In this document: positions 1 through 46,514 of the stretch, piece by piece | How the letters are laid out: each line of letters starts with the position of its first letter | Numbering within the stretch: the stretch's first letter is position 1 | Assembly: GCA_015486505.1 (NCBI GenBank) | Contig: WFRP01000068.1 | Location: forward strand, 1 to 46,514 | Source of the DNA: Pseudomonadota bacterium | GTDB taxonomy: Bacteria; Desulfobacterota; Anaeroferrophillalia; Anaeroferrophillales; Tharpellaceae | DNA length: 46,514 bases | Direction: 5' to 3' | Notes under the pieces: model-generated | The model's input: the letters and a program-made list of their open reading frames with translations, nothing else | Database searches by the model: none | Told to the model about the DNA's origin: nothing | Program-made: the position numbers and the translations under genes

Positions 1-2
1 CG

Positions 3-437
3 ATTATTCATGTCCAGCAGGCTGACCAGCGCGGCAATGCCCGGATCAAGGGGCTGACTTTTGCTGATGTTGAGCAGGCTAAAGCCGCCCGCCATCTGAT
101 TATAACCTGTGAGGAGCTGGTCAGTGAGGATTATCTCAAGCAGGAACCGGATCATAATCAGATCCCGTTTATCCAGGTTGACGCGGTTATCCCGATTCCC
201 TGGGGCGCCTGGCCGACCGCCTGCTACAAATACTATGATTACGATCCGAATTATTTACAAAACTACCGGCAGGCGGCGGCCGACGACAAGCTTTACCGGA
301 AATACCTGGCTGAAAACATCATCAATCCTGCCGCACAGAGCGAGTTCCGCGAGCGCATTCCGGCAAGTCGCCGCCAGGTGCTGGCCGCCGACTCTGAAAC
401 CGGCTACGCCACCGGCCTTGAGCGCGGCGGCCGTTAA
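3..437 (+). CDS. Family-I CoA-transferase subunit A (glutaconate/3-oxoacid CoA-transferase alpha-like), 5'-truncated by the window edge
   Basis: Frame 3 is open from the window edge to TAA at 435-437 (IIHVQQADQRGNARIKGLTFADVEQAKAARHLIITCEELV...IPIPWGAWPTACYKYYDYD...). It is absent from the supplied track because it has no in-window start. The matching B subunit starts 48 nt downstream. Confidence 0.7.
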   Translation: MIHVQQADQRGNARIKGLTFADVEQAKAARHLIITCEELVSEDYLKQEPDHNQIPFIQVDAVIPIPWGAWPTACYKYYDYDPNYLQNYRQAAADDKLYRKYLAENIINPAAQSEFRERIPASRRQVLAADSETGYATGLERGGR

Positions 438-484
438 AACAGCCGCAATAAAGTAACGAAAAAAATAACTTAACAAAAAAGGTT

Positions 485-1267
485 ATGGGAAAATCAGACT
501 TAAATTACAGCCTGCGGGAGATGATGACGATTGCCGCCGCGCGGGAGATCAAAGATGGCGACATCGTCTTCTGCGGCACCGGAATCTCGATGCTGGCGGC
601 AATGGCGGCCAAACATATCAATGCCCCGTTGAGCACCATTTTTTTTGAGACCGGCGCCATTGATGCCCGGCTGGAAGAGGTGCCGCTCGCGGTGGCCGAT
701 TCGCGGGTTATGTACGCCACGGCCGTTAACGGCGGTCTCGCCGATGCCTTTGCCACCATGCAGAACCGCTTTACCGGCAGCCGGGTCGTCGGTATTTTAG
801 GCGCGGCCCAGATCGATATTTACGGTAACTTAAATTCCACGGTAATCGGTGATTACCGGCAGCCGGAGATCCGCTTTTCCGGCAGCGGCGGCGCCTGTGA
901 TGTCGCCAGTTTTGTCAGCCGGACAATCATCTTTATGCAGCATGAAAAACGAAAATTTGTCAAAAAACTTGACTATTTCACCAGCCCGGGCTGGATTGAC
1001 GGCCCCGACGGCCGCGAAAAAACCGGTCTCGACCCCGGCGGCCCGGAAGCGGTAATTACCAATCTCGGGATTTTGCGTTTCGACAATGAAAGCAGGAAAA
1101 TGTATCTTGCGGCCTGCTATCCCGGGATCAACCCGGAAAAAGTGCAGGAGAAAACCGGCTTCAAACTTGATTTGAGCCGGGTGCAAACAGCGCCGCCGCC
1201 GTCAGCCGCGGAGCTTAAAATCTTACGCGAACACTGCGATCCGCAAAGGTTAATCCTGGGTCAGTAA
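485..1267 (+). CDS. Family-I CoA-transferase subunit B (GctB-like)
   Basis: 260-aa ORF with FFETGAI (candidate catalytic Glu) and FSGSGGACD motifs typical of CoA-transferase beta subunits. It directly follows subunit A. Confidence 0.8.
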   Translation: MGKSDLNYSLREMMTIAAAREIKDGDIVFCGTGISMLAAMAAKHINAPLSTIFFETGAIDARLEEVPLAVADSRVMYATAVNGGLADAFATMQNRFTGSRVVGILGAAQIDIYGNLNSTVIGDYRQPEIRFSGSGGACDVASFVSRTIIFMQHEKRKFVKKLDYFTSPGWIDGPDGREKTGLDPGGPEAVITNLGILRFDNESRKMYLAACYPGINPEKVQEKTGFKLDLSRVQTAPPPSAAELKILREHCDPQRLILGQ

Positions 1268-1276
1268 GCAGCGTAA

Positions 1277-1735
1277 CTATTCCGCGTACTCTTCAATATC
1301 CCAATGTTTGGTGTCCAGACGCGTGGTCAGCACCGGACAGGGGGAATGGCGGACAATTTTTTCCGCGACACTGCCCAAAAGGATATGCGACAATCCTGTA
1401 TGCCCGTGTGTCGACATAACGACAAGATCGGCATCAATCTCCTCGGCATAGGCGACAATCTCTTCATAGGGGATTCCGTGCCGAATCACCCCGACACATT
1501 CTACACCGGAAGTTTCACAGCGTCTTGTGCAGATAACCACTTCATGTTCAATGGTCTCCTGCATATTCGCCATAAACTCAGTCCCGACCTCCAGATTAAC
1601 ATAAGACGGCATATCTTCAATTACCGACAGAATATGCAGAGTCGCGCCGAATTTACGGCAAATTTCAAGCGCGTAACGTAAAGAATTACGGCTGTTCTGT
1701 GAACCGTCAGTTAATGCGAGAACCGTTTTAATCAT
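1277..1735 (-). CDS. Universal stress protein (UspA family)
   Basis: 152-aa ORF with the Usp ATP-binding C-terminal motif (MSTHGHTGLSHILLGSVAEKIVRHSPCPVL). Confidence 0.85.
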   Translation of the reverse strand: MIKTVLALTDGSQNSRNSLRYALEICRKFGATLHILSVIEDMPSYVNLEVGTEFMANMQETIEHEVVICTRRCETSGVECVGVIRHGIPYEEIVAYAEEIDADLVVMSTHGHTGLSHILLGSVAEKIVRHSPCPVLTTRLDTKHWDIEEYAE

Positions 1736-1881
1736 AATTTCACCCCCTTCCCCGATAAAGCAAAAAATTCTCCGCCCCGCGCGACGACAGGCCCGGGCGG
1801 CAACCCCGTCATTACTATTCCTTACTATTTAATTAAAGCTTACGGCAACCCTTTTGTCAAGTCAGGATAAAAAAATCATAT

Positions 1882-2280
1882 GTAACTATTCAGCCAAATC
1901 TTACCCCCCCACCTTCTGGAGGGGGCGGGGGTGGTTTTTCGTAAGCGGTTGCGGGATTTGTTCCCGCATTAGTGCCTTACAGGTTATTTTCTTGTTTTTT
2001 TCGACAGCTTTTTCCAACTGTAAAAACAAGAAAATGTTCTGATAAGAGTACTTATTTGCGCCCAACGGAAGTGCCCTTGGGGTGCGACCAGCGGATTGCC
2101 CCTGGGTGCGGGCCGGTAACTTTCTTTTGGGTTGCGGGTTTGTTCCCGCATTAACATTGCAACTGTTTGAGCGTAAGCGAGTTTTGCAAGGCGGGCGCAG
2201 CGAGCTTAAAGAAAAAACAGAAATCTTAACGCCTAGTGGAGAAAAACCGCGTCCGGCCCCGGATTCGGCTGAATAGTTAC
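1882..2280 (+). mobile_element. 399-bp non-autonomous TIR element (MITE-like), full-length copy 1
   Basis: Terminal inverted repeats GTAACTATTCAGCC(A/G)AATC match 18/19. A perfect 8-bp direct duplication AATCATAT flanks the element at 1874-1881 and 2281-2288. No ORF is conserved between the two copies. The homologous inverted copy is at 19174-19585. Confidence 0.75.
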
Positions 2281-2389
2281 AATCATATTTAATATTTTGT
2301 AACTTGACATATCCGCCGGATTAAATGTAATGCAGCAAACTCGACGGCGCACAGCCGGGCATCTCTTCATCATAACAATACGGTCAATC

Positions 2390-4246
2390 ATGCAATTTAT
2401 TTTCAGGCTCAGCCGGACAATTTTCTGTGGCTTATGGCGTTTTTTAAGTTTCTGCCGCGGCGTTATCGCCAATCTGCTTTTGATAATTCTGATAATTTTT
2501 ATCGCGGCGAGCTGGTTCGAACAGGAGCCGGTAAACCTGCCGGAATCAGCCGCGCTGTTACTTGACCCAACCGGTAAAATAACCGAAACCGCCCCCGACA
2601 ACAATCCCTGGCAGCTACTTCTGCGGCAGGAACTTGCAGAGATGCAAAACAGCCCGCTCCAGGACATTCTTGATGTCATTGCCACAGCAACCACCGATTC
2701 CCGAATAAAAGTGCTGGTTTTAGACACCAGCGACCTGGAGCAGATAAATCTCAATCAGATAATGACAATCGGCGCCGCCCTGAAAGAGTTTTCCCGGAGC
2801 GGAAAAAAGGTTATTGCCGTCGGTGATCATTTCACCCAGAAAGACTATCTCCTCGCCAGCTATGCTGATGAAATCATCTTGAATCCCATCGGCGGGGTTG
2901 AGCTTAAAGGTTTCTCCCGCTACCGGCTCTACGGTCGTCAGGCCCTGGAAAAGCTGAAAGTAAATTTCAATCTCTTTCGCGCCGGTGAATATAAATCCGC
3001 CCTGGAGCCTTTTTTTCGCGATAACATGTCGGACGCGGCCCGGAGCGCCAACCGGGAGTGGCTCAACGACCTCTGGGGCTACACAACCCGGCAGCTGCTT
3101 AAAAATCGACCGCGATTACGACCGGCGAAGCTTGACGATTATATCAACCATTACGATCGCCGGCTGGCGGCCAACCACGGCAATGCCGCCAACACCGCTT
3201 TAAGCGCCAGCCTGGTTGACCGTCTTTTATCCCGGCCCAAATTCCGGGATTACATTGCGACTCTGGTGGGCGCGGCCGCGGACGATCCCCATGACTTTGC
3301 CCGGATCGACTGGACTGATTACAGCCTGCGGAACGAAAAATCGTATCAAAACCCGCCCACCGCCGCCAGAATCGCCATCATTACCGCCACCGGCGAAATC
3401 CTGCCGGGACAGCAGCCCGAAACCCGCATCGGGGCCGAAACTCTGAGCAAACTGCTCAACCGGGCTCGCCGGGCCCCGGAGATTAAAGCCGTAGTCCTGC
3501 GTATTGACTCCGGCGGCGGCAGTATGACCGCATCCGAGATCATCCGCCAGGAAATCCTGCAGCTTAAAGCGAGCGGTAAACCCTTAATCATCTCTATGGG
3601 GCGCCTGGCCGCTTCCGGGGCTTACTGGATCTCGGCCGATGCCGATGAAATCTGGGCCGAACCCACCACCTTAACCGGCTCCATCGGCGTTTTCGGAGCC
3701 TGGCCGACTTTTGAAGAGAGCCTTAAAGAAATCGGCATCAACAGCGATGGCGTCAGCACCAATCCCGAGGCCGGCAAAGCAAGTTTAACCCGCCCATTAC
3801 TGCCGCAGCAGGCCCGGGCGTTACAGCTTAATGTTAATCAGGGTTATCGACGTTTTCTGGAGATTGTCGCCGGCGGCCGCCGTTTAAGTTTGAACGAGGT
3901 CGAAAAACTTGCCGGCGGCCGGGTACTCAGCGGTCTCCGGGCCAAGGAACTGGGGCTGGTCGATCATCTGGGAGATCTGCGGGACGCGGTAAACTCCGCC
4001 GGCGCCCGGGTCGGCCTTAACGCTGATGACGCGATCTATCTCCAGGATGAAAAAAGTACCGCCGATGCCATTGGTGAGCTGATAAATAGTCGCCAGAGTT
4101 TTTTCACCACCCTGCTCTCCCGGTTTATACCGGAGCCCGATGCTGATTTCAGCCGCGCAATCCAAAATCATAGAGAACTTTTTTTCAATCTCAAAGACCC
4201 GCAAAACCTCTATGTCGACAGCCTGCTTGAAAACTTTGCCTTGTAA
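2390..4246 (+). CDS. sppA: Signal peptide peptidase SppA, 67K type (two S49 domains)
   Basis: N-terminal TM segment, then two ClpP-fold S49 halves (SGGGSMTASE, AASGAYWISADADEIWAEPTTLTGSIGV). The track ORF starts at 2330. ATG 2390 (MQFIFRLS...) is preferred because the hydrophobic anchor follows it directly. The start remains uncertain. Confidence 0.8.
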   Translation: MQFIFRLSRTIFCGLWRFLSFCRGVIANLLLIILIIFIAASWFEQEPVNLPESAALLLDPTGKITETAPDNNPWQLLLRQELAEMQNSPLQDILDVIATATTDSRIKVLVLDTSDLEQINLNQIMTIGAALKEFSRSGKKVIAVGDHFTQKDYLLASYADEIILNPIGGVELKGFSRYRLYGRQALEKLKVNFNLFRAGEYKSALEPFFRDNMSDAARSANREWLNDLWGYTTRQLLKNRPRLRPAKLDDYINHYDRRLAANHGNAANTALSASLVDRLLSRPKFRDYIATLVGAAADDPHDFARIDWTDYSLRNEKSYQNPPTAARIAIITATGEILPGQQPETRIGAETLSKLLNRARRAPEIKAVVLRIDSGGGSMTASEIIRQEILQLKASGKPLIISMGRLAASGAYWISADADEIWAEPTTLTGSIGVFGAWPTFEESLKEIGINSDGVSTNPEAGKASLTRPLLPQQARALQLNVNQGYRRFLEIVAGGRRLSLNEVEKLAGGRVLSGLRAKELGLVDHLGDLRDAVNSAGARVGLNADDAIYLQDEKSTADAIGELINSRQSFFTTLLSRFIPEPDADFSRAIQNHRELFFNLKDPQNLYVDSLLENFAL

Positions 4247-4361
4247 AAACTTTTTCGCTGCTACCGCGATTGACAAAACATATTAAAGCGACTATAAAGG
4301 TTGCTCTTTTTTTACAGTGCCGGATTTATTTAAGTATGCGGCCTTACGGACAGGGTTTGCG

Positions 4362-4612
4362 TTAGTACCTTACAGGTTATTTTCTGCACCAAAAAACAAG
4401 ATTTAATAATCAGAAAATGTTCTGATAAGAGTACTTATTTGCGGGCCGAGAAGACCCGATTGGGTTGCGGGATCTGTTCCCGCATTAGTACCTTACAGGT
4501 TATTTTCTGCACCAAAAAACAAGATTTAATAATCAGAAAATGTTCTGATAAGAGTACTTATTTGCGGGCCAGAAAGGCTCCGTTTGGGTTGCGGGGATTG
4601 TTCCCGCATTAG
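4362..4612 (+). repeat. Two tandem copies (period about 123 bp) of the A-B-C intergenic repeat unit
   Basis: The unit is TTAGTACCTTACAGGTTATTTTCTGCACCAAAAAACAAGATTTAATAATCAGAAAATGTTCTGATAAGAGTACTTATTTGCGGGCC...GGGTTGCGGGAnnTGTTCCCGCA, repeated head-to-tail. The second TTAG starts at 4485. Confidence 0.9.
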
Positions 4613-4639
4613 TCTTTTATTGCCAAGGAGATTTTTAAA

Positions 4640-5770
4640 ATGTGTCGGCTAAGTGCCATAATTTCAGATAGTTACTTTTCCCCAATGGAAAACATCATGG
4701 CCCTGGAAACGATGAAAGAGGGGCATGACGGTTCCGGTCTCGGACTGGTTTTGCGCGATTTAGGGGGTGAATTCGAGAATTTGAAAGAGTTCCCGATCCT
4801 CTCCGGGATCTGCAGTGAAGCGGGCTTGAAGACCATGGATGAGTACATGGTCAGCTTAGGTTTCAAAACCAAATACCTCTGGGACCCGAAGATTAATGAA
4901 GCCGGCTGTGGCATCAAATCCCGGGGCTTCTATTTCGCCCGGGCTTATGAATATCCGGACGAGATTAAAGACGCTGATGAAAAGGTTAAATTTGACCTCT
5001 TAGCCCAGACCCGGCTCGATCTACGGGAAATGGGCATGGCGGATGAATCGATCACGGTCTTCTCTTTCTGGCCTGATTTAATCACCTTGAAAGAAGTTGG
5101 TGATCCGCTGGATGTCGGCATCTTTTTCGGCCTTGACCAGAAATCTCTCCTGGCGAAGAATATCATGGCCCAGGGACGGCAGAACACTAACTATGCCATC
5201 AACCTTTACGCCTGCCATCCTTTCTTTCTCGAAGGTTATTCGACGATGACCAACGGCGAGAATACGGCGTTTATCCCGATTCGCGAGTTTTTGACCGGCC
5301 GGGGCCTGCCCGGTTATGTCGGTTATCGCAGCGACAGTGAGGTCTTCTGCCATATTCTCCATTATATGCGCAAGCAGCTCGGCTTCCCCCTGAAATATTA
5401 CAAAGATGTTATCACCCCGCTTTTTGACCGGGAAATGACCGAACGTTCCGACCGCAAGGCGATTGAGCTTATTAAACGCGTATTACGGCCTTTAACCATT
5501 GACGGCCCGAACTGCGTTATCGGTTCCGATATTGACGGTACGATTTTTATGGTTCAGGACGCCAAGAAACTGCGCCCCGGCGTCGTCGGCGGCGTTCCCG
5601 GCAAATACGCGCTGATGTCCGAAGTCTGCGGGGTTGATGCCGTAGTCCCTGAACGTGACCGCAGTAAAGATGTTTTCCCCATGAAATACGACATGGTGAT
5701 GATCAATAAAGATGCCAAGGAGATCAAGATATGGAATCAAAAGCACGGCTCGATGTCAACGGTCAACTGA
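4640..5770 (+). CDS. Archaeal-type glutamate synthase, class-II glutamine amidotransferase subunit
   Basis: Met-Cys N-terminus (MCRLSAII...) fits an Ntn-type nucleophile. AAGGAG RBS upstream. First gene of a three-gene split GltS set. Confidence 0.8.
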   Translation: MCRLSAIISDSYFSPMENIMALETMKEGHDGSGLGLVLRDLGGEFENLKEFPILSGICSEAGLKTMDEYMVSLGFKTKYLWDPKINEAGCGIKSRGFYFARAYEYPDEIKDADEKVKFDLLAQTRLDLREMGMADESITVFSFWPDLITLKEVGDPLDVGIFFGLDQKSLLAKNIMAQGRQNTNYAINLYACHPFFLEGYSTMTNGENTAFIPIREFLTGRGLPGYVGYRSDSEVFCHILHYMRKQLGFPLKYYKDVITPLFDREMTERSDRKAIELIKRVLRPLTIDGPNCVIGSDIDGTIFMVQDAKKLRPGVVGGVPGKYALMSEVCGVDAVVPERDRSKDVFPMKYDMVMINKDAKEIKIWNQKHGSMSTVN

Positions 5771-7386
5771 CCTTAAAAGAGCTGCCTTATATAATTCAGT
5801 GGGATGCCGCTAAATGTACCCGCTGCGGCCAGTGTACGACGGTCTGCCCGCAGAAAGCAATTGAGCCGGCGGTTTTTGTCCAACGGGTGGTAACCTCAGA
5901 AGGTCCTCTGCCCCTGCCCCAGAGCGTCCGTCAGGTCGGCCAGGGGATCAAACAGGTCACCGATATTGAGCGCTACTGTGTCGGCTGCGGCGTCTGCTCG
6001 CAGGTCTGCCCCAATGCCGCGATTTTCCCGGAATACAATCCGGTCAACAAGTTTGCCTTCCATAAGAATCAGGGCGGGATTCCGCACAAACGCGGCGGCC
6101 GGCGCAACAATACTGAGACCTCGACTCTGGATAAACTTAAATTTACCCGGATCTCAATGCTGACCGACCCGGCTCTGGACGCCGGCCGGCACGAGTTTCA
6201 CATCCGCACCCTGCTCGGCCGCAATCTCGCCCCGGAGAGTATGCCGCTGACGATTAAAGATGATGAACTCGGTCTCGACGAGATGGCCTATATTCCGCCG
6301 ACCCGGGAGATTTTCCCGATCCGGATCGGCGGGATGTCCTTCGGCGCCCTCTCTCCGCATATGTGGGAAGGTCTGGCGATGGGGGTGGCCTATCTTAATG
6401 AAGTCGAAAATATCCCGGTGGTGATGTGCACCGGTGAAGGCGGTATGCCCTCCCGGCTCTTAAAATCCCGTTTCCTTAAATATTTCATCCTCCAGATCGC
6501 CTCCGGCTATTTCGGCTGGGATGAGATTATCCACGCGATTCCGGATATGCAGGAAGACCCGGCCGCGATTGAGATCAAATACGGTCAGGGCGCCAAACCC
6601 GGTGACGGCGGCCTGCTGATGGCTTTCAAGGTGCTGGAGTTGATCTCCAAAGTCCGGGGCGTGCCGATGCAGGTTGATCTTGCCTCGCCGCCGACCCATC
6701 AGACCAAATACTCAATCGAAGAAGCGGTCGCCAAAATGATTACTTCAATGTCGATGGCTTTCGGTTTCCGGGTGCCGGTCTACCCCAAAATCTCCGGTTC
6801 CCAGACCGCGACCGCGGTTTTGAATAATCTCGCCCGTAATCCTTTTGCCGCGGCGTTGACTATCGACGGCGAAGACGGCGGCACCGGTGCGGCCTACAAT
6901 GTTTCAGTTGACAAAATGGGCCATCCGATCGCATCCAATTTACGCGAGTGCTATCTGAACCTGGTTAAAATCGGCAAACAGAATGAACTGCCGCTCTTTG
7001 CCGCCGGCGGGGTTGGTAAAACCGGTTCTTTAGCCGCCAATGCCGCCGCCCTGATTATGCTCGGCGCCTCCGGGGTCGACTGCGGGAAATACATAATGCA
7101 GGCGGCCGCCGGCTGTCTTGGTGACGAATACAACCGCTGTAATCTCTGTAATGTCGGACGCTGTCCCAAAGGCATAACCACCCAGGATGCCCGTCTCTAC
7201 CGGCGGCTTGATCCCGACAAGGTTGCCGAACGGGTGGTCGATGTTTTCAAATCGGCGGATACCGAACTGAAAAAGATCTTCGCGCCGATGGGCCGCAGTA
7301 CGCAGCTGCCGATCGGGATGTCCGACGGTCTCAGTATCGGTGACAAAGCAATTGCGGATCAACTGCAGATCAGTTTCGCCAGCTAA
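5731..7386 (+). CDS. Archaeal-type glutamate synthase, FMN-binding (GltB domain 2) subunit with N-terminal 2x[4Fe-4S] ferredoxin
   Basis: Ferredoxin motifs CTRCGQCTTVCP and CVGCGVCSQVCP, then FMN/synthase core motifs (KYGQGAKPGDGG, DGEDGGTGAA). AAGGAG lies 8 nt before the ATG. The gene overlaps the upstream gene by 40 nt. Confidence 0.85.
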   Translation: MESKARLDVNGQLTLKELPYIIQWDAAKCTRCGQCTTVCPQKAIEPAVFVQRVVTSEGPLPLPQSVRQVGQGIKQVTDIERYCVGCGVCSQVCPNAAIFPEYNPVNKFAFHKNQGGIPHKRGGRRNNTETSTLDKLKFTRISMLTDPALDAGRHEFHIRTLLGRNLAPESMPLTIKDDELGLDEMAYIPPTREIFPIRIGGMSFGALSPHMWEGLAMGVAYLNEVENIPVVMCTGEGGMPSRLLKSRFLKYFILQIASGYFGWDEIIHAIPDMQEDPAAIEIKYGQGAKPGDGGLLMAFKVLELISKVRGVPMQVDLASPPTHQTKYSIEEAVAKMITSMSMAFGFRVPVYPKISGSQTATAVLNNLARNPFAAALTIDGEDGGTGAAYNVSVDKMGHPIASNLRECYLNLVKIGKQNELPLFAAGGVGKTGSLAANAAALIMLGASGVDCGKYIMQAAAGCLGDEYNRCNLCNVGRCPKGITTQDARLYRRLDPDKVAERVVDVFKSADTELKKIFAPMGRSTQLPIGMSDGLSIGDKAIADQLQISFAS

Positions 7387-7447
7387 GTCGAAGTGCAAGC
7401 AAAAAACTGTTTTCATTAAATGTTTACATCTATTTTCAGGTCAAAAA

Positions 7448-9778
7448 ATGTACGAAATTAATGGTATTGTAGATAATCAGAGGGTTTCCTCCAAAGAATT
7501 GGAAGAGCAAATTCAGGCGGCCGTAAAAAACGGTGAGCGGCAGCTGCGCGTCATTGCCGACGGCCAGCACGGCATCGGCGGCCGGCTCTGGCCGACCCCG
7601 GAAGAGAAAACCATAATCATTGACGGAACTTCGGGTCAGCGGGCCGGCAGCATGGGCATGATGGGGACAAAAATCACCATCAACGGCTCCTGCTCCGATG
7701 ATGTCGGCTGGCTCAACTGCGGCGCCGAGATTACGGTTTTAGGCGACGTTGCCAACGGCGCTCATAATGCCGGAGCCCAGGGCAAACTCTATGTCCAGGG
7801 CGGCGGCGGTGCCCGATGTGACACCATGACCAAGTTCAACCCGCGTTTCGCCCCGCTTGAATCCTGGTATTTCCGTGATGTCGGCGACTCATTTGCTGAA
7901 TTTAAAGCCGGCGGCATCGCCGTGGTCTGTGGTGTCAACCCGCGTCATCCCGACTCGGTCCTCGGCTACCGGCCCTGCGTCGGCATGGTCGGCGGCACAA
8001 TCTATGTGCGCGGTACGGTTACCGATTACAGCGCCAAAGACAGCCGCCTTGAGGATCTGAACGATCAGGACTGGAAATGGCTGACCGAGAATATTGAGCC
8101 CTACCTTAAAGCAATCGATCGCTTATCATATCTTGATGAATTAACCGCAAACCGGGGTGACTGGCATAAAATTGTCGCCCTGACTCCGACGGAGCGCAGC
8201 AGCCTCGGCGGTGCCCGTCTGGCGATGGCTAAATTTCGCCTCGAAGTCTGGGATAAGGACATCGGCAAGGGCGGGATCGTCGGTGAACTTCTGCCGGTTG
8301 AAAACCGCACTATTCTGCCCTACATTACCTACGGTGAAGACCGGCGTTTCTATCCGAGCTGGGATAACGACCGTTTCACCGCCCCTTGTGAGTATAACTG
8401 CCCGACCGGGATTCCGACCCAGACCCGAACCCGCCTGATTCGTGAGGGCCGGCTCGAAGAGATGCTGGCACTGGTGCTTGAATATTCGCCGCTGCCGGCA
8501 ACCGTTTGCGGCAAGGTCTGCCCGAATCCCTGTATGGATGCCTGCAGCCGCAACGTCTGGCTCCGGGAACCGGTAGAAATCGGCTATCTCGGCAGTTTAA
8601 GCCTCAACACTCCGGCCCCGGAAAAAGCCGCCGCCCGGAAAGAAAAGGTTGCGGTCATCGGCGGGGGACCCGCCGGTCTTGCCGCCGCCTGGAAACTCGC
8701 GTTAGCGGGTATTCAGGTTACGATTTTTGAAAGCGCGGCGGAACTCGGCGGTAAAATCTACCAGTGTATTCCGGAAGAGCGTCTGCCCCGGGAGATTCTA
8801 AACGCCGAACTTGAGCGGTTTAAAACCCTCGGGGTTGATGTCAAAACCAATACCGCCGTAACCGCGGATAAATTTGCCGAAATTAAAAAAGAGTTCGCAG
8901 CGGTGGTCTTGGCCGGCGGCGCCCACGCCCCGCGGATGATCCCCTTCCCCGGCTATGAAGATGTTATTCCCGGAATTACTTTCCTTAAAGCCCTGAATAA
9001 CCGGCAGCCGATTAAAATGGACGGCAAACGGGTCGTCATTATCGGCGCCGGTAATGTCGGTATGGATATCGCGGTTGAAGCCTATAATCTGGGGGCGGCT
9101 TCGGTGATTGCGGTCGACATTCAGGCCCCGGCCAGTTTCGGCAAGGAACAGCAGATGGCGGCGGCTCGCGGCACCAAAATTCTTTACCCCAAATTTACCG
9201 ACCGCTATGTTAAAGAGGAAAAGAAAATCTATTTTAAAGACGGCAGTTTCCTCGATGTCGATGCCGTGCTGATCTCGATCGGTGAAAGCCCGGAACTTGA
9301 TTATCTGCCTGAAGATATGGCCAAGGATCGCGGTTATTTAAAGGTCGATCAATGGGGCCGCACTAATTACAAAGGTCTTTATGCCGCCGGTGATGTTACG
9401 GCCCCGGGCCTGATCACCAATGCTCTGGGAGCCGGGCGTTATACGGCGGAAGCCGTAATTGCCGATTTTGACGGCGTTAGCCTTGTGGATCGTAACGCGA
9501 CTATGATCGACTATGACCGGATCAAATCCGAATATTATGAACGGGACCGCCAGAAAGCCGGTGAAGATGGTGATACTGAAGCCCTGCGCTGTCTCTCCTG
9601 CGGCACCTGCCGCGACTGTTCGACCTGCGAAGAATCCTGCTTCCGCGGGGCGATTACCCGGGAAGAAACTGAAGATGGCGGTTTTCAATATGTCGTCAAT
9701 GAAAACCAGTGCATCGGCTGCGGTTTCTGTGTCGCGGTCTGTCCCTGCGGCATCTGGCAGATGAATCCGGCGTCATAG
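7448..9778 (+). CDS. Fusion of the GXGXG domain (GltB domain 3), a GltD-like NAD(P)H/FAD oxidoreductase and a C-terminal 2x[4Fe-4S] ferredoxin
   Basis: Glycine-rich repeats (GQHGIGG, GTSGQRAGSMG, GDVANGAHNAGAQG). Dinucleotide folds VAVIGGGPAGLAAAWKLA and VVIIGAGNVGMDIA. C-terminal CLSCGTCRDCSTC and CIGCGFCVAVCP. The start is moved from track 7340 to ATG 7448 (MYEINGIV), downstream of the preceding stop at 7384-7386. Confidence 0.8.
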   Translation: MYEINGIVDNQRVSSKELEEQIQAAVKNGERQLRVIADGQHGIGGRLWPTPEEKTIIIDGTSGQRAGSMGMMGTKITINGSCSDDVGWLNCGAEITVLGDVANGAHNAGAQGKLYVQGGGGARCDTMTKFNPRFAPLESWYFRDVGDSFAEFKAGGIAVVCGVNPRHPDSVLGYRPCVGMVGGTIYVRGTVTDYSAKDSRLEDLNDQDWKWLTENIEPYLKAIDRLSYLDELTANRGDWHKIVALTPTERSSLGGARLAMAKFRLEVWDKDIGKGGIVGELLPVENRTILPYITYGEDRRFYPSWDNDRFTAPCEYNCPTGIPTQTRTRLIREGRLEEMLALVLEYSPLPATVCGKVCPNPCMDACSRNVWLREPVEIGYLGSLSLNTPAPEKAAARKEKVAVIGGGPAGLAAAWKLALAGIQVTIFESAAELGGKIYQCIPEERLPREILNAELERFKTLGVDVKTNTAVTADKFAEIKKEFAAVVLAGGAHAPRMIPFPGYEDVIPGITFLKALNNRQPIKMDGKRVVIIGAGNVGMDIAVEAYNLGAASVIAVDIQAPASFGKEQQMAAARGTKILYPKFTDRYVKEEKKIYFKDGSFLDVDAVLISIGESPELDYLPEDMAKDRGYLKVDQWGRTNYKGLYAAGDVTAPGLITNALGAGRYTAEAVIADFDGVSLVDRNATMIDYDRIKSEYYERDRQKAGEDGDTEALRCLSCGTCRDCSTCEESCFRGAITREETEDGGFQYVVNENQCIGCGFCVAVCPCGIWQMNPAS

Positions 9779-9788
9779 CCATCAAATT

Positions 9789-11165
9789 ATGTGTGGAATA
9801 ATCGGCATTTACAATCATCCTGAGGCGAGCAACCTGGCCTACCTCGGACTCTACGCGATGCAGCATCGGGGTCAGGAAAGCGCCGGGATCATCTCAACCG
9901 ACGGGACTCAATTCTACTCCCATAAAGCGATGGGTCTGGTCTCGGATATTTTCCCTCTCGATGTAATTGCCCGGCTCCCCGGCAACACCGCCATCGGCCA
10001 TGTCCGCTATTCGACAACCGGCGCCAGCCTTTTAAATAACAGCCAGCCGTTTATGATCAACTACGCCCACGGCACTCTGGCGATCGCCCATAACGGCAAC
10101 CTCGTAAATGCTGAAGAAATAAAACATGATTTAGTCAGTAAGGGCGCGATATTTCAGTCGTCAATGGACACTGAAGTGATCATGCATCTAATTGCCGGGT
10201 TCCAGGAGCCGGATCTGGTCGAAAGTATTGCCGCGGCGCTAAGACGGATTAAAGGGGCTTATTCACTGGTTTTCATAAACGGCAAAAGCCTGATCGCCGC
10301 CCGGGACCCGCGTGGAGTCCGGCCCCTGGTTTTAGGAAAGATTAATGATACCTATGTGGTCTCTTCCGAATCCTGTGTCTTTGATCTGATTGAGGCCGAA
10401 TTTATCCGTGAGATCGAACCCGGTGAAATTCTGGTTATCAATGAAAAAGGACTCAAATCATACCACCCATTTCCGGAGCAAAAAGCGGCCAACTGTATTT
10501 TTGAACATATCTATTTCGCCCGCCCGGACAGCACTCTCTTTGGCGATACCGTCTACAATGTCAGAAAAAGACTGGGCCGCCTGCTCGCGCGGGAACATCC
10601 GGTGGCCGCCGACATGGTGGTTCCGGTACCGGATTCCGGCATCCCCGCCGCCCTGGGCTATGCGCAGGAACTTAACATCCCCTGGGAGCTGGCCCTGATC
10701 CGTAACCACTACGTCGGCCGGACTTTCATTGAACCAAGTCAGTCAATCCGCCATTTCGGGGTCAAGATAAAACTTAACGCCATCAAAAGCATGTTTGCCG
10801 GAAAACGGGTGGTGGTGGTTGACGATTCCATTGTCCGGGGCACGACTATGCGCAAGATTATCAAAATGATTCGGGCGGCCGGAGCCCTGGAAATTCATGT
10901 CCGCATCAGCTCACCGCCGACTGATTTCCCCTGCTACTACGGCATCGATACTCCGACCCGCAAAGAGTTGATCGCGTCAAGCCATTCCATTGACGACATT
11001 CGGCGTTATATTACCGCAGACTCGCTCAACTACATCAGCAGTGGAGATCTCGCCCAGGCAATAAACTGCAAACGCAGCTTTTGTGACGCCTGTTTCACCG
11101 GCAATTACCCGATCACATTCCCCGGCATTGAGGAATCAGGTTCCACCCAACCGCGGCTCTTCTGA
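9789..11165 (+). CDS. purF: Amidophosphoribosyltransferase
   Basis: MCGIIGIY N-terminal Cys nucleophile. PRPP-binding motif [13 protein letters not shown]. Full-length 458 aa. Confidence 0.95.
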
Positions 11166-11178
11166 TTATCAGCCTTCC

Positions 11179-11733
11179 ATGAACAACTCTAATACCGATC
11201 CCAAACCCTGGAAATTATTAAAACAGACTCCGGGCCCGGAATTAAAGGTTTTCAAGAGCCGCTTTGAAGAGCGCTTAAATCCGCGCAATAATAAAGTGCT
11301 GGAGTGCCTGATTCTTGATTCCAGGGACTGGGTTAACGTCGTCGCTCTGACCCCGGCCCGGGAAACCGTTCTCGTCAAACAGTTTCGTTTCGGCAGCGGT
11401 GCCGTAACGATTGAGATTCCCGGCGGCGTGATCGATAACGGTGAAGAACATGAGGCCGCGGCCAAAAGAGAGCTTAGAGAAGAAACCGGTTACACTTCCA
11501 CAAAATGGACCTATCTCGGTGCCAGCGAACCGAATCCGGCAATCCTCAATAACCTCTGCCACCACTGGCTGGCGGAAGATGTGAAGAAATGCTATGCGAT
11601 AGATCTGGATGAGGGCGAGGATATCGCGATTTTCACCGCGGGTCTCGATGAAATCAGAAAAGCGGTCAAATCCGGACGCCTGCGCCACGCCCTGGCGCTT
11701 ACCGGGTTAAGCAAAGTATTTGATCTCAGATAG
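11179..11733 (+). CDS. NUDIX hydrolase (ADP-ribose pyrophosphatase-like)
   Basis: Nudix box [24 protein letters not shown]. The start is moved to ATG 11179 (MNNSNTD...) because the track start at 11083 overlaps the purF 3' end. Confidence 0.8.
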
Positions 11734-11939
11734 ATGGCGTCGCAAAAAGCTCCATCTGCTGCGTTCCCCTGCAACCTTCGTCACTGCGGCGTACTGTGCG
11801 TACGCCTCATTCCTCAGGTTTTGGGCGCCTTGCGCCCGGAGGAAGTGCCCTTGGGGTGCATATGAAGCTTTTTACTTAGCCATCGAGTATTTTGACTTCT
11901 AAGTAACGGTTTGTAACTGTAGGAAATTATGTAGATTTT

Positions 11940-12014
11940 ATCTGTGTCTATCCGTGTCCATCTGTGGTTCAACAAAAAAATAGAAACCACAGATGAACGC
12001 AGATTAACACAGAT
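11940..12014. repeat. 75-bp imperfect palindrome built from 10-bp-spaced ATCYGTG / CRCAGAT heptamers
   Basis: ATCTGTGtctATCCGTGtccATCTGTGgtt - 15 nt - aacCACAGATgaaCGCAGATtaaCACAGAT. The innermost arms CATCTGTGGTT/AACCACAGATG are perfectly complementary. Confidence 0.85.
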
Positions 12015-12107
12015 TTGGTTCCTCTCACGTTACTTGTATATATATGTGGCCGCGATAGCGGTCTGGGATACTTTTTACGAGTTTATCAGATAAGAATTGG
12101 GGGGAAG

Positions 12108-13778
12108 ATGAAAATTGCTCTGGCCCAGCTTAATCCGACTGTCGGTGACCTCGACGCCAATCTTGAAAAACTGAAACTCAATTTCGCAGAAATAGCTAAA
12201 TCCGATACTGATCTGATAATTCTGCCGGAACTTTTTCTCACCGGCTACCCCCCGCGCGATCTGCTTGACTACGACTCTTTTATTGCTCACTGTGAAACCA
12301 CCCTGGAAAAGCTGGTCGAGTTTTCTCAAACCTGTCCCCAAACCGCGATTTTGGTCGGCACCGTCACCCGCTGTGAGCTTGAACACGGGAAGAAATTATA
12401 TAACAGCGCCGTTTTAATCGAAAACCGGAAAATTATTTTCACCCAGCATAAAACCCTGCTGCCGACTTATGATGTTTTTGATGAAAGCCGCTATTTTGCC
12501 CCGGCGCAAGACCTGCGGGTCTGCCCGTTTCGCGGTGAGATTTTAGGCATATCCATATGTGAAGATGCCTGGAATGAAACGGCGGCCCCGCTGCCGCACC
12601 CCTACAAACAGAACCCGCTGGCCCAATTAAGCGCGGCCGGGGCAACCATATTTATCAATCTCTCGGCCTCCCCTTATTGTCTGGGCAAAGAACAAATCCG
12701 TCTGGAGTTGCTGGCCCGGCAATCCCGGCAATATGATCTGCCGCTGTTAATGGTTAACCAGATTGGCGGTAACGATGAATTGATCTTTGACGGCTGCAGC
12801 CTGGCCTTAAATCGCAAAGGCAATCTCATCTCCCAGGCCCCACAATTTATTGAAAAAATTCTCTATATTGATGCCGGTGAGCTTAAAAAAAATCACCCCC
12901 CTGAAACCATAAACAAGGTTAGGCCGGACACGATTCCCGACCGCCTGGCCCAACTTGAGAACGCGCTGATTCTCGGAATCCGGGACTATTTCCAAAAATG
13001 CGGCTTTTCCGAAACCGTAATCGGTCTTTCCGGCGGCATTGATTCGGCCTTAACCTGCACTCTGGCAGTTAAAGCGCTGGGTAAAGACAAGGTTTGGGGC
13101 ATTACCATGCCTTCTCCCTACTCCTCCGGCGGCAGTGTTGAAGATTCGAAAATCCTGGCCGAAAATCTGGGTATCCGCTTCGCTATCGTTCCGATCACTT
13201 CTCTTTATCAAAGCTATCTTGACGCGCTCCAGCCACTCTTTGCCGATCTGCCGGCCGGACTCGCGGAAGAAAATATTCAGGCCCGTATCCGCGGCAATAT
13301 TCTGATGTCAATCGCCAACAAATTCAACCGCCTGCTTTTAACCACCGGCAACAAAAGTGAACTTGCGGTCGGCTACTGCACCCTCTACGGCGATATGAGC
13401 GGCGGCCTGGCACCGATTTCCGATCTTCCCAAGGGACTGGTTTATGAGCTTTCGCGCTACTGTAACCGGGATAAAATTATCATTCCGGAAGCAACCTTAA
13501 CCAAGGAACCCTCGGCTGAGTTACGACCGGAGCAAAAAGATCAGGATTCACTGCCGCCCTACGATCTTCTCGACCGGGTGCTCAACCTTTACATCGATGA
13601 AGGAAGGGCGGCCGGCCAAATTATTGAAAGTGAAGGTTTTTCCGCGGAAACCGTAAACTGGATTATCTCCGCCGTTAAACGCAACGAATACAAGCGCCGC
13701 CAGGCTCCACCCGGCCTCAAAGTCACCGGCAAGGCCTTCGGTTGCGGCCGGCGCATGCCGATTGCCGCCCGTTACTGA
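12108..13778 (+). CDS. nadE: Glutamine-dependent NAD+ synthetase
   Basis: N-terminal CN-hydrolase/glutaminase domain (MKIALAQLNP..., ICEDAW) plus C-terminal NAD synthetase PP-loop (GLSGGIDSAL). GGGGAAG lies before ATG 12108. The track TTG start at 12015 lies just after the upstream palindrome. Confidence 0.9.
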   Translation: MKIALAQLNPTVGDLDANLEKLKLNFAEIAKSDTDLIILPELFLTGYPPRDLLDYDSFIAHCETTLEKLVEFSQTCPQTAILVGTVTRCELEHGKKLYNSAVLIENRKIIFTQHKTLLPTYDVFDESRYFAPAQDLRVCPFRGEILGISICEDAWNETAAPLPHPYKQNPLAQLSAAGATIFINLSASPYCLGKEQIRLELLARQSRQYDLPLLMVNQIGGNDELIFDGCSLALNRKGNLISQAPQFIEKILYIDAGELKKNHPPETINKVRPDTIPDRLAQLENALILGIRDYFQKCGFSETVIGLSGGIDSALTCTLAVKALGKDKVWGITMPSPYSSGGSVEDSKILAENLGIRFAIVPITSLYQSYLDALQPLFADLPAGLAEENIQARIRGNILMSIANKFNRLLLTTGNKSELAVGYCTLYGDMSGGLAPISDLPKGLVYELSRYCNRDKIIIPEATLTKEPSAELRPEQKDQDSLPPYDLLDRVLNLYIDEGRAAGQIIESEGFSAETVNWIISAVKRNEYKRRQAPPGLKVTGKAFGCGRRMPIAARY

Positions 13779-13836
13779 GCGGATCATTTGCTGCTGCAAT
13801 TTGCCGCTGTAAGCAAATACCCATAAGTCAAGCCTG

Positions 13837-13903
13837 CCCCCAATTCCTGCAAGCCTGCCCCCAATTCACTGCCCCCAATTCGACCCCCAATTAACCCCCA
13901 ATT
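13837..13903 (+). repeat. Five closely spaced CCCCCAATT motifs
   Basis: CCCCCAATT occurs at 13837, 13858, 13872, 13884 and 13895 (spacings 21, 14, 12 and 11 nt), in the nadE-MCP intergenic region. Confidence 0.85.
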
Positions 13904-14054
13904 TAAAGTATGATAACAACTACTCAAACTCTTAAATTAATGGAACAAAAACTTGACAAACTTTGAGTTGTGTCTTAATAAACCGAATATGTAGGGATCG
14001 CAGCACCTGCAACATAGCAATATATACATATATATGTTTACATGGAGACGCAAA

Positions 14055-15473
14055 ATGGCTGACCAATTTCCCGCAGAACATCAATTGCCACCGGAGGTTG
14101 AGCGCACTATCAAAAAAGTTTCCAATGATGCCGGCAAAATGGTTATTGAAATTGCCGACATCGCCGGTGAAGTTGACGACATCAGCAAATTGACCGAGCA
14201 GCAGGAAGCCGAGTTCGCGAATCTACGCCAGGCCACGACAGTGATGGAGGAAAACACTGCCGCCATCAATCGTGCCATCAAAGACAGCATTGAGGTCGCG
14301 GAAGCCGCCAACCAGGATCTGGAAACCTCAAAAACCCAGGTAGACGCCTCGCTGACACAAATCAATACCCTGGCCGAGTCGGTGCAATCAATTGCCACCG
14401 CTCTTGAGAATCTGGCCGGGGCTTTAAGTGAAGTGCGCAAGGTCGCTCAGGCGATTCGTGGTATTGCCGGGCAAACCAACCTTTTGGCCCTTAACGCAAC
14501 CATTGAAGCCGCCCGGGCCGGCGAAGCCGGCCGCGGTTTCGCCGTCGTTGCCAGCGAAGTCAAAACCCTGGCGGCGGAGACCGCCAAAGCCACCAAGCAG
14601 ATCGACACAACCCTTGACAATCTCGATACCCAGATCAAACAACTCCAGGATGAGAGTGAACGCGGCAGCCGGGATTCAGTTCAGGCCCAGGCCGGAACCC
14701 AGGAGATTGGCGCGGCTTTGGAAACTGTAACCGAAGCGGTTATCAGGGTCAACGCTGAACTCAGCGAGATCGGCAACAACACTCAGAGTATAACTGATAG
14801 TGTCAGGATGGTAACCGAAGGTCTCGGCAGTCTTGACCAAAGCCTTGAAAATTCGCGCACCAATGTCAACGCCTCGCGAGAACAGTTGAACCGGTTGCGC
14901 GATTTCGGCGAAGGTCTGATTCACACCACCAATCAGCTCGGGGTCGAAACAAACGACAGCCACTTCATTCACGAAGTCAAAAAAACCGCGGTCGCAATCA
15001 GCCGCAGCCTCGAAGAAGCCGTCAGTAACGCCCGCATCTCCACACAGGATCTTTTCGACCAGGATTACAAGGAAATCCCCGGTACCGACCCGCAGCAGTT
15101 TACCACACGGGCTACCGGCTTCCTGGAATCAATCCTGCCACAATTCCAGGAGGCCCTGCTGGAAAAAATTCCCAGTCTGGTTTTCGTCGTCGCGGTCGAC
15201 ACCAATGGCTATCTCCCGGTCCACAACCGCAAATACTCGCAGCCGCAAAGGGCCAATGATCCGGTCTGGAATGCCGCCAACTGCCGCAACAAACGTATGT
15301 TCAACGACCGGGTCGGTCTGGCGGCCGGCCGGAATCAGGATGATTTTCTCCTGCAGGCCTATCGCCGGGATATGGGCGGCGGCAAACATGTCATGATGAA
15401 AGATATTTCCGCCCCGATAATAGTTCAGGGCCGCCACTGGGGCGGCCTGCGGGTCGCCTATAAAAACAGTTAA
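14055..15473 (+). CDS. Soluble methyl-accepting chemotaxis protein with an N-terminal signalling domain and a conserved C-terminal module
   Basis: MCP hairpin-tip motif [30 protein letters not shown]. No TM segment. The C-terminal 160 aa ([18 protein letters not shown]...[19 protein letters not shown]...[11 protein letters not shown]) is a module I recall recurring in cytoplasmic MCPs. GGAGA lies 6 nt before ATG 14055. Confidence 0.85.
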
Positions 15474-15511
15474 TCCCGGCTCAACTGTATTGACTTGGGA
15501 ATCAAAATCTG

Positions 15512-15728
15512 TTAGTACCCTACAGGTTATTTTCGGTTGGAAAAAACCAGAAAATGTTCTGATAAGAGCACTTATTTGCGCCCAACGGAAGTGCCCTTGG
15601 GGTGCGCCCAACGGAAGTGCCCTTGGGGTGCGCCCAACGGAAGTGCCCTTGGGGTGCGCCCAACGGAAGTGCCCCTGGGTACGGGCCGCAAGGCCCTGTT
15701 TGGGTTGCGGGAGTTGTTCCCGCATTAG
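15512..15728 (+). repeat. A-B-D(x4)-C copy of the mosaic intergenic repeat
   Basis: TTAGTACCCTACAGGTTATTTTC...AGAAAATGTTCTGATAAGAGCACTTATTTGCG, then four tandem 26-mers, then GGGTTGCGGGAGTTGTTCCCGCATTAG. Confidence 0.9.
15578..15680 (+). repeat. 26-bp tandem repeat x4 (GCGCCCAACGGAAGTGCCCTTGGGGT)
   Basis: Three exact units at 15578, 15604 and 15630, plus a variant fourth unit from 15656. Single copies of the same 26-mer occur inside the two full-length TIR elements. A degenerate copy lies at 11832-11859. Confidence 0.9.
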
Positions 15729-15991
15729 GTTGCTGCAATCTGCAACCGGAATTGAGTCAGGAGTGGAACTTGACGTAATTGAGTCGGAAACAGTAAACAT
15801 TCGGCTTTACTTCAAAACTGCTCAAATGTGGGGACAGACTTTCAGTTCTGTCCCCGTGCGAAACAGGGCGCAGCAAAGTTCGCTGGTTTTCTCTGTAACT
15901 TAAGTGCCGATCCGGTCAAGCCGAATATTTACCAAAAACAGAACTTGACCTGTTGTAATCAAAGAGCTTTCTCCAGGAATCAACTCAGGCG

Positions 15992-18004
15992 GTGACCATG
16001 AAAACTTCGATATTCACAAATATTCGGGCCAAAATTATTACCCTGATGTTACTGGGTATTGCCGGAATGGCTATCATCACAACCACAAATTTTGTCTTTG
16101 ATCAGAAAAAAAATCAAAATATAAATGTCGGCCGCGACAGTCAGACAGTCTCTGAAACCATCCTCGGAATGGTTATACTCGAAGAGCGTTTTATTGCTAA
16201 TGATGATAAAGCGCTGCTCGACAAAATAACCGGGCTTAACCAGAAAATGCACGACACCCTGAACTCCATCAAGACAACAGTATCCAACCCGAAAATTCTT
16301 GCTCTCATCTCGGCCATCGATCCTCTGGTGGCCGAGCATGCCGAAATCTTCACTGAGACCTCGAAGAATTTGACCTTGATGAATAAAACTAAAAACGAGT
16401 TCAAGGCAACCGACGCTGAAATAATTAAACGGTTGAAAGCCGTTATCAACGATATTGAGCAGCTACAGACCTCGCTGCTGATGCAGGGTGATGAGATAGA
16501 TGCGCAGGAACTCCTGCTCAAAGAAAAATTTAAAGATCTGGTCGCCTTTGACGTATTTAAAACCATCAATCTTTTAAATCTGCTCTCCTCCGGCGACAGC
16601 CAAACCTACGCGAAAGAATTTGCGGCTAACACCAAACGCTTGAAAAAGATGTCTCATGACACTGAAATTGTTCTTACCCTTATCAAAGACAAGCAACAGC
16701 ATCAAGACTGGAAGGAGATTTCAGAGCTGTTCAAAACCAACAAAAATCAGGAAGAGCACGTTTTCAAGTTATGGAACAATAACCGTCGACTCCTGGAAAA
16801 ACTTAATGATAATGTTAACAAAACCCGGGATGCCATCGCCAAGATTGTTGCAGTAACGAAAGATAACATTGCCAGCGGCAATAAAACCTCGCGTATGACC
16901 GGAATCATTGTTGCTTTGGTCGGTCTGGCGCTGATGCTTCTGCTGGGCACATTGGTAATTATCGCGATCGTCAGGCCCATCAAAAAAACTGTGACCATGC
17001 TCCGGGATATTGCTGAAGGTGAAGGTGATTTAACCAGCCGTCTGGAGAGTAAAAGTAAAGATGAAATCGGCGAACTGGCGCAATGGTTCAACCAGTTTAT
17101 CGGTAAGGTTCAAAGCATCATTATTGAGATCTCAACCCAGGTAAACCAGCTCAACCGCGCGGCGGGAAATCTTTCCGAGCTCTCTGACGGAATGTCTCAG
17201 GGCGCGGAACAGGTTCTGGCCAAGGCCGGCAATGTCGCCGCCGCCGCCGAGGAGATGAGCAGCAATACCTGCAATATTGCGGAAACCTCGGAACAGGCCA
17301 CCGGCAATGTCAACATTACGGCAACCTCAATCCAGGAGATGACTTCAGTCATCAACGAGATTGCCGACAACACCGCCAAAGCCCGTACAATTACGGTTGA
17401 ATCAGTCGAGCAGACCAACAATGCCAATCAGCAGGTTAATGAACTTGGCAGCGCGGCCCAGGAGATCGGAAAAGTTATTGAAACAATCACCTCCATCTCT
17501 TCTCAGGTCAATCTATTGGCTCTAAACGCAACCATCGAAGCGGCCCGCGCCGGTGAAGCCGGCAGAGGCTTTGCCGTAGTTGCCAACGAAATCAAGGAAC
17601 TGGCGCAGCAGACCGCCAATGCCGCCGGCGAAATCCAAAGTAAAGTTGAGGGGATTCAGCGAACGACCAAAGGCACCGTCGATGAAATTGAAACGGTTAC
17701 GGTCAAGGTCAATGAGATAAACGAGATCGTCTCGACTATTGCCGTAGCAATTGAAGAACAATCGGCAACCACTCGCAAGATGGCCGACACCATTGTCGGA
17801 GTTTCAGAGAATCTGAATGAAGTCAATGACAATATCGGCCAGACTTCGACCGTGGCCTCTGATATTGCCGCTGAAATTTCCGAAGTCACCACCGCGACTC
17901 AGGAACTTACCGACAGCAGCAGCCAGGTCAACAACCAGTCCTCCGATCTTGGCGCCCTTGCGGGTCAGCTTGAAAAGATTGTTAAGCAGTTTAAAATCCA
18001 GTAA
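15992..18004 (+). CDS. Transmembrane methyl-accepting chemotaxis protein (helical periplasmic sensor, HAMP, MCP signalling domain)
   Basis: 670 aa with two TM segments ([17 protein letters not shown] and [23 protein letters not shown]). HAMP region follows, then [30 protein letters not shown]. Confidence 0.9.
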
Positions 18005-18111
18005 AAAGGGAGGTGAAACTTTTTTCAGGAAAATCGTTAGAGCAGTTGATTCGTGCAAACATTAAGTTTGTCGATAAAAAATTCGTAACTATTCAGAACA
18101 AGGGGAAAAAT

Positions 18112-18582
18112 ATGAAGAAGATTATTATTGCAGTCATCCTGATTTGTTCCGTCATCGCTTTCAGTGGCTTTGCTTTCGCTACTGAGCACGCCACTAAAGA
18201 AGAATGTGTCGCCATGTGTAAAAAAGCGGCCAAAATGGTTGAGGAAAAAGGCCTTGATGCTACTCTTAAAGCTATCAACGACAAAAATGGCCCCTTTGTC
18301 TGGAAAGACACCTATGTCTTTGCCCTCAGCACTAAAACCGGCAGCGTCCTGGCTCACCCGTTGAAATCCAAACTGATCGGTAAAAACCTGATGGGGTTAA
18401 AAGATGTTGATGGAGTTCTGATGTTTGTTGAGTTCTTGAAGGCCGGCAACTCCAAGGCCGGCGAAGGCTGGGTCGACTATAAGTGGCCGAAACCGGGCGA
18501 AAAGAAACCCAGCAAGAAAGAGACTTTCGTTTACAAGGTCAAAGGCCAGGATGTCTCGATGTGTGCCGGCGTCTACGAATAG
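18112..18582 (+). CDS. Secreted single-Cache (sCache_2-like) domain protein
   Basis: Signal peptide MKKIIIAVILICSVIAFSGFAFA. Cache-type motifs follow (NDKNGPFVWKDTYVFAL...GSVLAHP...GEGWVDYKWPKPG). AAGGGG RBS lies before ATG 18112. Confidence 0.75.
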   Translation: MKKIIIAVILICSVIAFSGFAFATEHATKEECVAMCKKAAKMVEEKGLDATLKAINDKNGPFVWKDTYVFALSTKTGSVLAHPLKSKLIGKNLMGLKDVDGVLMFVEFLKAGNSKAGEGWVDYKWPKPGEKKPSKKETFVYKVKGQDVSMCAGVYE

Positions 18583-18698
18583 ATTACCGCCCAATTGGAC
18601 TTGAATGATACCAGTAACCGCTCAGCGTAATATTTTATTTACCACAGAGAGCACAGAGAGCAGAGAGAAAAAAATACTTTGTTCTCTGTGCTTTTAAT

Positions 18699-18892
18699 TT
18701 AGTACCTTACAGGTTATTTTCGGTTTGAAAAAACAAGAAGTAACTATTCGGCCGAATCCGGGGTCGGGTGCGGTTTTTCTCCGCTAGGCGTTAAGATTTC
18801 TGTTTTTCCTTTAAGCTCGCTGCGCCCGCCTTGCAAAACTCGCTTACGCTCAAACAGTTGCAATGCTAATGCGGGAACAGCTCCCGCATCAG
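18699..18892 (+). repeat. Rearranged mosaic repeat: module A joined to the 150-bp E arm of the TIR element
   Basis: TTAGTACCTTACAGGTTATTTTCGGTTTGAAAAAACAAGAA is joined at 18740 to GTAACTATTCGGCCGAATCCGGGGTCGGG...GCAATGCTAATGCGGGAACAGCTCCCGCATCAG. Confidence 0.85.
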
Positions 18893-18933
18893 TAGGCACG
18901 GATAGTTGACTACAGAGAACCAAAGGCTGAACT

Positions 18934-19146
18934 ATGGCAGAGCAAGCAAAACGCTACACAATTGAAGAAGATCTGGTTTTAACCTATAAAGGCAAAGGCT
19001 GGGCCCTGATCGGCAATGGCGAAGAATTGCTCGGTTCCGACAAAATGCACGCCAACCTCAAGGTTCCTTACAAAGACGGCAAGACCATGCTGGAATTTAT
19101 TGAAGATGTCATCGCCAAAGACCTGGGAACCCCGGTCAGTAATTAA
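18934..19146 (+). CDS. Hypothetical 70-aa protein
   Basis: ORF only, with a weak RBS and no recognisable motif. It lies between two near-identical E-arm repeats. Confidence 0.35.
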   Translation: MAEQAKRYTIEEDLVLTYKGKGWALIGNGEELLGSDKMHANLKVPYKDGKTMLEFIEDVIAKDLGTPVSN

Positions 19147-19173
19147 ATTAATGACATAAAGTAATCTTCGAGT

Positions 19174-19585
19174 GTAACTATTCAGCCGAATCCGGGGTCG
19201 GGCGCGGTTTTTCTCCGCCAGGCGTTAGATTTCTGTTTTTCCTTTAAGCTCGCTGCGCCCGCCTTGCAAAACTCGCTTACGCTCAAACAGTTGCAATGCT
19301 AATGCGGGAACAGCTCCCGCAACCCAAACAGGGCTTTTCAGCCCGCACCCAGGGGCAATCCGATGGTCGCACCCCAAGGGCACTTCCGTTGGGCGCAAAT
19401 AAGTACTCTTATCAGAACATTTTCTGACTGTTAAATCTTGTTTTTTGGTATAGAAAATAACCTGTAAGGTACTGATGGACTCCCGCTCGCGGGGAAAACA
19501 ACGAAATCGTTTCCGCAACCGCTTACGAAAAACCACCCCCGCCCCCTCCAGAAGGTGGGGGGGGAAAATTTAGCTGAATAGTTAC
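19174..19585 (-). mobile_element. 412-bp non-autonomous TIR element (MITE-like), full-length copy 2, inverted relative to copy 1
   Basis: It is collinear with the reverse complement of 1882-2280 over its whole length. Ends are GTAACTATTCAGCC / AGCTGAATAGTTAC. The flanks CTTCGAGT / TTTCGGGT match 6/8 and could be a decayed target-site duplication. Confidence 0.7.
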
Positions 19586-19618
19586 TTTCGGGTTAAATCT
19601 GAAAACATTCACCGTATG

Positions 19619-20641
19619 TCATTTCCCATCGTCCCGGCCGGCACCGCGATTCCAGGCAATCCGGGCAGCCCCAAGTAATGCCGCTTCCGGATTGAGCACC
19701 ACCTTGACCGGAATTTTTTTCATCCAGTCGGACATCCGCCCTTTCGCGGTAAAGCCGTTTGTAAACTGCCCCTGGCGCAGATAGTCAATAATTTTTGCCG
19801 GGATCCCGCCGGCCAGATAAAGTCCGCCGGCCGCCATGCCGGTAAGGGCCAGATCTCCGGCAACCCGGCCCAATATCGCGGTAAAATACGAAATCGCAAG
19901 AAGCGCCAGGTTGTCACCGGCGGCGGCCGCCGCCACAACTTCAGCCCCACTGAACTTTTCAATTGACAATTCCGATTTCTCATCCACACATAATTTATCT
20001 TGCCCATCGCGACATTTGAGCCAGCAGAATATATTTACCAGTCCCGGCCCCGAGAGCAGTCGTTCACAACTGACCCGCCCGAACTTTTTCATTAAATAGC
20101 GCCACAATTCCACCTCAGCTTCATCCCGGGGGGCAAAATCGACGTGACCTCCTTCCGAAGCCAGGATACGCGGCCTTTCACCACCCAGCAGAAAGGCCGT
20201 GCCCAAACCGGTTCCCGGAGCCAGAATCGCAATAGGGCTATCCCGATCCGCTGGGGGTTCGCCATTTTGCAGTATGGCAAAATCCGGCTCTTTAAGGCCA
20301 GGTATGGCCGCGGCCGTAGCAAAAAGATCATTGACCAGAAAAACCTGTGCCCAGCCAAGCTCTCTTCGTAAAACCTGTTCATCCAGTTTCAGGCCCAGGT
20401 TGGTCGCCTCAACCCGCCCGGCCACCACCGGCCCCGCAACCCCGAAACAAGCGGCCGCAAGCTCCCCCGCAACGAGATTAAGCCGTAAAAATTCTTTAAC
20501 CCGGCGCAAAAACTCGATTTCACCACAACTTGCAACTCTTTGAGTACTCACCCGTTCAAGAAAGCCGGCAGCGGCATAAAAAAGGCCGATATCGGTTTTG
20601 GTCGCCCCGATATCAGCCGCAAGGATATATTTATTTTTCAT
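19619..20641 (-). CDS. glk: Glucokinase
   Basis: 340 aa with N-terminal ILAADIGATKTDIGLF ATP motif. Bacterial Glk-family length and layout. Confidence 0.85.
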   Translation of the reverse strand: MKNKYILAADIGATKTDIGLFYAAAGFLERVSTQRVASCGEIEFLRRVKEFLRLNLVAGELAAACFGVAGPVVAGRVEATNLGLKLDEQVLRRELGWAQVFLVNDLFATAAAIPGLKEPDFAILQNGEPPADRDSPIAILAPGTGLGTAFLLGGERPRILASEGGHVDFAPRDEAEVELWRYLMKKFGRVSCERLLSGPGLVNIFCWLKCRDGQDKLCVDEKSELSIEKFSGAEVVAAAAAGDNLALLAISYFTAILGRVAGDLALTGMAAGGLYLAGGIPAKIIDYLRQGQFTNGFTAKGRMSDWMKKIPVKVVLNPEAALLGAARIAWNRGAGRDDGK

Positions 20642-20674
20642 AATATTTTAAATCTATCGTAACTATCTATCTTT

Positions 20675-22444
20675 CTATCCATCTGCTTTAAGTATCTCGA
20701 CTATATTTGCCAGTTCCGACTCAACATTGGCAACCTTCCAGTCAAGCGCCAGGATTCGGCGTTGACGATGCCAAAGAGCCTCATAATCACCCCGGGCCTG
20801 CGCCGCAATCAGGGTGGCAAAGCTATAATCAGCTTCGGGCAATGCCAAATCTTTCTCGAGATTACCGTTTATCTGCAAAAAGAGGCCATGGTTAGCGTCG
20901 CCTTTATGCAGTTGACCGGTTGAATGCAGAAAGCGCGGGCCGAAGCCGATAGTTACCGGCACCCGGCAACTAGACAGCAAATTTTTGCGTAAATCCCGAA
21001 GAACCTGTTTCAAAGATTCAGTCTGCGGGAGATAGGCCATAATCGCGATATAATCACCGGGCTGCGCCATCTCGACAAATGCGGTAAGGGCGCCGGCAAG
21101 ATCACTGACTTCGCAAAAATGATGGCTGCCGCTTATTTTGAGATTATCCCCGTCAACCAGCCTGACAGGCGCCGGCATTTTGCCGCTCTCCTGCCAGGTC
21201 GCCATGGCCTGACGGGCGCCGATTTTGGCAGCTTCGACATCGGGCTGATCAAAGGGGTTAATCTTTAAAACGGCTCCGATTGCGGCAGTTGCCATCTCGA
21301 AGCGCCAGATCTCCCGGCCCAGATCAATTTTATCAGCCAATTCAATCAGGACAAAAGGTTCATTTGATCTCTGAATTTCCTGCACAGTCTGATCAAAACG
21401 CTTATCATCACCGGCAAGCTGCAGGCAAAGATAGACCGCGTCCCCGGCCGGACCCTTATCTTGTCCCCTGAACGGCAGTTCATCACCGTCTTCAACGATG
21501 ACCGGCACCAGCCCGAATCCTGATTTTCCAGTACTTTCGGCGATAAGCTGTTCGAGCCAGACGGCAAACGGCTTAATTGAGGGCGCTAAAACCAGAAACA
21601 ATTTGTCGCGGCCGCAAAGCGCCATCTCTCCAAGGAAAGCACCCAGCGCCAGGGCCGGATTTTGCCGGAGCGAATTTTCTCCGGCCCCCATTTCCGCGAT
21701 CTTCCGGGCTGATTGCAGAATTTCCGCAATCGCCACCCCCTGCAGCGCCGCCGGGAGCAGACCGAAACCGGTCAGGGCCGAAAACCGGCCCCCGACCGCC
21801 GGTGGAGTGGAAAAAATCCGGCGAAAACCCTGCCCCCGGGCCAGTTTTTCCAGATTTGACCCCGGGTCGGTCAGCGCCACAAAATTAGCCCCGGGGTTAT
21901 CTTTAATCCGGGAAATCTTATCATAAAAAAAGTTAAAGAAAGAGATGGTTTCCAGAGTGCCGCCCGATTTACTCGCGACCAGAAAAAGGGTAGTCGCCAA
22001 CTCAGCGGCGGCCGCAATCCGAGCCACACTTTCAGGGTGAGTACTGTCAAGAATCGTAACCGGCAAAAAACCCGGTTTGACGGGAAAAATTTCAGCCCAG
22101 ACCTCGGCAATCAGACTGCTGCCCCCCATCCCGAGAACCACCGCCCGGCTGTAACCTGAAGCGACAATTTCATCGGCAAATGATAAAAGTTCGGCAACCG
22201 CACCCTGCATGGTTTCCGGCAATTCCAGCCAATCAAGCCGATCCGTAAGTTCCGGAACCTGAGCCCCGGCGGCCAGGCTTTCATCCCAGACCCGGCCGTC
22301 CCGCTGCCGGATCCGGGCTTCAAGATCGGTTTTCTCCCAGTCTTTAAGCCGCGCCAACCAACTCGCCGGGCTTGAACCTGAGGCAATTATCATATTTTCC
22401 GTTTTGAAATCCAGGGTTCGCATTGGCAAAATTATCCTCGACAC
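20675..22444 (-). CDS. pgi: Glucose-6-phosphate isomerase (PGI/SIS family)
   Basis: 589-aa ORF with PGI-family sugar-isomerase architecture, between tkt and glk. The GTG at 22444 overlaps the tkt stop. An alternative ATG at 22423 (MRTLDFK) is equally plausible. Confidence 0.75.
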
Positions 22445-24450
22445 AAGGTCCGGGCCCGCCGGATAATCTCGGCCACGGTAATCTTATATTCCTGAAAAAG
22501 TTCCGCGGCCGGCGCCGAAGCGCCGAAGTGATCGATGGCAATAATATCACCCTGATCACCAAGATAACGATGCCAGCCCATTGACGCCGCCGCCTCAATC
22601 GCCAGTCGCCGCCCGCCCGGCGGCAAGACCCGATTACGGTAGGCTTTCGACTGCCGGTCAAACATAGCCCAGCCGGGCATACTCACCACCCGGGCTCTGA
22701 TGCCGCTCTCTTTAAGCTGCGCTGCCGCGGCCAGGGCCAGGGCCAGTTCCGAGCCCGTGGCAATCAGGGTAATATCGGCATCACGCAAATCTTCACCGAC
22801 AACGTAGGCCCCGCGATGGACATTTTTCAAGGCGTTATCAGCCACCTCCGGCAATGTCGGGACATTCTGCCGGGTCAAAATAAGCGCGGTCGGGCCCTCC
22901 TGCCGTTTTAGGGCTTCAGCCCAGGCCGCGGCTGTCTCATTGGCATCAGCCGGACGGATAACATTGAGATTAGGAATCACCCGCAAACTGGCAAGCTGCT
23001 CAATCGGCTGATGGGTCGGCCCATCTTCACCGACCCCGATACTGTCATGCGTAAACACATAAATTACCGGCAATCTCATCATCGCCGCCAGACGAATTGC
23101 CGGTTTCATATAATCACTGAAAACCAGAAAAGTCCCGCCGAAAACCCGGAGGCCCTTATGCAATGCCATACCATTAAGAATCGCCCCCATCGCGTGCTCG
23201 CGGACGCCGAAATGGATATTGCGGCCGGCAAAATCGGGCGCGGCAAAATCTTTGCCGGCAGCGATTACGGTTTTATTCGAAGGAGCAAGATCGGCCGAGC
23301 CCCCCAGCAATTCGGGCAAGATTCCGGCCAGAGTATTTATCATTTTACCGGAGACCGAGCGGGTCGCCTGGCCTTTTGCGTCCGCCGGAAATGTCGGTAA
23401 GGATTTCTCCCAATCGATGGGCAGATCCCCCGCCTGGCGCCGTTCCCATTCGGCCATAAGTTCAGGATACTGTTTCTTGTAGTCCGCCATCAGCGCCTGC
23501 CAGCGGGATTCGGCTTGCGCCCCGGTATCCTTTATTTCACGATAGGCCGCGTAAACATCATCTTCCACCAGAAAAACGGGAGCGACCGGAAAACCAAGCT
23601 GCTTTTTCGCATTAACGGTCTCAGCCGCGCCCAGAGGGGAACCGTGGGCCCCGGCCTTATCCTGCTGGGCGGGACTGCCGAAACCGATATGGGTTCTGAC
23701 CGCTATCAGACTCGGCTGTTCGCGCTCTTCCCGGGCCGCAGCCAGGGCCGCGGCAATTGCCGCACAGTCATTACCGTCCGCAACCTCAATAACCTGCCAG
23801 CCGTAAGCCCGGAAACGGGCGGCCCGATCTTCAGTAAACGTGATTTCGGTATCACCTTCGATTGAAATATGGTTGTCATCATAAAGAAAGATAAGTTTTC
23901 CCAATTTGAGGTTTCCGGCCAGGGATGCAGCTTCGTGGGAAAGCCCTTCCATCAAATCACCGTCGCCGACAATGCCATAAGTGAAATGATCAACCACATC
24001 AAAACCGGGCCGATTAAAAGCTGCCGCCAGCGCCCTTTCCGCCATCGCCATCCCGACTCCGGCCGCCAGCCCCTGACCCAAAGGCCCGGTCGTGGTTTCG
24101 ACCCCCGGGGTATGATGAAACTCCGGATGTCCCGGTGTCAAACTGTTTTTCTGACGAAAATTCCGCAGTTCATCAAGACTCAGCTCAAAGCCGCAAAGAT
24201 GCAGCAGCGCGTAGAGCAGGGCTGAGCCGTGCCCGGCGGAAAGAATAAAACGATCGCGATCGGGCCAGCCGGGATTTTCCGGGTTTTGTTTCAGAAAACG
24301 ACTCCAGAGGGTATGCGCCATGGCTGCGGCCCCCATCGGCATTCCCGGATGCCCGGAATTTGCCTTGTCAACCATATCAACTGCCAGAAAACGAATCGTA
24401 TTAATACACTTTTCTTCCAAATTCACCGACATCGGCCTTAAAACCTCCAA
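22432..24450 (-). CDS. tkt: Transketolase
   Basis: 672 aa. ThDP-binding motifs ([24 protein letters not shown]), pyrimidine-binding and C-terminal domains are all present. Confidence 0.95.
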
Positions 24451-24464
24451 AAGTTAAAGATAAC

Positions 24465-24565
24465 GTAACTATTCAACCAACCCGTAAACAAAAGCAAGAG
24501 CCGTCCTATATACCATTACAAAGAAGCTAAATCAATCGGCGAATCAACTTATTTTGAATAGTTAC
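24465..24565. repeat. 101-bp mini-element bounded by the same terminal inverted repeat (GTAACTATTCAACC ... TTGAATAGTTAC)
   Basis: The TIR motif of the 400-bp elements is present at both ends in inverted orientation, with an unrelated 75-bp core. It fills the tkt / cytochrome b intergenic gap. No target-site duplication is visible. Confidence 0.6.
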
Positions 24566-24566
24566 G

Positions 24567-25169
24567 TCAAACGTTTTCCTCAACCTCCTCCCAACCGGTA
24601 ATCATTGCCAGCGTATAGGCGAGCAGGCTGCCGCCGGTGGTGGTCAGGTAGATATGGACCACCAGGAAGATTAACAAAACAAAAGCTACGGCTGTATGCA
24701 GCATAGCCACTCCGTCAAGCCGCGTGGTCAACCCCCAGTTGATCCAGTCATTATAGTAATAGTAAAGAATCCCGGAAACAAACTGCAGCGGCAGCAGCAC
24801 AACCTTCAGGAAAAGATAGGAAAGGGCCTGGAGAGGGTTGAGTTTCCGCTCCGGGCTCTTATGGAAAGGATGCGGTTCGCCTTTAAGTATGCCGTAAAGA
24901 TAGTAATGAACGATTTTTTCAAGGTTGCCGAATGTCGGTTGATAATGACGCCATTGTCCGGTGGTCAAGTGCCAGAATATCGCGAACGCGGTCAGAATCA
25001 ACAGCGTCCAGCCGGCAAGGTTATGCCAGTAACAGGCCCTGGCGTACCCGAACAATTTGAGGCTGCCGTGAACTTCAAAACCGCTGAGCAGCAGAAAAAT
25101 AATTAAAAAAGCCTGAAACCAGTGCCAGAAACGTTCAAACCGGGTATAGAGATGAATTTTTACTTTCAT
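24567..25169 (-). CDS. Membrane b-type cytochrome (PhsC / hydrogenase cytochrome b-like, PF01292-type)
   Basis: 200 aa with four hydrophobic helices carrying conserved His residues (FWHWFQA, WHLTTGQW, HTAVAF, HIYLTT). ATGA start/stop overlap with the upstream octaheme cytochrome gene. Confidence 0.8.
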   Translation of the reverse strand: MKVKIHLYTRFERFWHWFQAFLIIFLLLSGFEVHGSLKLFGYARACYWHNLAGWTLLILTAFAIFWHLTTGQWRHYQPTFGNLEKIVHYYLYGILKGEPHPFHKSPERKLNPLQALSYLFLKVVLLPLQFVSGILYYYYNDWINWGLTTRLDGVAMLHTAVAFVLLIFLVVHIYLTTTGGSLLAYTLAMITGWEEVEENV

Positions 25170-26803
25170 GATTTACCTCCATCTTGACGCCGCTTAGAGT
25201 TGACAAAACGCAGACCGGCATGCAGCAGCAGAGCCAGAACCGTCAGCCCCAGCAGAACCCAGCCCGATCGATCGATAAACGACCAGCGATCCCGCCCGGG
25301 CAGATAAAAACCTCTTAAATTTTCCAGACGGCCATTATTGCGCCGATGACACACAGCACACGACAACGCTTTTTCTTTCGGCGCAATCATATGGGTTATC
25401 GGCCAATACATTGCGGTTTCAATAAAATCGACCTTGCCGCTGAACGGCAGGCCGGCTTCTTCCATACCGACCCGGCAGGCTTTAACCCAGTCATAATCTG
25501 CCCAGTAGGCCCCGGTTCCTTTTTTGCCGAAAAGATAAGGTATCAGCAAACTTTGTTCAACCGGATCATAAGGCTGTTTACCCCGCATAACCTTGAACGG
25601 AAAAATCCGGGCATTTTTATCAGCATAATCACCCTGCAGTGAATTAAGCTCCAAAGGCCGGGCTGACGGCTTGACTTTATCGCCTTCATGGAGATAGCTC
25701 ATCCTGCCGTTATACCAGAAATATTCCGGCACCACATTTTCCGCCCAGCGCATATCCCCTTTTTTACTGTGATAAATCACATTGCCGGCTTTATCTTTTT
25801 TAACAATCGGCTTTCCGGCGGCAGTGAATTTTCCGGCAGTACTCCAATCCCACCACATCTTGGTAAACACACCGCCCCGGGCATAGCGCGGGATATGACA
25901 AGTCTGACAGGCGACTTTAGCGGTATGATGATTCAATATCTCAATGTTCTTATGCGGCGCCCGACTGTGGCAGGATTCGCAGGCCAGCCGCCAACCGTCA
26001 TCCGCCGGCAGCGCGAACTGATGTTTACCGGCTGCCGGCCGCGAGTAATAACGCCCGGATATTTGGTGAGTTCTGGCAACATGACAGGTACTGCAGGAGT
26101 AATTTAACCCCTTGACATCCATATGCACATCAAGTTCCTTGCCGGCCTTGAACAGTGAGGAATCAAGATCGCCGTGTTTAACCCCGTCACCGCCGCCGCC
26201 GTAGAAATGACAGCGGCCACAGGTTGTCCGGCTGGTTTTGCCAACCTTCCGGGCAACTTTACGCAAATCAACCGCGGGAAAAACCTTTTTCCCGAATTTT
26301 CTCTCTTTGTAAACGGGATCTCCGCAAGCTGTGGGAAATTTTCGATAACTCCCGGTCGTATCGTGACAGACCAGACAATCCACCCGCTCAGAAGATGCAA
26401 AATCGAAGTTCTTGTTCTTCCAGCCATAGCCCGCGTGACAGCTGGTGCACCTGCACCAGTTCGACTGGGGGGAAATTCAGAAATTGTTGAGGGTTTTAGC
26501 CTTGCCCTCATCCTTTCTATCAGTTTTACGCCCGTCCCAGGTCCAGTGGATCGTATCATGTAGCTGCAGCGCCGCCAGGTTATGGCATTTAAGACAGGCT
26601 TTAGTCACCTCCGGCCCGGAAGCAAATTGACGATCAAGTTCCGGGAAACGACTGTGATCAGCGGTTGACAGCGATCCCGGCGCGACCCCGCGGGATAGCG
26701 TCTGTGCTGCTACCGTCTGTGCTGCTGCCGTCCTGGGGAAACCGCAACTCATCAACAAAAACAAAACTCCGACAAACAACCCGATGAAATATCGCTTTCG
26801 CAT
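25166..26803 (-). CDS. Octaheme c-type cytochrome, tetrathionate-reductase (OTR) family, with one in-frame TGA (codon 109, 26477-26479) as a candidate selenocysteine codon
   Basis: Track ORFs 26477..26803 and 25166..26383 are in the same frame. The 31 codons between them are open (ISPQSNWCRCTSCHAGYGWKNKNFDFASSER). The joined product has a lipoprotein-like signal peptide (LLMSC), exactly eight CxxCH motifs (CLKCH, CTSCH, CLVCH, CGRCH, CSTCH, CESCH, CQTCH, CAVCH) and a C-terminal TM helix. The second heme motif lies in the gap that the split ORF model leaves uncalled. Confidence 0.7.
26439..26467 (-). promoter_or_regulatory. SECIS-like hairpin 9 nt downstream of the in-frame UGA
   Basis: The minus-strand RNA is CAG-UCGAA-CUGGUGCAGGUGCACCAG-CUG. 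CUGGUG pairs with CACCAG, leaving an apical GCAGGU. As I recall it, the E. coli fdhF SECIS apex is GGUUGCAGGUCUGCACC. The apical GGU lies 28-30 nt from the U of UGA. Confidence 0.5.
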
Positions 26804-27138
26804 CAGCCCAACCCCCCTTTTTTCTGCAGTTCTTCCAATAATCCCTCTCTCACCTTCATAATTCCTTCAAAAAATTTCCGATTAGCAACCCGGTAATAGA
26901 CGGTTTTCCCTTCCCGCCGAAATTGCAGGGCACCCTGATCCCGCATCAGCCTGAGATGCTGGGAAACATTCGCCATTGAGACCTCAAGCCGCTCGGCCAG
27001 AGCTCCGACCGACATTTCATTTTCCCCGAGAAGATCCATAATCTTCAGCCGGGTCGGAGAAGAAAAAATCGTACAGAAAGAAGCGTGCAAAGCCACCAGA
27101 TCCGGCTCCCGAATTTTACCTTCGTCAAAACCAGCCAC
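26803..27138 (-). CDS. ArsR/SmtB-family transcriptional regulator
   Basis: 111 aa with a winged-HTH core (MSVGALAERLEVSMANVSQHLRLMRDQGAL). TGATG stop/start overlap with the cytochrome gene. Confidence 0.85.
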   Translation of the reverse strand: MAGFDEGKIREPDLVALHASFCTIFSSPTRLKIMDLLGENEMSVGALAERLEVSMANVSQHLRLMRDQGALQFRREGKTVYYRVANRKFFEGIMKVREGLLEELQKKGGLG

Positions 27139-27199
27139 AATAATATGCCCCCTTCATCAGGCCTGAGATCCCGGCCTGCAGCCAACCACTTTAATCAAT

Positions 27200-27227
27200 C
27201 AATTAAATATATATGCAATTAAATATA
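27200..27227. promoter_or_regulatory. Direct 12-mer repeat CAATTAAATATA x2 (period 16) upstream of arsR, a candidate promoter/operator
   Basis: Exact copies at 27200-27211 and 27216-27227, about 60-90 nt upstream of the arsR start. Read on the arsR strand each copy contains TATATT. Any function is inferred only. Confidence 0.3.
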
Positions 27228-27409
27228 ACATAAAAGAAGCAATTGTCAAACAAACCACCAGAGAGATCCGAAGAAATCGATTATCGGAAAATAACGGTTG
27301 AATTTTTCAGGTTGAAGGGTTATATAATCGACTGTAAAAGTACCGTTTGTTTTGGCTATGTGAAGTTCTCGCCGCAACCAACACTTAATCGGCCAATCAT
27401 TTTTATTAC

Positions 27410-28141
27410 ATGAAGCAACTAACTCGGCTGCCGTCTCTCTCACCTCTGATCCGTTCCCGCATTAGTACCTTACAGGTTATTTTCTGCACCCAAAAAAAAG
27501 ATTTAATAACCAGAAAATGTTCTGATAAAAGTACTTATTTGCGGGCCGAAAAAACCCGATTGGGTTGCGAAATAAGTTCCCGCATTAGCTTTATTCTCCT
27601 GTTTTTATGCTTCCTGGCCACCGCTGCCGCACCGTTCTCAGCGCATAGCGCCGAGCGGCCGGGATACCATATCGGTCCGGGTGATATTCTTGAGATTTCA
27701 GTCTGGAAAGAGGAATCCTTAAGCCGTGAAATAATCGTGCCCCCGGATCGGATAATCACTTTCCCGCTGATCGGCGATATCAACATTACGACCATGACAG
27801 TTACTGATCTGCGCCGGGAAATCAGTAAACGGGTGCAGGATTTTGTCCCGGACGCCACGGTTACGGTTATGCTGCGCCAGATAAACTCCCTGAAGGCCTA
27901 CGTTATCGGCAAAGTCAACAAGCCCGGCATCTTTCCGATTGATTTGGAGACCACGGTCATGCAGGTTCTGGCAATGGCCGGCGGCCTTAATCCCTTTGCC
28001 GCCGAGAGTAAAATCTATATTCTACGCCATGAAAACGGGGTAATGAAAAAAATCCCCTTCGACTATAACGAAGTCGAAAAAGGCAAGAACCTGGCCCAGA
28101 ATATCATCTTGAAACGTGGCGATGTTATTGTGGTACCCTGA
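27410..28141 (+). CDS. Polysaccharide export protein (Wza/SLBB-type, PEP-CTERM-locus subfamily-like)
   Basis: The mature part has the Poly_export/SLBB signature (YHIGPGDILEISVW...FPLIGDI...GKVNKPG). The signal peptide ISFILLFLCFLATAAAPFSAHSA is present. The start is uncertain. ATG 27410 reads through the repeat element, and an in-frame TTG at 27560 would give a normal-length signal peptide. Confidence 0.75.
   Translation: MKQLTRLPSLSPLIRSRISTLQVIFCTQKKDLITRKCSDKSTYLRAEKTRLGCEISSRISFILLFLCFLATAAAPFSAHSAERPGYHIGPGDILEISVWKEESLSREIIVPPDRIITFPLIGDINITTMTVTDLRREISKRVQDFVPDATVTVMLRQINSLKAYVIGKVNKPGIFPIDLETTVMQVLAMAGGLNPFAAESKIYILRHENGVMKKIPFDYNEVEKGKNLAQNIILKRGDVIVVP
27453..27588 (+). repeat. A-B-C copy of the mosaic intergenic repeat, with a degenerate C hairpin
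   Basis: GTTCCCGCATTAGTACCTTACAGGTTATTTTCTGCACCC...AGAAAATGTTCTGATAAAAGTACTTATTTGCGGGCC...GGGTTGCGAAATAAGTTCCCGCATTAG. Confidence 0.9.
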
Positions 28142-28204
28142 ACCCACCCAACCAACAACACGCTGACACCAACCGACATCAGTTTTCAGGATACCTAAAA
28201 CACC

Positions 28205-29986
28205 ATGCAGCAAAGCGAAGGCATTTCCCTGGATCAGATCCGGGGCATAATCAGACGGCAGAAAAACATTTTCATAACTGTTTTTCTGCTGGTCTGGTTT
28301 GTCGCCATCGCCCTGGCCCTGATCCTGCCGCCGGTCTATCGGGCCGAGACCACAATCCTGATTGAAGAACAGCAGATCCCCCAGGAATTTGTCCGCACAA
28401 CCATCACCAGCTATGTTGAGGAACGCCTCCAGGTTATTACGCAACAGATAATGAGCCGGCCGCGCCTGGAGGAGATCATAAAACGCTTCTCACTCTACCC
28501 GAAAATGAAGAAAAATCATACCCGTGAGGAGATTATTGACCGCTTACGCAAAGACATTTCGCTCAAAACCGTCAGCGCCGATGTCGTTGACCGGCGTACC
28601 GGCCGGCCGAGCACAGCGACGATCGCTTTCAACCTCTCCTACGAAGGCGCAAACCCCAGTACAGTTGCGAAAGTAACCAACCGACTGGCATCACTCTATC
28701 TCGAAGAAAACCTGCGGCAGCGGGAGAAACGGGTCAGCAATATTACCTCTTTCCTGCAACAGGAACATGATGGACTGAGCAAACAGATCAACGAGCTTGA
28801 AGATAAGCTCAGCGCGTTCAAGCAGCAGCACGGTCGTGAACTCCCGGAATCCAACAATGTCAATCTGCAGGCCGTCAACCGCCTGACCCGTGATCTGGAA
28901 CAGAATCGAATCCGGCTGAGCTCGCTGTATGAGCGTAAAATCTACCTTGAAGGACAGCTGTCCGGTATCGACCCACAGCAAAATCCACTCCGCAACGATG
29001 AGGGGCGGCTGTTGCTGCAGCCGGATGAACGGTTGAAATCATTGCGTTTGGAACTTTTGAATCTGCAGTTACGCTATTCCGACAAACACCCGGATGTCAT
29101 AAAGACCAAACGTGAAATCACCAAACTTGAGGCCCGCCTGCCGAAACAACAATCCGGCGCGGTCGAACGCGAAGCCCAAAAAGAACAACTCAGGAAACTT
29201 AAACTGCAGGAGAAAGAGCTTATCGGCAAACTGGGCCGCAAACATCCGGATCGAATCCGCCTGGAAAAAGAGATCAACAAACTTGAACTGGAGATTGAAA
29301 AAAGCCGCGGTGATTTAAAGAACAGTGAACCGGGACTTGATGTGACGCCGGAAAACGCCACCAACCCGGCTTATATCAATATCAAGGTGCAGATTGAATC
29401 CACCAACCTGGAAATTGCCGCCCTGAAAGCCGCAATCAAACGAAACCAGGAGAAACTTGAAGAGTACCAGGCCCGCCTCGAAAACGCGCCCCTGGTCGAA
29501 AGAGACTACAATAAAATGCTGCGGGAGTTGGAGCAGGCTCAAGCTCGAAATGCGGATATCTCCCAGAAATTGACGGAAGCTCAGGTCGCCCAGGAAATGG
29601 AAGAGTCCCAACAGGGGGAACGGTTCACCATCATCGACCCCGCTTTAACTCCGGAAAAACCGTCCAAACCCAATCGTCTGGCCATAGCTTTAATCGGTTT
29701 TGTCCTCGCTCTGGGCTTTGCCACCGGCATCGCGGCCCTGCGGGAAAATCTTGATACAACCATTAAAAGCGGTGCCGATCTGGCCCGATTGACCGGACTT
29801 CCAATACTGACAACCATGCCGTTAATGGAAAATAAGCGCGAACGGCGGCGCCGGCATATGCGCTATATTTTCATCATTTTATTTATTCTCGGAGCTCTGG
29901 CAGGCGCCCTGGCGGCGATTCATTTTTATTACATGCCGCTCGATATTATCTGGATAAAGATTATGCGCCGCCTGGGAATTCAATAA
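28205..29986 (+). CDS. Chain-length determinant / GumC-family polysaccharide co-polymerase (PEP-CTERM-locus type)
   Basis: 593 aa with an N-terminal Wzz-like TM segment, a long coiled-coil region and a C-terminal TM segment. Confidence 0.8.
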   Translation: MQQSEGISLDQIRGIIRRQKNIFITVFLLVWFVAIALALILPPVYRAETTILIEEQQIPQEFVRTTITSYVEERLQVITQQIMSRPRLEEIIKRFSLYPKMKKNHTREEIIDRLRKDISLKTVSADVVDRRTGRPSTATIAFNLSYEGANPSTVAKVTNRLASLYLEENLRQREKRVSNITSFLQQEHDGLSKQINELEDKLSAFKQQHGRELPESNNVNLQAVNRLTRDLEQNRIRLSSLYERKIYLEGQLSGIDPQQNPLRNDEGRLLLQPDERLKSLRLELLNLQLRYSDKHPDVIKTKREITKLEARLPKQQSGAVEREAQKEQLRKLKLQEKELIGKLGRKHPDRIRLEKEINKLELEIEKSRGDLKNSEPGLDVTPENATNPAYINIKVQIESTNLEIAALKAAIKRNQEKLEEYQARLENAPLVERDYNKMLRELEQAQARNADISQKLTEAQVAQEMEESQQGERFTIIDPALTPEKPSKPNRLAIALIGFVLALGFATGIAALRENLDTTIKSGADLARLTGLPILTTMPLMENKRERRRRHMRYIFIILFILGALAGALAAIHFYYMPLDIIWIKIMRRLGIQ

Positions 29987-30060
29987 CTTACGGAGTGTTT
30001 TTTCGGACGTCCGGACAAATCTCGGATGTTTGCCGCCCAACCCGCGTTATAAGGATTTCA

Positions 30061-30981
30061 ATGTCATACGATAAACTGAAAAAAGCTCTGGCCCGGGCCC
30101 GGCAGGAGGATCAGGAACGCCGGGCCAAACAACCGGCCCCGACTGAAACCGCTGAAACTCCAGCTACGATTGCAAACGACAAACCGGGCCGGGAAACCGC
30201 AGCGGTAAATTCCGCCTTTAAGCAGCGTGAAACTGAAACAGGAGCGGCGCCGACAACCGCACCGACAACCGCACCGACAACCAATCGCCGAACAAACAAT
30301 ATCAAAGGAGCCGCCCGGACCAGAGTTGCCGAAATAAACCTTGAAAGCCTGGAAAAATACAAAATCATCTTCGATTACCGGCGGCATCCGGCCGCCGATC
30401 AAGTCAAGATTCTGCGAACCCAGTTGCTGCAGCGGCTGACCCCTGACGGCGGCAACGCAGTCCTGATGACAAGCCCGAAACCGGGTGAAGGCAAAACCGT
30501 CAACGCCATCAATCTGGCAATCAGCCTGGCGCAGGAGATTGAAAGAACCGTACTGCTGGTTGACGCCAACCTGCGCAATCCCACTATAACCGACTATTTC
30601 GGCCTGCCGCGGGAAAAAGGCTTATCAGACTACCTGCTCGGCGAGGTAAGCATTCCGGAAATCCTGATTAACCCCGGCATTGACAAACTCACCCTGCTAC
30701 CCGGCGGCCGCCCGCTGACAACCTCATCCGAAGTCCTGGGCGCGTCCCGCATGGCCGAACTGGTCAAAGAAATGAAAGAGCGCTATCCCGAACGGATTCT
30801 GGTTTTCGACGGCCCCGACATCCTGACGGCGGCGGATTCTCTGCTTTTTTCCAAATATGTTGACGGTATTGTCCTGGTGGTTGAAGCCGAAAGTACAACC
30901 CGCAACGACACCAAACTGGCGATTGAACGTATCGGCAAAGAACATCTGATCGGAACCATTCTCAACAAAGCCCGTGAATAG
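30061..30981 (+). CDS. CpsD/CapB-family tyrosine autokinase-like P-loop ATPase (exopolysaccharide locus)
   Basis: Walker A SPKPGEGKT. Walker A'/B-like VLLVDANLRNP and ILVFDGP. AAGGA lies before ATG 30061 (MSYDKLKK). No Tyr-rich C-terminal tail is visible. Confidence 0.75.
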   Translation: MSYDKLKKALARARQEDQERRAKQPAPTETAETPATIANDKPGRETAAVNSAFKQRETETGAAPTTAPTTAPTTNRRTNNIKGAARTRVAEINLESLEKYKIIFDYRRHPAADQVKILRTQLLQRLTPDGGNAVLMTSPKPGEGKTVNAINLAISLAQEIERTVLLVDANLRNPTITDYFGLPREKGLSDYLLGEVSIPEILINPGIDKLTLLPGGRPLTTSSEVLGASRMAELVKEMKERYPERILVFDGPDILTAADSLLFSKYVDGIVLVVEAESTTRNDTKLAIERIGKEHLIGTILNKARE

Positions 30982-31003
30982 AAAGATTACTGGAGAACCC
31001 ATT

Positions 31004-32164
31004 ATGTACGAAGATTTTTACAATTTTCAGGAAAAACCTTTCGAATTGATACCCAATCCGAATTTTCTCTATATGAGTTCGGGACATGATAATGCTTACA
31101 CCCATCTGGAATACGCGGTCCGTGAGAATAAAGGCTTTGTCGTGATCTCGGGAGAGGTCGGCTGCGGCAAAACCACCCTGATCAACTATCTTTTAAGTAA
31201 AGTCCCGACCGATTTGAAGATCGGTTTGATCAGCCATACGGATATCAACCCCGAGCTTTTCTTAAAACTCATCTGCCGCAAATTCGGCCTTCAATATAAT
31301 GGCCTTGACAAAACCGAAATGATAATCCTTTTTCAGGATTTCCTGCTGCGCTCCCGGCAGCAGCAGATCCGGGTCGCGCTGATTATCGATGAGGCCCAGA
31401 ACCTTCCGGATCAGACCTTGGAGGAAATCCGGATGCTCTCCAATCTGGAGACGGAAAAGGAGCATCTGATTCAGATCATTCTGGTCGGCCAACCGGAATT
31501 ACAGCAGAAACTCAGGCGCCCCCACCTGCGCCAGTTTCTGCAACGGGTGACCGTCCATTATCACCTGGAAGGCTTAAAAGACCAAAACGAACTCAAAGAA
31601 TATATCCAGCACCGACTCCGGGTTGCCGGCTGTCCCGCATATACTACACTGTTCAACGATCAGGCAATTTCAGCGGTCTGGGCCGGGAGCCAGGGAATCC
31701 CGCGTCTCATCAACTATATTTGCGATATGGCCCTGGTTCATGGCTATGCCGACGGTCTGACAACCATTACGGCAGAGGTTGTCAACGCCGTCATCGAAAC
31801 CCGGACGCAAAGCACTCTGTTCACCGCGGCCACACAGAATAAGGCCGAACCGGCCGAACTAACCGCACAGCCCTATCCCGCGAGCGAAGACACCCGGGCA
31901 GATATTGACAAATTAGGAGCCCGGCTCTCATTTCTTGAGAGCATAGTTGAGGCTCAATCCTGCCAACTCCAGGAATTATTTTCTGCCCGCTCAAGCCGGG
32001 ACCAGCTGACTCTGGAAATTTTTCGACTGCTGCAAAAAGATATTGAAAAAAGATGGGATTTAAATGCCCGCCACCTGAAGGCTCTGATTGCCCTGAAAGA
32101 GCTGAGACAGAAACTATCACTCAAAACTGAAAAACCGGGCCCTAAAATAAAAAAAGGCTCGTAA
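31004..32164 (+). CDS. ExeA-like AAA ATPase (PEP-CTERM-system-associated secretion ATPase type)
   Basis: MYEDFYNFQEKPFELIPNP N-terminus typical of ExeA-like proteins. Walker A GEVGCGKTT and Walker B LIIDEAQNL. GGAGA lies 7 nt before ATG 31004. Confidence 0.8.
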   Translation: MYEDFYNFQEKPFELIPNPNFLYMSSGHDNAYTHLEYAVRENKGFVVISGEVGCGKTTLINYLLSKVPTDLKIGLISHTDINPELFLKLICRKFGLQYNGLDKTEMIILFQDFLLRSRQQQIRVALIIDEAQNLPDQTLEEIRMLSNLETEKEHLIQIILVGQPELQQKLRRPHLRQFLQRVTVHYHLEGLKDQNELKEYIQHRLRVAGCPAYTTLFNDQAISAVWAGSQGIPRLINYICDMALVHGYADGLTTITAEVVNAVIETRTQSTLFTAATQNKAEPAELTAQPYPASEDTRADIDKLGARLSFLESIVEAQSCQLQELFSARSSRDQLTLEIFRLLQKDIEKRWDLNARHLKALIALKELRQKLSLKTEKPGPKIKKGS

Positions 32165-32211
32165 CTATTCAGCCAAATCCGGGGTCGGGTGCGACTTTTC
32201 TCCGCCAGGCG
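32161..32211 (+). repeat. Solo end fragment of the TIR element
   Basis: GTAACTATTCAGCCAAATCCGGGGTCGGGTGCGACTTTTCTCCGCCAGGCG matches the first 51 nt of the E arm. The TAA stop of the ATPase gene (32162-32164) lies inside the GTAAC of the repeat. Confidence 0.8.
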
Positions 32212-32294
32212 AAAAATTTCAGAACGACCAGGTCAAAATTACGATCTGCAGAAATTGTGGTCTCTCCGGCTGCGGGACATACATCGCCGCAACT

Positions 32295-33944
32295 CTATTT
32301 CACCTCTTTTCCCGGGATATATTGATCCAGCAGCGGCAGGGCTTTAGCCATAAATGATTGCAGGCGCTTATCGGCAGCTTTTATATCTTCAAATTCACCC
32401 ACCGGCGTAATCAGACGCACTAAAGCGCCGTCAGTACGCTGTTTCGTCAAAGCATCCCAGAAAACATAGATTTTCAATTGATAAGCGTTCGTCAGATTGC
32501 GGCCGCGCTGCGGGAACCAGTAATAAACCAGCTGACGAAAATCCCCTTTCAGCATAAAAGCCCGATTAACTGAAATCCGGCCGTAACCGGCAATCGCCAA
32601 AACCTGCTCGCCGGCCCGTTTAAAAACCCAGCCACTGCCGGAAAGACAGGAGGTCGGTGAGTGGATTGATTCGCCTTTACGTTGACTTTCGTAATAGGCT
32701 GTATAAAAATTAATCTCCTGACCACGGTTATTATAATAATCAATGATAAAGTAATCACTAAGATCCAGGGCATCGATAAATTTCTGCGCCATAGCCCGGC
32801 GCCGGCCGGTCCAGGGCCCAATCCGCAGGGGAAAACCGGACAGAGGCTTTATTGCCGGAATTTTCTCCCGAAACTCAACGTTTTTTGAGACCGCAAAAGT
32901 TGTAAGCATCATGATCGTCACGACTATCAGCATTATCATATGACGGCGGCCGGGATCCAGCCGCGGTTGCACCGGTTCACCGGCAGTTACAGACGCCGGC
33001 GAACCTGAATCCGCAACCCGCCCCGGAAGTTTGCCCAGCAACCACATTTCCAGAAGCAGAATCAGCAGGGTGATCATAAAAATCAGCCAACCGGAAAAAT
33101 CGTGCAGGAAACCTTCAGCAACCCGGGGGCCGAAAGGCTCATACAATATCCCGGTTGCAGCAATGCGGATACCGTTGGTCAAAACGATCAACGGGATTGA
33201 TGAAGCCACCAGCAAAAAGCGCTTCCAGAAAGGTGCCCGAAAAAACCAGGCCAGAATCAGGCTTAAAACTATAACGGGAAAGAGATAACGCAGACCGCTG
33301 CAGGCATCGACCACCTGCAGTTTGGTAAAACCGAGATCGATAATATTTCCCTCCCGACAGACCGACATATCGGCCATCTGCATAATCTTGACCCCGAGTT
33401 GGGAAGAGAGCAGTTTCAATTTTAATGATATGCGGTTATGCAGAAAACTCGGCAGGGGAAACATTGTCGGGATCAGCAGCAAGGGAAAGAAAATTACCTT
33501 GACCTTCTCCCAGCCCATATGCATCCAGGCCAGGGCTGACACCACCAGCCAGGCGGAAAGACAGAGGGTTAAATACTCCCCGCCCAACTCACCCAGCCAA
33601 TACAAGGATAAAGCCGAAATGAAAAAGATAAAACCGGCAAGAGAAAATCGATTCGGCAAACTTTTGAGCTCTAATCGTTTCTCCCAGATAATATATACAA
33701 TAACTGCCGGTACCAGATAGCAATAATTATAATCTTCACTATTCCAGTTCCCGACCATATGCAAAAGCCCATCCCGGTAAACTAATCCGAGCAAAGCGGC
33801 ATAAAGCAATATCACTGCGCCCCAAAAAGATCTTTTTTCAGTCACAATGTCACCACCAGAAAAGTTATAGTCGGCAAATTCCCGAAAAAATTGCGGCAAC
33901 CCCGCCATCTCAAAATCAGTAATGGCATTAACCGCAAAAGTCAA
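32295..33944 (-). CDS. Exosortase fused to a C-terminal EpsI-family domain
   Basis: 549 aa. The polytopic N-terminal half carries the exosortase signature region (EDYNYCYLVP..., VVDACSGLRYLF, TNGIRIA). The C-terminal soluble half resembles EpsI (methanolan biosynthesis) family proteins. Confidence 0.75.
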   Translation of the reverse strand: MTFAVNAITDFEMAGLPQFFREFADYNFSGGDIVTEKRSFWGAVILLYAALLGLVYRDGLLHMVGNWNSEDYNYCYLVPAVIVYIIWEKRLELKSLPNRFSLAGFIFFISALSLYWLGELGGEYLTLCLSAWLVVSALAWMHMGWEKVKVIFFPLLLIPTMFPLPSFLHNRISLKLKLLSSQLGVKIMQMADMSVCREGNIIDLGFTKLQVVDACSGLRYLFPVIVLSLILAWFFRAPFWKRFLLVASSIPLIVLTNGIRIAATGILYEPFGPRVAEGFLHDFSGWLIFMITLLILLLEMWLLGKLPGRVADSGSPASVTAGEPVQPRLDPGRRHMIMLIVVTIMMLTTFAVSKNVEFREKIPAIKPLSGFPLRIGPWTGRRRAMAQKFIDALDLSDYFIIDYYNNRGQEINFYTAYYESQRKGESIHSPTSCLSGSGWVFKRAGEQVLAIAGYGRISVNRAFMLKGDFRQLVYYWFPQRGRNLTNAYQLKIYVFWDALTKQRTDGALVRLITPVGEFEDIKAADKRLQSFMAKALPLLDQYIPGKEVK

Positions 33945-34090
33945 GTCTGATCAAATTTGCTTCAAATCGTGACAAATCAAAGTCTTTTTCGTTATGTGTT
34001 TTTGCGCCCCCCGTTGCCGGTTCTACAAATACCCATAAGTCAAGCCTGACCGTATGCCCCATCACAAAGGCCTGGAAGCATACCAGACCG

Positions 34091-34534
34091 CTATTTAGCC
34101 ATCTCGCTGAAAATTACGCTGAGTTTCCAAAAAATCGAAATCAGGACAAAGACTAAACCAACCAGAAAGATTGAGAACAATTTTAGTAACCGACCTTTTT
34201 TGCAGGCAGCCTTACCTCTTAAAACAGGTGTATCTTTAACCACTTTAACCTTTGGCGGTGGAAACTGCCGGTAATAAATAATTTTTTTGCCCAGGTTCCA
34301 GAACCAGACCGAAAATGCCGATAGCGGAACAACAAACAAAGTTGTAATCGCAAGAAAAACGATCTTCACCCGCAGCCCGGTCTGATTTTGATTCGCTACA
34401 ATCCATTCTGCGACCGCAAAGGTTAAGGATTTCTCGATTTGCAAAAGAATGACCCCGATTATGGCGCAAATCCCGATAGCAATAAACACTTTTTTTCGCA
34501 GAAGCGGATCGGCTTTTTGGATCTTTGGCATCAT
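34091..34534 (-). CDS. Hypothetical small membrane protein (about 4 TM segments)
   Basis: 147-aa ORF 36 nt downstream of the RND gene on the same strand. Hydrophobic segments only, with no recognisable family. Confidence 0.5.
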   Translation of the reverse strand: MMPKIQKADPLLRKKVFIAIGICAIIGVILLQIEKSLTFAVAEWIVANQNQTGLRVKIVFLAITTLFVVPLSAFSVWFWNLGKKIIYYRQFPPPKVKVVKDTPVLRGKAACKKGRLLKLFSIFLVGLVFVLISIFWKLSVIFSEMAK

Positions 34535-34570
34535 TTTCTTTATGCCACCGGCATAGCAGGTTGTGGTTAA

Positions 34571-37500
34571 CTATGATGGCGTCGTAAAAAACCGCTGGCG
34601 GAGTTTGTCGATAAGGGAATAGAAGAGCGGGACGTAAATCAGCGTCAGAAAGGTAGCGACGAAGAGGCCGCCGATGGCGACTACGGCCAGCGGGGAGAGG
34701 CGTTCCAGGCCTAAAGCCCGCTGGGCGGCAATCGGAAGCATACCGACGATGGTGCTGATTGCGGTCATCAGGATCGGCCGGGTACGGACCCGGACCGCCT
34801 GTTCGATTGCGGCCAGCAGCTCCTGCCCCTGTTTCCGGGCCTGTTCGATGAAATCAATCAGCAGAATCGAGTTGTTAACCACGATTCCGGCTAAAAGAAT
34901 CATTCCCATATTCGCCGGCATACAGGCGTGGCGGCCCACAAGCAAAAGGCCCCAGGCGCCGCCGATCATCGCCAGCGGAATGGCACTCATTATCGTAATC
35001 GGGGTGATCCAGGAGCGGAAGGTCGGCACCAGCGAGAAAAAAAGCAGGATTACCGCAAGCCCCAGAGCTTTGGCGAGCCGTTTGCCCGCCTCCCCCATAT
35101 TTTTAACTTCACCTTCATAACTCAGCTTATAACCGGGCGGCAGCTCCAACCCCTTTAACGCGGCCACAATATTCTCCTGCAGGAACGTAATCGCGATGGT
35201 GGCGCGGTAGCCGTAGATATCGACCGTCGGCTGCAGGTCCTGACGGGTGAACCGGGTCCGGGTTCGGGTTTTCACCAGTGAAACCAGCTCCCGCAGCGGC
35301 ACCGGGCCGGAATTACCGGGCAGGTAAATACCGAGCAGGGCTTCCGGGTTACGACGTTCGTTTTTCGGATAACGCACCCGAATCAAATAGCCGTCTTCAC
35401 CCGGCACCCGCAGGGTTGAAGCCGCCCCGCCCTTGACGGCGCTGCCAATCTCGGCGCTGATAATTTCCGGATCAAGACCGTAACGGCCGGCTTTCTCAAG
35501 ATCGATATTGAGCATATATTCAGTTTTATCATCGGTCCAGGAACGGCTGACCGTCGTCAAACCCCTGACTTTCCGCAGACGTTCCACAACCTCATCCGCC
35601 AGATTATCCAGAACTGCAGGGTCGGGGCCGCTGAGCATAACATCAACCGGAGCGGCGATAGACGAGAGCGGCGTCGCGCCGAAATCAAAAACATCTAAAG
35701 ATTTCAGCCCGGCGATATCCGCCGTCTGCGCCCGAATGTCATCTTCGATCTCCCAGATCGTCTCTTTGCGATGAAAACGATCGATAAAATGGGCGGTAAT
35801 CATCCCCTGCTGCGGGATTCTACCGGTGCCGAAACTGACAACCCCGGGTTCGGAACCGACGGTCGTCGACAACAGTTCCAGCCCTTTGATTTTTTCGAGA
35901 CGGGCTTCAATCCGCCGGGCAATATTTTCGGTCGCGGTCAACGCGGTATCGGCATCGGCTTCAAAGGCGATTTTAACAATACCGGTATCCATCGGCGGCA
36001 TCAGATCCCGGCCGTTAAGCGGCATCACAATTCTCATACTGAAGACAAACAGCATAATTACCGGCATAATAAAAATCAGTTTATGCCGTAAAGCCGTATG
36101 AATCAGCCGGGCAAAAAAATTGCTGATCGGATCAATAATAAAGTGATCAAACAGAGCCGCGATTTTTTCCAAGCGGTTTTTACCCGGGTTGGGTTTCAAG
36201 AAATAGGGCGCCAGGATCGGGATAACCGTGACCGAAATGATGTAGCTTGAGAGCAGCGCCAGGGCGAGAACGACAGTAAAGGGCCTAAGAATTTTCTCCA
36301 CATAACCGCCGACAAACATAATCGGCACCAACACGATAACCGTCGTATAAGTACCAGCCCAGTCGGCCAGCATAATCTCTCTTAAACCGTTAATCGCCGC
36401 TTCACGGATCGGTTCCTTGAGCTTGTGGTAATGACGTTCAATATTTTCAATCACCACAATCGCGTCATCCAGCAGGAGACCGGCGGCCACAATAACCGCG
36501 GTCAGGGTAACGATATTAAGTTCGTAGCCTAAAACATACATGGCGGCAAACGTCAGAAAATAGGTAAACGGGATCGAGATGGCCGCCAGCAGCGACATCC
36601 GCAGGTTGGCAAGAATCAGAAAGATAACCGCCACCGTCATTATAATCGCATCCCTGAGGGCGTCACTCATATTAGAAATGCTGGTCGTAATAATGGTTTT
36701 CTGGGTATCGGCAACCTGAAAATCAATATCCTTAAACTGTCGGGCAATTATCGGCAAGGCCTTTTCGACCGCGGCCATAGTGGTCGTCACGTGGCCGGCT
36801 TCCGGCCGCAGAAGATTAATCCCGATAGCGGCCCGGTTATTGCCGCGATAAAGCGACTGCCGTTCCCGGTAGTCGGTTTTGATAACCGCGATATCACCAA
36901 GATGCAGTTCACCGCCGCCGGCCGCGGCTTCGTGGGCAACAACTATATTTTCCAGGGTCGATTTCAGGAGATGTTCGCCCCGGGTTTTGATCAGAAACTG
37001 GGAATCCTGATTAATAATCAGACCATCGGGAATATTAACATTCTGTTTCCTGATGGCGAGGATTACCCGGGCTAAAGAGAGTTTATGCGCCTTAAGCCGC
37101 ACCGGATCGACCTCAACCAGAATCTCCGGGTTATAACCGCCGAAGATTTCGACGTTGGCGACCTCGGGAATCCGCAGAAAGGCTTCCCGAATTTCATTAT
37201 CCGCCAACTGGCGCACTTTGGCAAGATCGAGATGGCTGCCCTTTTTCGGGGTCAGGGCGAGGGTGAAAACCGGGGTGGTCGCGTCACTGACCCGAAAAAT
37301 CTCCGCCGGTTTAATATCCGGCGGCAATTTTGACTCGATCCGCTGCAAGGCGTTGGCAACGTCGGTCGCCGCCGCGTCCAGACTTTTGCGATACTCAAAT
37401 TCGACACTGACCGCGGTCATCTCATCCTGGCTGATCGAGCGGACTTTGCGGACCAGATCGATGGTGGCCAGCTCTTTCTCCACCGGCCGGGTAACCTTGT

Positions 37501-37726
37501 CTTCAACATCCGCGGCCGCGGCCCCGGGTTGGGGAATAATGACGGCGATTACCGGATAATTGGCATCGGGAAACAGGTTCAGCGGCATTGAGCGAAAACC
37601 GATAAAGCCCAGAGCGGCGAGCAGCAGGATAAAGGAGAGGACCAGATGAGGATGACTGATAAGTTTATCGATAAAACTGTTTTTCAACAAGGCGCCCGCG
37701 CCCGGAGCTGAATTTTCCGCTTTCAT
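34571..37726 (-). CDS. RND efflux transporter permease (AcrB/HAE-like)
   Basis: 1051 aa with 12-TM RND topology and two large periplasmic loops. TM4 motif GLLLDDAIVVIENIERH. Confidence 0.9.
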   Translation of the reverse strand: MKAENSAPGAGALLKNSFIDKLISHPHLVLSFILLLAALGFIGFRSMPLNLFPDANYPVIAVIIPQPGAAAADVEDKVTRPVEKELATIDLVRKVRSISQDEMTAVSVEFEYRKSLDAAATDVANALQRIESKLPPDIKPAEIFRVSDATTPVFTLALTPKKGSHLDLAKVRQLADNEIREAFLRIPEVANVEIFGGYNPEILVEVDPVRLKAHKLSLARVILAIRKQNVNIPDGLIINQDSQFLIKTRGEHLLKSTLENIVVAHEAAAGGGELHLGDIAVIKTDYRERQSLYRGNNRAAIGINLLRPEAGHVTTTMAAVEKALPIIARQFKDIDFQVADTQKTIITTSISNMSDALRDAIIMTVAVIFLILANLRMSLLAAISIPFTYFLTFAAMYVLGYELNIVTLTAVIVAAGLLLDDAIVVIENIERHYHKLKEPIREAAINGLREIMLADWAGTYTTVIVLVPIMFVGGYVEKILRPFTVVLALALLSSYIISVTVIPILAPYFLKPNPGKNRLEKIAALFDHFIIDPISNFFARLIHTALRHKLIFIMPVIMLFVFSMRIVMPLNGRDLMPPMDTGIVKIAFEADADTALTATENIARRIEARLEKIKGLELLSTTVGSEPGVVSFGTGRIPQQGMITAHFIDRFHRKETIWEIEDDIRAQTADIAGLKSLDVFDFGATPLSSIAAPVDVMLSGPDPAVLDNLADEVVERLRKVRGLTTVSRSWTDDKTEYMLNIDLEKAGRYGLDPEIISAEIGSAVKGGAASTLRVPGEDGYLIRVRYPKNERRNPEALLGIYLPGNSGPVPLRELVSLVKTRTRTRFTRQDLQPTVDIYGYRATIAITFLQENIVAALKGLELPPGYKLSYEGEVKNMGEAGKRLAKALGLAVILLFFSLVPTFRSWITPITIMSAIPLAMIGGAWGLLLVGRHACMPANMGMILLAGIVVNNSILLIDFIEQARKQGQELLAAIEQAVRVRTRPILMTAISTIVGMLPIAAQRALGLERLSPLAVVAIGGLFVATFLTLIYVPLFYSLIDKLRQRFFTTPS

Positions 37727-38844
37727 TTGACCACCTTGACCGCCTGCTTTTCAGAGAGCCGCAAAAGCGCGCTTTCCTGAGCGACAATCAGCCGGTTTTC
37801 GGTACTCAACGGAGCCCTGACCACCAGCCAGTCGCCATCATTGGCAAGCACAGTCGCCGGAACAATCCGCACCCGGTTGGCGGCGGTCACCGTAAAGAGA
37901 TAACTCTGCCCGACATTTTCAAGCAGGGCCCGGGCCGGAATCCGCCAACCCTTAAAATTACCCATACGCAACGCGACCCGGACGGCGGCCCCGGTCGGCA
38001 GCGCAAAAGGCGGTTGGGGAATATCTATTTCAACACTGGCCAGAGTGCCCTGCCCCACGGCCGGATGGATGCGGCTGATGACAGCCGACAGCGGGGGTGC
38101 GGCATCGGTATCGGGTCCGGCGGAAAATTTATCCGGGATTATCGTCACCGGATCTCCGGGGTTAAGATTGACAAAATCCGCCTGCGGAATATTCACCAGA
38201 ATATAGTAACCGGCATCAATCTCTTCGATGCCGAGCAGGGTTTTTCCGGGGACGGCCAGATCGCCGGGATCGATGAGACGCTCAGTAATAACCCCGGCCG
38301 CCGGCGCTTTTATAACCGTATAGGAGAGATCAACCAGGGCGATATTCAAGGATTTCCCGAGCGCGGTCACCCGGGCCCGGGCATTGTCATAAGCGGCCCG
38401 GGATTTATCGAAGGCTTCCTGGCTGATGGCCCGGGCCTTGAACAGTTTCTGATCCCGGGAGAAGATCGCCTTCTGCGTGGTCAGCTGAGTTTTCGCGGCC
38501 GCAAGATCAGCCCGAATTGCGGCAACCCGATCCTGTTCCGGGCGGTCATCAAGCTGCAGCAGAATATCTCCTTTACCAACCCGGGTTCCGGGGCGGCCGG
38601 AGACCGTCAGGATATGACTGGTAATCCGGGCCGCCAGCAAAATTCGCCGTTTGGCGACCACTTCGCCGAGAAAGGTTTTGCTGACCGGGAAATCGCCTTT
38701 TACCGCGGTCACGGTTTTAACCGCCGGCAGCCTGAGTGTCGGCGGAGGGATTTTGCTGATTGCCGCTTTTTTATGTTTAATCAGGCGAATGCCGGCAACC
38801 ACCAAAAGGAGAATAATAACGACGGGAATTAACTTTTTAATCAT
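37723..38844 (-). CDS. RND periplasmic adaptor (membrane fusion protein, HlyD family)
   Basis: N-terminal anchor MIKKLIPVVIILLLVVAG, then a lipoyl / coiled-coil / beta-barrel layout. ATG 38844 overlaps the TolC stop by 8 nt. ATGA overlap with the RND gene. Confidence 0.85.
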   Translation of the reverse strand: MIKKLIPVVIILLLVVAGIRLIKHKKAAISKIPPPTLRLPAVKTVTAVKGDFPVSKTFLGEVVAKRRILLAARITSHILTVSGRPGTRVGKGDILLQLDDRPEQDRVAAIRADLAAAKTQLTTQKAIFSRDQKLFKARAISQEAFDKSRAAYDNARARVTALGKSLNIALVDLSYTVIKAPAAGVITERLIDPGDLAVPGKTLLGIEEIDAGYYILVNIPQADFVNLNPGDPVTIIPDKFSAGPDTDAAPPLSAVISRIHPAVGQGTLASVEIDIPQPPFALPTGAAVRVALRMGNFKGWRIPARALLENVGQSYLFTVTAANRVRIVPATVLANDGDWLVVRAPLSTENRLIVAQESALLRLSEKQAVKVVK

Positions 38845-40168
38845 AATCGGGGCCTTCTTCAATTGTGCCGCTCGCCAGTCGATAATCAACCAGGGCTTTT
38901 TCCAGTTCATAAACGGCTTCAGCTTTTAAGGCTGTCGCCTCAAACCAGGCCGCCTGCGCCAGTAGACTGTCGGTTATGGTCCCGGCTCCGGTTTTATATT
39001 TAAGTTCTTCAATACGATAGGTTTCCCGGGCGCTGATAATGGTTTTTTCGGCCATCCCGATGCGTTTTCCGGCCTCATCAATCCGGGAGCGGGCCTGCAC
39101 GATCTCATTCATTGCCGACAATTTCTGCTGCTCGAAACGGGCCTGAGCCGCGGCGAACCGGGCTTCGGCCTGACTGACCTTAGCTTTTATCCGGCCCCCG
39201 GCATAGAGATTAAATTTAAGATTAATACCCGCGCTCCAGACTTCTTCGTTGTCATTTAAACCGCTGCCGGCCCGTTGACCATAATCTCCGACCAGAGCGA
39301 TTTCCGGCAGATGGTAGCCCCGCTGCTTTTTGATCTCCACAACCGCAAGTTTTACCTCTTCCTGAGCTTTCCTGATATCGGGACGCTTCAGGACGATATT
39401 TTCAAGAGCCGTTTTGTCCGGCACCGGCAGGTTCGGGATTTTTGTCGTCAGCCGACCGGTCGGTTCCCGAAGTTGGGCCGGGTTCTCACCCAGCAGCAAT
39501 GCCAGTCCCTGCCGGGCCCGAAGCGCGGCCTGACGGGTATGGATAAGATCCTGCTCCTGACGGGCCACCTGGGTCTCCATCTTCATTAATTCAACCGGCG
39601 CCACCCGGCCCAGTTCAAGTCGCTTTTTCGTATCGGCCTGAGCTTTTTTAAGCGCGTCAAGCGCTTTCAGCTGGGCTTTTGCCAGAGTCTTGAAAGAGAG
39701 CACCTGCTTGAAGGTATTGGTAACGTTGGCAATAGTTTCCTGGCGCGAGAAATCAAGCTGCTCTTCGGCAATCAGACGGCTCAGATCCGAAGCCGTAACC
39801 TCATACCAGCGCCGACCGCCTTCGTAGAGCGGCAGATTCAGTCGTAAACCACTCTGATAATGATTCCGGGTAAATGCCGGCGGCTCTCCACCGAACTCCG
39901 TCATCGGAATCACCAGCATCGGATTTGCGGTTCTCAAGTAACCGCCATAAGCATCGAGCCGGGGCAGAAGCTCACCGCGACTGACCTTTTGCCCGGCTTT
40001 AGCCCCCTTAACCTCCTGGTCGCGGGCTTTAAGAGATTGGTTTTTCCGCAGCGCAATCCCGATAGCCGAATCAAGCGTCAGCTGATTTTTTTCAAAACAA
40101 AATCCGGGCCCGGAGAACACAACCAACAGTATCACCCAAACCGGAATTGACAAACGTAATCTTGGCAT
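38837..40168 (-). CDS. TolC-family outer membrane efflux protein
   Basis: 443 aa with a signal peptide and the two-repeat OEP architecture. First gene of the tolC-mfp-rnd operon. Confidence 0.85.
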   Translation of the reverse strand: MPRLRLSIPVWVILLVVFSGPGFCFEKNQLTLDSAIGIALRKNQSLKARDQEVKGAKAGQKVSRGELLPRLDAYGGYLRTANPMLVIPMTEFGGEPPAFTRNHYQSGLRLNLPLYEGGRRWYEVTASDLSRLIAEEQLDFSRQETIANVTNTFKQVLSFKTLAKAQLKALDALKKAQADTKKRLELGRVAPVELMKMETQVARQEQDLIHTRQAALRARQGLALLLGENPAQLREPTGRLTTKIPNLPVPDKTALENIVLKRPDIRKAQEEVKLAVVEIKKQRGYHLPEIALVGDYGQRAGSGLNDNEEVWSAGINLKFNLYAGGRIKAKVSQAEARFAAAQARFEQQKLSAMNEIVQARSRIDEAGKRIGMAEKTIISARETYRIEELKYKTGAGTITDSLLAQAAWFEATALKAEAVYELEKALVDYRLASGTIEEGPDYD

Positions 40169-40416
40169 TTTCCCCTCACAAAACTTGCGGATCTATAATT
40201 GTCATTTGGCTTAATATGCAAACATCCAGAAAATGTCAAGGAGTATTTTTTGTAAAACCAGAAAAAGACGGCCACGATTAACAATAAATAAGGCGCATCA
40301 TAAAGGCGCTGAAATATTTTTTTCAGGGATTTAATTTTTCTCGAAAAAAGGCAACCGAGTCTGCCCCAATCGCCCCACTGTTTCACGCCGCCGCTAATAA
40401 TAATACCAATTACTAT

Positions 40417-40445
40417 TTGACATCTCATCACCCTTAAACTATTGT
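40417..40445 (+). promoter_or_regulatory. Candidate sigma70 promoter (TTGACA - 17 nt - TATTGT)
   Basis: Consensus -35 hexamer at 40417-40422 and a -10-like hexamer at 40440-45, about 200 nt upstream of the 40646 gene. Sequence match only. Confidence 0.25.
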
Positions 40446-40645
40446 GATTAATGTGCAGATTATACCCGCCGTTAAATGATATTGAGTATTGGTCATAAGT
40501 ACCATAACAACCACTGATTATCAACTTATCAGGTCAAAAAGATCTGTTAATATAAATGTTCGGCGGTGAAATGTAAAAAAGAGTGTTGATTAATGTAGTT
40601 GAAAGTTAATTTAAGTATCTTTAATCTTAAAGGAGGGTGTTTGAA

Positions 40646-41614
40646 ATGAAAAAAATTACTATTTGTTTGTTTTTAATATTTGCAGTGAGTACGGCAAGTG
40701 CTTTTGATTTAAGTAAAAGTTTCAAAAAGGTTAGCGATACCCTAGGAAAATCAACGCACAAAAAGCATGAACAAACAGAACCAAGCATAGACTCTTCACA
40801 CACAAAAAAAGAGCCAACACCGACACCGACACAACAAAAAAAGAAAAAAACCACCATGAAAGAAAGTAAAATAGGGGTAAATATTGAAAAAGCATGTTTA
40901 GGGGGAGTTTGCTTGGGTGACTCTATTGTCGATTTACAAAAGATTACTTGGATTGCTAGCCATAAAATGGAATTGAAGAATAGGGACAAGCTCAAACTGC
41001 CCTCTACCGGAATAGGAATATTTGAATCTTGCAAAGTGTATATGAATGAATATGGCTATTCAAAGTCAGAAGAAGAATTTATAAAAAAATATATTTTAGG
41101 ACTTACAGAAGAAGAAAGGATATTGTTAACTCCTTACTACAAAGCTCATTTTTTCGACAACAAGGTGTTAGGTATTTTAAATAAAGTTATTGCGTGTAAA
41201 GGAAAAAAAATGTGTGGATTTGTGCAAACAAAGTCTGGGAATCTTGATAAAATTTCCGTTATGCCATCACCTACAACTGGTAAATATGAAGTTGTAAGTA
41301 TAGAGCGTCAATTTACAAAAATGGATAAAACTGAAAAAGGTAAAATATTTAAAGCTCTACAGTCGAAATACCCATCAATAATGTCAAGAACTGACGCTCG
41401 TAGAGTAGCTTACGGTAAAAAAGAATGGGATGAGTCTATGGCAATTATATCATGGGATCAATCCTATGGCCGATTAATTTTATCAAAAGTATTAAAATAT
41501 GGCAATGGTCAAATAAATCAAGCAGTTGACTTGCATGGTGACTTCAACGATAAAGCTCTTTTGAAAATTCCTTGTTGTGACGAAGCGCTCACTCCAACAT
41601 TGGACATAGATTGA
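40646..41614 (+). CDS. Secreted hypothetical protein with a Lys/Thr/Pro-rich linker
   Basis: AGGAGGG RBS lies 8 nt before ATG 40646. Signal peptide MKKITICLFLIFAVSTASA. Low-complexity KKEPTPTPTQQKKKKTT. No family recognised. Confidence 0.6.
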   Translation: MKKITICLFLIFAVSTASAFDLSKSFKKVSDTLGKSTHKKHEQTEPSIDSSHTKKEPTPTPTQQKKKKTTMKESKIGVNIEKACLGGVCLGDSIVDLQKITWIASHKMELKNRDKLKLPSTGIGIFESCKVYMNEYGYSKSEEEFIKKYILGLTEEERILLTPYYKAHFFDNKVLGILNKVIACKGKKMCGFVQTKSGNLDKISVMPSPTTGKYEVVSIERQFTKMDKTEKGKIFKALQSKYPSIMSRTDARRVAYGKKEWDESMAIISWDQSYGRLILSKVLKYGNGQINQAVDLHGDFNDKALLKIPCCDEALTPTLDID

Positions 41615-41865
41615 GTTACTAAGTGTTGAATTATGGTTTATTTAACGAAATACCGCTTATTTTACCATGAAATATTTCAGCGGTGAAACTCCAAGAAAAT
41701 TAAAATAAACCGCAGTATAAAAGACAACAATTCGGACGCCCTTATGCCTTAAAAAACCCCGGGGTTTGGGGCGGAGCCCCAATAAATCATAGATAAGTTT
41801 TAGATTGTAGAACAACGTTAAATATTGTCCATATAATCAGATAACTTTCCGCAATTTAAAGAGAG

Positions 41866-41949
41866 ATCCAACAGGGTAAACTTGACCGGGAATAGCCGCC
41901 CGTTTTTTGTTCGAGCATTGCTGTCCGCAAGTTACCCTTGGCGTTATGT
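41866..41949 (+). repeat. attC-like structured repeat, copy 1
   Basis: ATCCAAC-a-GGGTAAACTTG...CAAGTTACCC-ttggc-GTTATGT. The outer boxes approximate RYYYAAC / GTTRRRY. The inner stem has one extrahelical A. About 85% identical to copy 2. Confidence 0.5.
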
Positions 41950-41995
41950 GAAGTGGCTCTAAACACTCCAAAAACATCAAGAAAAGGAGTTTGTC

Positions 41996-42181
41996 ATGCA
42001 AAAAGCAAAAAAAATTATTTATGAAAGAATTACAAAACAAAAATCAAAATTTGCTAATGTTGTTTTGCAAAATGTTACAGTTCAACAGATTGGAGGGAAC
42101 ACCGAAGCAGCCGTAGCTAAATATCTGCAGAAAAAATTTCCAGGTGATCAAATAACTGTTAAGCAAATTGATTGGGCATAA
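41996..42181 (+). CDS. Hypothetical 61-aa basic protein
   Basis: AAGGAG RBS lies 6 nt before the ATG. No recognisable motif. Confidence 0.55.
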   Translation: MQKAKKIIYERITKQKSKFANVVLQNVTVQQIGGNTEAAVAKYLQKKFPGDQITVKQIDWA

Positions 42182-42273
42182 GTCTGATAAACACCATCAA
42201 AACGTACTTGCCCTTTCAAAATCAGTACACTGAGAGTCAGCAAGAAAACTGAAATCAAAGAGGTCTGTTAAAG

Positions 42274-42816
42274 ATGCCCAGCATTAAAAAAGTTAAAGAA
42301 GCTTTCGGGTTACTCTACGAAAGCATAAGAGAGCCAAGTTTTTCGAAATCCCATGAGTTTAGTTGGTGGAATGAAAAGTCACTTTTACCTAATGTGCGTT
42401 TCTTTCTCTTAGGCTATTTTGGTGACGACCTTGAACCCGAGCTAAAAACAGAGTTAATCTCGGCACCATCAGGAGAAGGATATTTAGACTTTGCTGTAGG
42501 TGATACTGCCATAGAGTTTGCAGTTCGCTTACCGAATGAAACAGCCTCAAAACTTACAAGCTATTCAAACAGAACGGAAAGAACAAAATTAATTCGGCGC
42601 AAAGTTAAAAATGATTGGGCGACACACGGTGTGTTGGTATTGTTTGATTTTTCAGATTCTCCTCTAACTAACGAACAACTTGAAGACTACAGAGAAAAAC
42701 CAAGTCTTGGAAAAGGAAACCATCATATTAATGAATTTTCTGTTCTGTACTATAATTACACATTATCAGACAGCCTGTACTGCATAAGAAAAAACGTAAA
42801 TTTAGCTAACACTTGA
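42274..42816 (+). CDS. Hypothetical 180-aa protein, possibly a PD-(D/E)xK-like core
   Basis: ORF with an AAGAGG upstream. The segment GYLDFAVGDTAIEFAVRL loosely resembles a D...E-x-K nuclease core, but the Lys position is not canonical. Weak assignment. Confidence 0.5.
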   Translation: MPSIKKVKEAFGLLYESIREPSFSKSHEFSWWNEKSLLPNVRFFLLGYFGDDLEPELKTELISAPSGEGYLDFAVGDTAIEFAVRLPNETASKLTSYSNRTERTKLIRRKVKNDWATHGVLVLFDFSDSPLTNEQLEDYREKPSLGKGNHHINEFSVLYYNYTLSDSLYCIRKNVNLANT

Positions 42817-42875
42817 CCGAAGGTTAAAATCGGGGGCAGACCACGGTTTTTTAATAACTCAATTGGCAAGAAATC

Positions 42876-42963
42876 GCCGAACAATCGGGTAAACTTGATC
42901 AGGAATAACCTCCTGTTTTTTATTTGAGCATTGCGGCCCGGCAAGTTACCCTTGGCGTTCGGT
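42876..42963 (+). repeat. attC-like structured repeat, copy 2
   Basis: GCCGAAC-aatc-GGGTAAACTTG...CAAGTTACCC-ttggc-GTTCGGT. The outer boxes are 6/7 complementary plus a G-U pair. The internal hairpin CAGG...CCTG covaries with CGGG...CCCG in copy 1. Confidence 0.55.
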
Positions 42964-43249
42964 TTCAAGATATAAAATATGAAAGTAGATTCAAGGCGAA
43001 ACATCTCAGCGGCCCAGGTAGTCCCCGTAAAATAGATATAAGGAATTTAAATGACAAAATATGACGACAACCAATGTCTACAAATAATGAAAATATATAG
43101 ATACAATTGAAGAGCATATCCCTCAAAAATCAGCAGAACCTTTAGCTTGAAAAAGATGGCAAGTGCAATGGTAAACTGCAAGAAATACTAGACAATCTAT
43201 AACACTCAGTCAAACACAACTAACACCATTCTCTTGCAGCAAAATCTCC

Positions 43250-43277
43250 TTGACAAATATGCACAGATCACTATATT
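43250..43277 (+). promoter_or_regulatory. Candidate vapBC promoter with an overlapping operator palindrome
   Basis: TTGACA (43250-55) - 16 nt - TATATT (43272-77). The inverted repeat ATATGCA ... TGCATAT straddles the -10. GAGGAG RBS lies before ATG 43308. Confidence 0.45.
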
Positions 43278-43307
43278 TATGCATATACTTAAAATGAGGA
43301 GATTAGA

Positions 43308-43514
43308 ATGAGAACCACATTAGACCTTCCAGAAAATTTAGTTTTAGAGGCAATGAAAAGCACCAACATAAAAACAAAGACAAAAGTAATTATCACAGCC
43401 CTCGAACAACTTATAAAGAAATCAAAAATTTCAGAGATAAAAAATTATAAAGGCAAAGTAGATCTAAACATCGACTTAGATGAAATTAGAGGTCGAAATG
43501 TCAATTATAATTGA
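43308..43514 (+). CDS. vapB: Type II antitoxin, VapB family
   Basis: 68 aa. The MRTTLDLPENLVLEAMK...TKTKVIITALEQLI N-terminus is typical of VapB antitoxins. It overlaps the PIN gene by 17 nt. Confidence 0.8.
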   Translation: MRTTLDLPENLVLEAMKSTNIKTKTKVIITALEQLIKKSKISEIKNYKGKVDLNIDLDEIRGRNVNYN

Positions 43515-43875
43515 TTCATCAGTTTGGATTGAATATTTTAGAAACGGCAACAACTATGAAAAGGTCGATTTCTTGATTGAAGAAAATTTAGTTGTTACAA
43601 ACGACCTGATACTTACAGAATTAACACCTTTCTTAAAGCTAAAAAGACAACATAAACTCATTAAATTGTTGAGCAATATTAATAACGCCACTATGCAAAT
43701 AGTATGGGAACAACTAATTGACCTACAATATAAATGCATTAAAAATGGACTTAATGGAGTCAGTATCCCAGATTTAATTATTGCCCAAAATGCCATTCAA
43801 CATAATTGCAAAATATATTCGCTAGATAAACATTTCACTAAAATGTCCACAGTGCTTAATTTGGATATTTTTTAA
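43498..43875 (+). CDS. vapC: Type II toxin, PIN-domain ribonuclease VapC
   Basis: Acidic PIN residues in the expected order (IIDSSVW, LTEL, IPDLIIAQ, SLDKHF). The start is taken as ATG 43498 (MSIIID). Confidence 0.85.
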   Translation: MSIIIDSSVWIEYFRNGNNYEKVDFLIEENLVVTNDLILTELTPFLKLKRQHKLIKLLSNINNATMQIVWEQLIDLQYKCIKNGLNGVSIPDLIIAQNAIQHNCKIYSLDKHFTKMSTVLNLDIF

Positions 43876-43911
43876 AATCTAGCCCAAAACACTATAATTG
43901 CCTGAAATAAC

Positions 43912-44050
43912 CTAATGCGGGAACAATTCCCACAACCCAAACAGGGCTTTGTGGCCCGCACCCAGGGGCACTTCCGATGGTCGCAAATAAGTACTCTTAT
44001 CAGAACATTTTCTTGTTTTTTCAAACCGAAAATAACCTGTAAGGTACTAA
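43912..44050 (-). repeat. A-B-C copy of the mosaic repeat, reverse orientation
   Basis: The reverse complement reads TTAGTACCTTACAGGTTATTTTCGGTTTGAAAAAACAAGAAAATGTTCTGATAAGAGTACTTATTTGCG...GGGTTGTGGGAATTGTTCCCGCATTAG. Confidence 0.9.
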
Positions 44051-44126
44051 AAATTGGTTGTTTTACTGATTCAAGACCACTTTATTTATCAGCGCCGTAT
44101 AAAAACAATTAATTCAGGAGAAAATA

Positions 44127-45284
44127 ATGGAGAAGTTGCAACCTCCAGAGCCCAGGAAGCTCTTAAAACTACAGCAATTGTGCGAATATTCAGACCCATA
44201 TGTGCATAATGATGAACTTGATGAATTGTTTACAGGCGCGTATAAAGAGATAATAATCTGGCATAGAGAGCACAATATCTTCTTCAATAATTTACTCGCA
44301 AAAGAAGGCTTTGAAATTGCGGATCTCAGAACGATTGATGATTTACATAACTTCCCTTTTATCCATGCGAATTTCTTTAAAATACATGAAACATTATCAG
44401 TAAAAAGAGATACCATAAGTGAACATTTGACATCGTCTGGAACCACCGGTCAGAAGTCACAAATGTTTTTTGATAAATGGTCGATTCTGAGCGCCAGAAG
44501 AATGGTGCAGTTTGAATATGAAAAAAACGGGTTTTACACTCCCGATAGAGAAGTGAATTTTCTTTTGTTTGCTTATGAGCCTTTAGAGAACTTCAAGGTC
44601 GGGACAAGCAACACAAATATTTTTCTTACATCTTTTGCTCGGCAGAAAGAGCTGTTTTTTGCCCTGAGAGCAATCGGCGGGGGCCATGAATTTGATAAAT
44701 TCGGAACCGTTAACAAGCTGCAGGAATATGAAAAGGATGGGTTGCCGGTAAGAATCCACGGGTTTCCATCCTTCATGTATTTTACATTGAAACTGATGCG
44801 GGAGAGAGGGATCGCCTTAAAACTTAACCCTGAATCGTTGGTTATGTTTGGCGGTGGCTGGAAGGGCTATGCCGACCAACAAATCCCCAAAGATGAATTG
44901 TATCGACTGATCAACCAAACACTGGGGATACCGCTTGCGAGAATCCGTGACAGCTTTGGCGCGGTTGAACACTCAATCCCATATGTGGAATGCTCACACC
45001 ACCATCTGCATATTCCGGTATGGTCGCGGCTGTTTATCCGTGATGTAAAAACTTTCGCAGTACTTGGATATGACCAACCCGGTTTCCTGCAATTTGTTAC
45101 ACCCTACATTACTTCGGTGCCGGCCATAAGTGTCATGATGGGCGATTTGGGAATATTGCATCGCGCAGGCTGTGAATGCGGCGCTCAAACACCATATTTT
45201 GAAATACTTGGGCGTGCGGGAGCGTCTAAAAATAGAAGCTGTGCAATATCTGCGGCTGAACTTTTAAAGAAAAGAGCGGTGTAG
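44127..45284 (+). CDS. LuxE-family acyl-protein synthetase (adenylate-forming)
   Basis: 385 aa with an AMP-forming motif TSSGTTGQKS and the LuxE-family layout. A Cys lies near the C-terminus (NRSCAISAAELLKKRAV), as at the LuxE acylation site. Confidence 0.75.
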   Translation: MEKLQPPEPRKLLKLQQLCEYSDPYVHNDELDELFTGAYKEIIIWHREHNIFFNNLLAKEGFEIADLRTIDDLHNFPFIHANFFKIHETLSVKRDTISEHLTSSGTTGQKSQMFFDKWSILSARRMVQFEYEKNGFYTPDREVNFLLFAYEPLENFKVGTSNTNIFLTSFARQKELFFALRAIGGGHEFDKFGTVNKLQEYEKDGLPVRIHGFPSFMYFTLKLMRERGIALKLNPESLVMFGGGWKGYADQQIPKDELYRLINQTLGIPLARIRDSFGAVEHSIPYVECSHHHLHIPVWSRLFIRDVKTFAVLGYDQPGFLQFVTPYITSVPAISVMMGDLGILHRAGCECGAQTPYFEILGRAGASKNRSCAISAAELLKKRAV

Positions 45285-45287
45285 AGC

Positions 45288-46514
45288 ATGACTAAAAACC
45301 ATTTATGGCAGGGAACCCGCATTGCAGACGAAGAGGCCGAACAACGGCTTGATGATATTGAGCGGTTTACGCTGCCGCATATTGGCAGCAAATTCCCGCT
45401 GGAATATCTGCTTGAAAAGATGCAGACATTTCACGAAAAATTGCTGGAGAAGGGAGCGGCTTATGAGCTGTTTGTCAGCAAAGCAATGCAAATACACTCA
45501 GCTGACAGAGGGAAAGCTGAGGCTGTTCTTGATTCAATAATTTCCTTTATTTCCAAAGATAATCTGGAGAAGAAATTATACAGTGAACTCGGGACGATTA
45601 CACCTTTCAGTGCCGAACGCCCATTAATGAAAGAAACCCATTTTGAAAGCTGGGAAGCTCTGGGAACTTTAGTTCATATCGCGCCCACAAATGTTTTTGC
45701 GGTGCCGGTAATGTGTGTTATCGAGGGGCTTTTAAGCGGAAATATTAATATTCTTAAAACTTCATCTACTCAAGTTCAGCTGCCGCAGCTGTTTTTCGAA
45801 ACTTTTCTCTCATTTGATGATGAAAACCGGCTGCGCCCCTACATTATAATTCTTGAGTTTTCGTCGGGAAATGAAACCCTGCTGCAGAAAGTCATTAATG
45901 CAGCCGATGCCGTATCCGCCTGGGGCGGAGAGAATGCGATTGCAAGCCTAAGACAAATGACACCTCAAGGTGTACGGTTTATTGAGTGGGGGCACAAGAT
46001 ATCATTTGCTTATTTCGCCAAAGGTTCTGAACAGGATTCCGATGCAATCGAACAGGTATGCCGGGATGTATGTCTTTTTGATCAAAACGCCTGTTCCAGT
46101 CCTCAGGATGTCTTTTTGGACACGGAAGACTTTGCTGAACTCAAACGATTTGCTGAAAGATTTGCGGCGGTTTTAGATAAAGTCGCGCAGGAGATGCCTG
46201 GAGAAATACCTTCAGATCCGGCCCAGGCTGAAATCAGCACAATGGTTGCAATTGCCCGGACCGAAGAAGCCCTCAACTTAACCAAAGTTTTCTCGGCTGA
46301 AGATTTCTCCTGGTCGGTTATCGCGGATAAGCGCAGTGGGCTTTCAATCTCGCCGTTATTCAGAAATGTAATCATAAAACCACTGCCGGAAAAAGATATA
46401 ATAGCAACCCTGCATCCAATGAAACGCTACCTGCAGACCGTTGCATTGGTGGCAAAGCCCACTGCGGTTATCCCCCTCGCGCGAAAATTCTTTGCCGCCG
46501 GCTGCCTCCGTATC
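45288..46514 (+). CDS. LuxC-family acyl-CoA (acyl-protein) reductase, 3'-truncated by the window edge
   Basis: ATG lies 3 nt after the luxE-like stop. The frame is open for 409 codons to the window end and is not in the track because no stop is present. ALDH-like active-site stretch FDQNACSSPQ and LuxC-like HIAPTNVF. Confidence 0.75.
   Translation, partial: MTKNHLWQGTRIADEEAEQRLDDIERFTLPHIGSKFPLEYLLEKMQTFHEKLLEKGAAYELFVSKAMQIHSADRGKAEAVLDSIISFISKDNLEKKLYSELGTITPFSAERPLMKETHFESWEALGTLVHIAPTNVFAVPVMCVIEGLLSGNINILKTSSTQVQLPQLFFETFLSFDDENRLRPYIIILEFSSGNETLLQKVINAADAVSAWGGENAIASLRQMTPQGVRFIEWGHKISFAYFAKGSEQDSDAIEQVCRDVCLFDQNACSSPQDVFLDTEDFAELKRFAERFAAVLDKVAQEMPGEIPSDPAQAEISTMVAIARTEEALNLTKVFSAEDFSWSVIADKRSGLSISPLFRNVIIKPLPEKDIIATLHPMKRYLQTVALVAKPTAVIPLARKFFAAGCLRI

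Follow-up and report, generated by a model that had tools for sequence, protein, structure and literature searches.

The window analysed here, which is the whole stretch of 46,514 nucleotides, carries an octaheme cytochrome c gene between genes for an ArsR-type regulator and a cytochrome b subunit. These genes and the parts of the octaheme product that are needed first are as follows.

24567..25169, minus strand: cytochrome b561 / PhsC-like membrane subunit (PF01292, 86.4 bits; NF011582, 116 bits, below cutoff)
25166..26803, minus strand: complete octaheme cytochrome c gene of the OTR family, 545 codons (single frame; TIGR04315, 615.6 bits; match to 1SP3)
25202..25264, minus strand: predicted C-terminal transmembrane helix with a conserved His, residues ~514-534, GWVLLGLTVLALLLHAGLRFV (read from the translation)
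26435..26449, minus strand: heme-2 motif C119-T-S-C-H123, of the catalytic heme (translation; aligned to C74xxC77H78 of OTR, PMC3769277)
26803..27138, minus strand: ArsR/SmtB-family regulator (NF033788, 79.3 bits)

Two minus-strand ORFs, 26803..26477 (108 aa) and 26383..25166 (405 aa), lie in the same frame, and the only stop codon between them is the TGA at 26479-26477. The 31 codons that follow it (codons 110-140) are open and encode CTSCH, the heme-2 motif, which thus falls in a stretch lost to conventional gene calling. Translation of the joined frame runs from the ATG at 26803-26801 through the UGA as codon 109 to the true stop, UGA, at 25168-25166. The joined product contains exactly eight CxxCH motifs, in the order CLKCH, CTSCH, CLVCH, CGRCH, CSTCH, CESCH, CQTCH and CAVCH, and each of the 16 Cys columns is conserved in 82-83 of 83 sequences. 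An initial annotation of this DNA had described one frame split by a single TGA, with 31 open codons encoding CTSCH and a total of eight motifs, and all of this was found in the sequence.

For family matching of the joined product, codon 109 was entered as Cys. In the NCBIfam profile search the product matched TIGR04315 (tetrathionate reductase family octaheme cytochrome c) with 615.6 bits against a cutoff of 375, the alignment covering model positions 1-440 of 440 and product residues 48-500. The only PDB sequence match was the Shewanella oneidensis OTR (1SP3; E = 1.7e-114). The C-terminal helix was also seen in homologs.

A codon-position comparison showed the same coding-type conservation before and after the UGA. 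Upstream of it, differences at first, second and third positions were 0.29/0.26/0.55; the corresponding values were 0.21/0.14/0.48 for codons 110-140 and 0.25/0.21/0.55 further downstream. Codons 110-140 form the most conserved segment of the gene, with 75% amino acid identity and a third-position excess. TGA terminates 10 of the 24 confident genes in the window, including the octaheme gene and arsR, indicating that the standard code is in use.

The ATG of the cytochrome b gene overlaps the stop of the octaheme gene (ATGA), and the stop of the regulator gene overlaps the octaheme ATG. NF011582, which the membrane subunit matches below that model's own cutoff, represents the thiosulfate reductase cytochrome b subunit; the window's subunit is presumed to be the quinol-oxidising partner of the octaheme cytochrome. 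A cytochrome b homolog follows the OTR gene at 79 of 80 genome-scan loci, as well as at two further loci (L081 and L082); at the one exception, L050, the available sequence ends at the OTR gene. An ArsR-type homolog lies directly upstream at 15 of 21 loci with an in-frame TGA (Sec-form loci), and at none of the loci that have a Cys codon instead (Cys-form loci).

The UGA codon and the cysteine column of OTR

Three positions around the UGA bear on its reading.

26501..26503, minus strand: K101, equivalent to OTR Lys56, axial ligand of catalytic heme 2 (alignment to 1SP3; invariant)
26477..26479, minus strand: in-frame UGA, predicted selenocysteine U109, in the column of OTR Cys64 (TGA or Cys codons in orthologs; conserved column)
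26453..26455, minus strand: C117, an extra Cys eight residues past the predicted Sec (ortholog alignment)

The column of the UGA holds Cys or UGA in 83 of 83 sequences, as the initial annotation had anticipated, and it is the only conserved Cys column outside the heme motifs. K101 is invariant in the same 83 sequences, pairs with the first of the two K in the 1SP3 segment GKKNSINNFC and lies 8 residues before codon 109, the spacing that had been claimed for it. Because the published numbering of OTR gives the heme-2 motif as C74xxC77H78 and the ligand as Lys56 (PMC3769277), the residue aligned to the UGA is Cys64, in agreement with the Lys56/Cys64 pair given in the initial annotation. A figure legend in a study that calls the native function of OTR cryptic places the heme-2 motif, the Lys ligand and ‘the cysteine residue’ in the catalytic site (bioRxiv 10.1101/2023.04.20.537704). 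That legend, together with the conservation of the column, points to a catalytic role for Cys64. In terms of family membership, the Cys64 column is occupied in the window gene by UGA, predicted to encode Sec, a functional analogue of Cys; the gene would share the catalytic-site Cys of the family, in this functional sense, only if the UGA is read as Sec.

TGA was found at this column in 21 of 80 species-representative genomes, and the other 59 loci, with 60 gene copies, carry 54 TGC and 6 TGT codons. The initial annotation had proposed a check of this kind, for orthologs with TGA or with TGC or TGT at the column. In a neighbour-joining tree the 21 TGA species and the window gene form one clade; below, the 22 Sec forms are these 21 species-representative loci plus the window gene. 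The TGA is kept in these species at 50-80% protein identity, and other stops or frameshifts are absent from their genes.

A Cys at position +8 from the UGA, C117 in the window, is present in 22/22 Sec forms vs 1/60 Cys forms. Outside the Sec clade it is confined to the nearest Cys-form relatives; L016 and L081 are Cys forms that have it.

RNA-level selection on a hairpin downstream of the UGA

The mRNA can form a hairpin shortly after the UGA, with the following coordinates.

26442..26459, minus strand: predicted SECIS core hairpin (fold energy; 22 Sec forms; metagenome motif; bSECIS constraints)
26459-26453, 26452-26449 and 26448-26442, minus strand: hairpin parts, respectively CUGGUGC, the loop AGGU, and GCACCAG (7-bp perfect stem)

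Past the UGA come nine nucleotides, CAG, UCGAA, the 7-bp hairpin and CUG. The hairpin alone has a dG of -11.1 kcal/mol; its stem starts 17 nt, and its loop 24 nt, past the UGA. It is read as codons N115-W-C-R-C-T-S121, the last three of which begin the heme-2 CTSCH, and the C117 codon is part of its 5' arm. Orthologs conserve the 7-bp stem and the AGGU loop but not the lower CAG/CUG stem, which the initial annotation had included in the element and which was dropped.

Published bSECIS constraints specify a loop of 3-9 nt, a stem of 4-16 bp, a G in the first two loop positions, a distance of 16-37 nt from the UGA and an MFE <= -7.5 kcal/mol (PMC13188914). With its AGGU loop (G at position 2, next base G), 7-bp stem, 24-nt distance and -11.1 kcal/mol, the hairpin agrees with all four of these. 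Single-sequence folding of the 66 nt past the UGA gave no significant result (z = -0.74). The window contains 30 perfect 7-bp hairpins per strand, corresponding to ~0.014 expected in a 21-nt start window. On the window alone the evidence for the hairpin is modest; with the comparative data it is far beyond chance.

In 22/22 Sec forms, codons +6 to +12 read AAC UGG UGC AGG UG[C/U] ACC AG[C/U], while the flanking codons vary synonymously. The sole stem change among these sequences is C to U, which keeps the pairing as G.U. The Arg codon at +9 is AGG in 22/22 Sec forms vs CGN in 27/27 Cys forms. Because synonymous sites are frozen inside the hairpin, RNA-level selection is acting on it, and only in the UGA forms. 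No compensatory double changes were found in the stem across the 22 Sec forms, only G-C to G.U; with no covariation, the support for the stem is synonymous-site conservation. The hairpin codons also encode conserved residues (the C-T-S of the heme motif), and their conservation is partly at the protein level.

For a 23-nt motif taken from the hairpin, 80 metagenome matches were parsed, and in 76 of these a TGA lies exactly 18 nt upstream. The others comprise 2 with TGT, 1 with unrelated upstream sequence and 1 at a contig edge, giving TGA in 76/78 of the informative matches, and all matches with readable flanks are OTR homologs. Searches against Rfam found no SECIS family in the window at the gathering threshold, or in 26300-26600 at a permissive one, with only a spurious lncRNA match; this result carries no information, as the bacterial in-frame hairpin had no counterpart among the families scanned.

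Readings of codon 109

We consider it very likely that the locus holds one functional OTR-family (TIGR04315) octaheme gene, encoding a periplasmic, membrane-tethered protein, in which UGA 109 is read as Sec. Judged from the aligned sequences, codon 109 almost certainly encodes selenocysteine at the catalytic Cys position. The initial annotation had proposed a Sec-for-Cys replacement in the catalytic pocket of an OTR-family protein, with an fdhF-like SECIS, and the family, column, ortholog and hairpin data support that proposal. Sec insertion itself we infer from these data, and four other explanations of the TGA and the hairpin were weighed against it.

Stable hairpins downstream of stop codons can stimulate readthrough, and the UGA might in this way be recoded without Sec, by hairpin-aided near-cognate readthrough (Trp, Cys or Arg), or the hairpin might act as a pause or regulatory structure. 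Consistent with such a possibility, no Sec machinery was found in the window and related loci. There was no tRNA of any kind, tRNA-Sec included, in the 46.5-kb window, no tRNA-Sec in the 21 Sec-form loci and no selA, selB or selD among the window ORFs. Furthermore, neither the window nor 1.35 Mb of related loci gave a tblastn match to E. coli SelA, SelB or SelD, and a search of the window for a second in-frame TGA selenoprotein candidate returned only non-coding-frame artefacts. Sec competence of the organism is presumed from its apparent Desulfobacterota-type affiliation. Against recoding as another amino acid, the UGA is aligned exactly with the catalytic Cys, the hallmark Sec/Cys pair; the hairpin agrees with every bSECIS constraint, including the loop G-G/U and the spacing, and resembles the SelB-binding fdhF apex. 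Fixation of AGG as the loop Arg codon is limited to genes with the UGA, and in two (L016 and L081) of three lineages that probably reverted to Cys the codon has become CGC or CGG; L086 and L139 are further putative reversions. Finally, Sec is annotated by NCBI in TIGR04315 members. Recoding of the UGA as something other than Sec is therefore, in our judgment, very unlikely.

It is less probable still that the hairpin is a by-product of N-W-C-R-C-T-S conservation and codon bias, with the real SECIS, if any, lying elsewhere. The 3' arm codons are the commonest in Cys forms too (TGC 43/60, ACC 42/60, AGC 19/60), and the stem lacks compensatory double substitutions, as such an origin would allow. 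Codon bias, however, does not account for a six-fold degenerate Arg that is AGG in every Sec form and in 0/27 Cys forms, nor for Asn, Cys, Thr and Ser codons that are fixed in the stem and variable just outside it (Cys +13, TGT 14/TGC 8; His +14, CAT 13/CAC 9; Asn -3, AAC 13/AAT 9). In addition, W +7 and C +8, whose codons produce the 5' arm, occur almost exclusively in the UGA clade, and no alternative conserved structure was found downstream.

The TGA could also be a real stop in a pseudogene or split gene, from which the cell would make at most a monoheme fragment of 108 aa, a six-heme protein of 405 aa that starts at GTG 26383, or both. Conventional ORF calling yields exactly these two ORFs, and public gene callers agree (P0001, 405 aa, in the window; a 108-aa call in L082). 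This explanation is highly improbable: the TGA is kept across 21 species at the identity given above, in genes free of other stops and frameshifts, and codons 110-140 would be untranslated although they are the most conserved and encode the heme-2 motif. The active site would be deleted, and the freeze of synonymous sites in the hairpin would be left unexplained. The least probable explanation of all is a sequencing or assembly error from TGC or TGT to TGA, for which a single-base change would be enough, but the same TGA is present in an independent ENA assembly (L082; 5 mismatches in 7934 nt vs the window) and stands at the same column in 21 genomes and 76 metagenome contigs. We excluded both a pseudogene and an assembly error on the basis of the 21 species with the same TGA, the hairpin freeze, the codon pattern and L082.

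Proposed mechanism and comparison with known systems

Tetrathionate, nitrite or hydroxylamine reductase activity is a trait ascribed to OTR. With UGA 109 read as Sec, SelB and Sec-tRNA(Sec) would recognise the 7-bp, AGGU-loop hairpin within the coding sequence, whose 3' arm would double as the attachment codons of heme 2. The Sec would occupy the OTR Cys64 position, 8 residues past the Lys ligand of heme 2 and 10 before the heme-2 CxxCH. Its selenolate could attack a chalcogen-chalcogen bond of the substrate, possibly tetrathionate, polysulfide or a related S/Se compound, and the Se-S adduct would then be reduced via heme 2 and a seven-heme wire. Menaquinol might supply the electrons by way of the cytochrome b subunit, whose gene would be co-transcribed.

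Two further readings, linked to each other, are more speculative, and we regard them as possible but unlikely. One is that Sec109 and Cys117 form a selenenylsulfide redox couple beside the Lys-ligated heme 2. By analogy with U325/C239 of MccSep (see below), this couple may be a second, independently evolved heme, Sec and Cys centre that cleaves S-S or Se bonds; if so, the native chemistry of OTR would be reduction of polysulfide, tetrathionate or selenite, not of nitrite. The other is that the SECIS drove residue changes. Its 3' arm appears to have been recruited from heme-motif codons that were already in place (GC ACC AG), and creation of the 5' arm appears to have forced the substitutions E/Y to W and P/A to C. 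In that case RNA structure would have dictated residues near an active site.

Octaheme cytochromes of the OTR family occur widely among sulfur-cycling bacteria. The predicted natural replacement of the sole conserved non-heme Cys by Sec argues for a role of that residue as a redox nucleophile; such a role favours S-S or Se bond chemistry, and it gives a concrete residue and a concrete clade. Standard gene calling truncates Sec-form genes in public MAG records. In truncated ‘7-heme’ calls, which begin just past the UGA, the signal peptide, heme 1 and the Lys ligand are missing, while others, such as P0001 in the window, begin further downstream and lose heme 2 as well. Surveys of multiheme cytochromes and of selenoproteomes will miscount these genes; the 23-nt hairpin motif detects the Sec clade specifically.

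The hairpin is fdhF-like in its apex and is not a copy of the E. coli fdhF SECIS. Both elements lie in the coding sequence right after the UGA and share an apex UGCAGGU...GCACC with a loop G-G-U; the fdhF apex given in the initial annotation, GGUUGCAGGUCUGCACC, proved exact. Unlike fdhF, the window hairpin has no bulged U, and its loop is AGGU (4 nt) rather than GGUC closed by an A-U pair. Its stem starts 17 nt past the UGA vs 11 nt in fdhF, two codons further away, as had been stated.

Among known systems one of the closest is OTR of S. oneidensis (SO4144, 1SP3), with which the window product shares full-length homology, eight CxxCH motifs, the Lys ligand of heme 2 and the active-site segment GK-x6-NNF-[C/U]. 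The two differ in that OTR has Cys64 where the window gene has UGA, predicted to be Sec, and NEPRC where it has NWCRC, with an extra Cys two residues before the heme-2 motif. Further differences are the predicted membrane helix at the C-terminus of the window product and the neighbours of its gene, ArsR-type on the upstream side and cytochrome b on the downstream side; the hosts of Sec forms are Desulfobacterota-type MAGs, not Shewanella.

The initial annotation knew of no described multiheme cytochrome selenoprotein, a view that is now outdated. MccSep/ExtKL (GSU2937-2936) of Geobacter sulfurreducens, predicted in 2007 and characterised in 2025-26, is a pentaheme Sec-dependent polysulfide reductase (PMC13510729). 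Like the predicted window protein, it is a periplasmic multiheme cytochrome c of the Desulfobacterota with one Sec adjoining catalytic heme 2, with Sec- and Cys-type homologs and with a SECIS directly downstream of the UGA; for it, too, a chemistry has been proposed in which Sec, with a Cys as partner, attacks S-S or Se bonds as a nucleophile. It belongs to a separate family (NF040886, ExtKL, is absent from the NCBIfam matches of the window product at E <= 0.001) and has five hemes instead of eight. Its active heme is His/Cys-ligated, not Lys-ligated as in OTR, and in the sequence its Sec and the heme motif lie far apart. MccSep has been proven experimentally, whereas the window gene is known from its sequence.

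A 2026 review includes TIGR04315 itself among the selenoprotein families annotated in GenBank, with one Sec and the example WP_331457571.1, the entry giving ‘-’ in the motif column and ‘GA’ as source, without SECIS, distribution or function (PMC13188914). According to that entry, WP_331457571.1 belongs to the family of the window product and has one Sec per protein, as is predicted for the window product. The window gene is not a new class, as TIGR04315 is already flagged as a selenoprotein in GenBank and another multiheme selenoenzyme has been characterised; it is most simply a further member of the Sec-containing TIGR04315 proteins.

The reading frame and the UGA column

The octaheme cytochrome is represented by two ORFs that share one frame:

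26803..26477, minus strand: ORF of 108 aa
26383..25166, minus strand: ORF of 405 aa

Translation of the window showed that the TGA at 26479-26477 is the sole stop separating them. No stop interrupts codons 110-140, whose translation, ISPQSNWCRCTSCH..., supplies the missing second heme motif; the joined product has 545 codons and exactly eight CxxCH motifs. Every detail of this arrangement that the initial annotation had described (frame, TGA, open codons, eight hemes and a downstream hairpin) was found in the sequence. The joined product matched the octaheme tetrathionate reductase (OTR) family model TIGR04315 with 615.6 bits (cutoff 375) over model positions 1-440 of 440, and also matched Pfam PF11783. 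The sole solved structure matched by sequence was Shewanella oneidensis OTR (1SP3; E = 1.7e-114), in which GKKNSINNF-C-VAISSNEPRCTSCH underlies GKAKTLNNF-U-ISPQSNWCRCTSCH of the window product. Heme 2 of OTR is bound by C74xxC77H78, with Lys56 as ligand (PMC3769277). Counting back from C74 in this alignment, the UGA column corresponds to Cys64 and K101 to Lys56; the eight-residue spacing between Lys and UGA claimed earlier was therefore correct. The exact geometry of Cys64 in OTR is presumably as the initial annotation gives it, and a figure legend on the catalytic site, together with the conservation, agrees. Across 83 aligned family sequences, K101 was invariant and the UGA column held Cys or UGA in 83 of 83, this being the only conserved Cys besides the 16 heme-motif cysteines.

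A genome scan using one genome per GTDB species yielded 80 loci, with TGA at this column in 21, TGC or TGT in the other 59 (60 gene copies, since locus L036 has two) and nothing else. Together with the window, the TGA-bearing genes (Sec forms) number 22. The other TGA forms share 50-80% protein identity with the window and come from MAGs labeled Thermodesulfobacteriota, Deltaproteobacteria, Desulfobacterales, Desulfobulbaceae, Dissulfuribacterales and Ca. Tharpella aukensis. Neighbour joining, run without support values, grouped the 22 Sec forms in one clade, whose sister comprises the two Cys forms L016 and L081. A protein search returned the closest relatives (57-76% identity) uniformly as 426-440-aa records starting MSPQSNWCRCTSCH, i.e., gene calls that begin just past the UGA column, while more distant full-length relatives read NNF-C-I there. 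This truncation of the Sec clade in public MAG annotation is a systematic misannotation. Proteins without signal peptide, heme 1 and Lys ligand include P0002-P0007, P0013, P0021, P0071, P0086 and P0093.

Comparison of the window with the 21 Sec-form orthologs gave differences at codon positions 1/2/3 of 0.29/0.26/0.55 upstream of the UGA (residues 47-108), 0.21/0.14/0.48 in codons 110-140 and 0.25/0.21/0.55 downstream (residues 141-500). The coding signature is alike in all three segments and hence on both sides of the UGA; therefore, the ribosome reads through it. An altered genetic code is excluded, because TGA is an ordinary stop here, terminating 10 of 24 confident window genes, including arsR and the octaheme cytochrome itself. 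An assembly error is likewise excluded by L082, an independent ENA assembly with an identical TGA and 5 mismatches in 7934 positions. Finally, a pseudogene is excluded by the retention of TGA in orthologs and the coding constraint that continues past it.

The hairpin downstream of the UGA

The UGA is followed by 9 nt, CAG, UCGAA, a perfect hairpin, CUGGUGC-AGGU-GCACCAG (26459-26442, minus strand), and CUG. Its own free energy is -11.1 kcal/mol. In the window sequence alone this hairpin is not statistically remarkable: the 66-nt fold has a z of -0.74, and each strand holds 30 perfect 7-bp hairpins, so that ~0.014 would be expected suitably spaced from any one codon. Comparative data must therefore decide the question.

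Codons +6 to +12 from the UGA read AAC UGG UGC AGG UG[C/U] ACC AG[C/U] in all 22 Sec forms, the sole change within the stem being C to U at five loci, which turns a G-C pair into G.U; no true compensatory covariation was found among these genes. Flanking codons vary freely, those for invariant amino acids included (Cys +13, TGT 14 and TGC 8; His +14, CAT 13 and CAC 9; Asn -3, AAC 13 and AAT 9). The loop Arg, which is six-fold degenerate, is AGG in 22/22 Sec forms; the 27 Cys forms with Arg at this position use CGC, CGT or CGG and never AGG. This synonymous-site conservation specific to UGA forms argues strongly that the hairpin is under RNA-level selection. The two Cys forms that encode NWCRC have CGC (L016) and CGG (L081), as expected if selection on the loop relaxed once the UGA was lost.

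The 23-nt hairpin motif, searched against 241 million metagenome records, recovered 83 stretches. The 80 matches parsed had TGA exactly 18 nt upstream (76), TGT (2, apparent recent reversions), unrelated upstream sequence (1) or a contig edge (1), and all 79 with readable flanks lay in OTR homologs. The hairpin-bearing OTR fragment L137 (metagenome contig Ga0209536_100669762) has unrelated sequence upstream of the Sec column; the column itself reads ATA, and a stop lies 10 codons before it. A rearrangement, or chimerism of the contig, may explain this.

The hairpin agrees with each of the four constraints in the published bacterial SECIS consensus, and no Rfam model matched it.

Comparison of the hairpin with the bacterial SECIS consensus (PMC13188914, Fig. 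2 legend)
Apical loop: 3-9 nt required; 4 nt in the hairpin
Upper stem: 4-16 bp required; 7 bp
G within the first two loop positions, then G or U: required; A-G-G-U
UGA-to-loop spacing: 16-37 nt required; 24 nt
MFE: <= -7.5 kcal/mol required; -11.1 kcal/mol

The fdhF apex given in the initial annotation, GGUUGCAGGUCUGCACC, proved exact when checked in E. coli K-12. The window hairpin shares UGCAGGU...GCACC with it, has no bulged U and starts 17 nt past the UGA rather than 11 nt.

The 3' arm, GCACCAG, spans the end of Cys119, the complete Thr120 codon and the first part of Ser121 in CTSCH, and its codons are already the commonest choices among Cys forms. The 5' arm, CUGGUGC, arises from Asn-Trp-Cys, whose counterpart in most Cys forms is N-[E/Y]-[P/A]. 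By this codon correspondence, the predicted SECIS is built out of the heme-2 attachment site, a point absent from the initial annotation. The extra Cys117 occurs, among genome loci, in 22/22 Sec vs 1/60 Cys forms; it may serve the RNA, supply Sec with a partner thiol, or do both. The Cys forms L016 (6190-6240) and L081 (971-2602) keep the NWCRC peptide and stem, and L086 and L139 combine TGT at the column with a complete AGGU hairpin. All four appear to have reverted recently from Sec to Cys, with SECIS decay advanced to different degrees.

Probable operon and neighbouring genes

The cytochrome lies between two genes that overlap it:

26803-27138, minus strand: ArsR/SmtB-family gene, overlapping the cytochrome ATG by 1 nt (TGATG)
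24567-25169, minus strand: cytochrome b561-family gene (PF01292; best NCBIfam match the thiosulfate reductase cytochrome b subunit PhsC, below cutoff), its ATG overlapping the cytochrome stop by 4 nt (ATGA)

These overlaps imply a translationally coupled operon (24567-27138, minus strand). The pairing with cytochrome b was found at 79/80 loci of the genome scan, irrespective of Sec or Cys form, as well as in L081 and L082; an ArsR/SmtB gene precedes the cytochrome at 15/21 Sec-form loci and at no Cys-form locus. Direct reading of the translation shows an N-terminal signal sequence and, at the C terminus, a hydrophobic helix. In the simplest model, a menaquinol-oxidising cytochrome b feeds a membrane-tethered periplasmic octaheme reductase. 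The helix (residues ~514-534; 25202-25264, minus strand) carries a conserved His (LLHAGLR) and follows a conserved GFY[LM]PGRD segment common to OTR homologs, before which the 1SP3 chain alignment stops; it is possibly a membrane anchor contacting the cytochrome b partner.

Directly downstream of the operon, 19619-24450 (minus strand) encodes a transketolase, a transaldolase/phosphoglucose-isomerase-type protein and glucokinase. The transketolase has the same position at 11/21 Sec-form loci (L001-L010, L013), marking a syntenic lineage. A PEP-CTERM/exosortase exopolysaccharide cluster at 27410-33944 comprises an export protein, chain-length determinant, tyrosine autokinase, ATPase and the VPLPA-CTERM-specific exosortase XrtD (587 bits). 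Two overlapping ORFs at 5731-9778 (plus strand) encode a ferredoxin/glutamate-synthase-like protein and an NAD(P)-binding oxidoreductase, the latter with sub-threshold matches to YgfK, a putative selenate reductase subunit (178 bits), and NF045663, 'diclust_near_Sec' (113 bits); this region showed no in-frame TGA.

Proposed selenocysteine insertion and relation to known selenoproteins

Sequence comparison thus establishes a single OTR-family gene with a conserved UGA at the catalytic Cys column and a hairpin that conforms to the bacterial SECIS model and is evidently selected at the RNA level. The proposal that Sec replaces Cys here, directed by an in-frame SECIS, is supported by the conserved UGA/Cys column and the hairpin conservation, and we consider it very probable that this is a genuine Sec-containing octaheme cytochrome. 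TIGR04315 appears in a review's list of GenBank-annotated selenoprotein families (example WP_331457571.1), in an entry without motif, SECIS, distribution or function (PMC13188914); therefore, the window gene joins a flagged, uncharacterised selenoprotein family. No paper analysing Sec-containing TIGR04315 proteins was found in the literature searched. Our analysis adds the placement of the predicted Sec site at the Cys64 position, the apparent clade structure, the candidate SECIS with its heme-motif overlap, Cys117 and arsR linkage as features specific to the Sec clade, and the systematic truncation of its genes by public MAG annotation. The case is clean and mechanistically suggestive, though its kind is already recorded.

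A search of the window and of related loci totalling 1.35 Mb found neither tRNA nor sel genes. We propose that SelB and Sec-tRNA(Sec) would bind the AGGU hairpin and insert Sec at codon 109, that the selenolate next to Lys-ligated heme 2 would attack an S-S (or S-Se) bond of the substrate, and that the adduct would then be reduced via the heme chain.

The earlier statement that no multiheme cytochrome selenoprotein had been described is outdated, as MccSep/ExtKL was predicted in 2007 and has since been proven experimentally (PMC13510729). In MccSep, a Geobacter pentaheme cytochrome, Sec and a heme-ligating Cys are essential for polysulfide reduction (PMC13510729), which by analogy supports the plausibility of the proposed Sec chemistry. 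MccSep belongs to a separate family, whose model NF040886 the window product does not match, and has five hemes rather than eight; the resemblance is one of function, not of membership.

What the first reader, a model, noticed from the sequence alone, without database searches (positions are those of the whole stretch)
41866..42963. Two structured 85-bp direct repeats with attC-like architecture delimit a 1,014-bp two-gene cassette
The two copies (41866-41949 and 42876-42963) share GGGTAAACTTG...CAAGTTACCCTTGGCGTT. In copy 2 the outer boxes GCCGAAC / GTTCGGT approximate the integron R''/R' consensus RYYYAAC / GTTRRRY and pair with each other. Unpaired spacers of 4 and 5 nt lie inside them, and the inner stem has one extrahelical A. 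An internal hairpin changes from CGGG...CCCG in copy 1 to CAGG...CCTG in copy 2, a compensatory G:C to A:T change. The TTGC...GCAA stem keeps its arms while its loop differs. This argues for selection on structure rather than sequence. The orientation matches the + strand ORFs, as in a cassette array. TA modules such as the neighbouring vapBC are common integron cassettes. This could be a CALIN (attC cluster lacking an integrase) or part of a chromosomal integron whose intI lies outside the window.
Basis: partly seen in the sequence, partly recalled or inferred. Interest (0 to 1): 0.65.

Follow-up and report, generated by a model that had tools for sequence, protein, structure and literature searches.

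The report
Integron attC sites without an integrase
The two 85-bp repeats are genuine integron cassette recombination sites (attC), one intact and one decayed, in a small foreign gene island with no integrase nearby; this is a known and common kind of element (a CALIN), so it is correctly spotted but ordinary.

Summary
These are the only two copies in the window. They lie in a low-GC island (about 40170-43885).

The attC reading holds. Copy 2 has the full canonical anatomy: R'' GCCGAAC, a 4-nt spacer, an L stem with two extrahelical A's 6 bp apart, a variable middle, a 5-nt spacer and R' GTTCGGT.

A covariance model trained only on 12 class-1 integron attC sites from plasmids put its two best hits in the whole window exactly on the two copies (23.7 bits, E 0.002; 17.0 bits, E 0.09; next best 10.9 bits).

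The same L-box family occurs in 20 contigs from at least four phyla, mostly in same-strand arrays mixed with classical attC types. In those arrays each site's R'' is complementary to the preceding site's R' (78/92 variable positions, against 46/92 for its own R'). That is the signature of integrase crossover at G|TT.

No intI or intI pseudogene lies in the window, so this is a two-site CALIN.

Caveats:
- Copy 1 is degraded: it has a 3-nt spacer deletion and a poor R box.
- The window pair itself fails the junction signature.
- vapBC has lost its own attC.

Verdict: new member of a known kind.

The parts
42876..42963 (+). attC site 2, intact. R'' GCCGAAC 42876-82; spacer AATC 42883-86; L'' GGGT[A]AACTTG 42887-97; second extrahelical A 42898; variable terminal structure 42899-42941; L' CAAGTTACCC 42942-51; spacer TTGGC 42952-56; R' GTTCGGT 42957-63. 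Predicted crossover between G42957 and T42958.
   Evidence: Sequence. Class-1-trained model R2: 23.7 bits, E 0.0023, all 16 modelled pairs standard. Family model R1: 91.4 bits. The bottom-strand minimum-energy fold gives this architecture.
41866..41949 (+). attC site 1, degenerate. R'' ATCCAAC 41866-72, followed by only 1-2 nt of spacer (a 3-nt deletion relative to the models). L'' 41874-84. L' 41928-37. Spacer TTGGC 41938-42. R' GTTATGT 41943-49. There is a 1-nt deletion in the extended stem. R''/R' pair only 5/7.
   Evidence: R2: 17.0 bits, E 0.09, with two non-standard R pairs and a 3-column deletion. R1: 71.3 bits. Alignment A2.
41944..42957 (+). 1014-nt interval between the two crossover points. 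It holds the 61-aa ORF (41996-42181) and the 180-aa ORF (42274-42816).
   Evidence: ORFs. The 180-aa protein has 198 homologues of about 175 aa in many phyla and no Pfam match. Homologues in L038-L042 are each followed directly by an attC-like hit. The 61-aa ORF has no homologue beside them.
42826..42875 (+). About 50 nt immediately upstream of attC 2 that is conserved with the sequence upstream of an attC in L008, although the upstream genes differ.
   Evidence: blastn 77.7% over 121 nt, window 42826-42946 against L008 232-352.
40637..41614 (+). 325-aa ORF with a signal-peptide-like N-terminus and no family match. It lies upstream of attC 1 in the same orientation and is a presumed cassette gene.
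40558..40564 (+). GTTCGGC, the exact complement of the R'' of attC 2. Candidate 5' boundary (G|TTCGGC) of a 2.4-kb composite cassette spanning 40559-42957.
   Evidence: One of only three GTTCGGY on the + strand of the window. The cassette rule predicts this sequence at the start of the unit. Chance in this 470-nt spacer is about 0.03, so this is suggestive only.
43308..43875 (+). vapB (43308-43514) and vapC (43480-43875) toxin-antitoxin pair with its own promoter at 43250-43277. It sits directly downstream of attC 2 and has no attC of its own.
   Evidence: Pfam VapB_antitoxin 8.7e-11 and PIN 3.5e-13. Promoter matches 11/12. The homologous vapBC in L009 (68% nt identity) is followed by a same-family attC.
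40170..43885 (.). Low-GC island (33-37% against about 52%) holding all of the above. It lies between a TolC-like gene (38837-40168, -) and a copy of a host repeat.
   Evidence: Composition profile and Pfam.
43886..44051 (+). Copy of an unrelated, abundant host repeat family. It marks the right edge of the island, upstream of luxE-like 44127-45284.
   Evidence: 90-100% matches to 15512-15731, 18698-18739 and 19299-19473.

Best explanation
The two repeats are integron attC sites, the recombination sites carried at the 3' end of integron gene cassettes. They form a two-site cluster lacking an integrase (CALIN), inside a horizontally acquired low-GC island in the chromosome of a Desulfobulbales-like bacterium.

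How such a site works (established integron biology, not tested here):
- When the bottom strand is single-stranded it folds into an imperfect hairpin.
- R''/R' and L''/L' form the two integrase-binding boxes, separated by an unpaired spacer.
- The extrahelical bases on the L'' side mark the bottom strand for an IntI tyrosine recombinase.
- IntI cuts between A and C of AAC (G|TT on the top strand).
- attC x attC recombination excises a circular cassette. attC x attI recombination, or recombination with a genomic GWT site, inserts it.

What is shown:
- The anatomy and its identity of register with bona fide attC sites.
- Array context and the crossover signature in relatives.
- The cassette nature of the 180-aa ORF and of vapBC.

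What is inferred:
- The island is a decaying remnant of a cassette array, or of a multi-cassette insertion at a secondary site.
- attC 2 is probably still recombination-competent if an IntI is supplied in trans.
- attC 1 is probably crippled, because of the spacer deletion and the poor R box.
- The vapBC cassette has lost its site. vapBC has its own promoter and may help retain the island.
For: 1. Anatomy. Copy 2 reads R''(7)-4-L''(4 bp, extrahelical A, 6 bp, extrahelical A, stem)...L'-5-R'(7). That is 23 nt on the 5' side and 22 nt on the 3' side, the same as the aadA2, dfrA5, VIM-2, cmlA1 and estX attC sites taken from plasmids next to intI1.

2. Independent model. R2 was built only from those 12 class-1 sites. 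Its top two hits in the window, both strands, filters off, are the two copies, full length and on the + strand: 23.7 bits (E 0.0023) and 17.0 bits (E 0.09). The next hit scores 10.9 bits. No hit with E<1 appeared in 22 kb of non-integron control loci (L036, L037). The only hit in 20 kb of Aeromonas chromosome sits right after a homologue of the 180-aa ORF.

3. Family. Database scans with GGGTAAACTTG..CAAGTTACCC found 20 further sites, all flanked by YYYAAC-4 nt and 5-6 nt-GTTRRRY. They come from Methylomonas, other Gammaproteobacteria, Thermodesulfobacteriota and Brocadiaceae. 88% of pair cells are paired, against 27-48% with slid partners. The covariation score is 0.169 against 0.083 in shuffles, with 0/500 shuffles reaching it. 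L008 site A has a fully compensated L box, ACATTCACTTG/CAAGTGATGT.

4. Arrays. R1 and R2 find 2-4 same-strand sites per locus, mixing this family with classical types.

5. Crossover signature. In 23 consecutive site pairs outside the window, the complement of R'' matches the R' of the preceding site at 78/92 variable positions, against 46/92 for its own R'. With the window pair included the figures are 79/96 and 49/96, and the random expectation for those 24 pairs is 44 +/- 4.5.

6. Cassette content. vapBC in L009 carries this attC type. Homologues of the 180-aa ORF are followed by unrelated attC-like sites in four contexts.

7. No integrase. No Phage_integrase domain among ORFs of 120 aa or more, and no tblastn hit to IntI1 in the window.

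8. Foreign composition of the island.
Against: - No IntI has been linked to this attC family in any locus I could read. The one adjacent recombinase (L019) scores below the TIGR02249 cutoff, lacks about 34 aa where IntI4 has its specific insertion, and sits next to an IS91-type transposase.
- The window pair fails the junction signature: the complement of R'' of attC 2, GTTCGGC, matches the R' of attC 1, GTTATGT, at only 1/4 variable positions.
- attC 1 is degenerate and reaches only E 0.09 with the independent model.
- vapBC has no attC.
- R2 is a small surrogate with roughly calibrated E-values, not the IntegronFinder model.
- Single-sequence fold energies are not exceptional.
- The host genome is not available, so an intI elsewhere cannot be checked.
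Confidence: 0.88

Rival explanations
1. The repeats belong to a host REP/MITE-type intergenic repeat family and have nothing to do with gene cassettes.
For: The window does contain a very abundant composite intergenic repeat family, and one copy abuts the island at 43886-44051. One module of it (18740, 19174, 32161 and 2227-2284 on the - strand) even has attC-like ends.
Against: The attC pair is not part of that family. It has only two copies in 46.5 kb, against at least nine for the host family. Its relatives are in other phyla rather than dispersed in this genome. Those relatives sit in ordered same-strand arrays at the 3' ends of ORFs with the G|TT junction signature. The REP module scores only 10.9 bits with R2 and lacks an L box with extrahelical bases.
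Confidence: 0.03
2. The element is a transcribed structured RNA, either an intrinsic terminator or a 3'-UTR element of the upstream genes. In this reading the repeat reflects selection on RNA function.
For: Copy 2 contains a weak terminator-like hairpin plus T-run at 42900-42915. Both window copies carry a TTTTTT run after a 4-bp stem. The RNA fold of the - strand of copy 2 has z = -3.0.
Against: There is no Rfam family at gathering score. The T-run and the local hairpin are confined to one of the three subfamilies. The conserved and covarying parts are the R and L boxes and the long stem, not the local hairpin. The RYYYAAC/GTTRRRY boxes and the junction signature have no explanation in an RNA model.
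Confidence: 0.04
3. The sites are attC-like in shape but are substrates of a different recombinase rather than a canonical IntI. The candidate would be a short Xer-like tyrosine recombinase such as the one beside the L019 array.
For: A 300-aa tyrosine recombinase is encoded divergently next to the L019 array, and a degenerate family site lies between them at 10907-10987. Its best solved-structure match is IntI4, E 1.9e-27. Several family arrays abut housekeeping genes with no intI in view.
Against: That recombinase is followed by an IS91-type zinc-binding transposase N-terminus, a known IS91-family arrangement (from my own knowledge). So it is more simply part of an inserted IS. The family shares arrays and junction signatures with classical attC types that IntI proteins are known to use. 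Only one locus shows this recombinase.
Confidence: 0.05

Closest known systems
attC sites (59-base elements) of mobile class 1 integron cassettes, such as aadA2, dfrA5, estX, cmlA1 and blaVIM-2
   Same: They share the R''/R' consensus, the spacer lengths and the order 3-4 bp, extrahelical base, 6 bp, extrahelical base on the top-strand 5' arm. They share a length within 57-141 nt and a position at the 3' end of an ORF in the same orientation. The sites are recognised by a model trained only on these class-1 sites. estX has the same 4 bp / 6 bp layout.
   Different: The L-box sequence is different. The first extrahelical base is A (T on the bottom strand), rather than C or G on the top strand. 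The cassettes are not resistance genes. No integrase is nearby.
[quoted passage not shown] 2016, PMC4889954)
   Same: Two attC sites lie 927 nt apart on one strand, with no intI or intI pseudogene nearby, and with non-resistance cassettes of unknown function. This is exactly the published definition and typical content.
   Different: This is the minimum size, two sites. One site is degenerate and one cassette (vapBC) has no site, so the element looks more eroded than a typical CALIN.
Sedentary chromosomal integron arrays with toxin-antitoxin cassettes, such as the Vibrio cholerae superintegron and its VCR sites
   Same: attC sites within the cluster are homogeneous. The cluster includes a TA cassette with its own promoter and cassettes of unknown function.
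   Different: There is no intI or attI, and only two sites rather than tens to hundreds. The same L-box family is spread over several phyla rather than being specific to one lineage.
Cassettes inserted at genomic secondary sites (attC x attG; SALIN; Loot et al. preprint 10.1101/2022.09.11.507474)
   Same: Cassettes lie outside any integron platform, next to housekeeping genes. A possible G|TTCGGC left junction at 40558 matches the R'' of attC 2, as that mechanism predicts.
   Different: The left junction is only a 7-mer match (chance about 0.03). The right flank (vapBC) also looks cassette-derived, which fits a decayed array at least as well.

Membership tests
integron attC site | Outer boxes R'' RYYYAAC and R' GTTRRRY, mutually complementary | tested here: met
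   Copy 2: GCCGAAC / GTTCGGT, 7/7 pairs with one G.T. Copy 1 meets this only partly: ATCCAAC fits RYYYAAC, GTTATGT misses one R, and pairing is 5/7. In 22 family members AAC/GTT is nearly invariant.
integron attC site | Unpaired central spacers of about 4-6 nt between the R and L boxes on both sides | tested here: met
   Copy 2 has AATC and TTGGC, the same total register as class-1 sites (23 nt on the 5' side, 22 nt on the 3' side). Copy 1 does not meet this: its 5' spacer is reduced to 1-2 nt.
integron attC site | L''/L' stem with extrahelical bases on the L'' arm (the bottom-strand 3' arm) that mark the recombinogenic strand | tested here: met
   GGGT[A]AACTTG[A]... pairs with ...CAAGTT-ACCC. 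The two extra bases are 6 bp apart and on the same arm, with the same spacing as in aadA2, dfrA5, VIM-2, cmlA1 and estX.
integron attC site | Variable terminal structure, with overall length about 57-141 nt | tested here: met
   The sites are 84 and 88 nt. Three unrelated middle sequences occur within one L-box family.
integron attC site | Recognised by an attC covariance model | tested here: met
   Surrogate model R2 (12 class-1 sites): E 0.0023 and 0.09, ranks 1 and 2 in the window. The IntegronFinder model itself could not be run.
integron attC site | Sits at the 3' end of ORFs in the same orientation, in arrays | tested here: met
   In the window, both sites follow + strand ORFs. In the loci there are 2-4 same-strand sites per contig.
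integron attC site | Cassette junction rule: R'' of a site is complementary to the R' of the preceding site, because crossover is at G|TT | tested here: not met
   The window pair matches at 1/4 variable positions. The rule is met in related arrays that contain family sites: 78/92 against 46/92 for a site's own R'. So the family obeys the rule, but the present attC 1 / attC 2 junction is not a pristine integrase product.
integron attC site | Bound and recombined by an integron integrase as a folded bottom strand | not testable with these tools
   This needs a binding or recombination assay.
CALIN (Cury et al. 2016) | [quoted passage not shown] | tested here: met
   The sites are 927 nt apart, both on the + strand. 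Definition from PMC4889954.
CALIN (Cury et al. 2016) | No integron integrase within 4 kb | tested here: met
   There is no PF00589 among ORFs of 120 aa or more and no tblastn hit to IntI1 in the window. On the right only 3.55 kb is visible. It is filled by luxE and an open luxC, which is about 835 aa in relatives, so the last 0.45 kb is inferred.
complete integron | intI with the IntI-specific domain, plus attI, adjacent to the array | tested here: not met
   None in the window. The rest of the genome is not available.
host REP/MITE repeat | Many dispersed copies in the same genome, in both orientations, in intergenic regions | tested here: not met
   There are two copies only, both on the + strand. 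The genuine host family has at least nine copies.

The most novel reading that the evidence does not exclude
The GGGTAAACTTG/CAAGTTACCC L-box family is invariant across Methylococcales, other Gammaproteobacteria, Thermodesulfobacteriota and Brocadiaceae. In several genomes it sits in integrase-less clusters next to housekeeping genes. It could mark a cross-phylum cassette pool served by one particular integrase lineage that has not been identified. Alternatively it could reflect cassette spread mainly by insertion at genomic secondary sites. Either case would run against the reported taxon-specificity of chromosomal attC sites.
Probability: 0.2. Interest if true: 0.5.

Novelty: new member of a known kind. 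Interest (0 to 1): 0.3.

Why it matters
The finding adds one small, eroded CALIN, with cassettes of unknown function and a vapBC module, to the thousands already catalogued. It shows that a sequence-only reader can recognise attC architecture correctly.

The modest extra value lies in the family analysis. One L-box type is shared across at least four phyla while the middle and the R boxes vary. The R''-to-preceding-R' complementarity test gives a simple, integrase-free way to show that an array was assembled by G|TT crossover.

The 180-aa protein family is widespread, has no known function, and is repeatedly followed by attC-like sites. It is a clean example of an uncharacterised cassette gene.

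Tried and rejected
- L019 recombinase as the integron integrase. Rejected: it scores below the TIGR02249 cutoff, lacks about 34 aa at the IntI-specific insertion relative to PDB entry 2a3v, and is followed by an IS91-type transposase N-terminus.
- A third attC downstream of vapC (43876-44126). The ACCGAAA there belongs to a host repeat that is 100% identical over 42 nt to 18698-18739, and neither model hits it.
- R2 hit at 19172-19230 as a further attC. It is a module of the host repeat family with two small inner hairpins and no L box.
- Extending the window. The exact LuxE protein is found only on a 2.5-kb contig. The luxE loci of relatives are not syntenic upstream, so no empty-site comparison was possible.
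- Viral contigs scan for the family: no hits.
- Literature search for the L-box motifs: only unrelated primer hits.
- Defence-system (PADLOC), Pfam and NCBIfam scans of the 325-, 61- and 180-aa ORFs: nothing.
- Rfam at gathering score: nothing in the window.
- The 13-sequence class-1 alignment misaligned arr-3 and dfrA12. I dropped dfrA12 and rebuilt it as A4.
Full report
**Observation**

The repeat finder reports 41869-41927 and 42882-42940 (59 nt, 81% identical) followed by 41927-41945 and 42941-42959 (19/19), 1013-1014 nt apart. The 19-mer occurs twice in the window against 0.01 expected.

Copy 2 reads GCCGAAC-AATC-GGGTAAACTTG-A-...-CAAGTTACCC-TTGGC-GTTCGGT. The pair lies in a 3.7-kb island of 33-37% GC in a window that is otherwise about 52% GC. 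The island sits between a TolC-like gene and a luxE/luxC-like pair. It carries + strand ORFs of 325, 61 and 180 aa with no family match, and a vapBC module.

No ORF of 120 aa or more in the window has an integrase domain. A tblastn search with IntI1 finds nothing in the window. Rfam finds nothing at gathering score.

**Relatives**

I scanned the species-representative genomes and the metagenome contigs with GGGTAAACTTG-N30-60-CAAGTTACCC. This gave 22 loci.

Two Photorhabdus hits are 57-nt matches with no flanking boxes, and I set them aside. The other 20 loci all have YYYAAC plus 4 nt before the motif and 5-6 nt plus GTTRRRY after it. They come from Methylomonas, other Gammaproteobacteria, a Pseudomonadota MAG, Thermodesulfobacteriota and Brocadiaceae, plus unassigned metagenome contigs.

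The middle of the element falls into three unrelated sequence types, while the L boxes are invariant. One neighbour, L008 site A, keeps the window-type middle but has a fully compensated L box: ACATTCACTTG / CAAGTGATGT, with the extra base retained.

On a 22-sequence alignment I tested the attC-type structure: an R stem, an L stem with two bulged A's, and a 5-bp extension.
- 88% of cells are paired, against 27-48% when partners are slid.
- The covariation score is 0.169, against 0.083 in shuffles (0/500 shuffles reach it).
- Columns 25-68 are CG:13 / AU:8, and columns 27-66 are UA:10 / GC:3 / CG:1.

The local 'compensatory' change and the TTGC/GCAA hairpin are not supported.

**Comparison with real attC sites**

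I recalled the IntI1 protein sequence from memory. It matched intI1 at 100% in thousands of plasmids. I read the cassette arrays beside intI1 in twelve plasmids and extracted the attC sites after aadB, aadA2, a HAD/psp gene, aac(6')-Ib, arr-3, dfrA5, dfrA27, dfrA12, blaVIM-2, aac(6')-29a, estX, cmlA1 and orfF.

These sites share one register. The 5' side is R''(7), spacer(5), 3 bp, an extrahelical base, 6 bp, an extrahelical base. The 3' side is 6 bp, 3 bp, spacer(6), R'(7). The window family has 7+4+4+1+6+1 and 6+4+5+7, which gives the same totals of 23 and 22 nt, with the extra bases on the same arm. estX has exactly the 4 bp / 6 bp layout.

I built a covariance model (R2) from 12 of these sites only, encoding just the R and L pairs, and ran it over the whole window on both strands with filters off.
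- The two best hits are 42876-42963 + (23.7 bits, E 0.0023, all 16 pairs standard) and 41866-41949 + (17.0 bits, E 0.09).
- Both hits are full length.
- The next hit scores 10.9 bits.

The model is small and its E-values are rough. However, 22 kb of unrelated luxE loci gave no hit with E<1. In 20 kb of Aeromonas chromosome the single hit lies immediately after a homologue of the window's 180-aa ORF.

**Arrays and the crossover signature**

The family model R1 and the class-1 model R2 together find 2-4 sites per locus, always on one strand and at cassette-like spacing. Family sites are mixed with sites of classical sequence, for example L007 1265-1324 at 46.6 bits with R2.

Integrase crossover at G|TT leaves TTRRRY at the 5' end of each cassette. 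The R'' of a site should therefore be complementary to the R' of the preceding site, not to its own. I tested this on 24 consecutive pairs from 15 arrays.
- The preceding R' matches at 79/96 variable positions, and 12 pairs are perfect.
- A site's own R' matches at 49/96.
- Random pairing gives 44 +/- 4.5. None of 5000 permutations reached 79.

Family sites take part on both sides of such junctions (L006, L007, L008, L013, L018, L021, L023). This is strong indirect evidence that an IntI-type recombinase assembled these arrays, even though I could not place an intI next to any of them.

**Cassette genes**

The window's vapBC has a 68%-identical homologue in the Brocadiaceae contig L009, where it is followed by a same-family attC.

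The 180-aa ORF belongs to a family of about 175-aa proteins of unknown function. The family has 198 hits across many phyla, including Aeromonas, Geobacter, Salmonella and Sphingomonas. In the four contexts I read, each homologue is followed directly by an attC-like site of unrelated sequence.

The 61-aa ORF is not conserved beside any of them. Nucleotide similarity to L041 starts only about 85 nt upstream of the 180-aa ORF.

**State of the window element**

attC 2 looks intact. attC 1 has a 3-nt deletion in the 5' spacer, a 1-nt deletion in the stem extension, and an R box pairing only 5/7.

The window pair fails the junction rule. The complement of attC 2's R'' is GTTCGGC, but attC 1 ends in GTTATGT, a 1/4 match. 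An exact GTTCGGC lies at 40558-40564, upstream of the 325-aa ORF. It is one of only three GTTCGGY on the + strand of the window. This suggests that the unit matched to attC 2 is 40559-42957, with attC 1 as a decayed internal site. The chance of this match is about 0.03, so I treat it as a lead only.

vapBC has its own strong promoter (11/12) but no attC. The sequence after it is a copy of an abundant, unrelated host repeat.

The published routes to a CALIN are loss of intI, rearrangement, or insertion of cassettes at secondary GWT sites. All of them remain possible. The erosion fits an old remnant.

**Integrase**

The one recombinase beside a family array is L019 11164-12063. I do not count it as an IntI, for three reasons.
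- It scores 169 bits on TIGR02249, below the cutoff of 265.
- Its alignment to IntI4 (PDB 2a3v) breaks into two pieces, with about 34 residues missing where IntI proteins carry their specific insertion.
- It is followed by an IS91-type zinc-binding transposase N-terminus.

On the right of the window only 3.55 kb is visible. It is occupied by luxE and by a luxC that is still open at the window end and is about 835 aa in relatives. So an intI within 4 kb is very unlikely.

**Verdict**

The repeats are attC sites forming a minimal, partly eroded CALIN. The 'two-gene cassette' is probably a fusion, or contains a spurious ORF.

This is a new member of a well-known kind of element. The only mildly unusual aspect is that one L-box type is shared across several phyla.

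Noticed in passing
window 1882-2290, 4340-4632, 11831-11881, 15512-15748, 18677-18890, 19170-19600, 27440-27608, 32151-32220, 43886-44051: An abundant composite intergenic repeat family occurs in both orientations. It is built from modules such as CTAATGCGGGAACA..CCCGCAACCCAAACAGGGC, GCAAATAAGTACTCTTATCAGAACATTTTCT and AAAATAACCTGTAAGGTACTAA. It is unrelated to the attC pair. One copy forms the right edge of the low-GC island.
   Followed up: partly
window 15577-15705: Tandem 26-nt unit TGCGCCCAACGGAAGTGCCCTTGGGG, repeated about 4-5 times inside one copy of the host repeat.
   Followed up: no
window 18740-18888 and 19174-19321 (also 32161-32220 and 2227-2284 on the - strand): A repeat module begins GTAACTATTC and ends CAGGCGTTAGAT, so its ends look like attC. 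Two copies 434 nt apart, each with a 95-nt identical extension, flank a 70-aa ORF (18936-19148). The class-1 attC model gives only 10.9 bits. The inside is two small hairpins with no L box.
   Followed up: partly
L019 1-12296 (= L008 reversed and extended): The array with family attC sites carries defence-type cassettes: a SIR2-domain protein plus a 964-aa protein with weak Dsr1 similarity, and a TIR-domain protein plus an AAA/NACHT-like ATPase. It is bordered by an IS91-like element encoding a short Xer/IntI-like recombinase. The transposase N-terminus has an in-frame stop.
   Followed up: partly
window 42826-42875 and L008 232-285: About 50 nt upstream of R'' is conserved between cassettes that encode unrelated proteins. 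The shared module is therefore longer than the attC proper.
   Followed up: no
window 41927-41945 and 42941-42959: The 3' 19 nt of the two copies are identical, while the 5' 59 nt differ at 19% of positions. This uneven divergence could reflect constraint on L' and the spacer, or gene conversion.
   Followed up: no
window 42274-42816: The 180-aa ORF belongs to a widespread family of about 175-aa proteins with no Pfam, NCBIfam or PADLOC match. One source names a member 'restriction endonuclease'. In other genomes each homologue examined is directly followed by an attC-like site.
   Followed up: partly
window 43228-43300: A near-consensus promoter (TTGACA-16-TATATT) lies upstream of vapB and overlaps an ATATGCA...TGCATAT inverted repeat. 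This may be the VapB operator.
   Followed up: no
window 44127-46514: A LuxE-like acyl-protein synthetase and a LuxC-like acyl-CoA reductase form a gene pair that runs off the window end. The closest named homologue is in Desulfogranum mediterraneum (67%), which suggests a Desulfobulbales-like host.
   Followed up: partly
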